Positions 1-48,580 of a stretch of 48,580 nucleotides of DNA are shown here, one piece after another. Position 1 is the stretch's first letter, and every line of letters begins with the position of its first letter. Position numbers and translations under genes: made by a program. A model generated the notes under the pieces. The model saw only the letters and a program-made list of their open reading frames with translations. It made no database searches and had not been told where the DNA came from. Origin of the DNA: a virus (taxonomy: Duplodnaviria; Caudoviricetes); IMG/VR virus record IMGVR_UViG_3300020508_000071, positions 1-48,580 of that record. One strand, 5' to 3'.

Positions 1-115
1 GGGTGACGACATGGGTGACGACATGGGTGACGACATGGGTGACGACATGGGCGATGACATGGGCGATGACATGGGCGATGACATGGGTGATGACATGGGT
101 GACGACATGGGCGAT
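1..115 (+). repeat. 12-bp coding tandem repeat (GGGYGAYGACAT, about 9 copies)
   Basis: Directly visible; variation between copies is at third codon positions only. Confidence 0.95.
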
Positions 116-232
116 GTGAGCCCTGATATGGGGGACGAATCCATGGGAATGGACCCAAATATGATGGCAAATAGACCTGCTATGCAAGCTATGATGAAAG
201 CCTTTATGCGTCGTATGATGGGCAAGTGGTAA
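1..232 (+). CDS. 3' end of a protein with an acidic (GDDM)n low-complexity tract; probably 5'-truncated by the window edge
   Basis: The frame is open from the window start; GDDM repeats are followed by a unique basic tail ending in TAA at 232. Confidence 0.6.
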   Translation, partial: GDDMGDDMGDDMGDDMGDDMGDDMGDDMGDDMGDDMGDVSPDMGDESMGMDPNMMANRPAMQAMMKAFMRRMMGKW

Positions 233-462
233 TGAAAAGCGACCCACGTCAAGCAATTTCAGATATTGTTCATAGTGTGCGGGATGTATTTAAAAAATAC
301 GACCGCACTGCTAGAAAGAGAGCTTGGGATTCTCTGCAACGCGGAGAAGGAAAAAAGAACCTTGCGGGATTAATCGACAATCCAACTAAGCCAATTGTGG
401 GTGTTTACAAATGGCTTAGTTTTAAAGAGTGGATAGCAGAAAAAAACGAAGATATCACTTAG
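226..462 (+). CDS. small hypothetical phage protein with an LSFKEWIAE motif
   Basis: Overlaps the upstream stop; the motif is shared with other small ORFs in the window. Confidence 0.55.
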   Translation: MVMKSDPRQAISDIVHSVRDVFKKYDRTARKRAWDSLQRGEGKKNLAGLIDNPTKPIVGVYKWLSFKEWIAEKNEDIT

Positions 463-826
463 TTTTTTTACTTTCTTTCTTTTCAAACTCTTTGACTGTA
501 AACTTGCCAGTTTTATATCTTTCTTTAAGCTTTTCTACATTTTCTTGCATAACTTGCTCAATCGAAACATCGAGAGTGCTGCAAGTAAAAGCGACATACC
601 ACATCAAATCGCCAAGCTCTTTACGAAGTTCGTTTTTGGTTTCTTCATCAAGTTTTTTACCTTGATAAAGAATTTTTTTAATCAAGTCAGCAATTTCTCC
701 AGATTCGCCCGTCAACCCTAATCCACAAGTGCCAAGTTTGGCATTCATGTTCTTAGTTGATGCATTTGATGCCATAGACTGAACAAAATCAGTATATTGT
801 TGAAAAGTAAGTTTCTTTTTAGCCAT
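455..826 (-). CDS. MazG-like NTP pyrophosphohydrolase
   Basis: GLTGESGEIADLIKK...ELGDLMWY...ENVEKLKERY motifs; start moved to MAKKK (826), which has an upstream AAGGA. Confidence 0.88.
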   Translation of the reverse strand: MAKKKLTFQQYTDFVQSMASNASTKNMNAKLGTCGLGLTGESGEIADLIKKILYQGKKLDEETKNELRKELGDLMWYVAFTCSTLDVSIEQVMQENVEKLKERYKTGKFTVKEFEKKESKKTK

Positions 827-860
827 GCGTGAGTTCCTTTCGAAGATTTGTTTAAGAGGA

Positions 861-1331
861 TTATTTAGTAGAAAACATTGCATCAGCAGTGTTGTGTAAA
901 ATTTGTGTCAATTGAGTCGATAAATTAAACCTTTTGGAATTGATATCAATTGATTTTTTGATGCAACCATCAGCGTGTCGTTCACTAGCTGCTTTCCAAT
1001 CACAAATCATCTCAATAAGATCCAATAAGTTCATGTTGTTTACACCGTCAGGATGATATTCAGGATGATGTCTATTTTTAGAATAGTGGTTATCCAATGC
1101 AGGCTTCATGGCCTGCAAAAACCCCTTATATTCTTCGCTTCCATAAGTGGAGTTAGCTAACTTTGAAGTGTATTCACTGAATACTTCGACTTCAGGAGAC
1201 TCAAGCTTGCTTTGGTCGTGCAACTCCTGTCGATCTAGTAGTTCTTTGATACAAATATTTAAAATGTTTCGCACTCTTTCTATATGCTTGAAAGTGTGAA
1301 AGTTTGTAGCTTCTTGTTGTTGAGTCAACAT
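861..1331 (-). CDS. HD-type phage protein (DUF5662-like)
   Basis: HDQSKL, HYSKNRHHPEY and DLIEMICDWKAA motifs. Confidence 0.75.
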   Translation of the reverse strand: MLTQQQEATNFHTFKHIERVRNILNICIKELLDRQELHDQSKLESPEVEVFSEYTSKLANSTYGSEEYKGFLQAMKPALDNHYSKNRHHPEYHPDGVNNMNLLDLIEMICDWKAASERHADGCIKKSIDINSKRFNLSTQLTQILHNTADAMFSTK

Positions 1332-1342
1332 TTATTTTTCCT

Positions 1343-1870
1343 TTACTTAAATGCTAATTTTGGTTTGTTTATTAAATCATAAACCATCAAATAACCGTCT
1401 TCATTTGTATCTTCAAATTTTTGATGTAATAACTTCTTTGCAACAAATTTATTTTGCTTCAAAAACAGTTGTGCTTGTAAATTAGTTTCCCTCAAGGTTA
1501 TCTCGACGTAAGATCTTTTTGAGTTTAGCTTTTTAAGTATTCGCATCATCATTTCTGATCCCAATCCTAATCTTCGGCAGTTGGGATTGATTATGAATCT
1601 ACGCATTTTTAAATAGTGATATTTAAGATCGTAAATACAATAACCAGCAACAAAAGGCTCTTTTGTCTTTTCGTCAGGCAGTGTAATTACATACGAGCCT
1701 ATACTGTATGAAAGCAAGTAGGTAGAAAGCTTCTCTACATTCAAAGGCTTGGAGAAGCAAATAGACTCTAACTTGCTGACACTTTCCAAGTGTTTCTTTT
1801 GCATGTGACAAAACTCAAATCCTTGTTTTGAGTATGCCATCATAGAAAATCTATTTTTGTCTGCCATCAT
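1343..1870 (-). CDS. RimI-like GNAT acetyltransferase
   Basis: RRLGLGS acetyl-CoA binding motif, LRETNLQAQLF and the C-terminal EDGYLM. Confidence 0.8.
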   Translation of the reverse strand: MMADKNRFSMMAYSKQGFEFCHMQKKHLESVSKLESICFSKPLNVEKLSTYLLSYSIGSYVITLPDEKTKEPFVAGYCIYDLKYHYLKMRRFIINPNCRRLGLGSEMMMRILKKLNSKRSYVEITLRETNLQAQLFLKQNKFVAKKLLHQKFEDTNEDGYLMVYDLINKPKLAFK

Positions 1871-1895
1871 ATAAGCTTTCTAAGTTTTTTTAAAT

Positions 1896-3317
1896 TTAAC
1901 CGTGAGTAATCGGTTCAATTGTGTGTCTGAATTTTTGTTGTTTACCACCACGAGCAGGGCTTAAGAATCGAGAAAATCGCAAGTCGTGAATAATTGGCTC
2001 TACATCGTGTAAACGCAAACAATAAGCAACCAAACTACCGCATACACTGCCACGACCGGGACCAATCGCCTCTGATCCATCGCCAAAACCTAAAATTTCA
2101 GGACTTTTACGACGTGCCTCGTCAAGCATCAATTTCTGTATCAAGAAATAACTTGCAAAACCTTTTTCTTTGATTAGTTCATATTCTTCTTTTATACGCT
2201 TGATGTACACAGGGGACTTTGGACAATTTCTACGCTTAAAACCTTTTAATGTTTCCTCCCATAAAACATCATCAGCATTAGGCATTTTGGGCAATTTAAT
2301 TTCTCTATCAATTTGCACACCCTTGGCAAAATCGGCTATTTTAACAGTGTTTGATTTTGCTTGTTTGAAAAGCTCATAATCTATGCTTTTTTGAAACTTA
2401 TATTCCCACATGTGATTAAGTTCATCTTCGCTTTTGAGCCACAAATTAGTGTCTTGTAGTTCAAATGCATCATCAGCTTCGCCACTAGATATCTTAGCCT
2501 CAATTTCAGCTTCAGTGGTTTTGCTCTGTTGCATGAGCATGTATCTCTGATTTTGACTGTGCTCTTTTCGGCAGTAGTGGCAATCTTGTGTAAGAATTAA
2601 AGGTATGTGATATTTGGCGTGAGCACGTATCAAAAATTCGTCATATGGTTTTTGTTGCGACCAATCAAGCATCATCAATTCTAGATAAAAATGCTCACCA
2701 AACATGGCCATATATTTTTCGACCATTTCCATGCCAGCATCTTCATTATAAACAGGCTTATACTTTAGCTTGGTAGGGTCTTTTGTTCGTTCCTCATCAA
2801 TGACTTTGCTACCCATGAAAGCATTTCCAATTTCGCTATTTCCACAAGTTGATGTGAAAATGATGCCTTCTTTGTATTGCATAAGAACCTCATGATTGAC
2901 ACGAGGTCGCCTGTAATATCCATGAATCCAAGCCCAAGAGGTTAGTCGAACAAGATTTGAATATCCTAAATCATTATAGGCAATAGCCAGCAAGTGGTGA
3001 GATTTATCAAACTTTTTCTGAAGCGATTCATCTTCGAGATTTTTCCTGAATTCTGCTGACTCAGATCTACTATTAACTTTTGGTTGCATGGGATTTACAT
3101 ACAGTTCGCAACCAAACAATGGAAAAAGATTGTGTTTTTCAGATTCTGCTACTTGCTGTGGAATTGCACCCATAACGCCATGGTCTGTAATGCAAAGATA
3201 CTTCTGATTGATTTCTTTCTGGTATTTAGCATACTCAGAAACTCGTGCAAATCCATCTAGTAAACTAAAATCTGAATGCCTATGTAAATGCTCAAAACCA
3301 GTAATTGGGTGATACAT
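1896..3317 (-). CDS. dnaE: DNA polymerase III alpha subunit, N-terminal part only (PHP domain plus start of the polymerase core)
   Basis: HLHRHSDFSLLDG, ITDHG, GCELY, GPGRGSVCGSLVAY and RFSRFLSPAR motifs; ends at 473 aa, before the PDIDxD catalytic motif. Confidence 0.9.
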   Translation of the reverse strand: MYHPITGFEHLHRHSDFSLLDGFARVSEYAKYQKEINQKYLCITDHGVMGAIPQQVAESEKHNLFPLFGCELYVNPMQPKVNSRSESAEFRKNLEDESLQKKFDKSHHLLAIAYNDLGYSNLVRLTSWAWIHGYYRRPRVNHEVLMQYKEGIIFTSTCGNSEIGNAFMGSKVIDEERTKDPTKLKYKPVYNEDAGMEMVEKYMAMFGEHFYLELMMLDWSQQKPYDEFLIRAHAKYHIPLILTQDCHYCRKEHSQNQRYMLMQQSKTTEAEIEAKISSGEADDAFELQDTNLWLKSEDELNHMWEYKFQKSIDYELFKQAKSNTVKIADFAKGVQIDREIKLPKMPNADDVLWEETLKGFKRRNCPKSPVYIKRIKEEYELIKEKGFASYFLIQKLMLDEARRKSPEILGFGDGSEAIGPGRGSVCGSLVAYCLRLHDVEPIIHDLRFSRFLSPARGGKQQKFRHTIEPITHG

Positions 3318-3417
3318 TCTGTGTTTCTTTCGAACTTAAAAATCTTAAACTAATTCACAACACATTGTTGGAAACGAATACTATAACGTCAAGCCTTAAA
3401 TTTGATTTTTTGAAATC

Positions 3418-3867
3418 TTAAGCAACGCCAGCAAAATTAGATGCTTGGTTTGGTCCCGTTGGCACTGCATTGGGGTTGTTTTGCATATACTGCATGAATT
3501 TTTCATCTCCGGCGGCACTAGCCAAACCATTAGTATCTATTTCTTGCGGAGAATACTCATCGCTCACTTTAAGATCTTCCCATTTCTGCCTTAAACTTTT
3601 CCAGAGATTTTTGAATTTAGCAATTTTATCGCTTCCTGTTTTTGGAAGTTCATGATCAACTCTCTGTAACATGGCGTCTATAGCCAAAAGTTTATCGTTA
3701 CTATCTTTAGCATCAGTTTGAATCTCATTAGATCCAACTTGCGGTTGCAGACCAGTTCTACGAACCATATCTGAAGCCGGAGTTGATGTGCCTCTATTGG
3801 GAGGAAAAATTTCAGGGATTCTCCCATTCAAACTATTTTCTGATTCTATCCAAGTTTTAAATCTCAT
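3418..3867 (-). CDS. hypothetical protein, candidate virion-internal protein
   Basis: 149-aa ORF with N-terminus MRFKTWIESE. Confidence 0.6.
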   Translation of the reverse strand: MRFKTWIESENSLNGRIPEIFPPNRGTSTPASDMVRRTGLQPQVGSNEIQTDAKDSNDKLLAIDAMLQRVDHELPKTGSDKIAKFKNLWKSLRQKWEDLKVSDEYSPQEIDTNGLASAAGDEKFMQYMQNNPNAVPTGPNQASNFAGVA

Positions 3868-3898
3868 GTAACTATTTACATGTCAGAAACCAAATTTT

Positions 3899-4228
3899 TT
3901 ATTGATCAAAATCGTGTGATAATAATTCTTCTAATTTGAACAATTTGCCGCCAACGTTAATAGTAAGAAAATTTGTTGAGATAATTATTTTTTGTTTTTT
4001 GTCAAATAAACGATTTACTTGCTGTCTAAGAATGGATTTGCCGTCTTTTGAATAAACAATAAGTTCCTGTACATTTACAGAGGCATAAAACTCCCATTCC
4101 AATGATAGAGCCAATGCTTTTGAAGTGGTATAGTGCAAAACATCAATTTCATTTTTGCACAATAAATTCACATAAGCCCCACTGATGTAAGCACGAGCTT
4201 TTTTGATTTTATCTAACCAAGGATTCAT
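3899..4228 (-). CDS. hypothetical protein
   Basis: 109-aa ORF co-oriented with its neighbours. Confidence 0.55.
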   Translation of the reverse strand: MNPWLDKIKKARAYISGAYVNLLCKNEIDVLHYTTSKALALSLEWEFYASVNVQELIVYSKDGKSILRQQVNRLFDKKQKIIISTNFLTINVGGKLFKLEELLSHDFDQ

Positions 4229-4243
4229 TTTTCTCTCTTTCGA

Positions 4244-5845
4244 TTATTTAATGAATTCGTTTTCGTATTCTTCTCGTTTAAGAACATGAACATTTCTTTC
4301 AACTGAAGAGCCATCACAAACATAAAGATATTCTAAGCCGTATGCATTTTTTGTAGATAAGACTACTACGCTTTTCCATATTTTTTGAACTGAGATAATC
4401 GTTTCTCTTGCGTATCCATCATGCAGTGGTCTACCATCCCATTGATGTTCTAAATATAGCCAACCCTTTCCTTGGTGATTAGGGTCTAGCAACCTGATAT
4501 CTGGCAATCCGCCATTTAAGTATCTTTGCAACAACTTCTTCTTGATGCTTTTATGATCTTTGTTAAGAATTTTGTATTCGCCAGATGGCATGCGTTTCCA
4601 CTCAAAGAATTGCTTCTTTTCGCAAAATTCGGGTGTAAAAAATTCTTGGATCATTAAAAAGTCATTGTAATTTTTCCGAACCTCAAAAACTTTTTCCATA
4701 CCTAAACCAAGGTTCAAGTTCCATTCTGCTTTTTTCTTCATGTCTGGACAATTTTCATATTCAGATCCAAATCGACCTTTGTTCCAGCGATCCTCAATAT
4801 CTAAAAGCAGTTCGAATCCAAGTTTATAAGGATTTTGGCTATATTTGCCACCTAGAACTCGCATTTTATGTTCTGCATAATGCCAAATTCCAGCATCTTC
4901 CGTTTTCTGACCTAAAGACACTAGCCCCATTCGACATAAAATGTGGAAGTCAACAAAGCTGGCCCAACCTTCGTTGGTCATTTTGGTTGCACGCTGAGGG
5001 CTAAAATACATCGCCTCGTCATACAGCATCGAAATTATGTCTTGCTGCCAAGGCTTCAAAGGAGCATTATCTTTTAAAAATCCTAAAATGTCCTTGCAAG
5101 ATCCTCCAAATAAGTCTAAAAAACTTGCAGCATCCTGTCTCTTGATTTGTTCGTTTTGCTTATCGATGAACTGTTTGGGATTTACCCATTCGTCCATGTA
5201 ATTGTTTTGGGCTTTTAGTCTTTGAGGGTGATTGTATGTTCTGTCGTCTCGCACAACAGCTTCTTTGATTCTCTTTTTGTGCCAAGCTTTATTAGGATCT
5301 ATAAGAGTTTCAAGACGCAAACAATGATCAATAAATTCGGTAACTACCTCATTCCCCCAACGAGCCATATACTTGCGAATTCTAGTGCCGTGATTAGCTA
5401 ATTTATTCATCATATTTTCATCTGTTGGCTCAAAGAAAATATTATTTTTGAAAAAATCATTGTGACCAATAGCGTGAGCGATAACATCAACATTATCTAC
5501 AAGCGTGTTTGAGTCCATGCAGTAGATATAGCATGGATTTGTATTGATGACCATTTCTGAAATGCGATATTGATTATGCTCATACCCACGAGCCATTTCT
5601 TCGTATTCCATTCCAAATCGCCAGTGGGGATATCTGACAGGAAACCCTCCATAACTAGCTAGTTCGGCCATTTCGTCATATCGAACAAACTCAACAATGA
5701 TAGGATAATAATCTAATCCCATGGTCTTACAGGCACTTTCAATCTGAGGAAGAACCGCTCTAACCTCTTTATGAATTTTCAGTCCGGGGATCGTATTGTC
5801 GCCAACCAAAATAGGAGACCCACTCAACATTTTAGATTTCGTCAT
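4244..5845 (-). CDS. spoVR: SpoVR/YcgB family protein
   Basis: GFPVRYPHWRFG, EMVINTNPC, AHAIGHNDFFKNN, TKMTNEGWAS and NPYKLG motifs. Confidence 0.93.
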   Translation of the reverse strand: MTKSKMLSGSPILVGDNTIPGLKIHKEVRAVLPQIESACKTMGLDYYPIIVEFVRYDEMAELASYGGFPVRYPHWRFGMEYEEMARGYEHNQYRISEMVINTNPCYIYCMDSNTLVDNVDVIAHAIGHNDFFKNNIFFEPTDENMMNKLANHGTRIRKYMARWGNEVVTEFIDHCLRLETLIDPNKAWHKKRIKEAVVRDDRTYNHPQRLKAQNNYMDEWVNPKQFIDKQNEQIKRQDAASFLDLFGGSCKDILGFLKDNAPLKPWQQDIISMLYDEAMYFSPQRATKMTNEGWASFVDFHILCRMGLVSLGQKTEDAGIWHYAEHKMRVLGGKYSQNPYKLGFELLLDIEDRWNKGRFGSEYENCPDMKKKAEWNLNLGLGMEKVFEVRKNYNDFLMIQEFFTPEFCEKKQFFEWKRMPSGEYKILNKDHKSIKKKLLQRYLNGGLPDIRLLDPNHQGKGWLYLEHQWDGRPLHDGYARETIISVQKIWKSVVVLSTKNAYGLEYLYVCDGSSVERNVHVLKREEYENEFIK

Positions 5846-5907
5846 AATTAACCTCTATCGTGTTTATTTGAAACACAAAATTGACTCGCATAGAACTTAA
5901 AGATATC

Positions 5908-6918
5908 TTACACAATCTCAGATAAAGAAACAAGTCTTGCTCTGACTTCCATGATTGCTTTTGACCAATCTTTGTCTTCAGATTGTCGGAATAATTCCAT
6001 CGATGGATACCAACAAGTAGAAGTATCTGTGCCCCATCTTGGATCAGAATTATATGGCAATAAACCAAATGCTTTCTTATGAAGTGCTCCTGCAAGATGA
6101 AGCACAGCAGTATCGACAGATATTACGCAATCACATTGTTGAATGTACGCTGCGGTATCATACAGATCGCCTATTTGTAGAGGGCAAATCCAAATAGGGC
6201 TTGTAATGTTGGGTTGCAAGCAATACAAATTTACAGTTGGCAACGCAAAGGCATAAAACTCACTAACTGCTATGCTTTTTTCTTTGGACAATGGATTGTC
6301 TCCATTGGATTGCCACACTACACCTACTTTGAAGCGTCCATTTAATTCTTCCCCCTCAAAAGCACCTAAAATAGCTTGCGGAGGAATTTCAAAACGCATG
6401 TTTTCTTCAAAATGAACTGGATAATAAAAATCCTTGCTCAATCCGTTTAGAAGAGACGGAATGCTCATAATATTGGTAGAAAAATCACACACCACATGAA
6501 ATGGCGTAAATTGATCAATATAGTCCTGAGTAGCCATTAGTCTCTCAAACTGATTGAAAAATGCATAACAGTTTAAAACTATTTTGCAATCATATTTTTC
6601 TTTTAACTTTTGAACATATCTCAACAAATTGATTGTATCGCCCATGCCTTGATCGCAAAAAATCTCAATACTTTTTCCATCAAGATTTTCTCCTAACCAA
6701 ATCTTACCAAATTGATTGTCGAGATTTGGTGCAGGTTGATTAAAAGTTGTTAACTGAAGTTTGTCCATGCAACTTTTCAAAAGTGGGTGATCAGCATTTA
6801 TTTTTTGGACAGCAAGAAGTGCCTCCATACCTCTATTTGGTCGGCCTGTGCAAAAAAAATTATTTGCCATAGCCAAAGTTTGAACAATAAACTTTTCAAA
6901 TTCTGGATTGTCTGACAT
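5908..6918 (-). CDS. GT9 (heptosyltransferase-like) family protein
   Basis: W.GE.L.GK, DQGMGDTI, DTAAYI..CDCVISVDTAVLHLAGAL and WYPSMELFRQ motifs. Confidence 0.82.
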   Translation of the reverse strand: MSDNPEFEKFIVQTLAMANNFFCTGRPNRGMEALLAVQKINADHPLLKSCMDKLQLTTFNQPAPNLDNQFGKIWLGENLDGKSIEIFCDQGMGDTINLLRYVQKLKEKYDCKIVLNCYAFFNQFERLMATQDYIDQFTPFHVVCDFSTNIMSIPSLLNGLSKDFYYPVHFEENMRFEIPPQAILGAFEGEELNGRFKVGVVWQSNGDNPLSKEKSIAVSEFYAFALPTVNLYCLQPNITSPIWICPLQIGDLYDTAAYIQQCDCVISVDTAVLHLAGALHKKAFGLLPYNSDPRWGTDTSTCWYPSMELFRQSEDKDWSKAIMEVRARLVSLSEIV

Positions 6919-6925
6919 TTGAGTG

Positions 6926-8095
6926 CTAATTGCCTAACAGCTTTTTGATCCCGTTTATTATTTGGTCATTGCGATCATTCTCTGGCATAATACCGCCCAA
7001 TGCTGATCCGATATTAACAGTTCGAACGTGTTCTTTGTTTAATTGACCAGCGATTAATTTGTCATCAATGTACTGCTTAACGCTATGCTCTGGTGAATAT
7101 GCACAAATTTGTGCAATCCCCACAGAATTAACAACGCCTTCAGGGAATTTTTCTTGAACTAATTTTACAACACGCTCATTGTCTCCGTCCCAATTATCAC
7201 CATCAGTGAAGTAAAAGACGTAAATGTTAAATTTCTGAGGTGGGTAGCGATTTTCAAGTTGTTCAGCGATAGCCTCAAATGCTGAAGAGCATCGAGTCCC
7301 ACCGCCATATCGATACCTGTAAAATTGTTCTTCGTTAACTTCTTGGGCATTAGTATCATGAACAAAGTAGCATCGATCTACACGCTTATAGAATCTTCTA
7401 ATCCAGCAATCAATCCACCAAGCCATATCAGATACGATATCGCATCGATATGCGTCCATCGATCCAGAGCAATCCCGAGCGAAAAAGATCACAGCATTAG
7501 ATGCTGGAATCTTGATCTGTCGATATTGGCGATAACGAAAGTCTTGTTTGATTGGAGTAATTACCTTCATGGGCACACTGGCACCGGGAACCATTTGCAG
7601 CTTGTCTAACTTACGTGCCATCGCAAGTCTTTTCAAAGCTTCTTTCATGGTTCTGCGAGTGTGTCGCAAAGAATTCAGACCAACTTTGGAAATATCGTTA
7701 TACTTGATCTTAACTTCTTCAAATGTTTCGTTCGGCTTAGGCTTCATGAAAGGAAGCTTCAATTCTTCTTCCATGAACTTCAGGACATCTTCCATATCGA
7801 TTTGTATTTGGATGCCCTCACCCGATTGATCTCCAGCCTTATTGCCCTTCCCCGGCTTAGGGTCCCGGCCAATGATATCACCTTCCTTCCCCGGACCTCT
7901 ACCAATGCCTTCACCTGTATCACCATGTACAAAGTGTGGAATGTCAATTTGAGGAATGGAGATCGTTACTTTCCCGCCTTTTGGGCGTTGCCGAACAATT
8001 GATCCCGATTTAATTAAACGCTTGAGTTCTTGCCTTGTACGACCAGAAACAACGTCTCTAAATTTTTTATGATCTTCTTGGATTCGCTTAGGCAT
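6926..8095 (-). CDS. yeaH: YeaH/YhbH (DUF444) vWA-type protein
   Basis: Gly-rich linker, DFRYR, MIDAS-like DCSGSM, GGTRCSSA and FYFTDGDNW motifs. Confidence 0.9.
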   Translation of the reverse strand: MPKRIQEDHKKFRDVVSGRTRQELKRLIKSGSIVRQRPKGGKVTISIPQIDIPHFVHGDTGEGIGRGPGKEGDIIGRDPKPGKGNKAGDQSGEGIQIQIDMEDVLKFMEEELKLPFMKPKPNETFEEVKIKYNDISKVGLNSLRHTRRTMKEALKRLAMARKLDKLQMVPGASVPMKVITPIKQDFRYRQYRQIKIPASNAVIFFARDCSGSMDAYRCDIVSDMAWWIDCWIRRFYKRVDRCYFVHDTNAQEVNEEQFYRYRYGGGTRCSSAFEAIAEQLENRYPPQKFNIYVFYFTDGDNWDGDNERVVKLVQEKFPEGVVNSVGIAQICAYSPEHSVKQYIDDKLIAGQLNKEHVRTVNIGSALGGIMPENDRNDQIINGIKKLLGN

Positions 8096-8100
8096 TTAGC

Positions 8101-8129
8101 ACCTTATTTTTCGTGATGTTTTGCGTCAA
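8101..8129 (-). promoter_or_regulatory. possible sigma70-type promoter
   Basis: TTGACG-N17-TAAGGT ending 5 nt before the ATG at 8095; the hexamer could instead act as an SD. Confidence 0.4.
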
Positions 8130-8178
8130 TTCATGACATAAGATTTGTTATCAGTGTATTTGTAGAAAAACACATCGA

Positions 8179-8502
8179 TCAAACCGAAAAGTTCTTAATT
8201 TTGATCAACTTAGGATCTGTGCCCACTAGCAATAATTCATTCAATGGGAACAAAATGTCTGTCTGAGTTTTTGCCGCAGATTTGCCAATTTCCAATAAGA
8301 CAAGTGTATCTGGTCCGGCTACAACGTAATCAAATTGAAATTGACCCAATGTGCTAGTAAGCGTTGTACTTTTTTCTCTGAGCGTTTGGCCTTGGGCGAT
8401 TTCGAAATCAAAATCTACTACCGTAGAGACTTCTCTGATTTCTTTGAATTTTTGATGTTTAGCCATCAAATCTTCGTACTTTTTGACTTCAGATGTTTCC
8501 AT
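8179..8502 (-). CDS. hypothetical protein
   Basis: 107-aa ORF between prkA and yeaH. Confidence 0.6.
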   Translation of the reverse strand: METSEVKKYEDLMAKHQKFKEIREVSTVVDFDFEIAQGQTLREKSTTLTSTLGQFQFDYVVAGPDTLVLLEIGKSAAKTQTDILFPLNELLLVGTDPKLIKIKNFSV

Positions 8503-8517
8503 AATAACTTTCCATTC

Positions 8518-8545
8518 AGTGGCTCAGCCCAATTACTGAGCCACT
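8518..8545. other. 10-bp stem hairpin downstream of prkA
   Basis: AGTGGCTCAG-N8-CTGAGCCACT; no U-tract on the - strand. Confidence 0.6.
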
Positions 8546-8565
8546 AATTACAACTCTTATCTCAC

Positions 8566-10653
8566 TTAATTAGAAATATCACCTCTGGCAAAAATGCTAG
8601 AGACATAATCCAAAACATCAGTTGCAGATTGTTGATTGTAACCATGTTGCTTAATCAATCGTGTCTTAATCGCATCGATCTTCTCTTGCAAATCTGGATC
8701 AAGCTGTGCTGCTTCCTTAGTCAAGGCCGACAACTTAATTGTGTCTTTGACATCCTCGAAAACTTTAGCCTCCAAAGCTCGCTTAAGCTCTGCGTTCGAG
8801 TCCCATCGGAATTGCTTATTACGTGTTGCTAAAGTTCCGATAAAGGATGCAATCGAACGGCGGAAATCATCGCATCCCTGTTCTGGAATGCCTGCTTTTT
8901 CTTCAATGGCACGCATCAAACGTTCATCTGGGTCCATTTTAGATCCAGTGATTGGATGAATCATCTTTTCGTCATTCACATAGGCGATAATGTTGTCAAC
9001 GTACTTAGCACAAACTCTTTCGATTGCCTTTTCGTCAGCCACCAAAGCACGCTGAACTTCATTCTTAAGAATTTCGTCCAACTCTTTGATTGCCAATTCT
9101 GCACAGTACTCGTATCGCTTCACGTCCTCGACATTAGTAATCAAAGATGATTGGCTAAGTCCATCTTTAAGTTCGCTCAAAACATGGAATACATTGATGT
9201 AATCCTTATTTCTTGCAAGGCGAGTTGCAATCTTGTCCTGAACATATCTAGCCGAAAGACCATGGAAGCCTTCATCAGAGTGTTTGTCTCTGAGTTCCTT
9301 TACGGTGTCCTGAGTCCATCCGGGTAGCTCTCGACCATCGTACAATTTAGCTTTGTCTCTAAGATCGAGCTTGCCATCCCCGTCATCTTCTAAGCGGGTC
9401 AAAACAGCGAACAAAGCTGCAATTTCCAAAGTATGAGGCATAATGTGCTGACGCACCTTGCCTATTCCATAAGTGTGCTCATACACCTTAATTTCGTCGC
9501 TCCAACGGAGTAAGTATGGCACATCAACTTTGACGGTACGATCTCGCAAAGCTTCCATAAATTGATTGTTCTTGAGCTTTTCAAACTCAGGATTGTTGGT
9601 GTGAGCAATAATAACTTCATCAATGGTAACCTGAGAAAATTTCTTAGGTTTAATATTGTGTTCTTGTGTTGCACCAAGCAAGTCATACAAAAACGCATTA
9701 TCAAGCTTGAGCATTTCAATAAATTCACAAACACCTCTGTTGGCAACTTCAAATTCGCCGTCGAAATTGAATGCACGAGGGTCAGAATCAGATCCAAATT
9801 GACCGATCTTGGAGAAGTTCATATCTCCTGTCAATTCTGTCGAGTCTTGATTTTTTTCATCCTTAGGTTGGAATGTTCCAATGCCGACACGATCAGTTTC
9901 ACTGTGAACTCGACGAATGACTCTAATATGGTTCTCAACGACCTTTAGCCAATCGCCATCATATCTCTTCAAGAGCAATGACATAAATAGCTTGCAGCGA
10001 GGATTCAAATCACCCTCACCACCAAGCACATACAAGGAGTTGCGTTCAGCTTCTGGGGTCGCATTTTTAAGAATCCTATTAAGATCCTTAAAAATTTCTG
10101 CACGCATAGCTGGCGGCATAAGCTTAATTGGGTTTTCGTTCATAGGGCAAACATCTTCAGTGTTAGTGTAGACGGCTGGCCCATGTTCATCGGCTATCGT
10201 AGGTAAATTCACCCATTTAAAGGTGTACCAAGCTCCTTGCTGAGATTTGGAATACTGTTCCAATCCTCTCTTCAATCGGCGACAAATGGTTGACTTAGAA
10301 GAACCAACTGGCCCATGCAATAGAAGCACACGTCGCTCTGTGCCATATCCACCAGCGGCTCCATGAATAAAATCTACAAAGCTTGCCAAAGTTTCTTCGA
10401 GGCCAAAAACTGGGATTTCTTGATCTTCAAAGAAATGATACTTTGTATAAGTCTTACGGTAACGCTCAAAAGAGGTAGTGCCCTTTTCAATAATCATGTC
10501 ATAGACATATTGAAAAGCGTTCCTAGCCAACCGTGGATTTTTTTCACATAAATCCATGTACTCGGAAAAACTCATTTCTTCATTTAAAGCAAGAAACTCA
10601 TTGCGATCATAAAAATTGGCATACTTGGCAAGTGCAGTCTGATTATCTGACAT
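8566..10653 (-). CDS. prkA: PrkA/YeaG family AAA+ serine protein kinase
   Basis: Walker A LHGPVGSSKST, plus DEKNQDSTELTG, ANRG, AHTN.PE and EALRDR motifs. Confidence 0.95.
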   Translation of the reverse strand: MSDNQTALAKYANFYDRNEFLALNEEMSFSEYMDLCEKNPRLARNAFQYVYDMIIEKGTTSFERYRKTYTKYHFFEDQEIPVFGLEETLASFVDFIHGAAGGYGTERRVLLLHGPVGSSKSTICRRLKRGLEQYSKSQQGAWYTFKWVNLPTIADEHGPAVYTNTEDVCPMNENPIKLMPPAMRAEIFKDLNRILKNATPEAERNSLYVLGGEGDLNPRCKLFMSLLLKRYDGDWLKVVENHIRVIRRVHSETDRVGIGTFQPKDEKNQDSTELTGDMNFSKIGQFGSDSDPRAFNFDGEFEVANRGVCEFIEMLKLDNAFLYDLLGATQEHNIKPKKFSQVTIDEVIIAHTNNPEFEKLKNNQFMEALRDRTVKVDVPYLLRWSDEIKVYEHTYGIGKVRQHIMPHTLEIAALFAVLTRLEDDGDGKLDLRDKAKLYDGRELPGWTQDTVKELRDKHSDEGFHGLSARYVQDKIATRLARNKDYINVFHVLSELKDGLSQSSLITNVEDVKRYEYCAELAIKELDEILKNEVQRALVADEKAIERVCAKYVDNIIAYVNDEKMIHPITGSKMDPDERLMRAIEEKAGIPEQGCDDFRRSIASFIGTLATRNKQFRWDSNAELKRALEAKVFEDVKDTIKLSALTKEAAQLDPDLQEKIDAIKTRLIKQHGYNQQSATDVLDYVSSIFARGDISN

Positions 10654-10743
10654 AATTGATTCCTTATTATGTGGCCGAAAGTTTTGTGAATGTATCAGAT
10701 ATCACAATCTTACACAAGTTCTTTTCTTAAGAAAAGAGGAATC

Positions 10744-10980
10744 TTAAAAATTTGACTGAATCATGGTGGGAGAATTTGGGGCTGAAAGTATTGCTGGACG
10801 AGAAGGGCTTCTGAATTTACCAGCCGACATGGCCCTACTGACTGTTGTGGTTCCCTTTTTCTTTACAGGCGTATGTAGTTGCTTCAAAGCAGAATGAATG
10901 CCCAAAGGGCCTTGTACAGCTTGCACATTACCATACTGGCCTTGAAGTTCATCAATTTGAATGAATTCCTTGAATGTCAT
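10744..10980 (-). CDS. small protein, candidate virion-internal protein
   Basis: N-terminus MTFKEFIQIDE. Confidence 0.6.
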   Translation of the reverse strand: MTFKEFIQIDELQGQYGNVQAVQGPLGIHSALKQLHTPVKKKGTTTVSRAMSAGKFRSPSRPAILSAPNSPTMIQSNF

Positions 10981-11334
10981 TTACTTTTTTCGCATGAATT
11001 TAGGTTTGGAAAAATTATTTTTTATACCAAATGATTTAGCCAAAGCACTTGCTACTTGTGTTGCGTCGGTTTTGCTGGCAATTGTATTTGGTGCAGCTTC
11101 AGTGGCATCTGCTGCCGCTTGCATGATGTTTTGGGTGCCTACTGACGAACTGCCGCTTCGAGCAAGCTTTGCGGCAGAATTTGCATTTGCGTCTTGTCCA
11201 AGCCAACCAGCAGCAACTTTCTGTGCGGCTTGAGCGGATTGTGTGGGATGGCTGTTTGTGCCATTTGATCCGATTGCCATACCGCCATTTTCAACTAACC
11301 ACTGTTTAAAAGATATTGTCATGATACTCAGCAC
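10981..11334 (-). CDS. Ala-rich protein, candidate virion-internal protein
   Basis: N-terminal ISFKQWLVE motif; abuts the next gene. Confidence 0.6.
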   Translation of the reverse strand: MLSIMTISFKQWLVENGGMAIGSNGTNSHPTQSAQAAQKVAAGWLGQDANANSAAKLARSGSSSVGTQNIMQAAADATEAAPNTIASKTDATQVASALAKSFGIKNNFSKPKFMRKK

Positions 11335-11393
11335 CCAAATTATTTTAGTACTAAGTATGTAGTCTGTTAGTTACAGCAATTTTAAACACAAAA

Positions 11394-11672
11394 TTATTGC
11401 CATTTTTCTACTCCATTTTCCCAAAAATGAAGAATCGTTTTTCCTAGACTTGTAGAATATTTTCTGTCAATTTTGATTTGTCCATCATGAACACGACGAT
11501 GACAATTAGAACAAAGACACAAACTATTAAAATGAGTGTATTGCCCTTCTTCTTCACCGGGAACTATTCTGTGTACATCTAAAAGACCATATTCGGCAAG
11601 TCCACAGAAATAGCATTTGCCTGCGGCTTTTTTGAAAATAACTTTATCAATCAATTTTTTACGACGAGCCAT
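11394..11672 (-). CDS. HNH endonuclease
   Basis: CYFC...DVHRIVP...N..CLCSNCHRRVH. Confidence 0.85.
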   Translation of the reverse strand: MARRKKLIDKVIFKKAAGKCYFCGLAEYGLLDVHRIVPGEEEGQYTHFNSLCLCSNCHRRVHDGQIKIDRKYSTSLGKTILHFWENGVEKWQ

Positions 11673-11701
11673 AGCCTAATATATTGTCTTATGCTTAAAA
11701 T

Positions 11702-12322
11702 TTAGCGTGACAATATCAATAAACCATTATTTAGATCGGTTTCATACCTTATATTCCAATTAGAGTTTTGAACAAGAAACTCATCAATTGCAGGACGAAT
11801 TCCTGTACCTGCTGTAGGCATTTCTAAATAAGGATGGAAAACATCGCAGTCGCCTAATTTTTCGCCAACTTGGCCATAAGTAAATGTGTCATGAAATATT
11901 AAATACTTATTCACTTTGTGTGCGTGTAAGTAAAGTTCTTTTTTTATTTGTTCGTAACAATGCCATGTATCAATAAAAAGCAAATCAGTTTGTTCTATTT
12001 CAATTCGAAGAACATCTGCTCCAATGTATTTGCAATTTTGGCCTAACTGTTGGCAGTTATGAAAAATGTTTTTGAGATTTTCAATTTCTTTTACTGAATG
12101 TGGTTCAGGGTCAGAATATTGATAATCATAAGATACAAAATTTTTAGGATTAGCTTTTAAAAAAGCGACAGTGCTTAATCCTGTTCTAGCACCCATTTCA
12201 GTCACATGATTGCATCTCGATGCATATTCGTACAGAATTGGTAAATGCAAATTGATATCGGAATCAATTGAGCAGTATTCTTTATAAAGATTGTCCAAAA
12301 AAGAACGGTTATTCATTTGCAT
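11702..12322 (-). CDS. class I SAM-dependent methyltransferase (Methyltransf_24-like)
   Basis: VTEMGAR.G.ST, DLLFIDTWH.YEQ, IFHDT and NNGLLIL motifs. Confidence 0.85.
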   Translation of the reverse strand: MQMNNRSFLDNLYKEYCSIDSDINLHLPILYEYASRCNHVTEMGARTGLSTVAFLKANPKNFVSYDYQYSDPEPHSVKEIENLKNIFHNCQQLGQNCKYIGADVLRIEIEQTDLLFIDTWHCYEQIKKELYLHAHKVNKYLIFHDTFTYGQVGEKLGDCDVFHPYLEMPTAGTGIRPAIDEFLVQNSNWNIRYETDLNNGLLILSR

Positions 12323-13698
12323 CCTTTCAAATGATTTTCAATTAATTGTGTTGTACTAGAATTAGGAACAAAAGGTGCTGTGCGAACAATTGGCACAATA
12401 TCAAAACCCACAATTTCTTCAATTTTATAATCTCCACCCTTAACCAAGACATCGGGAGATATAATTTTGATTAAGTCTAAAGGTGTTTGCTCATCGAAAC
12501 AAACAACAAAATCTACACAACTTAAACTTGCCATTACAGACATGCGATGTTCAAGAGGCAATATTGGACGTGTTGGATTTTTATATTTCTTTATACTGGC
12601 ATCTGTGTTTAATGCAACGACCAATTTATCGCCTTGACTTTTAGCAAATTTCAGAGTTTGTAAATGTCCATTGTGAAGAATATCAAAGCATCCATTTGTA
12701 AAAACTAATTTAAAATCACGATTTTTCAAATCCTCAGGCTGAACGATTTTATCATCAATCAATTCAGCGGGTACAACTGGTCTATTCATGCGTTCTTGCA
12801 CATAAACTGAGCCTGCATTCCAAGCAATTTCAGCAGATTCTATAGGATTAAAACCATGACCTGTAGCTGCTGCAAAAAATGCAGCAAAGCAATCACCTGC
12901 ACCAATTACACTTTCTACAGCAACCTTTTTATTTGGAATGTATTCAAAAATTTCATCTTTCCAAATCCCAGCCACTCGTTCGCCACCAAAGGTGATTACA
13001 ACCGCCTCGCATTCAAGTTTTTGCTGTAAATATTTTGCTTGATCTACCCAATAACTCTGGCCACTGAGTTCTTGTGCTTCTTTGGCATTTGGCTTGAAAA
13101 TTGTACATCCTTTCCAATATTCTAAAGGACCTGTTTTAGGATCAACAATGGTGGTAACGCCATGGTAGCTCTTCACAAGATTGCAATCTCGATAGGAAAA
13201 AAAGCCTTTATTGTAATCAGATAAGATTGCTAAATCTGGCTGTTGCTCTTGGATCACATGGCTAAAATACTCAGTGGATGCTTTAATTTGATCATTCGAT
13301 AAGCCACAGCAGTTTTTCTCGAAATCATGTCGAGGAGCTACTTGAACGCCATTATCTAAATACCGCCTTTTGATTGGCAAGCTAGCTTGAGAGTATGGAT
13401 AGTATAATGTTTTTATTTCATGGTTAGAAAACACTTTATTGGCTTCAGGGTCATTGAAACAAAATAGTTTTGTTTCTGTATTTAAGTGTCTAAGTTGATA
13501 AGCAACATTGGCTGCTCCACCGGGCCTTCTCACAAAGTCATTTTGACATACCATGACAGGCACTGGTGCTTCTGGGCTCATTCGATTGACTTTTACCTTG
13601 TAGTATTCATCAATCATAGCATCGCCAACACAATGTATTTTAAGTTTTTTCTTCTGGTTTCTTTTCAGAAATTCCTTGAGAATTTGATTTTTCATCAT
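12313..13698 (-). CDS. hldE: bifunctional heptose-7-phosphate kinase / heptose-1-phosphate adenylyltransferase
   Basis: PfkB domain (GDAMID.Y, SPEAPVPV, GGAANVA, SDYNKG, VDPK, GAGD) followed by FTNGCFDILHNGH and VLVKGGDY; start probably MMKNQ. Confidence 0.93.
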   Translation of the reverse strand: MMKNQILKEFLKRNQKKKLKIHCVGDAMIDEYYKVKVNRMSPEAPVPVMVCQNDFVRRPGGAANVAYQLRHLNTETKLFCFNDPEANKVFSNHEIKTLYYPYSQASLPIKRRYLDNGVQVAPRHDFEKNCCGLSNDQIKASTEYFSHVIQEQQPDLAILSDYNKGFFSYRDCNLVKSYHGVTTIVDPKTGPLEYWKGCTIFKPNAKEAQELSGQSYWVDQAKYLQQKLECEAVVITFGGERVAGIWKDEIFEYIPNKKVAVESVIGAGDCFAAFFAAATGHGFNPIESAEIAWNAGSVYVQERMNRPVVPAELIDDKIVQPEDLKNRDFKLVFTNGCFDILHNGHLQTLKFAKSQGDKLVVALNTDASIKKYKNPTRPILPLEHRMSVMASLSCVDFVVCFDEQTPLDLIKIISPDVLVKGGDYKIEEIVGFDIVPIVRTAPFVPNSSTTQLIENHLKGCK

Positions 13699-13873
13699 CA
13701 CACCATTCTTTGGTCTTTTTAATTCCTGCTTTAAAGAATTCCAAGCCCATCCAACCAACTATGGATTGTGCCACTGCCCTGACAGTAAATGCAGTAAGAC
13801 TATAGGTTAAAGCAGGATCTAAAAAGTTCTTCTTTTGTTTCTTTTTATTGGTCATAGATTCTCCTATAACCAT
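13640..13873 (-). CDS. small hypothetical protein
   Basis: 77-aa ORF with a hydrophobic centre; overlaps the hldE start. Confidence 0.45.
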   Translation of the reverse strand: MVIGESMTNKKKQKKNFLDPALTYSLTAFTVRAVAQSIVGWMGLEFFKAGIKKTKEWCDDEKSNSQGISEKKPEEKT

Positions 13874-13923
13874 ATTTAGAATAGTAAAGAAACAAAAACA
13901 CTATCAGAAAAATCCGAATAGGA

Positions 13924-14319
13924 TTAAGTGTTTTTTACATTTGCAATTGATATGTGATATGCAGTACGCAAAACGCCTCCGTAGGCCCGATCATCTCTAT
14001 ATTCAGGAAGCCCTAATTCTTGACGAATTTCTCCAATTTCTTGGCTGTATGCATCCAACCAAAACATGACACCATCGAAATGGATATAAGAATCGTATTG
14101 AAATGTTATTTGGCGACCTTCATGCCGCCCCCATAAATCCAAATTAGTTGGTGTTTCCTTTCCGGTTCGAACAATAGTAATGTGAGATTTATACCTTAAA
14201 CTCTTAGCATAATAGTATTTCGGAATTAATGATCTATAAAAGTCTCCTATGCCTTGATCAATTTCAGCGATCAATCTTATATCTGGTCCATAGTGTATTA
14301 TTCCTTGGGATTCAAACAT
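13924..14319 (-). CDS. putative 2H phosphoesterase-fold protein
   Basis: Two Hx(T/S) motifs, HITI and HISI, about 75 aa apart. Confidence 0.55.
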   Translation of the reverse strand: MFESQGIIHYGPDIRLIAEIDQGIGDFYRSLIPKYYYAKSLRYKSHITIVRTGKETPTNLDLWGRHEGRQITFQYDSYIHFDGVMFWLDAYSQEIGEIRQELGLPEYRDDRAYGGVLRTAYHISIANVKNT

Positions 14320-14828
14320 CGATAATCAACCACAGTAAAGGTTTCAAACATTTGATATGTTTCACCATGCCAACCTAATTCCGTTAAATTTGGAAAATAA
14401 GTTTTACCTTGAATGTCCAAATATCCATGAACTTCGCTTGCTAAAACTCTATCTACCAAATTATTGTCTATGCAATACTTGTAAATCTCTCCACCACCGA
14501 TCACACAAGCATCATCACTATATTTTTTGGCTTTTGCTAAAGCCAATTCTAAGGTTGATGCTATGTAAATTGGATTATCGCAAAGAACATATCGAGTATT
14601 ATGCTGGAAAAACGAATCATTATTCCGAGTGACAATGATGTTTTTACGACCGGGAAGAGGTTTAAAACGATCAGGAAGACTTTCCCAAGTTTTCCTTCCC
14701 ATAATACACGGCTTGCCCATGGTAACCTCCTTGAAAAATCTGAGATCCTCAGGAAGGTGCCATGGAATATTGCCTTGGCTGTCGCCAATTACAAAATTTT
14801 TATTGTATGCAACAACTAAAGTTACCAT
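14298..14828 (-). CDS. folA: dihydrofolate reductase
   Basis: IPWHLPEDLRFFK, IMGRKTWESLP, PLPGRKNII and VIGGGEIY motifs. Confidence 0.96.
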   Translation of the reverse strand: MVTLVVAYNKNFVIGDSQGNIPWHLPEDLRFFKEVTMGKPCIMGRKTWESLPDRFKPLPGRKNIIVTRNNDSFFQHNTRYVLCDNPIYIASTLELALAKAKKYSDDACVIGGGEIYKYCIDNNLVDRVLASEVHGYLDIQGKTYFPNLTELGWHGETYQMFETFTVVDYRCLNPKE

Positions 14829-15094
14829 TAAGCTGTCCTTAAAATCAAATGATACCCAAATTGAGTTTGCACTGGGTCACTTACATTTCCGACATTTAAT
14901 GCAAAAGCAGCCTGTTCAAAAGGTTTTACCATTTGGCCTCTGTCGAAAAAGCCAAGATCACCACCTTTTTTGCCACTAGGACACATGCTATATTCGCTGG
15001 CAAGCCTTGCAAAATCATCAAGCTCGACAATTTCAGTTTTCAATTGGTTTGCTTGCTCTAAAGTCTTCACTAAAATATGACTTGCTCTGACCAT
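14828..15094 (-). CDS. ppiC: parvulin-type peptidyl-prolyl isomerase
   Basis: RASHILVK, CPSGKKGGDLGFF, GQMVKPFE and TQFGYHLI motifs. Confidence 0.95.
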   Translation of the reverse strand: MVRASHILVKTLEQANQLKTEIVELDDFARLASEYSMCPSGKKGGDLGFFDRGQMVKPFEQAAFALNVGNVSDPVQTQFGYHLILRTA

Positions 15095-15179
15095 GTTAGA
15101 ATCCCTTTCAATAAATGTGCAACTGCATGTTGCACAATAAAAACATCATAACTTATTTTGCATCAATTGAAAAGATGCA

Positions 15180-16091
15180 CTATACTGCCACAGGAATATC
15201 GATTTTTGGGCCAGAAGTGAAATTCTCAATAAGAAAATTTTCTGGATTATAACTGAAAATATCTGAAGCTTGCTTTATTGTTAGCTTGGGGCTGTCAATT
15301 ACAGGAGTTTCCAAGTAGGCTCTTACACCTTCAATTTGATTCTCGTAAATATGGCTGTCTGCTGTTACATGAACAAACTCAAAAGGCTCGCAACCTGTCT
15401 GTTGTGCAAGCATAATTGTTAGTGCTGAATAAAACTGAATATTTGCTGGAACGCCTATTGGAAAATCACAAGACCTCTGATATAGAATTCCCGACAATCT
15501 ACGTTCATCGTCTACGAGAACCTGATACATCATGTGACAAGGAGGGAGCCTCATTTTCGAAACATCTTTTGGATTCCAAAGCGTCCAAAGAGTCCTTCGA
15601 CACGAATAATCTTCTTTAATTCTGTTGACCACCCAAGCTAATTGGTCAAACCCTCCTGTGCCGTAATAGTCAGGAGCAACATTTCCCGGAGTTTGACAGT
15701 CTTGGGAGTGAGCTATACCGCCAATTCCATTGCCATAAGCTCCTCCAAAATGTCGAAGCTGAAAGCCATAAACGGGTCCAAAAGCTTCTTCAGCGTAACC
15801 ATGTTTCTTTTCCCATTCATGATCGACCCAAGGAGACCAAAAATTGCAACCCAGATTCTTCAAATCTTTGTTACTGGTCGAGCCACTTAAGAACCAAATA
15901 AGTTCAGAAAAAACTGATTTTGGCCAAACTTTACGACGTGTAAGAATCGGAAAAAAGTCAGTGTCTAATCGATAACGATTCAACATCCCAAAAATGGACA
16001 GAGTTTTGATTTTTGTTCGTTGATTAGTTCGATTAACTCCTCTTTCAAGAATTTGTCGAAGAGCATTATCGTAAGGTTCCAACAAATACAT
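15180..16091 (-). CDS. thyA: thymidylate synthase
   Basis: ELIWFLSG, GPVYGFQLR, LPPCH, YQRSCD and HIYENQ motifs; start probably MYLLEPY (16091). Confidence 0.96.
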   Translation of the reverse strand: MYLLEPYDNALRQILERGVNRTNQRTKIKTLSIFGMLNRYRLDTDFFPILTRRKVWPKSVFSELIWFLSGSTSNKDLKNLGCNFWSPWVDHEWEKKHGYAEEAFGPVYGFQLRHFGGAYGNGIGGIAHSQDCQTPGNVAPDYYGTGGFDQLAWVVNRIKEDYSCRRTLWTLWNPKDVSKMRLPPCHMMYQVLVDDERRLSGILYQRSCDFPIGVPANIQFYSALTIMLAQQTGCEPFEFVHVTADSHIYENQIEGVRAYLETPVIDSPKLTIKQASDIFSYNPENFLIENFTSGPKIDIPVAV

Positions 16092-16135
16092 AAAAAACTC
16101 CAAAAAATTAAAAATTAAAAATTTTTGCTCAAAAC

Positions 16136-16164
16136 AAAATAGCATCAAATTCATAGATTGTCAA
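16136..16164 (-). promoter_or_regulatory. sigma70-type promoter for thyA
   Basis: TTGACA-N17-TATTTT with an extended -10 TG. Confidence 0.5.
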
Positions 16165-16185
16165 TGACATTTACTAATCTATAGC

Positions 16186-16857
16186 ATGATTTCAGAAACA
16201 GGTCGAAATTTATCAGTATTGATTATCAGTGAAACTGGTCTTGATTGGCAAACTTTCGCCACATGGTACTCATTTTACAAAAACTTGCCCGAAGCCACAG
16301 TTGCTTTGTTTTGTAATCGGAATAGTGATTTCACTTTTGTTTATTTTCAATGGGCAAAAAGATTAAAAATACCAACAATCAAGACTAAACCAACTGCTGA
16401 TAATAAAGATGAATATATTAATTGGTTGTTTGCAATTAAAAAAGCACAGGATGTTGGATTAGTCAAACAACCCATATTAGCAGTAAAGCCTTGCGTTATG
16501 GCTGTTGATGCTTTAAATAATAACTGGATAAAGAAGTTAGAAAAAAATATTTTTTGGCTTGACGATTGTGCGTTGTATTTAAAAGATCAACAAATTGAAG
16601 ACCTAATCAACAATTACTATCTTGAAGACAAGCTAACAGAAAGGTGTTCTGAAAAACTCTGCGTGGATGCCAAATTTTCTAATGATGTTCAACCTTTTGT
16701 AAATTATAAGAAAGGCTGTGGAAGATGGATAGATACAGCTATAGGATGCCCTTTCTCAAGTGCTGGCGGACTCATAAATTCTGAGTTGACTGCTAATGAG
16801 ACAAGAGTTATAGAACTTTGGAAGAAAATGGTCCCTTTGTATCAAGCAGTAGTTTGA
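16186..16857 (+). CDS. hypothetical protein
   Basis: 223-aa ORF with no recognised motif. Confidence 0.7.
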   Translation: MISETGRNLSVLIISETGLDWQTFATWYSFYKNLPEATVALFCNRNSDFTFVYFQWAKRLKIPTIKTKPTADNKDEYINWLFAIKKAQDVGLVKQPILAVKPCVMAVDALNNNWIKKLEKNIFWLDDCALYLKDQQIEDLINNYYLEDKLTERCSEKLCVDAKFSNDVQPFVNYKKGCGRWIDTAIGCPFSSAGGLINSELTANETRVIELWKKMVPLYQAVV

Positions 16858-16865
16858 GGTTTCAT

Positions 16866-17225
16866 ATGGAAAGATTCTACAATAACGAAGATGATAATGA
16901 TGACGATGAATCCTTTTTCGGATCTGATGATGAGTTCGACCAAGAATTAACAGGCGAAGTTGTTGGATATATTGACCAACAAGGCATTATAAATGTCATG
17001 CAAATGGATTTAGCTCAAACTGAGCTTAATCAACACTTATTAAGCAAAGCAATAGAAATAGCTAAAGATAGTTGGTTCTGGTGTTTTAAAAGCGTATCCA
17101 GTCGGCTGACTGAGATTGAAACTGTATACAAAAGATTATTAGAGATGACTGGAGAAGAAATTCCAGAAATTTCAGAGATTGATGATATCGATTATCTTGA
17201 TGACGATGATTTAGAAGGGAACTAA
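16866..17225 (+). CDS. acidic hypothetical protein
   Basis: GAGGT SD before ATG 16866; D/E-rich ends. Confidence 0.7.
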   Translation: MERFYNNEDDNDDDESFFGSDDEFDQELTGEVVGYIDQQGIINVMQMDLAQTELNQHLLSKAIEIAKDSWFWCFKSVSSRLTEIETVYKRLLEMTGEEIPEISEIDDIDYLDDDDLEGN

Positions 17226-17228
17226 TAA

Positions 17229-17591
17229 ATGCCACTTTACGAATTTCAATGCTTAGATTGTAAAAAGCGATATGATGACATAGCAACTTTTGATGATAAA
17301 GGAATTTACCCGACCGTTGAATGCCCTAGTTGTCACTCACAGAAAAAGACAAAACTTGTATCAGCTTGTTGCTTTCAGTTTTCAAATCCAGTAGGAACTG
17401 ACCGTTGGAACAATAATTCCACCGGTCATGATTACAGGTTCAAACACAATATTCCAAAGGTAAAAGCAGAAAGGCAAATGGCCGAAGCTTTATCACATAT
17501 GGGTGCTGACCCATATGGATCTTCTATTGAACAGGATTTGCAATTAGATACAGGAATTCATGATCCAGAAACCAGACCCGGTTTATCCTAA
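17229..17591 (+). CDS. FmdB-family zinc-ribbon protein
   Basis: MPLYEFQCLDC...CPSC.S.K..KLVS. Confidence 0.85.
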   Translation: MPLYEFQCLDCKKRYDDIATFDDKGIYPTVECPSCHSQKKTKLVSACCFQFSNPVGTDRWNNNSTGHDYRFKHNIPKVKAERQMAEALSHMGADPYGSSIEQDLQLDTGIHDPETRPGLS

Positions 17592-18266
17592 GTCTATCTC
17601 TGTTTTGTCTCCATCGGAAGAACTGAAAATGACTGAGTCTAAAATTACACTCCAGTCTTCAAAATATTTTTTGCCTAGTAAATGATCACAGCTACCCTTT
17701 TTCACATAAGCCAAAGTACAATGTGGCTTATAAATTGGGTAGCTTGATGTATGAGGCAAATCTTTCAAAGCTTTGTTAATTTTGTGTAGAATTTTTCCTT
17801 CAACAGATATTTTCAAAACATCATACTCTTCAGATTCAAACTTAGAAATTTCTCCAAATGATATTTCTTCTGGCTTAAAATTACTTACAATTTTCTCTAC
17901 ATCATCTGGCTTTGAAGTATGCAACCCATACAAAAGGGTAATGTGAATCTCATCTTCACGGCCTTTTTCTCCATCTGTAAAAAGAACATCATCAGGAATG
18001 TGTTTCTTAGACCAACTCAAAACTTTAGATGCATCTTTGTCTTTGAGATCAAACATAACACAAGAAAAACTATATTTACCAAATCCTTCATGGACTTGAG
18101 GTAATTGATAAGTAAATTTTGTTTTTTTACGTTTTTTACCAGAAGCCATTTCTTTCTCCCAATCTGAAACCCACCAACGTCGAGCCATACCTACTCGGTT
18201 TTGAAAATTTGCTACATCTGCTGTGCTAGTCATTGTTTCGTTTTGCAACCATTGTTTAAATTTCAT
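17583..18266 (-). CDS. 2H phosphoesterase, T4 gp57B/Acb1-like, with an N-terminal extension
   Basis: GREDEIHITLLYG and YKPHCTLAY provide two HxT motifs; N-terminus MKFKQWLQNE. Confidence 0.75.
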   Translation of the reverse strand: MKFKQWLQNETMTSTADVANFQNRVGMARRWWVSDWEKEMASGKKRKKTKFTYQLPQVHEGFGKYSFSCVMFDLKDKDASKVLSWSKKHIPDDVLFTDGEKGREDEIHITLLYGLHTSKPDDVEKIVSNFKPEEISFGEISKFESEEYDVLKISVEGKILHKINKALKDLPHTSSYPIYKPHCTLAYVKKGSCDHLLGKKYFEDWSVILDSVIFSSSDGDKTEIDLG

Positions 18267-18790
18267 TACATACCTCCTAAAGGAGGCATGCCGCCACCCA
18301 TAGGTGCCGCTCCTCCGCCAGCTTGGAACCCTAAGGCCATAATGTCCTGTAATTCTTCTGCCTTCATAAATACAGTTTCGTCTTTTACTTTTCCTTCATA
18401 TCTTACTGGTGTTTGACCTTTTTTGTAGGGATATATAAAAGATTTTGGGCTAAGCAATTTCTTCTGCATCAATTGAAAAGTAACTTGATAATTTCCGTCA
18501 TTGCTGGGCATTACTGTTGCAGAACAAGGTCCAACTACTAAATAGCCCCATTCCTTAGAATAATCAGGCACTTTAAAGACTTGAATAGTTCCACCCTGTA
18601 ATGCGGCATCAAAATCGTCATCGTCCATACCAAATTGTTGTTTAAGTTGATCAAAGTGATTATTGTTGTTTTTTGAATCAGGGTTTTCAGGTGAAGTAGG
18701 TGCTGCACCCATGGGAGGTGCTGCGTCCTGCTCAAAAAACGAACAATTGAAATCATTGGATTGAATAAACTGTCTGAAAGTGCGTGTCAT
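18266..18790 (-). CDS. hypothetical protein, candidate virion-internal protein
   Basis: N-terminus MTRTFRQFIQ; Pro/Gly/Met-rich segments. Confidence 0.65.
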   Translation of the reverse strand: MTRTFRQFIQSNDFNCSFFEQDAAPPMGAAPTSPENPDSKNNNNHFDQLKQQFGMDDDDFDAALQGGTIQVFKVPDYSKEWGYLVVGPCSATVMPSNDGNYQVTFQLMQKKLLSPKSFIYPYKKGQTPVRYEGKVKDETVFMKAEELQDIMALGFQAGGGAAPMGGGMPPLGGM

Positions 18791-19296
18791 ATAGTCTATA
18801 TAGAGTTAGGTCTTGCAGAATAGAGGTAAACTTGGAATCACCCGGCTTTTCAAAATTTAGATCTTTGATGGATATTTGGGATACTTATCTATTAGAAAAT
18901 GACAACGAAACTACAATCAAAAATATTATTGATCAACATGGCTTAATAATGTTTTTCAAGAAAGATAATGAATATTTTGGTTGTGGCGAAGATGGTCGTA
19001 TTGTTTTTGCCAAAATGAAAAATCCTGACGATGATATGCCTGAAAGCTGGGAAGATGACGCAAGCTTCACGGCAACCAATCTCAGCAAAATGGTAAAAGG
19101 CGAACCTAGTCAGCAAGTGTTCAATAAAAAATCTATGAAGAATTTGAAAGTTGTAGATGGAGATAAAGTTGTAGAGCAACTAAAAAACGATGCAACTGAT
19201 GCTGGAAAAAAATTAAGCTCGATCAAAATAATTCAAATGCCGATAGCTAAAGATCGTGACCAAGCACCAAATTTTAATCGCACAGATGAAGAGTAA
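18784..19296 (+). CDS. hypothetical protein (start uncertain)
   Basis: 170-aa ORF. Confidence 0.6.
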   Translation: MSYSLYRVRSCRIEVNLESPGFSKFRSLMDIWDTYLLENDNETTIKNIIDQHGLIMFFKKDNEYFGCGEDGRIVFAKMKNPDDDMPESWEDDASFTATNLSKMVKGEPSQQVFNKKSMKNLKVVDGDKVVEQLKNDATDAGKKLSSIKIIQMPIAKDRDQAPNFNRTDEE

Positions 19297-19319
19297 CTTG
19301 CCAAGTTAAAAGAGTGATT

Positions 19320-19463
19320 TTAATTTTTTCCTATCTCGCCATGTTCTCTACAAGCAATAATAATTTTGCAATAAGTCTGCTTATAAATTGAGCCCGAATA
19401 ATCATATCTATCACTGTGTGATTTTTGATTTGCTAACAAGCTCATCTTTGGTCATTTTTTCAT
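19320..19463 (-). pseudogene. frameshifted remnant of a DUF723-like domain of phage homing endonucleases
   Basis: Two frames give MTKDELVSKSKI and HSDRYDYSGSIYKQTYCKIIIACREHGE, which match the HG.RYDYS..Y....K..I.C..HGEF pattern. Confidence 0.6.
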
Positions 19464-19522
19464 GGACTCTTATCACTACACAACATCTATAGTGCGTGGA
19501 GTTCAAAATATGGAGGTTAATA

Positions 19523-19915
19523 ATGCCTAGTCTTCTGGAGTTGCAAGATCTCTACAATGAAGCTTTAGTTCGTGAGATTATAGAAAAAACCAAAAGTTGC
19601 GGTCTTACGTGGACGCATTTGGGAGGATCACAATTTCAAGCCACAGAAATTGATGAATCACAAGATCCTAACGTAACATGGGATATGTTCATTACCAAAA
19701 CACAAATTGGTAATTTGACATACAAGTACACCCTTGATGTTAAAAAAGATGCAGTGTCTTATATAACCGTTAATGATGGTCCTTTGCCACGAACTGCTCG
19801 TGAAAGTGCCGTCAAAGAACTTTATGAGATTGTCGAAATTATAGTCCTTGAAATGGATATCAAACTTAAAGAAACAATACGTTTCGTACAACAGATTACT
19901 GATTGTCGAACCTAA
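19523..19915 (+). CDS. hypothetical protein, paralog of 43980..44330
   Basis: GGAGG SD before ATG 19523; shares the EKxKSCGxxW motif. Confidence 0.7.
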   Translation: MPSLLELQDLYNEALVREIIEKTKSCGLTWTHLGGSQFQATEIDESQDPNVTWDMFITKTQIGNLTYKYTLDVKKDAVSYITVNDGPLPRTARESAVKELYEIVEIIVLEMDIKLKETIRFVQQITDCRT

Positions 19916-19927
19916 TTGAGGAGAGGT

Positions 19928-20620
19928 ATGCCTTTGTTATTTGAAGACGCTGGTCAACCAAAAACACGCAAATATCAATGTTTTGTATGCGGAAAGAATT
20001 TTGATTCATATGATGAATACAAGCAACATATAGTTGAATCTCACGATGAAGGTCGTGAATATATTACTTGTCCTGATTGCAAATCACCAGTGCGTGATTT
20101 GAAGCTTCATTATAAAACCAAACACCCAAACCGAGTCATGCCTAAAAACGTTCAATCACGAGTTGCGATTTGGCACGACTTTAAAGTGGGTAAAAATGGT
20201 AAATCCGAAAAGAAGTCAACTAGAAAGCCGTCTTTCAGACAAGGTACTTTTTCTTCTCGTAAATGCAATCGTGATTATGATTACAAATCAGGCATGGAGT
20301 GTGATTTCTTCGAGTGTTTGGAAGCAGACCTTGATGTTGTGAATTTTAGATATGAAGAAATAAAAGTGCCTTATTTTTTCCAAGGCAAATGGCATAATTA
20401 CATTCCCGATTTAAGAGTAGATTTTATCGATGGTTCGACAGAAATTTGGGAAATAAAACCTGCAAATCAAACGCATTACGAACAAAACAAATGTAAGTGG
20501 GCAGCAGCCAATAATTACTGCACAAATTTTGGATGGCAATTTGTAGTGCTAACAGAAGTTGGTTTAGGAAAACTTAAAACTAAAATAAAACGACAACAAG
20601 CTGATTTGATGAATGAATAA
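19928..20620 (+). CDS. C2H2 zinc fingers fused to a TnsA-N / T4 gp4-like PD-(D/E)xK nuclease
   Basis: CFVC..H...H and CPDC..H...H fingers; YKSGME, YIPDL, WEIKP, K..AA..YC and F.VLTE nuclease motifs. Confidence 0.8.
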   Translation: MPLLFEDAGQPKTRKYQCFVCGKNFDSYDEYKQHIVESHDEGREYITCPDCKSPVRDLKLHYKTKHPNRVMPKNVQSRVAIWHDFKVGKNGKSEKKSTRKPSFRQGTFSSRKCNRDYDYKSGMECDFFECLEADLDVVNFRYEEIKVPYFFQGKWHNYIPDLRVDFIDGSTEIWEIKPANQTHYEQNKCKWAAANNYCTNFGWQFVVLTEVGLGKLKTKIKRQQADLMNE

Positions 20621-20635
20621 TTGTAAATAAGGACA

Positions 20636-20980
20636 ATGTACGGGAGAGTTTTGTGTTGAAAACAGAATAGGCTATCGTTTGCCAAATGGTTTAAAAACAA
20701 CGATTCAATTGCCAAAAACATAACTGGCAAAGCGGTAAGTGATCCTACAATTGTTGCAGACAAAGTTAGGCAAAAACCAGTGGATTTGCACCTTATGTCT
20801 CAATGTGATGTAATTGATAATGCTAGATCATCCGCTACAAAAGTTTTTCAAAATGTTTTACAAAAAGATCCGTTCAAATTAGAAACTGACAAACAAGCAT
20901 TCAAAAGAGAAATATCAAATGCTGTTGATGGATTGGGCAGAGCACATATACTTTTATACTATTTAGCCAGAGGCTTTTAG
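20636..20980 (+). pseudogene. ORF interrupted by an in-frame TGA at codon 8
   Basis: TAAGGA SD before ATG 20636; reads MYGRVLC*KQNRLSFAKWF... and stays in frame with ORF 20780..20980. Confidence 0.45.
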
Positions 20981-21026
20981 TGTGTTTCTAATAAAAGAAG
21001 GCTGATTTGATGAATAATTAAAATAA

Positions 21027-21323
21027 TCAAATTTGCCATCGCCCTATGCGATAAAGTCGCTTACTTCCACATCGATTCAAAAACCGCCTCAATGGATTTG
21101 GTTCTGTAATGCACGAAATTCTTATTAAAAATGGACAGAAGCCAAACCATTTAATTTTTGCTTCATCACTCAAGTTATTGATGTAATCAAGTCGCTCAAT
21201 AGCTTCTGAAAGGCTATTGCATACTTGTTCATCAAAATATGATAAGTGCATAGAGTCTTTAAAATACTCTACTTGATACCTTTTTGGTCTCCACCAATTT
21301 GAAATATTTTCTTTAAAAGACAT
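21027..21323 (-). CDS. hypothetical protein
   Basis: Likely start MSFKENISNWW; the longer GTG-start extension overlaps the orphan repeat. Confidence 0.5.
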   Translation of the reverse strand: MSFKENISNWWRPKRYQVEYFKDSMHLSYFDEQVCNSLSEAIERLDYINNLSDEAKIKWFGFCPFLIRISCITEPNPLRRFLNRCGSKRLYRIGRWQI

Positions 21324-21363
21324 CGCTAAAATCTCTTTATTAAAAAACCAACTGACGAGATGG

Positions 21364-21398
21364 GTGCCAAATGTAAGCACAAATGTAAGCACAAAAAT
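21364..21398 (-). repeat. solitary degenerate Cas12i repeat with an internal 12-bp duplication
   Basis: Removing one CAAATGTAAGCA copy gives GTGCCAAatGTaaGCACAAAAAT, 19/23 identical to the array repeat. Confidence 0.6.
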
Positions 21399-21431
21399 AT
21401 GCTTATTTTATGAGCATGCATATCTGTTCAT

Positions 21432-21605
21432 AAAATAAAAATGGCTGTACTCTCCAGCCTGTGTTCGGTTCGGCTTCACCCGATTACCCCCTTTTCAAGT
21501 CATCCTCGTGTGTTGGCGAGAATAAGGGTCCTAGGGGCACCTCATAACCACTTCACGGACTTCGCTTGACTCAACGTTGTCACCGATAGCAGGTTTCGCA
21601 TAAGC
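21432..21605 (-). ncRNA. candidate structured ncRNA at the 3' end of the tRNA-like cluster
   Basis: GC-enriched non-coding stretch ending in GGCTG-GAGAGTA-CAGCC followed by ATTTTTATTTT. Confidence 0.4.
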
Positions 21606-21607
21606 AA

Positions 21608-21710
21608 TGAATTGGGCAGGATTTAAACCTGCTTACAACTACTAAGGCCAATAGTTGCTAAACCTTAAAGCCTCCAAGGTCATGCGTGTCCCCACCACGC
21701 CGCCAATTCA
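21608..21710 (-). tRNA. tRNA-like RNA with a non-canonical anticodon arm and a long variable arm
   Basis: Acceptor GAATTGG/CCAATTC, D stem GCGT/ACGC, T arm GCAGG-TTTAAAT-CCTGC and a 10-bp variable stem; no standard anticodon loop. Confidence 0.65.
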
Positions 21711-21712
21711 AA

Positions 21713-21780
21713 TATGTTAGACAGGATTCGAACCTGCGACTGGGAGCTACCCACGCTCTGACCAACTGAGCTACTAACAT
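21713..21780 (-). tRNA. tRNA-like RNA with a shrunken anticodon arm
   Basis: Acceptor ATGTTAG/CTAACAT, D arm GCTC-AGTTGGTCA-GAGC, T arm GCAGG-TTCGAAT-CCTGT; the anticodon arm is only TGGG-TAGCT-CCCA. Confidence 0.75.
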
Positions 21781-21806
21781 CCAGTAAGCATATAGCTTAC
21801 TACAGT

Positions 21807-21878
21807 TGTCTGGAATTACTTTCTTCTCCTGTGTAGCGACTCGAACGCAGCAGGCCACCTTACTAACAACTCCAGACA
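21807..21878 (-). ncRNA. T-loop-containing structured RNA
   Basis: Closing stem TGTCTGGAG/TTCCAGACA encloses GCG-TTCGAGT-CGC; not a cloverleaf. Confidence 0.5.
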
Positions 21879-21885
21879 TCTGCAA

Positions 21886-22004
21886 TGGGTCAGGCAGGAC
21901 TCGAACCTGCACAGCAAATACTCTCCGGTGATCAAATCCGTAACCATCTTTGCCCATAAGTATCACTTGATAAAAGTGACGCTCTGCCTTTAAGCTACCG
22001 ACCC
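21886..22004 (-). tRNA. tRNA-like RNA with nominal anticodon TAT (Ile) and a 52-nt variable region
   Basis: Acceptor GGGTCGG/CTGACCC, D arm GCTT-AAAGGCA-GAGC, anticodon arm TCACT-TTTATCA-AGTGA, T arm GCAGG-TTCGAGT-CCTGC. Confidence 0.75.
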
Positions 22005-22013
22005 CTGCAATTC

Positions 22014-22042
22014 ATGATATTCACGCCAAGTAACTCAGTCAA
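22014..22042 (-). promoter_or_regulatory. sigma70-type promoter of the tRNA-like cluster
   Basis: TTGACT-N17-TATCAT; predicted TSS near 22007, a few nt before the first element. Confidence 0.7.
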
Positions 22043-22068
22043 GTAAATTACAATTTATTCCCAATGTA

Positions 22069-22089
22069 TCGCCCAAATAATTTGGGCGA
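22069..22089 (-). terminator. hairpin after the cas12i stop
   Basis: TCGCCCAAA-N3-TTTGGGCGA; no clear U-tract. Confidence 0.45.
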
Positions 22090-22106
22090 GACAGAGAATT
22101 ATTTGT

Positions 22107-25100
22107 TTACTTTTTCTTGAAGTCTTTTTGAATATCGACCAAACCGACATTGTATGCCGCTACTAAATCTGCGTTACAAACCCAAAACTGTTTGCCATTC
22201 CAATTTACAGAGGTAGCGTCAGCATCAAGCTTGTAAGTTGCAAGATAAAACATGCCACCTCTAGAAGGAAACAATAATTGATCTTCGGAACGCTGATGTA
22301 GAATGTTGGCCATTATTTGCTTGAATTTCTCAAGACTAACTCCTAGCACATCATTCTTCTTCAAGCCATAAGTTGCAAGAAAGGCCATCGCACCTTCATT
22401 GTAATAGGCATTTGTCGGTCGTTTAGAAGGCTTATCGCTCAAAAAGCTCAAAATTTCCTTGCGATTTTTCTCAGTAAGTTCACTTGGAGTGCACCGACTG
22501 TACCTAGCTCTAAACGTATTTTCAGGGTTCTTGTGAACAAAAGGATCTTGGTGAGATGTGAAATTAGGATTTACTTCTACAAATTCAAGTCCTTGATGCA
22601 TCATTACCATTTCTTTGACTTTATTAGCCACACCGCGTGCTAGCCAGTCCATCAAAAAAGAATTGGTGCTTGACTTCTTGCCTTTCTTGGTCGTGTCAGA
22701 GATGTTTTCTCCCTTAATCAACACAGGCCCGTACTTGTCGCGAAGCTCAAGTGCCTTAGCAACAATCTTGTTCGCAATTACTTCTTTCTTAGACTTGACT
22801 TTGTTTAGTCGCTTCTCCTCCAAAGCCAACCTCAAAGCAAACATCTCAGGATCAGCTTTTTGCTTATCTTCATCAGTTATAGGCGGTGCCTTAACATCTG
22901 ACTTAGAATTCTTCGGCTTCTTAAGCAAGTGGCCAAAGTAAGTACCGATCAGAGATTTGGCAACTTTGAACATCACAAAAGAAAGATTGCTCAAAGATGA
23001 TAACTTCAAAACCGATAGTTTTCCGTCTCTTAACAATTCAAAAATCTCTTCACGATATTCTTTTGCTTGTGAAGAATGATTGCGAATGGACGATTGAAGC
23101 AGCTTGCAGTACTTCATATTGAAGTAATACAAAGAAGTTTCATCATCCGCAATAGCTTCAAAGTCTTTCATAAAGTCAATTTGAATGTTGTTTCCTCTGT
23201 TGTCCTTCATGGTGCCATTTCGGTATTTCTCCAAAAATGAACGTCGAGACTCAACATGAGGCTTGCAATACAAGAGCTTTACGCCATTGTAAGAGAGTTG
23301 ATCGTAAGATTTGTCTCGCACTTGACTTTCAACGGTTACAAATCCACTTTCAATAGGCTTCACGGGCAAGTCATTGTAGTCAATCACACCATCGCCATTA
23401 GCGTGAGCTTCTATGGCTGCGTAAGTGTTTTTGCGAACGATATTAGCATCGTACCCTAAAACAACCTTATAATTCTTTTCTTTTTTCTTTTTCACCTTCG
23501 TCGCAAGAGTGACTTCAAAATTGTTGCCACGCTTACAAATGTTTATGTTGAAATCTTTGCCCCAAGTGTATCGAGGCAAGAGATTTTGCTGTCTTGCAGC
23601 TTCGAGTCGCATTTGACGTTTTTTCACTTTTCTCAAACCGACTGGGGCTGATCTAATTTGTTCAATTTGCTCAGCAGACAACGCAGGCTTGCCTTCATAC
23701 CCATTAGTTTTAGTTCGGAAACGTGCTGCCAAAGCGTCTGGCGGATTTTCGGATGTGGCTGGATAATAGACCTCTTCCAAAAACCGCGTAGATGATAAAG
23801 CATAGTGATGCTTTTCCCATCGCATCGTTTTGGTGTTTAGTACTTTAATCTCAATCCAAATGTAATTATCAACCTGATTCCTGTTGCATTTGAGATTATG
23901 CTTTAACTTGTCTTTGGGGCTGATAATCTTTCCCAACAACTTAGAATTATTCCCAAAGTTGAAACTGGGATATTTTTGAATTACAGGATTGATTTTTTGT
24001 TTTTCAACCTTGTGTTTCTTGCTAAGGAAGGTAATGCCATCAATTATCTTATCAACAGCAATATCATCTTTTCTAGAGTAAAGATAACGCAAAAGCTGAA
24101 CTAAAGGAGTCTTAGCTTCCTTTCCTACTTCTTCACAATACGTATTGATTGTTTGGCAAACATCTCCTTGATAAACCTTAATGCGTTTCTCTTTTTTGTC
24201 TTCGCTCAAAGAAGCAATATCTTCTTCGTACTTAGAATGAATTGCATTCAAGTCTTCCCAGAGTGTTTTGATATTGCTTTCTCCAATATGATGTGGGTGC
24301 AAAACCCATTTCACATTGGTGTCGCTTTCAAAATATGGAGAGTCAAAAAACCCTTCAACAATTTTGCCAAATGGCTCATTTTCATACTTGATGTCGTTTT
24401 TGGCATCAATTTGCTTTAACACAAATTTGCAATTTTTTGTAGTCATTCCCTTGATGGGCGACAATGCATTTTCAAGCATCGCACTGTAAGAGCCTAGGTA
24501 ATAAGGCCCAACTTTGCTAGCTAAAAATGCTTTGATTTTTTCCATGCACTTCCATTCGCATTCATATTCAAATCTGCCCAATTTTTCTTTCAAATTTGCA
24601 ATCAAACTTGGCACATTCACTTCATCATCGTGATTGGTTCCCAGTTCATAGTCTTGAACGATCTTAAGAATGCTGGGTGTTGCTCCCTTACGAGAACATC
24701 GAATACGAAGCTTTCGATAACTATCGCAATCTCCTGCTTTCAAAATAATAGATGCCAACTGTTCAACAGAATTGATTTGAGTTGATTCCTCAAGTAGTTG
24801 GATAACCTTGCTATAGAATTGATGCTTGGTTTGGCGATTGTTTTTAGCTCCTGTCCCAAACATCACAGAAGTGATGTAGTGAGCCGTAGAAAGACTTAGG
24901 CCAATGCATTTTTCTTTGTACATGAGCTTCAAGTCATGATGCATATCACTTCTCGATAGCTGCAATTCAGCTAATAGTCGTTCGTATTCAACACGCATGT
25001 CCTTCCATTGATGCTTTTCGGTGTCAAAATTTGAAGCAAAATACTCTTGAGCTTGAATGTCTGGTTCTGATCCAGAGTATTGTTGAAAGAGGTTGGCAAG

Positions 25101-25388
25101 ATTTGATGGCGATACACCTTGAGGCTTAGAATTAATTGGCATTACCTTGAACCAATTGACCGCCAAAAGTAAATCATCTGATATCTTGTCTTTATTTGCA
25201 GTGCCAGAAATGATATCGCGGTCAATCCCGCCGCCAAACTGATTCCAAAGTTCGAAAAATATTGGCGTTCCATCCATCAAATAATCCATGAAATTCCCAA
25301 GCAATTTCATGCGATCATGGCTTCTTGGAATCATTTTTGTTGTGTAGGCTTTGCGAGTTTCGCTTGCATTTTTTTCTTTGTTAGACAT
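22107..25388 (-). CDS. cas12i: type V-I CRISPR effector Cas12i (Cas12i1)
   Basis: 1093 aa; split RuvC motifs VVLGYDAN, LIKGENIS and CNADLVAAYNV (D1074); adjacent array; N-terminus and length match my recollection of Cas12i1; AAGGA SD. Confidence 0.95.
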   Translation of the reverse strand: MSNKEKNASETRKAYTTKMIPRSHDRMKLLGNFMDYLMDGTPIFFELWNQFGGGIDRDIISGTANKDKISDDLLLAVNWFKVMPINSKPQGVSPSNLANLFQQYSGSEPDIQAQEYFASNFDTEKHQWKDMRVEYERLLAELQLSRSDMHHDLKLMYKEKCIGLSLSTAHYITSVMFGTGAKNNRQTKHQFYSKVIQLLEESTQINSVEQLASIILKAGDCDSYRKLRIRCSRKGATPSILKIVQDYELGTNHDDEVNVPSLIANLKEKLGRFEYECEWKCMEKIKAFLASKVGPYYLGSYSAMLENALSPIKGMTTKNCKFVLKQIDAKNDIKYENEPFGKIVEGFFDSPYFESDTNVKWVLHPHHIGESNIKTLWEDLNAIHSKYEEDIASLSEDKKEKRIKVYQGDVCQTINTYCEEVGKEAKTPLVQLLRYLYSRKDDIAVDKIIDGITFLSKKHKVEKQKINPVIQKYPSFNFGNNSKLLGKIISPKDKLKHNLKCNRNQVDNYIWIEIKVLNTKTMRWEKHHYALSSTRFLEEVYYPATSENPPDALAARFRTKTNGYEGKPALSAEQIEQIRSAPVGLRKVKKRQMRLEAARQQNLLPRYTWGKDFNINICKRGNNFEVTLATKVKKKKEKNYKVVLGYDANIVRKNTYAAIEAHANGDGVIDYNDLPVKPIESGFVTVESQVRDKSYDQLSYNGVKLLYCKPHVESRRSFLEKYRNGTMKDNRGNNIQIDFMKDFEAIADDETSLYYFNMKYCKLLQSSIRNHSSQAKEYREEIFELLRDGKLSVLKLSSLSNLSFVMFKVAKSLIGTYFGHLLKKPKNSKSDVKAPPITDEDKQKADPEMFALRLALEEKRLNKVKSKKEVIANKIVAKALELRDKYGPVLIKGENISDTTKKGKKSSTNSFLMDWLARGVANKVKEMVMMHQGLEFVEVNPNFTSHQDPFVHKNPENTFRARYSRCTPSELTEKNRKEILSFLSDKPSKRPTNAYYNEGAMAFLATYGLKKNDVLGVSLEKFKQIMANILHQRSEDQLLFPSRGGMFYLATYKLDADATSVNWNGKQFWVCNADLVAAYNVGLVDIQKDFKKK

Positions 25389-25618
25389 GGTATTCCTTAG
25401 TAAGTTTTAAGTGCCGTGGTAGGCCGTAATTGTAGTTGGAATTGTAGTTGTGATTGATTTCAATCAAAACAAGTTGCCAGATTTTGGCGTGAAAAAAGAT
25501 GTGTAAGCAATTCAAAGGTTAACGCATAATGAAGGCTCCTTTCAAGTCATGAGAAAAATAGACACCTCTATGATGCTTTTTTGATCGGAGTAGTCTAGCA
25601 ATTTTTCCGAAACTATTA

Positions 25619-25720
25619 CTAATTTCTTTGGTCGTGCTTGTCTTTCAGCCTAAAGATATAAGCGAAAAACAAAAAAACCAATATAAGCGAAGAAATCGCA
25701 GCCATTACGTCTACATTCAT
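25619..25720 (-). CDS. 33-aa single-transmembrane peptide (not in the ORF track)
   Basis: MNVDVMAAISSLILVFLFFAYIFRLKDKHDQRN: hydrophobic helix followed by a charged tail. Confidence 0.45.
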   Translation of the reverse strand: MNVDVMAAISSLILVFLFFAYIFRLKDKHDQRN

Positions 25721-25826
25721 ATTTGTTTACCAAAAAAATTGAAATGCGTGAGTTTGCTCTTATCGAGTCGTAAATTTTTATAAAAATTTAGTGTGACTTG
25801 TAAATATTAGGGTTTGTGCCGTTTCC

Positions 25827-26569
25827 GTGCCAACGATGGGCACAAAAATTTTCTCTACACTCCTCGACCACGTAGATCGTGCCAACGATGGGCACAAAAA
25901 TTGCCATTTAAACAACCGCACAATTGAAAACCGGGAATGTCTCGGACTGGTGCCAACGGTGGGCACAAAAATTAGTCATTCTAACATTTCTGTCAATTCG
26001 GCAATCGGATGTTGTTGCCATGTGCCAACGGTGGGCACAAAAATTAGTCATTTCAACGCTCATAAGCCGGTAGTTGATACCAACAAGTCAGAGGTGCCAA
26101 CGGTGGGCACAAAAATTAGTCATTCCAACCCCACGCTCATCGTGCTTTGATGCGGTCTCAGCGATCCGTGCCAACGGTGGGCACAAAAATTAGTCACTCC
26201 AACGGGCAATGGAAGAAGGAGTATGGTATACTTAAAGTCAAAGGGAGTGCCAACGGTGGGCACAAAAATTAGTCAATCCAACTGCGATGGGAAAGCTGAC
26301 TTCAAAGTGTTTTTGGGTGTGCCAACGGTGGGCACAAAAATTAGTCATTCTAACACGGCCCCTAAAAAACAACTGCACCTAACCTGCAAGTGCCAACGGT
26401 GGGCACAAAAATTAGTCATTCCAACATACCATGAGCGGTTCGAAAATGAGGATGACTTCGGGTGCCAACGGTGGGCACAAAAATTAGTCATTCCAACGTA
26501 ACTGCTAGGTGGTAGAGTGCGGCAGACTAGCAGGTGCCAACGGTGGGCACAAAAATTAGTCATTCCAAC
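25827..26569 (-). CRISPR. CRISPR array, 11 repeats and 10 spacers; consensus GTTGGAATGACTAATTTTTGTGCCCACCGTTGGCAC (36 nt)
   Basis: Repeats start (+ coordinates) at 25827, 25879, 25950, 26022, 26094, 26168, 26247, 26319, 26390, 26462 and 26534; spacers are 28-43 nt, mostly 36; 3' stem GTGCC/GGCAC; degeneration increases toward 25827. Confidence 0.99.
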
Positions 26570-26603
26570 CCTTTAGTTATAAGTACTGATCTGACTATGG
26601 TTT

Positions 26604-26632
26604 ATAGTAGGTTTTGCGAGCACCCAAGTCAA
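26604..26632 (-). promoter_or_regulatory. CRISPR leader promoter
   Basis: TTGACT-N17-TACTAT; predicted TSS about 28 nt before the first repeat. Confidence 0.7.
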
Positions 26633-26776
26633 GGCTGTGCTGCAAAAAATTTATATGTTTTTTATTGCAAATTTTTCACCTATGCATCGTGTTGCCATAG
26701 AGATCGTACCTTTGCCGTGCAAATTCATCGCAGTAAGAATCGGTTATTTTTCTATCTACGCTTTTCAAATCCGATA

Positions 26777-26980
26777 TTATTCCTCATCTTGATCTTTGTC
26801 GTCGCTATTGCAAGCTTGACCAAGATAAAATATTGTTGCACAGTCCAAACACTCATAAGGTTTAGCTTCGTCATAATATTCTGTGCTAGAATGGCATTCC
26901 TCAGCTACATATAACTCACCGCCATTAGGGCTCTGATCACCGTTCTTTATATTTTGATTACCGCAGCTTGGGCAATACAT
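26777..26980 (-). CDS. small zinc-ribbon protein
   Basis: CPSC...CLDC; AAGGAGA SD. Confidence 0.65.
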   Translation of the reverse strand: MYCPSCGNQNIKNGDQSPNGGELYVAEECHSSTEYYDEAKPYECLDCATIFYLGQACNSDDKDQDEE

Positions 26981-27103
26981 TGCTGTTCTCCTTGTATACT
27001 ATCTTGTGTTCTGTTAAGCACCCGCATAATCATAAACACATCAAGGCAATAATATTCCTTAGGGACTACATCTATAGTCAATTCAAGGTGCCAAAGATCA
27101 TGC

Positions 27104-27415
27104 TTAAAACGATTCGATGTCACCAGAAGTTTTAATTGTGCGACGATCATCAGGATTTTCAACGTTTACACACTCAACAAATTGTCCGCCTTTTATGAGG
27201 GAGGGAAATTTTCGAACTTTTTCTCCCAAAACACCAATACGCATTTGGCAACAAACAGGATTCAAAGACTGATAGGGCACAAAAGTCTCAGGATCTAAAA
27301 TGATAGTCTTTTCCAAAAAATCTAAACCATATATCTTCCATAGATTCTCTCCCAACTGAAATTCACCCAAAAACTGAAACTCATTTTGCGAATCTATCTT
27401 AAGTTCACTCATCAT
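27104..27415 (-). CDS. hypothetical protein
   Basis: 103-aa ORF. Confidence 0.55.
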   Translation of the reverse strand: MMSELKIDSQNEFQFLGEFQLGENLWKIYGLDFLEKTIILDPETFVPYQSLNPVCCQMRIGVLGEKVRKFPSLIKGGQFVECVNVENPDDRRTIKTSGDIESF

Positions 27416-27532
27416 TTTACATTTCTTTCAAAAAAGTTTTAAACAAATTACATTATTAAACCCACCGCAAAAAATGCAGTTGATCTTAAAAGCCAACCAA
27501 TATTTTCTTCATCACTTGATCGCCACTTCATT

Positions 27533-28186
27533 TTAAAGGCTTTCTTCTTTTATTTTCTTTCCATTCTGCCACCATTCTTTGTATCCATCTGCACGTTCAA
27601 CGGCACGTTCAACGGCAGGGCCATTTTTTCTATGACGCTCGCCATTTAAATACCAATGTTTATCTCCATTAAGACATTCAATAGCAGCCCCATCTTCTCT
27701 GTGAAGATTTCCATTATGCCACCAAGCTTTAGCTCCATCTACATACTCAATGGCAGGTCCATCTTATCTGTGAAGCTCTCCATTTAAATACCAATATTTA
27801 TCTCCATTTGGATACTCAACAGCAGGCCCATCTTGCCTGTGACGTTGGCCATTTAAATACCAAACTTTATACCCATTTGTGTATTCAATCGCAGGGCCAT
27901 CTTCCCTGTGAAGCAACCCATTTAAATACCAAGATTTATATCCATTTGACCATTCAACAGCAGGGCCATCTTCCCTGTGAAGCAACCCATTTAAATACCA
28001 TTTTTTGGTTCCATCTAAGCATTCGATTCTTACAATTTGTTTGTTAACAGTAAAGTATTTATCTTCGCCTAAGAAAAAGCAATCCTCCTTTGAATTATTT
28101 TCAACTTTTGAAAAGCTAAAATCAAATAAGGGCAAACAAAATAGAGAAAAAACGTTTCTACGCAACATATCTGTAAATCCTTGCAT
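27533..28186 (-). pseudogene. 23-aa repeat protein (WYLNG.LHREDGPA.E) with an internal nonsense codon
   Basis: 69-bp repeats continue in frame past the TAA at 27764..27766 (HR*DGPAIE...) to the TAA at 27533. Confidence 0.8.
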
Positions 28187-28400
28187 TTAAAAAATGGAAT
28201 GCAGTAAAAAAATTGATAATTTATAGGAACTGCTTATGCCTAAAAGCCATTGAACAATTGCTGCTGTAAGCAATTTAAATTTATACTGTCGGCATAACAA
28301 GCCAAGTGTTATTGTGTTTAAATTCGGTATTGCTTTACCAAATAATTTTCAATTATAGTAAAACTTTTCATATATTTTAGTTTTTATAGCATAAAGTTAC

Positions 28401-28637
28401 TTATGAATCAATATGCCAAATGTTAAATGATTGACCACAATAGGATATCTCAAAACCCCTTGCATTCGCAATTTTTTGATTACGATACTTGTTAAAAATT
28501 TTTTGCCGTTGGCGTTGCATACGCCTTTTAATTATTCGAGTTAATATTTGACGGCATGGCTGTCTAATAGACGCCATTTCACTTGTGATTTGAGCTTCAA
28601 CGTATAAATCTTTAAAGATTTCATGGGAGTTTTTCAC
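28401..28637 (-). CDS. small basic hypothetical protein
   Basis: GAGGA SD before the GTG start. Confidence 0.5.
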   Translation of the reverse strand: MKNSHEIFKDLYVEAQITSEMASIRQPCRQILTRIIKRRMQRQRQKIFNKYRNQKIANARGFEISYCGQSFNIWHIDS

Positions 28638-28825
28638 GTTTATTCCTCATTTGGCGATTTTCCTGTCTTGTCAACAAGAGTTCTTGTCAAGGGTGGTAAA
28701 AATGCTATTTCAATTCTTTGAAGAGCAGATACTGATCTGTTTATATTTTATAGCAGGATTTATAAGATTTCAAGTCAAAGTGCTTCAGAGAAATTATTGA
28801 TTTAAAAACATGAAAATATTGCTGG

Positions 28826-29080
28826 TTATATTTCTTCGTGTGATTTAAAAAGCTCCGATACACTAGGGTGCTGTGCTTTTAGTTCTTGAATTTTTTGATT
28901 AGCTTGTCTTTCAAAGATCTCTGTAGATTCTTTTTTGACCTGTGCAAATTCATCAGGCTTGATGATCCCTTGTTTGTACAAAATCATTTTTAGAGCTAAA
29001 TTTTCTACTAACAAAAACTTGATCATATCTGGGTTCAAATAGAACGCACCTTTTGCAATCTTGTCTATGTCTGTGTGCAT
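28826..29080 (-). CDS. hypothetical protein
   Basis: 84-aa ORF with a GAGGA SD. Confidence 0.6.
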   Translation of the reverse strand: MHTDIDKIAKGAFYLNPDMIKFLLVENLALKMILYKQGIIKPDEFAQVKKESTEIFERQANQKIQELKAQHPSVSELFKSHEEI

Positions 29081-29517
29081 GTCAAGTCCTCAATTATAGG
29101 AGCCACAATTAAATCCCTAGTCACTCTGTAACTATCATCATCAAAGTGCTGCGTTGAAAATTCTAACAGCATAGTGTCTGAAATAGCTTGCATTTGATGA
29201 ACAACACCCGGCAGAACATGAAAGGCATATCCAGCAGGCATGATAATGCTTTTTGCTCCATCAGAATCATCATATGTAAATCTGATTTGCCCTGATTCAA
29301 CATACAAAACCTCATCTTTAATTTTGTGATGATGGTAGCTTAAGTGGCGTCCTTGTTTGATAAAAAGTTTTTTACCACAATATTTATCACTATTACAAAT
29401 CCAAAGTTCGTAACCCCACGGTTTTGAAACGAAATTCATATCATTCGGCTTAATTAAGCCAACAACAGATGTTTTTTGTACTAACTCCATTTTTCGCCCC
29501 TTGGTCAAAAGCAACAC
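29065..29517 (-). CDS. cupin, mannose-6-phosphate isomerase type II C-terminal-like
   Basis: KPWGYE, LSYHHH..KDE, PGVVHQM and EFST..FDDDSYR motifs. Confidence 0.8.
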   Translation of the reverse strand: MLLLTKGRKMELVQKTSVVGLIKPNDMNFVSKPWGYELWICNSDKYCGKKLFIKQGRHLSYHHHKIKDEVLYVESGQIRFTYDDSDGAKSIIMPAGYAFHVLPGVVHQMQAISDTMLLEFSTQHFDDDSYRVTRDLIVAPIIEDLTCTQT

Positions 29518-29538
29518 AAGGTAATAGAGTTATGGCAT

Positions 29539-29566
29539 AAAAAAACCTGTAGTTGTGCTACAGGTT
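29539..29566 (-). terminator. intrinsic terminator
   Basis: AACCTGTAG/CTACAGGTT stem with a U-tract on -. Confidence 0.7.
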
Positions 29567-29592
29567 CAAAGACATCATTGGAAAATAACACT

Positions 29593-30186
29593 TCAATCTT
29601 TGGGGAGATTTAGATGGCCATCAACCCACAGACTGCCATTCTCAACTTCCTTTTTGTCTTCGTAAACTGATGTAAGTTGCCGATAGGTTTCCAAAGACAT
29701 ATGACTCAAAACTCCACGGATCACTAAATGGCGACGAAATGCCATGGTTGCATCATTTTGACTGCCATTGCTTTTTGATGTTAGGTTTTGACGAACAATA
29801 TCTAAAATGCCTTCTAAGTAAGCCCTGATGCCATATCCAATTTCTGGAAAACCATCGGCCTGACCTAAAAACCCCCACAAAACAGAAGACATGGCGTAAT
29901 TCAATTCGCCTGCCCCTGCAATCGGGTCAGAACGATTAATAGCAGCAGCGATACTATCTGCTGCATTAGCAAGAGCCTTTTGCTTGCTTACATTATAAAA
30001 TGCTGAATTAAATGAATTTACCGTGTAATCCGGGTCTGATAGATATCGCTTTACACATCTGTTAACAAAATAGCCAAAGTATTCGCCCTTAGTATAAAAA
30101 TTATCATTCCCATCTTTCATAATGCCTAATGCTTCTGAGATCGAATGAGAAAACTTAGAGCGTTCTTCTTGTTTAATATACGGCAT
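29593..30186 (-). CDS. conserved phage hypothetical protein
   Basis: MPYIKQEER, GELNY and YEDKKEVENG, a pattern common in phage proteins. Confidence 0.7.
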   Translation of the reverse strand: MPYIKQEERSKFSHSISEALGIMKDGNDNFYTKGEYFGYFVNRCVKRYLSDPDYTVNSFNSAFYNVSKQKALANAADSIAAAINRSDPIAGAGELNYAMSSVLWGFLGQADGFPEIGYGIRAYLEGILDIVRQNLTSKSNGSQNDATMAFRRHLVIRGVLSHMSLETYRQLTSVYEDKKEVENGSLWVDGHLNLPKD

Positions 30187-30197
30187 GGTTATTTCCT

Positions 30198-30872
30198 TTA
30201 ATTGAATTTGAAATCTGAAATGAGACTCATTACTCTTTCGTCAACCAAATTTTGTAAATCTTGAACACTTCCAGAATTCAAAATTACTAGATTGAAAAGC
30301 TCAAACCCCTCTGGTGGTTCGGGTTTCAATGTTTTACGTTGACTCTTCCAATCTACCCTATCTACACAATATACATAGGCAGATTGTTGATTTTTATCAT
30401 AATCAATATAATCTAAAAACCATGTGACATATGGTCTAATTTGTTTTTCTGAGCCATTTTCATCATAGTTAATTCTATCAGGTTTTATGACAAGAATGTT
30501 ATAGCCTCCCTCAGAATTTACTTGCGTGAATTCATTTACATATCTCACATCAGAAATAATCAAAGGGACTGACTTGTCTCTGAATGGTTGATCTAACCAA
30601 ACCCTAGGTTGAATTTCTCTAAATCCATCTCCAATAAATTGAAGGCTTTCACGAACTGGCATATCAAACCCCGGAGGTGGCTCTGGAATGACTTTCCATT
30701 TTTCAATAAAATCCATATCAACGTTGAAAGTGTCGCAAAAAATTTGCTTCACTTTAAGAGCAAATGCTGTTCGCTTCCATGCTTGATTTGAGTTTACAAA
30801 ATTTAGCATAATACGATCAGCCGTTGTGTCTTTGCCATTTTGTTTTTGTCCAGCAACTCCAATTACCTTCAT
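30198..30872 (-). CDS. deoxynucleoside monophosphate kinase (T4 gp1-like)
   Basis: IGVAGQKQNGKDT, RESLQFIGD and IISDVRY.NE motifs. Confidence 0.85.
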   Translation of the reverse strand: MKVIGVAGQKQNGKDTTADRIMLNFVNSNQAWKRTAFALKVKQIFCDTFNVDMDFIEKWKVIPEPPPGFDMPVRESLQFIGDGFREIQPRVWLDQPFRDKSVPLIISDVRYVNEFTQVNSEGGYNILVIKPDRINYDENGSEKQIRPYVTWFLDYIDYDKNQQSAYVYCVDRVDWKSQRKTLKPEPPEGFELFNLVILNSGSVQDLQNLVDERVMSLISDFKFN

Positions 30873-30890
30873 CTAACTTCTCCTTAAAAA

Positions 30891-31091
30891 CTATCGCTTT
30901 TCCTTATAGTCTGTCTCATAAAAACCCGATCCTTTAAAAATGACAGCAGGTACACCAAAAATTTTTTTGAGTGTCCTTTTTTTACAATTAGGACATTTAC
31001 TTAAAGGTTCGTCTTTCATGTTTTGAAAAACTTCAAATTTGTAACCACAGCCTTTTTTGTCGATGTTGCATTCATATTCATATGTCGGCAT
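30891..31091 (-). CDS. FmdB-family zinc-ribbon protein
   Basis: MPTYEYEC...CPNC...FKGSGFYETDY. Confidence 0.9.
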   Translation of the reverse strand: MPTYEYECNIDKKGCGYKFEVFQNMKDEPLSKCPNCKKRTLKKIFGVPAVIFKGSGFYETDYKEKR

Positions 31092-31102
31092 ACTTAAATC
31101 CT

Positions 31103-31810
31103 TTACTTTCTTAATGCATTGGTTTTAGGCCAACGCGAATCATTTAAAAACCTTTGTAATTGTTGGTTTTTATAATCCATCCACTTCGATGATGTCGGGC
31201 CTGTAGCGGACTGGCACTCCTCATAGTACAAATTAATTTGTTTTTCAATTTCTGATCTTAATTCGTCTTCAGCGAAATCACCACATAGCGTGGTTTTATC
31301 TTCTATTCTTTCAAGCACGGTTATACCGGGTAAATCAACCAACATAAAATGCATTTGCCAATGCTGGTTGATATTAAGAAAGTCTTCAATAGCACAAGTC
31401 ATGCCCGGAAATACCAATTCGTTGGTGTCATGAGCAATTATATATTTTTTGACATTTGATGAGTGCAACAATAATTCTAACAAAAGTTGTTCGTATGTGT
31501 GCCATGTGTCAATATAGAGCAAATCTGTTGGGTTTATTTCAATTGATGTTGTATCTGCGACTAGAAACTGAAAATCAATTTGATCCCTTAAAGCTAACTC
31601 TTGAGCTTGTCTCAAGATTAGGCGATCAACCTGAAATGGTGGTTTGTCCCAATCATAACTTATGAGTTTTTTAGGTTTTGATTCTAAAAAAACTTTAGTT
31701 GAATTCAAACCACGAACGCCCATTTCTGTGATGTGATCACATTTTCTTGCATATTGCTGCAAGATTTGTATGTGATTTTTGATGTCAGAATCTTCAGGCG
31801 TTGAGTTCAT
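31103..31810 (-). CDS. class I SAM methyltransferase, paralog of 11702..12322
   Basis: ITEMGVR, DLLYIDTWHTYEQ and AHDT motifs. Confidence 0.82.
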   Translation of the reverse strand: MNSTPEDSDIKNHIQILQQYARKCDHITEMGVRGLNSTKVFLESKPKKLISYDWDKPPFQVDRLILRQAQELALRDQIDFQFLVADTTSIEINPTDLLYIDTWHTYEQLLLELLLHSSNVKKYIIAHDTNELVFPGMTCAIEDFLNINQHWQMHFMLVDLPGITVLERIEDKTTLCGDFAEDELRSEIEKQINLYYEECQSATGPTSSKWMDYKNQQLQRFLNDSRWPKTNALRK

Positions 31811-32126
31811 CGATTTTAGCCTGCAATAATTCTTGAGATTGAAGCCCTACTGTTCTATAAACTTGCATCCCATTTTTGAAAAATATGATTGTAGGAACAC
31901 TTACAATGTTGTATTCAGACCCAATATTCATACATGTCGTGACATCGACTTTAACCACTCTAACATTTTTTAACGTGGAAAGCACAGGGATTAATTGCCT
32001 ACATGGTGGGCAATATGGTGTGGCGAAATCAACTAAAACCAATCCATCAGAAATTAATTGCTTAAAATTCTCTTCTTGAGCTTCGATCATTGGATATTCC
32101 ATTAATAAAGAAATAAGTGCATGCAC
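31794..32126 (-). CDS. thioredoxin
   Basis: VLVDFATPYCPPC and SVPT motifs. Confidence 0.9.
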   Translation of the reverse strand: MHALISLLMEYPMIEAQEENFKQLISDGLVLVDFATPYCPPCRQLIPVLSTLKNVRVVKVDVTTCMNIGSEYNIVSVPTIIFFKNGMQVYRTVGLQSQELLQAKIDELNA

Positions 32127-32149
32127 TATTATAGCATAAAGAACAAATT

Positions 32150-32446
32150 ATGAAAATGAAAAAACCTATAAAGAAAATCTGTAAGAATTGTAAATTATTT
32201 GACCCTAAATCTAGTAGTTGTTCAATAGTTGTACTCCATGAAGGGCAACGTTTAAGACTGCCGGTTTCAGCAGAGGATTCTTGCTTTTTTGAGGGGGAGT
32301 ATTTTGACCCTACGCTTAAGGCAACACAGAGTTTTGCTGAAGAAATCAAAGAGGTCAAATTTTGGGTCGAAAATGAAAAAGGCGATAAGATTGATGGAGA
32401 TGGAATTGTCAAAATGGAGTATCCAGAAGGTTTTTTTGGCGACTAA
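32150..32446 (+). CDS. Cys-containing hypothetical protein
   Basis: CKNC...C...C pattern. Confidence 0.6.
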   Translation: MKMKKPIKKICKNCKLFDPKSSSCSIVVLHEGQRLRLPVSAEDSCFFEGEYFDPTLKATQSFAEEIKEVKFWVENEKGDKIDGDGIVKMEYPEGFFGD

Positions 32447-32673
32447 CCAGCACAATTTATTGACTTGTTATGTGAATTCATTTTATTCAAAACGCAAGCC
32501 AAAAAAATTCTAGCCGCATCAACCCATTTATTTTCTTGATTGTCAAACGCTTTAAAAGCGTATCCATCTGTATTATCACGATTTAAAAAATCTCCCACTC
32601 CATGAATGTCTGAATAGTTTGCCATAGGGAGGTAATCTTGACCGAAACGGTAGTAAACAGTGAATCTTCTCAT
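32443..32673 (-). CDS. small hypothetical protein
   Basis: ATGA overlap with the helicase stop. Confidence 0.55.
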   Translation of the reverse strand: MRRFTVYYRFGQDYLPMANYSDIHGVGDFLNRDNTDGYAFKAFDNQENKWVDAARIFLACVLNKMNSHNKSINCAG

Positions 32674-34727
32674 GATACCGAATCCTTTAATTGAATATTT
32701 TTGGCCCCATCTAAAGCTTCTTGTGCCAGTTTAACACTACACTTCATAACTTCCGAAAGTGTTTTGGCGTCGTACTGAACGAAATCATTGAGCGTTTTGA
32801 TTCGACTGGTTTTAAGTTTTTTGGCTCGTACTGCTCCTACGTTTGGGATCTGGCAAAGCTCAACCAAATCAGGTTCTACTCCATATCGAAGTCGAAGTCC
32901 TAAAATTCTAAACCAATCATGTTTGTCCCATCTTCCTGACATACTGTCTAACGATGTAAGCACCTGCAATGTTCGATCTAAGTCAACGAGCAGAGTCCCC
33001 ATCATTGCTTGCAAAACAGGAACATCTCTTTTGCCGCGAAGCATATTGAAATACGAACAGCCAATCTTGTGAATGGGCTCTGTGACAGCATTTGACCCAA
33101 ACATCTTTTCAATTTGTAACTTATATCCAGTCACGGCTTCTCGTTCTCGTCGATTTATGATCGAGAATCTGTATGAGTCAATGTTTCCTAAAGCCAAAGA
33201 GACTGCAAAGTCATCTGATTCTCTTTTCTCATCAAATAATTTCTTAAAGTTTCTTCTTAAGTCGCTAACGTCAAAGGGGCTGTAATAAAACATGGAAGAG
33301 ACTTTACCAATCGCTGTGCATTCATACTCCCCATTTTCATTCAATTTAATTGCACGACACTGCTCAAGAGCACCAAGTGTTCTTTGAATTACTTCTTCAT
33401 CAAATGCGTGATCTTGAAAGTGTGCTAATGATTTTTTGAACCAATCCTGAAATCCTTGTTTGGTTTTAATTGTTCCTTGATGAATCTCAGCTACAACATG
33501 AAACGCCAAAGTTTTGTAATGAGGAGTTTCTGCACGTCCAACAAAATCTAATAAAGTACTTCTTATTGGAGATTTCACTTTAAGCTTTTTAATCCATTCA
33601 TCCTTGCCAGATTCTGGAATTAAAATGTACGCATCACCACGCGGATCATACTTTGGACGACCAGCACGACCAATCATTTGTTGGATGTCATAATTTTCAA
33701 CTTCAGTCAAGCCTCTATGGACACCAGTCACGATTACTCGTCGTGCTGGCAAATTCAAACCCCAAGCTAGTGTTGATGTCGCAACCAAAACACGAAAGTT
33801 CTTATCATTTTTGAACTTGTCCTCAAGTTTCATTCTGTCTTTAAGACCTAGAAGGGCATTATGAAATTCTGCTTCGATTCCGTAGCGTTTTAATGATTGT
33901 ACCATCATAACACCAGTGTCTATGGTGTGGGTAAAAATCAAAAATTTATCTTCAGAGTAGTGTTCAACAATTGCACAGGCAACACCAATCTTAGCGGTTT
34001 CTTTATCGCTATAAGTGTTGTCTCCATCGAAATAAGTTTCATAATGAATATTCAAAGGGCATGGTCGATAATCAGACTCCAAATAATAGGTGTCTCTTCC
34101 AGTAATAGAAGAAATCCAGCCACATATTTCATCAACATTTGGCATCGTTGCGGATAAGAGAACTATTCTGACATTAGGATTAATTTCAGTTAGTTTCATC
34201 AGGGCGACCTCAATATGATCACCACGCGATGGGACTGTAAGTAAATGACTTTCATCAAAAACAACTGTACCTACATCGTACAAGAATTGACTTTTATCAC
34301 TTGTATGATTACGACACCGACTGGCTAACATTTCGGGTGTCATCACAATCAAACTTGATTCTTCCATTTCTTTGAGACGTTTTGCTGTGAAGCGAAAATC
34401 GCCCGTTGCAATAAAAGTTTTTACATCAGAAAAATGATGATTAGGATCAGTCCAATCAATTTCTTTTTCTTTTGCTAAAGCTTTCAGTGGGCCAACGTAA
34501 ATGCCTTTTCCGCCTCGCTTTCGTAATTCATAAGCCAAATACATTTCAGAACAAACGGTTTTGCCTGCACTTGTCGCGGCTGCAATTGCCACATTGCTGT
34601 CACCTTCATAGACTTCAAATAGCTTGCTTTGTACAGGATTAAAATCTTTAAATGGCCACTTTGCGTAAGGATAAGATGCAGTTGAAATAAGTTCAGATGT
34701 GTCTGAAATTTTAATTACTTGCGGCAT
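32670..34727 (-). CDS. Ski2/Hel308-like SF2 helicase
   Basis: FNPVQ, ATSAGKT, PLKALA, TPE, DESH, LSAT, ATSTLAWGLNLPA and QMIGRAGRP motifs; C-terminal HhH (IPNVG.VRA). Confidence 0.92.
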   Translation of the reverse strand: MPQVIKISDTSELISTASYPYAKWPFKDFNPVQSKLFEVYEGDSNVAIAAATSAGKTVCSEMYLAYELRKRGGKGIYVGPLKALAKEKEIDWTDPNHHFSDVKTFIATGDFRFTAKRLKEMEESSLIVMTPEMLASRCRNHTSDKSQFLYDVGTVVFDESHLLTVPSRGDHIEVALMKLTEINPNVRIVLLSATMPNVDEICGWISSITGRDTYYLESDYRPCPLNIHYETYFDGDNTYSDKETAKIGVACAIVEHYSEDKFLIFTHTIDTGVMMVQSLKRYGIEAEFHNALLGLKDRMKLEDKFKNDKNFRVLVATSTLAWGLNLPARRVIVTGVHRGLTEVENYDIQQMIGRAGRPKYDPRGDAYILIPESGKDEWIKKLKVKSPIRSTLLDFVGRAETPHYKTLAFHVVAEIHQGTIKTKQGFQDWFKKSLAHFQDHAFDEEVIQRTLGALEQCRAIKLNENGEYECTAIGKVSSMFYYSPFDVSDLRRNFKKLFDEKRESDDFAVSLALGNIDSYRFSIINRREREAVTGYKLQIEKMFGSNAVTEPIHKIGCSYFNMLRGKRDVPVLQAMMGTLLVDLDRTLQVLTSLDSMSGRWDKHDWFRILGLRLRYGVEPDLVELCQIPNVGAVRAKKLKTSRIKTLNDFVQYDAKTLSEVMKCSVKLAQEALDGAKNIQLKDSVS

Positions 34728-34748
34728 ATTTATTTTTCAAATAATAGA

Positions 34749-35351
34749 TTAAGAGTTAGAAATGTTCCACTTATAACGCAAACATTTTACTACGTCTAGG
34801 GCATCATCGACAGCATTATGCGTTACTTGCTTTTGAATGCCTGCGATAGCAAGACACGATTCCAAATCTGGCAACTCTTCCATGGTTTTTGGATCAAAAT
34901 ATAAAACAGCAGGGTCGATAATCCTGCGTTTAATTGAAATGGAAGTTCCCCAATTAGGAATTTTGTTTAAAAAAGCCATATCAAACGTTGCAAAATTTTT
35001 TCCAGCCACGCTTATCTTCAAAGTGGCTCCGCCTTGCGGCTTCTCAACTTCTGCAACACCATGGCTCTTAAGCCAAGATGCAAATTCAGCATCAAGATGC
35101 AGGGGTTCTAAATAATTATATCCCAACGTCCTAGCAGCTATTATTTCAAGTTTTTTAGCATGCATAGACATTGCGTAAGGCTCGCCACGATAGTTGTCTT
35201 TAACAAGATAACAATGAAATATTGGAAGACTGTCTATCGGAGACTTCAGATCATCAAGCACTGCACCAAACTCTATTGTGTCGCAAGACTCAGAATTTAA
35301 TCCTAATGTTTCTATGTCAATGCTAACGTACATGAGTAAATCTTTCTGCAA
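34749..35351 (-). CDS. DEDDh (DnaQ-like) 3'-5' exonuclease
   Basis: SIDIETLGL, GKNFATFD and HNAVDDA motifs. Confidence 0.88.
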   Translation of the reverse strand: MQKDLLMYVSIDIETLGLNSESCDTIEFGAVLDDLKSPIDSLPIFHCYLVKDNYRGEPYAMSMHAKKLEIIAARTLGYNYLEPLHLDAEFASWLKSHGVAEVEKPQGGATLKISVAGKNFATFDMAFLNKIPNWGTSISIKRRIIDPAVLYFDPKTMEELPDLESCLAIAGIQKQVTHNAVDDALDVVKCLRYKWNISNS

Positions 35352-35378
35352 AAATCAAAGTCAAAAACTTTGGAGTCC

Positions 35379-35416
35379 AAAAAAAAAGGGAGAGACAAGC
35401 GATCTCGTCTCTCCCT
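35379..35416 (-). terminator. intrinsic terminator
   Basis: AGGGAGAGAC/GTCTCTCCCT stem with a U-tract on -. Confidence 0.8.
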
Positions 35417-35421
35417 GTATT

Positions 35422-35697
35422 TTAGGACGCTGCATTAGACATATTCAAGTAAATGTTTTTCTTTTTACACTCTTTGATAATCAAATCTTTAATCTGATCT
35501 AAGTAGTAGTAAAAATCATCATAACACTCCGCAGATGCTAAGATGCCGTCAATTCTTCTATCTTGGGACATTCTGTCCAAAGATTCTGCCAAGTCTCCCG
35601 CTAACTTTTCAGTTAAACGAGTGGCATGAAATTGCAACATCGCATCAGAAAGTGATGAAACATACTCTTGTACAACAGACTTCTGTTCTTTGTTCAT
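35422..35697 (-). CDS. hypothetical protein
   Basis: GAGGTG SD; followed by a terminator. Confidence 0.7.
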   Translation of the reverse strand: MNKEQKSVVQEYVSSLSDAMLQFHATRLTEKLAGDLAESLDRMSQDRRIDGILASAECYDDFYYYLDQIKDLIIKECKKKNIYLNMSNAAS

Positions 35698-35699
35698 AG

Positions 35700-36074
35700 G
35701 TGTTCACCTCTATGGTAAACGAGATTTTTAAGATACAAAAATTGGAGGAACTCCTCCAATACAATTGGGGTAATTTCTTAGACCATGTGCTTCTTATGCG
35801 TAAGGTCATGGAAGATGTACGTGATACACAATTTAAAGAAATAAAGCAAGAAAAAATTCCTGATAGACAGGTGAAATTTTCTGTAACTAAATTCTATGCA
35901 ATCGATAGCTTAAAAATACCGTCATCTAACTACGCCTTAGAATTTTGGATTGAATACACAATACCAAAAGGCACAGGCGTAGTCATAGGAACAAATATTT
36001 ATTTGCTTAGTTTTCAAGGAGACATTCTGTTGAATGAATCCTTTGGAACTCACTTTATACCGCAAAGTTCTTAA
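35700..36074 (+). CDS. hypothetical protein
   Basis: 124-aa ORF. Confidence 0.55.
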   Translation: MFTSMVNEIFKIQKLEELLQYNWGNFLDHVLLMRKVMEDVRDTQFKEIKQEKIPDRQVKFSVTKFYAIDSLKIPSSNYALEFWIEYTIPKGTGVVIGTNIYLLSFQGDILLNESFGTHFIPQSS

Positions 36075-36379
36075 ACAATGTCCATAACCTTTATGGACTT
36101 GCCATCTTGATCAAGAACTTCATCTTCGAATACTATGGTATCTTCTTTTGCTTCATATTGCAAGCCAAGATTATATGAATCTAACATCGCTTTTTTATCA
36201 TCTCTGGAAGCAACCACATAACAATAATCATCTGATTTTTTCATATTGCCATTTTTGTCTTCTTGAAGAATTCCAATATCTAATTTGACGCCATCTGGCA
36301 GTATCAATTGAACAGAACCATGTTCCAACAATTGAGAAATTATAAGATACTGAAGTTTCCGTGTTCTTGCATCAATCAT
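36071..36379 (-). CDS. hypothetical protein
   Basis: 102-aa ORF with an AAGGT SD. Confidence 0.65.
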   Translation of the reverse strand: MIDARTRKLQYLIISQLLEHGSVQLILPDGVKLDIGILQEDKNGNMKKSDDYCYVVASRDDKKAMLDSYNLGLQYEAKEDTIVFEDEVLDQDGKSIKVMDIV

Positions 36380-36442
36380 TGTTATTACCTCTTCTTTGTA
36401 ATAAACGGAATTGCACTGTATTTATCCTTATGACTTGGCAAT

Positions 36443-36889
36443 TCAGAATAAATCGATAGAACCGGGTAAAAGTATATTAAATTCAAATCCTTCAAAATTT
36501 CCCTTTTTAGTTTCACTGTCTGGTTTCAGCAATTGACCATTATTTGATCTAATAGTCCAACAATAAATTTTTTTATTGTTTTTAATAAATTCTGCATAGC
36601 AAAGATTTACATCACCAAGAAATGCTCTGCCCAAATTGCAAACTATCGTAAAGGGCAAAAAAGGAGTGTAATATGGCTGTATCTGAAGAGATTCCAAGAA
36701 AAAGGTGCCATAATTAGATTTACTATAACATATGAAAATTTCATGTCCATCTACCGAAATTGTTTTTTGCTTTAATAACAACACATCTTCCTCATCATCA
36801 ACACTTGATAATGGAAATGTATTAAGAACAAGCGTTTCAGCCATTCTTTTCATTTCTTCTATGTGCGTTTTTAAAGTTTTGTTAATCAT
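36443..36889 (-). CDS. hypothetical protein
   Basis: 148-aa ORF. Confidence 0.65.
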   Translation of the reverse strand: MINKTLKTHIEEMKRMAETLVLNTFPLSSVDDEEDVLLLKQKTISVDGHEIFICYSKSNYGTFFLESLQIQPYYTPFLPFTIVCNLGRAFLGDVNLCYAEFIKNNKKIYCWTIRSNNGQLLKPDSETKKGNFEGFEFNILLPGSIDLF

Positions 36890-36922
36890 AAAAATTATTT
36901 AGTACTTAAATAATGTATAAAA

Positions 36923-37978
36923 TCATTTTGAAAATTTTCTGTTGTAAAGCAAATCATTCATTAATTCTTCATCATCATAATCTATGTTAATCTCATTGCA
37001 AAACTTTTCATAAAAATCCAAGAAATTTCTATACGATTCAAATCTGCCAGAATGTGAAAAAACACCAGTTTTCCTATTAGTGTGAATATTTTTTATAATC
37101 CTAGAAGCAAACCAATTTTTAACTTGTGTTAGACCTTCGCTACAAGGTTGATCAAATCCCATGATGCCAAACACATCTTGAGGATCTAGCCATAATAGTC
37201 CACTCCAAGGGTTGCCTACTTCGTATTTTTTTGGAAGCGGAAGATCTTTAGTGACATCAACAAAATGCAACAATAATCGAATCCAATTTTTTACTGCAAA
37301 GCTATCAAGACACATTGCCGCTTCGCCTATACGAAACTCAATTGTTTTTTTCCTGCTGTTGTAATTTTTATATTCGTTAAAACCTCCACCCTTTAAAAAA
37401 TGGTAAGCATTCAAAGAATAATATTTCACAAGCGATACGGCTTCCAATAAATTATTTGGAGTTATTTGAAAGTTTGTAGTAATAAAATCAGTCATACCCA
37501 GCATTTGACAATATCGATTAATTTTTCTGTGTGAAGGCACCGAATCCATAAAAACGTGTTCACATTTTATGTACCAAGCAATCACAGAAGCTAGTTGGTT
37601 AATATTGAGGTCCGCAATATTTACGTGTACGTGCAGAGAGCAGCGATCATCAGCCCTGATTGAGTTTTTACGAAAAGCTTCAACAACCTTGACCAGATCA
37701 CAAATACCCTTGTAACCTTTTAAAACTGGTGTGCAAACTTCCATTCCACAACTACGATCTGGCTTGATAATCCACTCTTCGTTGTTGTAGTTGTAATCCC
37801 AGCATTGAATCTCTACAGGGGCTTTCAGAGTACGTCTTATCAGGATGGCAACCCTATCAGCACCAAGAGGGATTTCATTTTTAGATTTATCGAGTTTTTT
37901 TACGATGCCATCTGCGGTATTTAGCTCAAGCTCTACACCGAATCTTCTATAGTTTTCGCAATTTAATAGTCTATCCAT
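36923..37978 (-). CDS. putative amidoligase (COOH-NH2 ligase family)
   Basis: FGVELE, W.IKPD.S, E..TPVL, CSLHVHV, KY.SLN and TIEFR motifs. Confidence 0.85.
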   Translation of the reverse strand: MDRLLNCENYRRFGVELELNTADGIVKKLDKSKNEIPLGADRVAILIRRTLKAPVEIQCWDYNYNNEEWIIKPDRSCGMEVCTPVLKGYKGICDLVKVVEAFRKNSIRADDRCSLHVHVNIADLNINQLASVIAWYIKCEHVFMDSVPSHRKINRYCQMLGMTDFITTNFQITPNNLLEAVSLVKYYSLNAYHFLKGGGFNEYKNYNSRKKTIEFRIGEAAMCLDSFAVKNWIRLLLHFVDVTKDLPLPKKYEVGNPWSGLLWLDPQDVFGIMGFDQPCSEGLTQVKNWFASRIIKNIHTNRKTGVFSHSGRFESYRNFLDFYEKFCNEINIDYDDEELMNDLLYNRKFSK

Positions 37979-37986
37979 AAGAAGTA

Positions 37987-38015
37987 ATTTTATGTATAAT
38001 TAATGTACTTGTCAA
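37987..38015 (-). promoter_or_regulatory. sigma70-type promoter giving a near-leaderless transcript
   Basis: TTGACA-N17-TAAAAT ending 8 nt before the ATG at 37978. Confidence 0.65.
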
Positions 38016-38022
38016 TCTTTAT

Positions 38023-38514
38023 TTGGAGCTAGATTTAGTCATGAAAGAAAAATGCATCTTAATAAAAACAAAAGATAATCGAAAATTTTTCACACAAGAA
38101 AGCAACCTAATTTCCATACTAGAGTATGTAAAAACATTCAAAGCGGAAGTTGAGCTTGTAGAAGTCGAAAAAGGCACAAAAATTTTAGAATTGAAGGGTT
38201 TAACGGTTGCTTTATGCGATCCCAATTTTAAATCCGATCTCCAGTATGAAAAAATCAAGGATTTATATCCAAGCAAGAAAAAAGAACGACAATCGATGCT
38301 TGTAGAAGCTAAAACAATTCGTGATTTCATTCGAACAGATTTCGTTTCTGGAAGAACTGTGTCCCTAAAAGAGGTGAAAGCAAAGTATCATAAACACAAC
38401 CTTACTGATGCTTGCCTTTGTAATCACATCACTGTAGTTCGAAGACAACTTATGAAAGAAGGCTTTGAATTTCAAAAAATCGGTGCTGGAGAATATCGCA
38501 TAGCACAGAAATAA
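38023..38514 (+). CDS. hypothetical protein, possible C-terminal winged helix
   Basis: 163-aa ORF followed by a bidirectional terminator. Confidence 0.65.
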   Translation: MELDLVMKEKCILIKTKDNRKFFTQESNLISILEYVKTFKAEVELVEVEKGTKILELKGLTVALCDPNFKSDLQYEKIKDLYPSKKKERQSMLVEAKTIRDFIRTDFVSGRTVSLKEVKAKYHKHNLTDACLCNHITVVRRQLMKEGFEFQKIGAGEYRIAQK

Positions 38515-38518
38515 CTAT

Positions 38519-38559
38519 AAAAAAAAGGGGCAGAATAATTTCTGCCCCTTTTTTGTTTT
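38519..38559. terminator. bidirectional intrinsic terminator
   Basis: A-tract, GGGGCAGAA/TTCTGCCCC stem and T-tract between convergent genes. Confidence 0.9.
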
Positions 38560-38565
38560 GAAGAT

Positions 38566-39834
38566 TTATTCTTCATTTTCTGAAGTATCTTCTTCGTCGC
38601 TTTCGTTGTCGTAACCTTCAGTCTCAAAGGGATTTCCGTCAGCATCAAAATCAACTGTTTTCTCGCCGTATTCGCCGCTTTCCGATGCTTTTAGACCTGC
38701 TCCCCAAAAGCCAAGATATTCTTCAACTTCATCAGAAGTTTCTGCATCTACAAGTTTAGGGCAGTCAATAATAACCTGAGATGGTAATCTATTCTCGGCT
38801 TTGCTAGCCTTGAACTTGTACTCTGTTGTCCCTTCAGGAAGATATGCTGGCTTTACGATGTAATTGCCACCACTCTTCATTTCTACTCTTTCGCCTTCGA
38901 GAAGACAATTGAGCAAGCCAGACATTGGGTCAATTCCATTTTCAAAATAAAGCTTCACATCATCTGCAATAACAAAAGGTCGGAATCCACGATTCTTTAT
39001 GTTCTTGACTTGCATGTTAATGCCACTAAACTTCTCAAGTTTTTTATGCTCGATTTTTTTCTTAGCAGCAGTTCTGATTCTTAAAGATGCGTAAAATTTG
39101 ACTGCATTACCACCCGGAGTAGTTTCTGGCGAACCATACATGACTCCAATCTTATCTCTCGTTTGATTGATAAGATATACAGTTACATCTTGCTCTTTTA
39201 CCATGGCTTGCAGCTTACGCATCTCGTTGCTAATTACTTTAGCACGCTCACCGGGCTGCTCTTGGCGACCAACTATTTTCTTCCAGTCCGCAACGCTGTA
39301 ATCAAGAGGAAGATTGTTTTCTTTTAATTCACGTTCACACGGAGGAACGGTCAAGCTATCAAAGACAAACAATATTGGTTTTCGCTCAAGCTTCAATTCT
39401 TTTTCACGTTCTCTAATCTTTTTCGTAGTAACGTGAATTTGACGAAAGGCTCTTTCAAGACTTGGAGGACTGTAACGTAAAACTCTTTTCAAATTCAAAT
39501 GGCTAATCTTTTTCATAAACTCGCCATTCGTGGCATTCTCGCAATCAAGAATTACCGGCCATCCGCCTTGCTTTTGCATAGATCCTAGCAAATTGGCACC
39601 AATCAATGATTTGCCAGAAGCCTCTCCACCAAAAGCCTCTGTTATTCTGCCTCCGGGAACACCTCCGGGAATGCATTTACCAGAACAAGAATAATTGATA
39701 GCCAGATTTCCCGTATCAATTCGGAATTTAACACTTTCAAGATCAGATAAAACATCTCCTCCAGTCTCTGATGCCAATGTACTAAACAATTCGTCTAAAT
39801 CCATGTCTTCCGCATTTGTTTTCTTTTTCGCCAT
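38566..39834 (-). CDS. RecA/UvsX-like recombinase
   Basis: IDTGN, GRITE.FG.EASGKS, FVFDSL, INQTRDKIGVMYGSPETTPGGNAVKFYASLRI. Confidence 0.93.
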   Translation of the reverse strand: MAKKKTNAEDMDLDELFSTLASETGGDVLSDLESVKFRIDTGNLAINYSCSGKCIPGGVPGGRITEAFGGEASGKSLIGANLLGSMQKQGGWPVILDCENATNGEFMKKISHLNLKRVLRYSPPSLERAFRQIHVTTKKIREREKELKLERKPILFVFDSLTVPPCERELKENNLPLDYSVADWKKIVGRQEQPGERAKVISNEMRKLQAMVKEQDVTVYLINQTRDKIGVMYGSPETTPGGNAVKFYASLRIRTAAKKKIEHKKLEKFSGINMQVKNIKNRGFRPFVIADDVKLYFENGIDPMSGLLNCLLEGERVEMKSGGNYIVKPAYLPEGTTEYKFKASKAENRLPSQVIIDCPKLVDAETSDEVEEYLGFWGAGLKASESGEYGEKTVDFDADGNPFETEGYDNESDEEDTSENEE

Positions 39835-39863
39835 AATTGTATTTTCTCCGTTAAAAGTTGTTC

Positions 39864-39893
39864 AAAAAAATGGGCGGCGTTTCCGCCGCCCAT
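39864..39893 (-). terminator. intrinsic terminator
   Basis: ATGGGCGGCG-GAAA-CGCCGCCCAT followed by a U-tract. Confidence 0.9.
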
Positions 39894-39917
39894 AAGGTTC
39901 GCTATCAGGCTAAATTT

Positions 39918-40955
39918 TTAGCCTTCCATGCCTTCAAGTTCCTTGAGGAAATCTTCGTCCTCAATTGACAAGTCCTCGCTTGGAGGAGCAGAGACTTTAA
40001 GACTTTCAGTTTTGGTAACTACTGGCTTGCTTGAAGGAACGCCTTCAGGAACACTGACTTGTGTTCTATTGCTTGCCTGTTCAGCCATTTCTTGCACTTC
40101 ATCAGAAGCTTTCTTGCCCCACTTTGCATCAAATGTCTCGATGTCCATCGATTCGGTTTCATCAGCGATAAGACCACGATGAATTGCCAACTCTTTTTCA
40201 AGATAATCGACATCTTTGGGGTTTCGAAGCTTGGTAAGATCGTGGAGGCTTGCAGCCCACTTAGCAACTTCTTCTGGGGTGCCAGCAGGTGATGGATTGC
40301 GTGCAAAGCCAGATGAATCGTACTTTGGAAAACCATCTTGCCCAAGAGTAACAGCCTTGCGAATGATGAAATCATATCCATTCTTCAAGTCGGCAATATT
40401 TCCAAGCTTAGAATCAGGATCTCCTTCATTTCCAACGATAGCTTTGATGATCATCGAATGGAGAATCTTGCCCACAGAAAGAATTCTTGGACCAACATTC
40501 TTGATTTCCTTATTATCGACCACCATAGTGCGTACAACAGCGTTGTAGTAGTATCGCTCAACTGGCTTGAGTTCACGAGCTTCCGCCTTCAAAGCTTCGG
40601 CTTGTGGGCAATCCTTGCCAAATTGCTTTTCAATTTTCTCAATTTGTTTCCACAGGCTGCTGTAATAGTCGCAAATCGGACATGGGACATTACGTTCCCA
40701 CTTTCCATTTACTAATGGTCTTGGGCAATGAACGCTACGGTTGTTGATTTTGTGAGTGCGATTGTACTGAAAAAGCTTTCCGCCTTTAATTGGCGGAAGA
40801 ATTCTTACAGCAACAGATCCCGTTTGTCCCGGTTTTACTTCTGGCATCGGTACAAATTGGTCCAGAAAACCACCTGCACCAGCACCACCTTCATTGGCTA
40901 GACGAGCATCCTCGCCTGCCATTTCTTCTAAATTCAATGTTCCAAATTCAGCCAT
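39918..40955 (-). CDS. T4 gp32-like single-stranded DNA-binding protein
   Basis: VRILPP, CPICDY, RYYYNAVVR, GYDFIIRK and YDSSGF motifs, acidic tail; adjacent to the recombinase. Confidence 0.85.
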   Translation of the reverse strand: MAEFGTLNLEEMAGEDARLANEGGAGAGGFLDQFVPMPEVKPGQTGSVAVRILPPIKGGKLFQYNRTHKINNRSVHCPRPLVNGKWERNVPCPICDYYSSLWKQIEKIEKQFGKDCPQAEALKAEARELKPVERYYYNAVVRTMVVDNKEIKNVGPRILSVGKILHSMIIKAIVGNEGDPDSKLGNIADLKNGYDFIIRKAVTLGQDGFPKYDSSGFARNPSPAGTPEEVAKWAASLHDLTKLRNPKDVDYLEKELAIHRGLIADETESMDIETFDAKWGKKASDEVQEMAEQASNRTQVSVPEGVPSSKPVVTKTESLKVSAPPSEDLSIEDEDFLKELEGMEG

Positions 40956-41030
40956 AGTAATCCTCCGTACTTTTTAAAAAGTTTGTAATTGTAAATTCAT
41001 CGTCATGGCTTTGACGTGAACAACAGTAAT

Positions 41031-41059
41031 CTTATAGAAGTTATCGGAGAATAAGTCAA
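41031..41059 (-). promoter_or_regulatory. possible sigma70-type promoter for the SSB gene
   Basis: TTGACT-N17-TATAAG. Confidence 0.45.
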
Positions 41060-41086
41060 GAATCTTTAAGGCAAATATTTAAAATC

Positions 41087-41584
41087 TTAAGTTGTGCTTA
41101 TTTCTTCATGACCGGGAGCCTTGCTTATTGTTACTTCTGCTACTTCTTTTCTTGGCTTTTGAACATATTGTGCTTCAGGCAAAGACTCAAACCCAGCAGA
41201 TTGCTGATCGTTAGCTAACTGATTATGTAGATAACTGAGTTTATCATTCAACTCAAACAGTCCTTTAGATTCTAAATCTAAATTTATCTTTCTCCTTTTT
41301 TCTAGGTTTTCTTCATATTCATTCTCCAAAGCTTGAAGAATCTTTGCGTTTTTCTCCAGTTGGGTTAAAGTCGCATCGTTCATGTTCATCAAAAGCTCAT
41401 CAGAATATTCAGCAACGCCTGTCATGGCCTTCCTAAGCTTAGAAACACGCTTAAACTTCTTGTTCAATTTGTTTTCTAGGATCTTTGGTGCTCGCAATGC
41501 ATCTCTCCGTGCAAGAACCTTCTTTCGAGCTTCTTTTTCGTGTTCTTTTTTCTTTTCAAGCTTTCTTTTGGTTTTGTTATCCAT
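41087..41584 (-). CDS. basic coiled-coil hypothetical protein
   Basis: 165-aa ORF with an AAAGGA SD. Confidence 0.65.
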   Translation of the reverse strand: MDNKTKRKLEKKKEHEKEARKKVLARRDALRAPKILENKLNKKFKRVSKLRKAMTGVAEYSDELLMNMNDATLTQLEKNAKILQALENEYEENLEKRRKINLDLESKGLFELNDKLSYLHNQLANDQQSAGFESLPEAQYVQKPRKEVAEVTISKAPGHEEISTT

Positions 41585-41616
41585 GATTTTCCTTTCTAAT
41601 TTTTAACTTCAAAGTA

Positions 41617-42498
41617 TTATCGACGTGATCGCAAATCAGGCACAGCCAAAAGATCGTCTGGAATACTTCCATCATCTATCGGAAAACTGCGATTAGACGA
41701 ACCATAAGCTCTCGGATCTGATGTGTCCATGACCATTTCGTCTTCAAATGCGAGCTTCGGTTTTCTGACATCTCTTCCACTTGAACCTGAAAAGTTAAGC
41801 TGCTTGTCAGCAAGCAGCCCCGTTCCTGATGCAATAAAAAACTTCTCTTCGACAATCGCAACCTTACCACTATCATCCGTTAGTGCAATTTTTTGCAATT
41901 CTAATTTACCAGTTGGGTGCTGTACAACTTGGTGAACATTATATTCTTTATCAGGTGTTAACTTTAATCCCAGCTTTCTTGTTTCAGGCATGTAATGCGG
42001 AGCAGGATCAAAAATAACCTTGTACATAACTCTATTTTGATTAATTGGAGGCAAAGGAGCTTTTTTCACTGGCACGGGCTTGTTTGCATTAACATACAGT
42101 GAATCTAAGTTTTGCGTTTGATTTTGCATAGCAACCATTTCATGTGGTTGCATATTAGATGTAACTTGCATTTGAGGAACAGAAATTTCCTCAACAATGT
42201 CTTCAGCAATCATTTGGGCCGCTTCATTGAAAGAATATCTTTTACCCTTGAGCGTGATTCCCTTGCCATCTTTACATTCTTTGAAATTGATTTCCTTTTT
42301 TACCAATTCAAAAACCTGCACATCAATAACCCAAATGTCTCGTCGTGCAAGAAGTGCCATAATTGCAGCAGCCGCCTTTTCAAGAGGAGTATCATCAAGT
42401 GACTTGCCAACTTTTAAAATTTTTTCTTCTTTGTGCTCTGTATCATATACACCCCCTTCTTTTCTTGGGTGGTAAGTATATTTGACTTCGAATCCCAT
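41617..42498 (-). CDS. hypothetical protein
   Basis: 293-aa ORF with a GAGG SD. Confidence 0.75.
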   Translation of the reverse strand: MGFEVKYTYHPRKEGGVYDTEHKEEKILKVGKSLDDTPLEKAAAAIMALLARRDIWVIDVQVFELVKKEINFKECKDGKGITLKGKRYSFNEAAQMIAEDIVEEISVPQMQVTSNMQPHEMVAMQNQTQNLDSLYVNANKPVPVKKAPLPPINQNRVMYKVIFDPAPHYMPETRKLGLKLTPDKEYNVHQVVQHPTGKLELQKIALTDDSGKVAIVEEKFFIASGTGLLADKQLNFSGSSGRDVRKPKLAFEDEMVMDTSDPRAYGSSNRSFPIDDGSIPDDLLAVPDLRSRR

Positions 42499-42508
42499 AT
42501 TTGCCTCT

Positions 42509-43108
42509 TTATCTGATCACAATTCCAATTCCATACCTTGTCTTAAATAAGACAGGTTCTCTATTTTTTATTTGACAAAACCTTTGAAAGCTCGCAAAGA
42601 TCTGAGTGTCATGAATGTAATCAACAACTAAAAAACCATCAGGCTTTAAGCAATTCCATAATAAATCTAATGAAATTTCAGTCTTTTTGATGTCAAAGCT
42701 TTCGGAAAGAAATGCCATATCTGCTACTTTTTCTACGTTTGTATCAAAATTCTTAGTAGAAAAATCCAAATCTTTTATGGTAATTTTTGGACATCCAGCT
42801 AACTTTAAGTTTGATTCTACAAACCTAGAATTTTGATTTTTTCCATCGAAAGATATCCACTCACGAACGGTTTTGCATCCTTTTATAAAACAAGCTCCGA
42901 CCAATCCTAAATTACAGCCTATTTGACATACCACTTGCGGATTAGATTCCATTCCTAAGCGAAAATAAAATGGCAAATAATTAGGATCGCTAAATGCTGG
43001 AGATTGTTTTGAAGAATTGTTTGGCAATTTTACTTGCGGCAATAAAACATCCGTAGAAATAGAATGGTTCAAAAACTTTGAGTTTAATTCTTCAAGATTG
43101 CAATACAT
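42509..43108 (-). CDS. divergent methyltransferase-fold protein
   Basis: QIGCNLGL and LKPDGFLVVD resemble class I methyltransferase motifs. Confidence 0.55.
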   Translation of the reverse strand: MYCNLEELNSKFLNHSISTDVLLPQVKLPNNSSKQSPAFSDPNYLPFYFRLGMESNPQVVCQIGCNLGLVGACFIKGCKTVREWISFDGKNQNSRFVESNLKLAGCPKITIKDLDFSTKNFDTNVEKVADMAFLSESFDIKKTEISLDLLWNCLKPDGFLVVDYIHDTQIFASFQRFCQIKNREPVLFKTRYGIGIVIR

Positions 43109-43146
43109 AAAATAAAAGAGCGTCAAGAATTTATTCTTGACGCTCT
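43109..43146 (-). terminator. intrinsic terminator-like hairpin
   Basis: AGAGCGTCAAGAAT/ATTCTTGACGCTCT inverted repeat followed by TTTATTTT on -. Confidence 0.75.
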
Positions 43147-43280
43147 GGCAGATGGTGTTTGTTGAGACATCTTGTCTCGATAGCCGCAGTCAATGTTGTT
43201 TTTGTTAATCACTTTACAAAAGAACACTTGCCATCTTAAATAAAATAGTGGTCAATACACAAAAAATTTTTGGAGCACAA

Positions 43281-43547
43281 ATGGATACAATTGATGAAAT
43301 GATGTATTTGGCAGGAGTAATATCTGAAGAAACTATTCAAGAAGCAAAAAATGATATCAAACATTATATGTTTTTCTCAAACTTGCACACAATCAAAGAA
43401 AAAGTAGACAAGCTCTTATCCATGGATCAAAAGAGAATTGATAAAATGTTGGATGATGGTCATGATTGGGCCGCAGAGCATGTTGCCACAAGCAAAGATG
43501 ATTTAGAAGAAGTGTACAACTGGATCTCTTCTTCGTTTAGGAATTAA
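43281..43547 (+). CDS. conserved large-phage hypothetical protein
   Basis: GGAG SD; YMFFSNL...GHDWAAEH pattern. Confidence 0.65.
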   Translation: MDTIDEMMYLAGVISEETIQEAKNDIKHYMFFSNLHTIKEKVDKLLSMDQKRIDKMLDDGHDWAAEHVATSKDDLEEVYNWISSSFRN

Positions 43548-43992
43548 ATCTAGAATTGTGAGCTTCTAAGATTTTATTGTAAACATAAGTATTTGGTGTG
43601 TACTTCTTAAAGTATACCCTATCGGTGTTTGGTCCCCATAAAGAAACCGCTAAAGCCGCAGCTACAGCAGGGGAACGCGATGCCCCAAATTCACAATGAA
43701 CAAGCAAACACTCAATTTTTGGCAAAACCTCATAGGTAAAATCAATAATTTGATTTGCTTGCAAGTCGGTAAAATTATTTGGATCTTCAAAATTTCTATC
43801 AAGAAAGCACAAGCGTAGCACATCCACTCTATGATCTTCATTTAAATCCGCAAACATGCCTTCATCTGAAGATATAGAAATAGCCGCCCAAGCAACATCT
43901 GATTTGAACTGTTTGGCTTTTGACTTAGACATAACTTGAATATCAATTATTTTATTATTCATTTTTTCGCCTTGAAATTTCATGAATGACAT
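43537..43992 (-). CDS. predicted protein-tyrosine/dual-specificity phosphatase
   Basis: CX5R motif VHCEFGASRS, plus AISIS and PN..VY. Confidence 0.85.
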   Translation of the reverse strand: MSFMKFQGEKMNNKIIDIQVMSKSKAKQFKSDVAWAAISISSDEGMFADLNEDHRVDVLRLCFLDRNFEDPNNFTDLQANQIIDFTYEVLPKIECLLVHCEFGASRSPAVAAALAVSLWGPNTDRVYFKKYTPNTYVYNKILEAHNSRFNS

Positions 43993-44330
43993 GTTGGTAT
44001 TGAGGTAATGTCTCTTAGCAACTGTCTATCTTTTTGGAACTCTTCATCACCTTCAATGTCTTTAAACAACTGAATAATATCGGCATCGACATCAGAATCA
44101 ATAGAGTAAAAGTATGACGTGTTTTTCCTAAAATCTATGGTAATAACCCCATTATGGTAGTTTTTGCTTATATTTAAGTCCCATACATCTTCCCCCACAA
44201 TATATGTAGACAAATATGTATTTGGAGACACTCTGTTCCAGACCATACCGCAACTCTTGAGCTTTTCTACCATCTCTAAAACAGATGTTTTACGATATAT
44301 TAAATCTAAATTTTCGTTATTTGTTGTCAT
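43980..44330 (-). CDS. hypothetical protein, paralog of 19523..19915
   Basis: EKLKSCGMVW motif. Confidence 0.7.
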   Translation of the reverse strand: MTTNNENLDLIYRKTSVLEMVEKLKSCGMVWNRVSPNTYLSTYIVGEDVWDLNISKNYHNGVITIDFRKNTSYFYSIDSDVDADIIQLFKDIEGDEEFQKDRQLLRDITSIPTCHS

Positions 44331-44369
44331 GAGCTTTATTGAAATTTGTTACATGGAAAGGATAAATCA

Positions 44370-44906
44370 TCAAATTAGTCCATCGATTCCAAGACTATGA
44401 TCAAAGCCAGAATTGTCGTCAAATGAACCAACTGCTTTTGAAACATCTTGATCTAAAGTTGATCCTTGCCACCCTGCATTTCCTAAGATGTCTGAATTCA
44501 ATCGATCCATTTGCTTTCTCAGCATATGACCCATGCTCTGAGCATTATCGTGACTCTTATCCCAAGCTTTTAAGTGATTCTTCAGGCGATTGACCACAAA
44601 TCTAGCTTCGACAATATCACTTCTAAGAGAAGTTACGGTAGGGTCGCATTTAGCTTTTGCCTCTGCAAGCTTGTCACTTGCACCCATTTCCTTGGCTTCA
44701 ACAAAACGTTCACAATAAACTTTTTCCTGCATGTTTTCTTTGTTTTGCAAATTACGCTCAGCCAAAGCTAAGTAATTTCCGAAATTGTCATAGTATCCAC
44801 CTTCAGTTTGAATATATCGACTCAAGGTGTCTTCATCAAATCGCAAATACTCAGGGTCAATGTTGACAGAAAACTTGTCAAATGTAATTTTTTCTACTTT
44901 TCCCAT
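44370..44906 (-). CDS. UvsY-like recombination mediator (putative)
   Basis: Helical coiled-coil pattern (SDKLAEAKAKCDP) and position beside the helicase. Confidence 0.55.
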   Translation of the reverse strand: MGKVEKITFDKFSVNIDPEYLRFDEDTLSRYIQTEGGYYDNFGNYLALAERNLQNKENMQEKVYCERFVEAKEMGASDKLAEAKAKCDPTVTSLRSDIVEARFVVNRLKNHLKAWDKSHDNAQSMGHMLRKQMDRLNSDILGNAGWQGSTLDQDVSKAVGSFDDNSGFDHSLGIDGLI

Positions 44907-44991
44907 TTTTACCTCTTACTTATGCCAAATTCGGCTATTTTACTTTTGTTATGATTTTTTGTAAAGAATTAATCTGACTAAAGAAAAAACG

Positions 44992-46584
44992 CTATTTTTC
45001 TTCATCTTTTTGATTGTAAACTTCTGAAAAACTTTCCCATCCTCCATCGCCTTCCATGGCTACGCCACTAATAGAGTCATCTATTTCATCCTTTGGCTTC
45101 CATGCTTTCTTGTTTTTATCGATGTCACGAACCATGTCGGTTTCAACCTCAGACGAGGCATATTCTTTATGAGAATTCAAACGCAACTTGTATTCATTGT
45201 GATGTATTTCTTGAATTTTAAGACTTTCCTTATCAAATGATAGGTAAATCTGATAGCGGCTTTTACCATCACGTTGTTTTACTACATATCCACGCCCAAT
45301 GCCCAAAAACTTTTCTGTATCATTTTGGTTAAGAGAAATACAGCCATCGAGAGGACGTATTTGACCATATGAATCAGCTAAGTGATCATCATCTAAACGA
45401 CCTTTATCTCCCTTGCCATCCTTCTTGCCATCTCTATTTGGTTGCATAGCTGTGGCTATAAACAACTTTTCTTCCATGGCCATTCCACGCAATTCACGGA
45501 CATTTCTTTCTCTCGATTCTGGCGTCTTCATTTCAGGATGAAGTGCCATTTCTCCAACATAATCAAGAATTACAAAGTCTGGATCAAATCCTTGAAATCG
45601 TAATTGACTAATGTAGGCTCGAATAGTGTTTACCGTTGCGGTTCCAGCGGGGAATTGCTTGATAATGAGAGGTCCAATTTCCGAATTCAAATCGACATTT
45701 TGTAAATTCTCCAACCTCTTAAAAATGTCATCCTTGTTGTCCAGCAAATTTTGAACTGGTAAACCTGTAAGAATTGCATCCATTCGATCAGCAACTTTTG
45801 GCTCTGCCAGTTCAAGTGTTATATAAACGCCTTTCTTGCCGCGACACAAGTTTGTTGCAGCCAGACATGCAAGCATAACTGATTTACCAACACCTGAGCC
45901 AGCTATAATTGATACAATTTCACCACGGCTGTATCCGCCACCACCTATTTCAGAATCAATAGATGGTAGGCCAAAAATAAAACGATCCTGAGTGTCTGTA
46001 GTTTCTGCTTTTTCAGCATATCGTTCTTGAAGACTCTTAAAATAGTCCATGCCTAAGTCAAAGTTTTGCTGCGTCTGCATGGCTGTACGCATTTCGTCAT
46101 AAACTTTAGACCATGTCTCTTCCGATTCTGGTGCCTTGTCAATTAGCTTTAATGAGTCTTGAAAAGCTTTCTTAACTGACTGTATTTTTGCAAAACATAA
46201 TATTTTGTCTTGTAAATACTCTCTAGCTTCTAATCCCGGTTGGAAATAATCAAACAAAACATTGACTTCACCTAAATAAAACGACAATGCTTTGTTGTCT
46301 TTTAACTGAGTTTTTATTTCGCTTACAAGAAAGTCTTTACGAGGTAAAATTCGGTATTTCTTAAAAAAGTTGAAAACAATTTCGCAAATCTTAGCATGGG
46401 CTTTGTTGGTGAAGTAATTTGGCTTCACAATATCGATTGACTGGAGCAAAAATTGTCTATCAGAAATTAACAGCGATGTAATGTGTCTCTGAAAGTCTTC
46501 GTCCCAAGAATACTTAGAATCGACACTCGCATCAGGATCAACTAATGTGGGGTCATCTAAAAACTGTTCATCACTCATGAGCAC
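44992..46584 (-). CDS. DnaB / T4 gp41-like replicative helicase
   Basis: Walker A AGSGVGKS, YITLEL, IIKQFP, ILDYV, TAMQPNR and KQRDG motifs. Confidence 0.92.
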   Translation of the reverse strand: MLMSDEQFLDDPTLVDPDASVDSKYSWDEDFQRHITSLLISDRQFLLQSIDIVKPNYFTNKAHAKICEIVFNFFKKYRILPRKDFLVSEIKTQLKDNKALSFYLGEVNVLFDYFQPGLEAREYLQDKILCFAKIQSVKKAFQDSLKLIDKAPESEETWSKVYDEMRTAMQTQQNFDLGMDYFKSLQERYAEKAETTDTQDRFIFGLPSIDSEIGGGGYSRGEIVSIIAGSGVGKSVMLACLAATNLCRGKKGVYITLELAEPKVADRMDAILTGLPVQNLLDNKDDIFKRLENLQNVDLNSEIGPLIIKQFPAGTATVNTIRAYISQLRFQGFDPDFVILDYVGEMALHPEMKTPESRERNVRELRGMAMEEKLFIATAMQPNRDGKKDGKGDKGRLDDDHLADSYGQIRPLDGCISLNQNDTEKFLGIGRGYVVKQRDGKSRYQIYLSFDKESLKIQEIHHNEYKLRLNSHKEYASSEVETDMVRDIDKNKKAWKPKDEIDDSISGVAMEGDGGWESFSEVYNQKDEEK

Positions 46585-46759
46585 ACTCCTCTATTCTCTA
46601 ACTACTCTTATCATTCTATATTTTATAGTGCAAATTCTACCCTTTTTCTAGACTTAAATTATCAAGCAAAACGACTAGGTTTTTTAGTGTTTCGCAAGTC
46701 TTAATAGTCAAAAAGAGACTTTAGATTCTAAAGAATTTGTGCGTGTGGCCATTAATAAG

Positions 46760-46813
46760 AAAAAAAAAAAAAAAGAAACAGACTCCAAGGTAATATTATC
46801 TTGGAGTCTGTTT
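46760..46813 (-). terminator. intrinsic terminator
   Basis: AAACAGACTCCAAG/CTTGGAGTCTGTTT stem followed by C and U15. Confidence 0.85.
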
Positions 46814-46854
46814 TGGGGGCGAATAACCGCCGCACTCCACCAGTCGCAAGCGAC
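46760..46854 (-). ncRNA. candidate ~90-nt sRNA complementary to tmRNA termini
   Basis: Upstream promoter, 5' G(CUUG)C hairpin, UGGUGGAGUGCGGCGGUUAUUCGCCCCC core, and a 14-bp terminator with a long U-tract. Confidence 0.6.
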
Positions 46855-46860
46855 AAAATT

Positions 46861-46888
46861 ATTATACCTGAATTTTTAAGATTTGCAA
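46861..46888 (-). promoter_or_regulatory. sigma70-type promoter
   Basis: TTGCAA-N16-TATAAT; predicted TSS near 46854. Confidence 0.65.
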
Positions 46889-46917
46889 CCATAAAGTTCA
46901 AATCTATCGCATAAAAA

Positions 46918-47505
46918 TCACTTTGCTTCTATGTGGCTAATTGCTTCTTGAGTGACTTGCAAACCTGTAAAATTAGCTATTCGTTGTACTTGAAAAACAG
47001 GATTTGATAACATGTCATGGTGGTGCATTTGCAAAATGTCTCCTTTGTAATTTTTAATCTGTTCGTGCATTTTGCCAACATAAAAATTTGCAAGAGGCAT
47101 GTATCTTTTTAAATCAGATTCTTTCAAGGCTATTGCCATGCTTTTTCCAATCTCATTGATTGGTCGATGACAAACAATAAGTTTGTGATTTGTTTGTAGA
47201 TTATAAACAAAACGTGATAAATTGGTGCATAGTAGAGGATCTTTTATGCCCCAAAGATCACTCTCTTGTTCACGTCGCTTAATTAAAGATGCATAATTAT
47301 CAAGCAATTGGGGATTTACATCAAGATCACCAGCATCAAATTTTGTATGAAAGTTTTTAAATTCAATATCTTCATAATAACCATGTATATTGTTTGAAGT
47401 TGGGCTATCGAACATAAAACCCATATTGACTCCTAGTTTCTGCAATACGCCAGCTACTGCACTTGTGCCGCTTCTATAACAACCCAAAACAATCACACAT
47501 GCCAT
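46918..47505 (-). CDS. sulfotransferase-family protein
   Basis: VLGCYRSGTS (PAPS-binding loop), N..GYYED and WGIKDP motifs. Confidence 0.85.
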   Translation of the reverse strand: MACVIVLGCYRSGTSAVAGVLQKLGVNMGFMFDSPTSNNIHGYYEDIEFKNFHTKFDAGDLDVNPQLLDNYASLIKRREQESDLWGIKDPLLCTNLSRFVYNLQTNHKLIVCHRPINEIGKSMAIALKESDLKRYMPLANFYVGKMHEQIKNYKGDILQMHHHDMLSNPVFQVQRIANFTGLQVTQEAISHIEAK

Positions 47506-47507
47506 AT

Positions 47508-47930
47508 TCAAAAACCTTCTTTTGTCCAATTAACTAAGGGCTTCAAAATTAAAAACTTAAAGTCACTTTGTGCACTGCTCGCATCCATTCGGTTTGGTAT
47601 GTATGTCGCAAAATAACGCATAAATATATCATATTCATGACGATTAATTGCATAAAATTTTTCCCCCCAATTCGAATTTGAAGTTACCGAAATTATGAAA
47701 TAATTTTCAGAAGCGAACCACACTGTAGGATCGAGAAAAACAACAGTATCAATACTATAACGGCGTAATAAACCATACAAAGAATATGAAAATATAAAGT
47801 TATTGATTTGAATGCTTTCAACAAAACTTCGATTGCCTCCCCTAAATTCACATCGAATATTTTTGTTATCTAAAACTAATTCGCCTACACCTAATAAATT
47901 AAGTGTGGTCGTATTCATATCCATGCTCAT
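47508..47930 (-). CDS. hypothetical protein
   Basis: 140-aa ORF ending WTKEGF. Confidence 0.55.
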   Translation of the reverse strand: MSMDMNTTTLNLLGVGELVLDNKNIRCEFRGGNRSFVESIQINNFIFSYSLYGLLRRYSIDTVVFLDPTVWFASENYFIISVTSNSNWGEKFYAINRHEYDIFMRYFATYIPNRMDASSAQSDFKFLILKPLVNWTKEGF

Positions 47931-48579
47931 GCGAGAAATAATCCTTGATCTCTTCTGTAATCTTTGAAATAATCAATGCTTCGCTTGATGAACACACCGA
48001 AAAAAGTTCATCCTTATATGTTGAACGCTGAATGAAAGGAGACAAAGCCAGATAATAGGGCGAAACTTTACCAGTAGCAACCCATAGCCTAAAAACACCA
48101 CTTTTAATAAATGACAAAAGCTTTTCATAAGTTGGACTACCATCACATTTTTCAAACAGAAATTTTCGGTTTTTGTCAATTTCAGCAATTATCTTAGGAT
48201 TGGTATTTTGTACTGACGGCGGGGGTATTTGAGCACCGACATCAGCAATTTTTTGATCATATCTTCGTTTCCAAACCTTGTATCTTATCCAAGCCTTATC
48301 GCCTGTAACGCAATTTGGCTCAACATGGCCCTTATGAGCTTTGATTATGAATAAATTAGCCCGGATATAATTCTTGTATTCAGTCTGCTCCAACAAGCCA
48401 CGGGTTTCTCTACGAAGTTTCCAGCAGTATCTAAATAGGCTTGATTTCCTCGGATCACTACGCAAAGGGAGTGAATTGCGACGAATAGCTTGACCATCAA
48501 TATTGTCTAAGAATAGACGGCGAAACTCCTGCTCATAAATTAAAGCAATATGAAAGACTTCGCCTTCATCGACGGTCAT
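47899..48579 (-). CDS. hypothetical protein, possibly 5'-truncated by the window edge
   Basis: 226-aa ORF reaching the window end. Confidence 0.65.
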   Translation of the reverse strand: MTVDEGEVFHIALIYEQEFRRLFLDNIDGQAIRRNSLPLRSDPRKSSLFRYCWKLRRETRGLLEQTEYKNYIRANLFIIKAHKGHVEPNCVTGDKAWIRYKVWKRRYDQKIADVGAQIPPPSVQNTNPKIIAEIDKNRKFLFEKCDGSPTYEKLLSFIKSGVFRLWVATGKVSPYYLALSPFIQRSTYKDELFSVCSSSEALIISKITEEIKDYFSHEHGYEYDHT

Positions 48580-48580
48580 A

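Follow-up and report, generated by a model that had tools for sequence, protein, structure and literature searches.

A native Cas12i1 locus, probably exchangeable cargo of a likely huge freshwater phage

Results

The window (the whole stretch of DNA analysed, 48,580 nt, a virus record) holds an effector gene, a CRISPR array with its leader, and a non-coding cluster (Table 1). As in the preliminary description, the effector is a 1093-aa protein with three RuvC motifs, the catalytic residues D647, E894, and D1074 all being present, and the co-oriented array of 11 repeats, which had been placed about 440 bp away, lies at 438 nt with both on the minus strand. Judged by its sequence, ORF 22107–25388 encodes the known genome-editing enzyme Cas12i1 itself (reportedly type V-I, in work of Yan et al. 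from 2019). The product is identical to Cas12i1 of PDB 6W62/7D3J, with a full-length match in the PDB comparison (2499 bits, compared to 356 bits for Cas12i2), and among PADLOC profiles it scored 1391 bits with Cas12i and 17 bits with Cas12b, in agreement with the family proposed earlier. According to the structure paper, mutants of the three RuvC residues are inactive (PMC8190297). Close relatives of the protein were found neither in viral contigs nor among GenBank phages nor by way of the repeat motif, and a word search for Cas12i proteins returned two. Cas12i alignments were too divergent to serve for locus scans, and hits to a Cas12i scan motif were false for four of eight in metagenomes and two of two in the GTDB; the absence of Cas12i from the GTDB is weak evidence, since no more than 11 of the 37 proteins in the alignment conform to the motif.

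Table 1. Features of the Cas12i1 locus and its surroundings (window coordinates)
Feature	Position	Strand	Description
Handle-shaped hairpin	5860..5882	-	14 nt before spoVR start codon; 12/23 identical to handle
TnsA-like/head-closure gene	19916..20620	+	Conserved left border of variable slot
98-aa ORF	21027..21323	-	No known family; downstream of lone handle
Lone degenerate crRNA-handle copy	21364..21398	-	40 nt before 98-aa ORF
Non-coding cluster	21443..22042	-	Promoter-like site 22042-22014; terminator-like site 21459-21443
Three tRNA-like folds	21886-22004, 21713-21780, 21607-21710	-	Abnormal anticodon or variable arms
cas12i1	22107..25388	-	1093-aa type V-I effector; RuvC triad and processing-pocket H497/H528 intact
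Array–cas12i1 gap	25389..25826	-	438 nt to start codon; array upstream of gene
CRISPR array	25827..26569	-	11 repeats (36 nt; 3' 5-bp hairpin), 10 spacers; trailer end 25827
Spacer	26130..26167	-	Exact target in runs X1-X3, PAM TTC; large serine recombinase gene, N-terminal part
Spacer	26204..26246	-	Target in runs X1-X4, PAM TTC; 5 differences in 44 nt (X2, X4)
Spacer	26426..26461	-	PAM-distal side joined to foreign DNA in X1-X3; no PAM readable
Leader-proximal spacer	26498..26533	-	PAM-distal side joined to foreign DNA in X1, X2; no PAM readable
Leader	26570..26679	-	Promoter-like site 26632-26604; motif 26620-26614
84-aa gene	28826..29080	-	Conserved right border of variable slot in G003 and G004
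T4-like replication module	38566..46584	-	UvsX-like recombinase, gp32-like SSB, replicative helicase; marks backbone as phage

Nine spacers measure 35–43 nt and the last one 16 nt. Full 36-mers with 0–1 change account for nine of the 11 repeats, while the two at the trailer are reduced to the 3′ 24 nt and the three on the leader side are all perfect copies. The last 23 nt of the repeat (A(-23), U(-22..-18), G(-17)...C(-1)) match the Cas12i1 structure paper (PMC8190297) and place the array on the minus strand, like the gene, and this 3′ end equals the crRNA handle of Cas12i1. The gap between array and gene contains no anti-repeat and no Rfam match, and a tracrRNA anti-repeat was found nowhere in the 48.6 kb, where the best match to the repeat outside the array covers 12 nt (E 0.062), as the earlier reading had suggested. 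The claim that the array has a leader promoter of its own held in part: the site agrees with only 9 of 12 consensus positions and sites of this kind number 9 in the region against 13.1 expected, but a near copy lies at 28730–28778 and another leader (L035) has a similar site. Four V-I arrays (the present one and three other leaders) have the leader motif in common, which lies ~50 nt ahead of the first repeat.

The record is estimated by CheckV to be 10% complete, implying a genome of ~490 kb. The same phage is also represented by a contig of 167 kb. Within 41 kb of a 595-kb phage (W01) that has a Gp23 capsid gene, 19 of the 65 window proteins have collinear counterparts, and the phage-type replication genes of the window also include a dNMP kinase. 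Relatives of gp32 in viral contigs number 11 (six distinct; 63–89% identical, collinear), the five contigs checked being 7–14% complete each, and among the best 120 PrkA relatives the four largest contigs span 613–691 kb. The carrier is likely a 500-kb-class (giant or huge) phage of freshwater lakes, in line with the jumbo phage thought probable at the outset. The check for terminase and capsid genes proposed with it found none within the window, though Gp23 is present both in W01 and in a 70-kb Cas12i record (G006). It is highly improbable, and already largely refuted, that the contig is a bacterial chromosome or island with an ordinary cellular defence locus. Many genes are cell-like (dnaE, prkA-yeaH-spoVR, hldE, and thyA) and the window has no virion gene, but this is a virus record with gp32-like SSB and UvsX-like genes, it is collinear with the capsid-bearing phage, and ribosomal proteins were absent from the 65 ORFs scanned.

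The slot holding the cassette spans 8.2 kb here, compared to 1.8 kb in two relatives (G003 and G004), where it is filled by a three-gene block including a MotA/ExbB gene, and ~0.3 kb in W01. The Cas12i1 cassette appears to be swappable cargo, its slot being replaced or empty in these three relatives. The TnsA-like gene was rejected as a sign of a CRISPR-associated transposon (CAST), as relatives that lack CRISPR keep it as part of their conserved backbone.

Downstream of cas12i1, the non-coding cluster matched no Rfam family except tRNA. None of its three tRNA-like RNAs has the canonical combination of a 5-bp anticodon stem, 7-nt loop, and normal variable region: the fold at 21713–21780 has a 4-bp anticodon stem and 5-nt loop, that at 21607–21710 a 9-bp stem and 3-nt loop, and that at 21886–22004 can be aligned to Rfam only by means of a 49-nt insert. 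Positions 21460–21604 fold no better than shuffled sequences (78/200). A Y RNA was rejected (YrlA scored 18 bits, the cut-off being 69), as was a tracrRNA role for the cluster, which has no complementarity to the repeat. Further downstream, the lone handle copy agrees with the 23-nt crRNA handle at 17 of 23 positions directly and at 19 of 23 if one 12-nt duplication is skipped. The left end of the region originally flagged (21364) is the end of this copy, which the earlier account did not mention. The hairpin before spoVR is absent in four relatives.

Targets in co-occurring lake DNA were recovered for four of the nine full-length spacers. Both targets with a readable PAM side carry TTC, a small sample that fits the TTN expected of Cas12i1. 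Of 120 recombinases compared, 106 have, at position 45, 10–12 of the 13 residues in the peptide of the spacer at 26130–26167, while each of the other eight spacers shares ≤6 of 13 in the same comparison. By this sequence match the target is a large serine recombinase gene, of the kind found at the ends of integrative elements, and since one guide matches an integrase-type gene the phage likely directs Cas12i1 against competing mobile DNA inside its host, which supports the targeting of competing elements suggested from the start. Recombinase relatives bearing an organism label were assigned to the Planctomycetota in 12 of 13 cases (the other is labelled ‘bacterium’), and the host phylum, as read from one target family, is probably the Planctomycetota.

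An alternative, considered improbable, is that the guides serve host takeover, being directed mainly against the host chromosome or defence genes, with the recombinase match incidental. Three of the four targets carry no gene assignment, arrays of huge phages are reported to target host genes, and an integrated element is itself part of the chromosome; but the sole target with an assignment falls within a recombinase family whose member in locus L054 has a coupling-protein-like gene as neighbour and a tRNA fragment at its end. Compared with phages and plasmids, the spacers gave chance matches only (E 3 or worse), with no match in G001–G007 or W01, and searches of viral contigs with a piece of one spacer and with a motif derived from a spacer were likewise negative. 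Self-targets were absent from the 48.6 kb.

Leader-end contigs from runs X1 and X3 match the window except for one letter. Neither a new spacer nor a joint was found at the leader end across runs X1–X4 (dated 2016 and 2024), nor a new spacer in L042, which has the same array, so the array may be frozen. An array with an intact nuclease and spacers from an ancestral host that no longer turn over, either a fixed weapon or a relic, is possible, if unlikely: L042 carries the same ten spacers and one target has drifted at 5 of 44 letters, but rare variants get lost from contigs, the leader-side repeats and leader motif are kept intact, and one target is still matched exactly.

Six-frame searches of the whole record detected no Cas1, Cas4, or Cas2, as claimed previously (positive controls: found in 7, 8, and 6 of 14 genomes, respectively). 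New spacers are likely written by Cas1-Cas2 of the host, although ~90% of the phage genome lies outside the record. It is very unlikely that cas1-cas2(-cas4) genes elsewhere in the phage genome make host machinery unnecessary. The record does cover only ~10% of the genome, but Cas1 is also absent from G006 and W01 and the published Cas12i phage is listed without Cas1 or Cas2 (PMC7162821).

Discussion

The explanation considered fairly probable places the native locus of Cas12i1, as exchangeable cargo, in a huge freshwater phage. The phage would employ the nuclease to cut competing mobile DNA, such as integrative elements, in a planctomycete host and would obtain its guides through host Cas1-Cas2. 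The array would likely be transcribed on the minus strand from the leader promoter, and Cas12i1 alone would cut the transcript into 43-nt crRNAs, as PMC8190297 reports for pre-crRNA processing by the identical protein. The enzyme would then open dsDNA at a TTN PAM and cut both strands, as also reported there (PMC8190297). Natural targets do occur in the same waters, with TTC at both of the readable ones. Cutting within the large serine recombinase gene may disable a resident or incoming element. A type I adaptation module of the host, one selecting TTC, would supply new spacers; TTC is the most frequent PAM of type I-C and is also known from I-B and I-G. Against this explanation, a gene family is assigned for only one target (from which the host phylum is read), only two PAMs were read, three runs still contain a target that the spacer matches without a mismatch, new spacers were absent, neither a host array nor a host cas1 was found, and the window itself has no capsid or terminase gene.

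A broader proposal, considered improbable, would make type V-I mainly the weapon of a single family of huge phages infecting Planctomycetota, directed against integrative elements that insert at tRNA genes. It would also extend the cassette beyond nuclease and array: the tRNA-like RNAs beside cas12i1 could be mimics or decoys connected with the tRNA attachment sites, and lone handles could let Cas12i1 bind or trim mRNA leaders of the phage itself.

What is new is the context that ties a genome-editing nuclease to a huge phage, together with a natural PAM, a first natural target class, and a candidate host phylum for Cas12i1. What phage-borne Cas12i acts against, and which host Cas1-Cas2 fills the array, can now be tested, and if most Cas12i are phage genes, new orthologues would best be mined from this phage family.

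Relative to the characterized Cas12i1 (PDB 6W62, 6W5C, 7D3J, 7D2L; PMC8190297), the enzyme and the 23-nt handle are the same and nothing differs in the enzyme; its native phage context and natural targets, not described in the available part of PMC8190297, are both given here. A phage-borne type V-I system without adaptation genes is already known, because this form was published in 2020 for huge phages with Cas12i, no Cas1/Cas2, and a short array, as here (Al-Shayeb et al. 2020, PMC7162821), and the published Cas12i phage also carries SpoVR, PrkA, and DnaE genes. Here, by contrast, it is the prototype Cas12i1 that sits on a phage of this kind; natural targets are described and show their PAM, and relatives have the slot empty or filled with other genes.

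Cas12r of the Thermus Lalka phages (bioRxiv 10.64898/2026.04.20.719267) is likewise a phage type V system with neither adaptation genes nor a tracrRNA, its spacers match integrative elements, and a host type I module has been proposed for acquisition. Cas12r has 564 aa, an A-rich PAM, small temperate phages as carriers, and tyrosine integrase targets, in contrast to the 1093 aa, TTN, huge phage, and serine recombinase target described here. The type I-F system of the Vibrio phage ICP1 is similar in being CRISPR cargo: it occupies an exchangeable anti-defence locus and is directed against a chromosomal island, but it is multi-subunit and has its own Cas1-Cas2/3. Finally, viral single repeat units (RNA anti-CRISPRs) resemble the lone handle as solitary repeat copies in a phage genome; unlike them, the handle copy at 21364–21398 matches the phage’s own system rather than a known host system and sits in a putative mRNA leader.

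Effector and array

The 1093-aa protein described in the preliminary description as Cas12i1 with three RuvC motifs was confirmed as such. In a PDB search the ORF matched the Cas12i1 entries 6W62 and 7D3J over its full length (2499 bits; zero differences in the 957 residues listed; Cas12i2, 356 bits), PADLOC Cas12i models gave 1391 bits, and the RuvC residues D647, E894 and D1074 are all present. Nine of the 11 repeats are complete 36-mers and two trailer copies are reduced to the 3' 24 nt, while nine spacers measure 35–43 nt and the last 16 nt. The last 23 nt of the minus-strand repeat agree with the crRNA handle, the hairpin part of the crRNA, described for Cas12i1 (PMC8190297), and the array was therefore oriented on the minus strand with its leader from 26570 upward. 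The reported spacing of ~440 bp to a co-oriented 11-repeat array holds (438 nt to the cas12i1 start codon, both minus). Six-frame searches of the window for Cas1, Cas4 and Cas2 were negative (controls positive in 7, 8 and 6 of 14 genomes, respectively), and a repeat search of the window found no anti-repeat, in line with the earlier reading that the 48 kb lack cas1/cas2/cas4 and a long anti-repeat (tracrRNA). Cas12i1 matures crRNA without a further RNA partner (PMC8190297). The leader promoter stood in part: the site matches just 9/12 of the consensus, and the region holds 9 such sites against 13.1 expected by chance. Because such sites fall below the chance count, the promoter rests on a near copy elsewhere in the window and a like site at L035, another Cas12i locus.

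Features of the window
Feature	Position	Strand	Details
Acidic Gly-Met-Asp tract	1–140	plus	contig end; encoded by 12-nt tandem repeat
DnaE homologue	1896–3317	minus	just 473 aa; PHP domain and part of polymerase domain; remainder not adjacent
PrkA-YeaH-SpoVR set	4244–10653	minus	kept across phage family; 52–76% identical in relatives
Handle-shaped hairpin	5860–5882	minus	before spoVR; absent from four relatives
2H phosphoesterase	17583–18266	minus	26.8 bits, slightly below the Pfam Acb1 (anti-CBASS) cut-off of 27
Lone degenerate handle	21364–21398	minus	leader of 98-aa ORF
Non-coding cluster	21443–22042	minus	directly downstream of cas12i1
cas12i1	22107–25388	minus	ORF call; 1093 aa
CRISPR array	25827–26569	minus	11 repeats, 10 spacers
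Spacer	26058–26093		partial match in X1 (26070), PAM-side part only
Spacer	26130–26167		target in X1–X3, exact; PAM side TTC
Spacer	26204–26246		target in X1–X4, with 5 differences over 44 nt in two runs; PAM side TTC
Spacer	26426–26461		target in X1–X3
Spacer	26498–26533		target in X1, X2
Repeat protein	27540–28186	minus	69-nt repeats encode 23-residue units; ORF ends before repeats do; copy number varies between contigs
Near copy of leader promoter	28730–28778	minus	73% over 49 nt; no CTCG-n-AA motif

Natural targets

Assembled contigs of five runs, including the lake and freshwater runs X1–X4, were compared with the locus, a target being a contig that matches a spacer and then continues into foreign sequence. 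Among the matches listed, at least four of the nine full-length spacers have such targets. Cas12i1 recognizes TTN and cuts at 13–15 and 24 nt (PMC8190297), and the TTN PAM was corroborated, with TTC at both targets whose PAM side is visible (TT twice by chance, ~1 in 250, assuming equal base use). One X1 contig matches the repeat hairpin (26341) and then enters a different leader-like sequence, which suggests that a second, related array was present in this water.

The spacer with the exact target translates to 13 residues. Of four viral matches to a motif from this peptide, one was relevant, a frame of 497 aa that contains Resolvase, Recombinase and zinc-ribbon domains. Among the best 120 relatives of this frame, 106 have 10–12 of the 13 residues in common with the spacer, at position 45; the other eight spacers reached at most 6 residues in any frame at the same comparison. 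By eye, the target flanks continue the recombinase pattern on both sides (EIVRLF before, TFKEL after). The family has >1400 close members, and 12 of 13 organism-labelled relatives are Planctomycetota. At a locus with one relative (L054, 1–4400), an ORF judged by eye to be coupling-protein-like precedes the recombinase gene, which stops at a tRNA 3' fragment; from the sequence, this layout is that of an integrative element. The proposed targeting of competing elements is thus carried by the one target of four that was assigned to a family, that of large serine recombinases. From this target, the phage would use Cas12i1 against integrative elements in a planctomycete.

Carrier phage and variable slot

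The 65 likely genes scanned, out of 141 ORFs ≥60 aa, include a gp32-like SSB, a UvsX-like recombinase, helicase, dNMP kinase, DnaE, PrkA-YeaH-SpoVR, ThyA and DHFR; none of the 65 encodes a ribosomal protein, capsid or terminase. Ribosomal core genes were not found among these 65, nor an own cas1-cas2 in the window. The SSB has relatives at 11 viral loci (6 distinct; 63–89% identity) with the same gene order as the window, and a 595,163-bp phage (W01) is the best GenBank phage match for SSB, PrkA and helicase alike. Of the 65 window proteins, 19 are collinear within 41 kb of this phage, which carries Gp23. The SSB, the UvsX-like recombinase, the viral record and this collinearity bear out the phage-like character of the flanking genes. 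A jumbo-phage genome is favoured by the collinearity and by a completeness estimate of 10% (~490 kb by arithmetic), but the window itself has no capsid or terminase. The largest contigs among the best 120 PrkA relatives measure 613–691 kb. DNA runs from lakes and fresh water, belonging to four studies, contain the same phage (more than half of sampled words), and the window may itself derive from one of these runs.

The system lies in a variable 8.2-kb slot, bordered by a TnsA-like gene (end 20620) and an 84-aa gene (start 28826), that contains small ORFs, tRNA-like RNAs, cas12i1, the array and a repeat protein. In two collinear relatives (G003, G004) the slot spans 1.8 kb and holds a three-gene membrane block including a MotA/ExbB member (L022, 10121–11908), with no CRISPR array. 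In W01, ~0.3 kb separates the TnsA-like gene and the gene for dNMP kinase, and Cas12i was not found in this phage. Because the slot differs among these genomes, the CRISPR system is read as cargo.

The non-coding cluster has promoter-like and terminator-like sites and three tRNA-like folds, two above the Rfam tRNA cut-off and the third a cloverleaf equalled in 0 of 200 shuffles. The three have a T-arm stem in common, and in each the anticodon or the variable arm is unusual. No Rfam family accounts for them, and no such RNAs turned up next to the other three Cas12i genes. One is identical at 20/21 nt to the tRNA fragment that closes the L054 element (E 0.027), a similarity that may reflect no more than T-arm conservation. 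A strict handle scan gave 3 matches outside the array (0.2 expected; maximum 1 in 15 shuffles) and a looser one 5 (1.3 expected; maximum 5 in 60 shuffles). G003 and G004 have one each, not above chance; in G003 (L007, ~11062–11097) a handle with a Cas12i1-type stem precedes the uvsX ribosome-binding site and is absent in its relatives. The scan found none in the related viral records G001, G002 and G006 or in 70 kb of W01.

Related loci and spacer acquisition

With 48 of 1.84 billion clusters, Cas12i is a small family. A search motif present in 11 of the 37 members aligned matched 1 viral, 8 metagenome and 2 GTDB sequences, of which five, all outside GTDB, were true Cas12i and two of these were from the same phage as the window. 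A 167-kb metagenome contig of this phage has the same locus at 100% identity, with the same spacers. The 70-kb virus record that contains L035 encodes Gp23, and Cas1 was not found in it; there the locus sits 2 kb away from the same TnsA-like gene, on the opposite side of that gene. At L040, head protease and major head genes are <10 kb from Cas12i; L038 is 6 kb long with uninformative neighbours. An exact lone handle (L040, 6287–6303) lies 1.4 kb from the L040 array.

The repeats of all four arrays compared (window, L035, L038, L040) are 36 nt long and share one hairpin frame, and a candidate CTCG-n-AA motif occurs ~50 nt upstream of the first repeat in 4/4 leaders, L038 and L040 being related to each other. 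Phased leader motifs guide type I Cas1-Cas2 (bioRxiv 10.1101/2023.05.26.542337), and a TTC PAM is commonest in type I-C, also occurring in I-B and I-G (PMC8482600). Judging by TTC, the length of the spacers and the leader motif, spacers would be supplied by a type I module of the host. At the leader end, no new spacer joint appeared in X1–X4, from runs dated 2016 and 2024, and the contigs of X1 and X3 there had a one-letter difference from the window; contigs lose rare variants. This is weak evidence against array activity and points to earlier turnover only.

Comparison with known systems

Type V-I has been reported on huge phages, nearly all without Cas1, Cas2 and Cas4, and Table S1 of the same study has a 307,553-bp Cas12i phage without Cas1 or Cas2 that also carries SpoVR, PrkA and DnaE (PMC7162821). 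The native context and targets of Cas12i1 were not found in the literature searched, though the supplements of Yan et al. 2019 and a 2022 survey of virus-encoded systems may state a phage origin. The system is already known; its context (carrier, slot and targets) is useful and new. The ICP1 system is likewise cargo (PMC11656645), and Cas12r of a Thermus phage follows the same logic, there backed by experiments (bioRxiv 10.64898/2026.04.20.719267).

Follow-up and report, generated by a model that had tools for sequence, protein, structure and literature searches.

We identified a conserved RNA module of phages with two arms that complement the 5′ and 3′ ends of the commonest class of bacterial tmRNA. 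Folding models suggest that this RNA probably acts in trans by clamping host tmRNA and stopping trans-translation. The module was recognized on the minus strand of a 48,580-nt stretch of phage DNA, hereafter called the window, at positions 46888–46760. Twelve other phage loci with varied gene contexts carry it as well, giving 13 distinct modules including that of the window.

Anatomy of the unit

The unit comprises a promoter-like site, a hairpin, a UGGUGGAG-U-GCGGCGG arm, a loop, a CGCCCCC arm, and a terminator. All parts named in the original prediction (the promoter hexamers, a CUUG hairpin, a 28-nt core, and a terminator) were found at the predicted minus-strand positions. The −35-like hexamer TTGCAA (46883–46888), a consensus match that is not above chance in the region, and the −10 hexamer TATAAT (46861–46866) are separated by a 16-nt spacer. 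Together they agree with the consensus at 10 of 12 positions and predict a start at approximately 46854. The hexamers are thus present as described, but the match is no better than chance, as one pair was found in the 400-nt region and 1.3 were expected. The idea that the unit has its own promoter is likewise weak despite the consensus site, because most copies of the module just follow a same-strand stop codon or sit inside a tmRNA transcript.

In the predicted fold, the 5′ hairpin H1 (46843–46854) has 4 bp and a CUUG loop and abuts the first arm; it is predicted to stack on the duplex formed at the tmRNA 3′ end. The 28-nt core (46842–46815) begins with the seed UGGUGGAG (46835–46842), which is complementary to the CUCCACCA terminus shared by tmRNA and tRNA-Ala. 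A bulged U and GCGGCGG follow (46827–46834); in the three-strand fold, this segment is the complement of the remaining acceptor 3′ strand and the T-stem 3′ strand, and it doubles as the 5′ side of an internal hairpin, H2. The second arm, CGCCCCC (46815–46821), is complementary to the tmRNA 5′ end GGGGGCG, and its CGCC closes H2 by pairing with GGCG (probability about 0.98). The core is therefore predicted to be partly self-paired. The pairing of the second arm within the RNA had been missed in the original prediction.

The unit ends in an intrinsic terminator-like hairpin of 14 bp followed by a run of 15 T (46760–46813; stem 46813–46776). Its arm is paired with a probability of about 1.0 and contains ACUCC, which could pair with the core; the hairpin stays intact in folds with and without bound tmRNA. 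This hairpin was absent from the list of the terminator scan; its 10-nt loop exceeds the 8-nt limit of the scan. The fold of the predicted minus-strand RNA gave z = −5.0 (0/200 shuffles), and the two-arm pattern occurred once in the window and not at all in 300 dinucleotide shuffles of it.

Predicted pairing with bacterial tmRNA

A sample of bacterial tmRNA was drawn from 1/64 parts of the collection and contained 120 loci. The sequence CGCCGCCTCCACCA was the commonest 3′ end (33/120), and GGGGGCG was the commonest start, occurring in 38 of the 69 genes with both ends; 24 of these 38 continued with A. The tmRNA class that matches the unit starts with GGGGGCG and ends with CGCCGCCUCCACCA. When matches in the phylum of genome G009 were counted by hand, the exact end was present in 20/40 and the matching acceptor strand in 37/40.

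In folds that ignore pseudoknots, SmpB, and kinetics, the window RNA formed 15 bp, interrupted by one bulge, with the tmRNA 3′ end and 7 bp with the 5′ end, and H1 abutted the terminal A of tmRNA. This agrees well with the original prediction of pairing over about 15 nt of the 3′ end, with one bulge, and 7–10 nt of the 5′ end. Averaged over 21 matching tmRNA end pairs, the net energy reached −23.3 kcal/mol, versus −14.7 kcal/mol for 48 others. Core shuffles used as controls gave −2.3 kcal/mol (0/200 reached the observed value), and the opposite strand gave −6.8 kcal/mol. Energies of −18 to −23 kcal/mol were obtained with five full-length tmRNAs. Among tRNAs, five tRNA-Ala gave −10 to −13, tRNA-Tyr −5.5, and five others −2 to −3 kcal/mol. 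The comparison with tmRNA and tRNA-Ala sets that had been proposed thus points to tmRNA as a much better predicted partner than tRNA-Ala or tRNA-Tyr. For each of the 13 modules, both arms took part in the minimum-energy complex for 15 to 21 of the 21 targets, and the best-bound class was a GGGGGCG class for 11 of them. The original prediction had staked itself on a tmRNA complementary to both halves of the core, and a common bacterial class does complement both arms.

The module is not a normal internal part of bacterial tmRNA. TGGTGG[AC] was found within 200 nt before the 3′ end in 0 of the 120 sampled loci, some of which are cut by contig ends and few of which are permuted genes. The module pattern was also scanned in 301 genomes of the phylum of G011 and 301 of that of G009 (read as Acidobacteriota and Planctomycetota), where it occurred at chance level (9 versus 4 controls and 4 versus 9 controls). 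None of these 13 matches lay beside a tmRNA, and 12 were in long ORFs. One bacterial-genome candidate (L610) was not accepted as a module, as it had neither an abutting hairpin nor a tmRNA. An anti-leader RNA directed against the phage's own mRNAs was also considered and rejected: in the part of the genome covered, about 10%, the main coding strand contained no occurrence of the complement CTCCACCA, either in the window or in L226, a 167-kb contig with the same DNA.

Copies of the module in other phages

Sequence comparison indicates that the unit is a real, conserved, but patchy phage module; the search of phage contigs that had been suggested as a check found it at the 12 further loci. In the contig whose helicase is 86% identical to that of the window (L021 = L255), the unit occupies the same place. 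The 15-nt arm is identical there, and H1, the top of H2, and the terminator are changed but still pair. A weaker promoter-like site (8/12) with similar spacing was seen by eye in L255 and was not listed by the promoter scan. The terminator also has a counterpart in L267, again with an altered stem. A search of 49 helicase-linked loci, a set that contains duplicates and the contig of the window itself, for only the 7-mer and a GC-rich tail gave two more copies near relatives of the helicase. These are L267 and a shortened form in L256, and each directly follows the stop of a different gene. The sequence-only model R1 found the window, L255, L256, and L267 as the only hits among 55 sources. The module pattern was absent from all five related records examined, two of which are near complete.

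Pattern scans of viral contigs added L310, L288, L029, L102 (= L079), L042, L565 (= L140, L542, L545), L544 (= L547), L549, and L086. The broad pattern scan covered 23 of 64 parts of the viral contigs. The scans yielded 101 distinct matches; 64 fell within long ORFs, and a further 14 were flagged as tmRNA 3′ ends read on the opposite strand. From the remaining 23, three more opposite-strand tmRNA matches, probable coding matches, and three fully self-paired hairpins (L114, L115, and L118) were dropped by eye, while L544 and L086 were retained despite overlapping long open frames because of their tmRNA context. Ten of the 13 modules came from patterns imposing the core and were chosen by eye; since the patterns impose the core, the independent support for these copies is their context. 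Exact 16-mer and 15-mer scans of viral contigs gave 20 and 81 loci, respectively, with one true copy (L219 = L021) and the remainder attributable to chance. The discarded hairpins of L114/L122, L115, and L118 look intergenic, with the UGGUGGAG arm wholly paired to itself, and are possibly terminators or a closed form of the module.

The seed UGGUGGAG was invariant in the 12 aligned modules and in L086, an invariance largely imposed by the search patterns. GCCCC of the second arm was also invariant in the 12 aligned modules, and the junction after the seed varied (U, A, G, none, or GA). A stem of at least five Watson–Crick pairs abutted the seed in 7 of the 13 modules versus 22 of 435 other UGGUGGAG sites, an enrichment that is partly circular because H1 helped to select the modules. 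A near-identical small hairpin was observed before the module in L102 (near 2484–2500) and just after the module in L310.

Association with phage tmRNA genes

Seven of the 13 modules are tied to phage tmRNA, five of them within or directly 5′ of the gene and two nearby. Those of L029, L102, L042, and L565 lie just 5′ of permuted tmRNAs, that of L086 is inside a one-piece tmRNA at the expected pk3/pk4 position, and a same-strand tmRNA is located approximately 0.35 kb from the L544 module and 2.7 kb from the L288 module. The five fused modules are upstream of the helix 2 3′ strand of the tmRNA genes; the RF04321 match does not include them, and with RF00023 they fall in the pk3/pk4 part that is left unaligned. 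The UGGUGGAG strand was regarded as sense because the T-runs and the fused tmRNAs lie on it.

This association is what would be expected if the module bound a tmRNA end but regulated the phage's own tmRNA, as a cis latch on the precursor where it is fused and as a timing switch where it is separate. Any tmRNA end can pair with the 8-nt seed, only about 10% of the genome lies in the window, and a relative, G004, carries a tmRNA. Outside the seed, however, the arms matched the common bacterial class more closely than they did the resident tmRNA in all six cases computed, L544 being left out as the 3′ exon of its tmRNA was not located. The window RNA bound the G004 tmRNA ends at only −7.9 kcal/mol, and G001, G002, and G003 had no tmRNA over the cut-off. 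We therefore consider regulation of the phage's own tmRNA unlikely. The energy of L042 with its own tmRNA (−11.9) was within the host range. The difference of the phage tmRNAs from the common class is a weak and non-diagnostic sign, because all five module-free phage tmRNAs examined also lacked the GGGGGCG start.

The module was absent from the four cultured phage records checked. No SmpB was found in five module-bearing records, and the RF-1/ArfB family was present in one of ten records, one that lacks the module. G002 (158 kb, rated complete) carries the module, no tmRNA over the cut-off, and no RF-1/ArfB-family gene. This case counts against the clamping of host tmRNA, as it is a module-bearing complete genome without an evident ribosome-rescue factor.

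Several features of the phage tmRNA genes were noted on the way. The tmRNA of G004 (L576, 1490–2090) is in one piece, with an apparent intron in the T loop and a tag read as GKNSYAMAA. The tmRNA downstream of the L544 module has an unusual 5′ end and an apparent T-loop intron, and a Twister-P5 ribozyme match lies upstream of that module (L544, 974–1950). In Tunturiibacter phage Tunturi_4 (L622, 2652–3504), an RF-1-domain (ArfB-like) gene directly precedes an unannotated permuted tmRNA; permuted tmRNAs are likewise unannotated in phages DLP_6 and PHB04.

Possible contribution of the second arm

The first arm alone might act in trans, catching or sensing uncharged CUCCACCA ends in general (those of tmRNA and tRNA-Ala) in the manner of a stripped-down T-box, with the second arm being just half of H2. 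UGGU next to a helix recalls the NCCA-pairing bulge of T-boxes, tRNA-Ala is still bound at −10 to −13 kcal/mol, and CGCC is paired internally. In addition, no arm-to-arm covariation with the target class was found, since the whole-collection scan for modules matching GGGG-N-UG tmRNA classes gave 88 matches and no convincing intergenic module; the best-looking one (L517) was rejected as coding, as it lies in a gene. In L544 and L549, one first-arm base fits another tmRNA class and the second arm has not changed accordingly; therefore, the second arm may be conserved only through closing H2. The changed first-arm base of L086 can still pair as U-G. On the other hand, GCGGCG is kept as a sequence and not through covariation, an unpaired C tail follows H2 in 12/12 aligned modules, tmRNA is bound about 10 kcal/mol better than tRNA-Ala, and no T-box match was obtained. 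On balance, a role of the first arm alone appears decidedly unlikely.

Genomic setting

The window comes from a very large phage, of whose genome it represents about 10%, and encodes a DnaB-like helicase, a gp32-like SSB, UvsX, DnaE, thymidylate synthase, and PrkA/YeaH/SpoVR. Relatives of the helicase were found on contigs of up to 693 kb. Cultured phages contained no close relative of it (best 34%), and blastn of the unit against them gave no useful match. An attempt to assign the host through the PrkA-like protein gave similar best scores in three phyla (747, 726, and 710 bits; 53–55%). The PrkA, YeaH, and SpoVR family genes are clustered at 4244–10653 on the minus strand, and a 2H phosphoesterase with a weak Acb1 match is located at 17583–18266 (minus). 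ARAGORN and Rfam detected no tmRNA in the window. A tRNA-like gene (RF00005, 50.7 bits) at 21886–22004 (minus) has an insert of approximately 50 nt in the variable arm and adjoins a tRNA-Pro-like gene with a short anticodon arm; the cluster at 21440–22020 looks like degenerate tRNAs.

A same-strand sulfotransferase-like gene (46918–47529, minus) stops 64 nt before the unit begins, so the unit could be its 3′ trailer. Downstream lies the gene of the DnaB-like replicative helicase (44992–46584, minus), a neighbour that was used to find relatives and is not a constant partner. These neighbours allow for a cis element, either an attenuator of the helicase gene or a 3′ trailer structure stabilizing or ending the upstream mRNA. 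The modules of the window, L255, L256, and L267 are indeed placed between a same-strand stop and a terminator, those of L310, L288, and L565 come just after a same-strand ORF, and ACUCC of the terminator arm could engage the core. We nevertheless judge a cis element improbable: the genes up- and downstream differ among copies, the terminator is almost always paired and stays intact with tmRNA bound, and neither the complementarity to tmRNA nor the fusion into tmRNAs would be explained.

Repetitive DNA occurs near several of these loci. CRISPR-like arrays of 36-nt repeats with short, uneven spacers lie just upstream of the helicase gene in L231, L233, and L261–L263, at the intergenic site occupied by the module in the window. 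Degenerate short repeats follow the module in L256 (3560–3900) and L267 (6540–6900), and then an ORF of approximately 340 aa that is transposase-like by eye.

The two alternatives attached to the original prediction fit poorly. The plus strand reads like joined tmRNA 5′ and 3′ ends, but an alanine microhelix decoy for AlaRS or SmpB made from it is very improbable, given its weak fold (z = −0.26), a stem broken by an inserted base, the absence of a T arm, no listed plus-strand promoter, and T-runs and fused tmRNAs on the opposite strand. Least credible is a functionless remnant, either of an attachment site or of a piece of tmRNA that had been captured. Integration commonly takes place at tmRNA 3′ ends (PMC11915505), but the att sites seen in this analysis carry a T loop that the unit lacks, both tmRNA ends are represented, the flanking hairpins are kept with compensating changes, and no integrase was found among the 42 window proteins scanned.

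Proposed model for the clamping of host tmRNA

Here, we propose a model in which the phage RNA disables host tmRNA in trans. The module would be made as an RNA of approximately 90 nt or as the trailer of an upstream operon. Its UGGU is predicted to bind the unpaired ACCA terminus of an uncharged tmRNA while H1 stacks on the final A, and the duplex would then grow along the acceptor stem and into the T stem. The CGCCCCC arm, released from H2, would catch the 5′ strand GGGGGCG set free in this way, so that folding predicts a double strand exchange. The G3-U70 acceptor helix would be lost in the clamped complex; going by established tmRNA biology, AlaRS, EF-Tu, and SmpB could then not use host tmRNA, and stalled phage proteins would escape tagging by it. 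Phages with their own tmRNA of a different acceptor stem would swap the host RNA for theirs. A plausible benefit is the shielding of phage proteins from tagging or the replacement of host tmRNA by that of the phage.

A fuller version of this proposal, to which we give about even chances, is that the module represents a new phage RNA family, free-standing or within phage tmRNA, which would capture the uncharged CCA end of host tmRNA through a toehold and inactivate this RNA by a double strand exchange of its acceptor stem. In tmRNA-bearing phages, it would constitute a kill-and-replace system handing ribosome rescue and tagging to the phage. If this is true, the module would be a natural antisense inhibitor of trans-translation, which almost every bacterium carries out, and would give viruses a new means of shutting off the protein quality control of the host. 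It would also be a natural example of two-arm strand exchange on a tRNA-like stem and provide a sequence-defined laboratory tool of approximately 45 nt for switching off ribosome rescue. Furthermore, the question of why phages carry tmRNA would become testable, as some of them would shut down the host tmRNA and put their own in its place.

Comparison with known systems

The original prediction knew of no described element of this kind. Consistent with this, searches of full-text papers available without subscription showed no tmRNA inhibitor of the antisense type. The word "antisense" is absent from the main text of PMC11915505 and PMC4131195, although phage genes of this kind could be present in the sequence supplements of PMC11915505. 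No Rfam family matched the unit at the cut-off. At E values up to 10, only hairpin-level matches far below the cut-off appeared, the best being RT-14 with 30 of 48 bits on the other strand. The function of phage tmRNA is treated as an open question in PMC9004378, and defence systems acting on tmRNA are predicted in PMC11090510, a possible further context for the module.

The unit has neither the tRNA-like domain with a T arm nor the tag reading frame of tmRNA (RF00023 and RF04321), although five modules form part of standard or permuted phage tmRNA genes. In the T-box riboswitch, UGGN pairs with NCCA and a helix stacks on the acceptor end (PMC7583486). Similarly, UGGU of the unit (46842–46839) pairs with ACCA in folds and could select uncharged RNA. 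However, the unit lacks Stem I, the specifier, Stem II, and Stem III, and it would invade the acceptor stem, whereas a T-box stacks on the intact stem. The T-box model gave no match at E values up to 10, and the predicted RNA has no more than 12 nt ahead of the seed. No antiterminator was predicted, the terminator being intact with and without the target, and the downstream genes vary.

The TLD-only tmRNA of mycobacteriophage DS6A is another phage small RNA linked to the inhibition of host tmRNA; PMC4131195 and PMC11915505, citing Mao et al. 2009, present it as a tRNA-like domain in sense orientation that is presumed to titrate SmpB. In contrast, the terminator-defined strand of the unit is antisense, without a T arm or a CCA end, and the plus-strand core also has no T arm to accompany a sense acceptor stem.

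The unit is outside every RNA family tested, and its nearest functional kind is the phage anti-sRNA sponge. As judged by sequence and folding only, it is a phage-encoded, terminator-ended RNA complementary to a host non-coding RNA. The prophage sponges AsxR and AgvB bind Hfq and target the regulatory sRNAs FnrS and GcvB (Tree et al. 2014, as cited in PMC8065619), and they share with the unit the principle of a phage-encoded small RNA pairing with a host non-coding RNA to neutralize it. Unlike these sponges, the unit has tmRNA rather than a regulatory sRNA as its predicted target. It is complementary to the two ends of a housekeeping RNA that is aminoacylated, and some of its copies form a domain of phage tmRNA.
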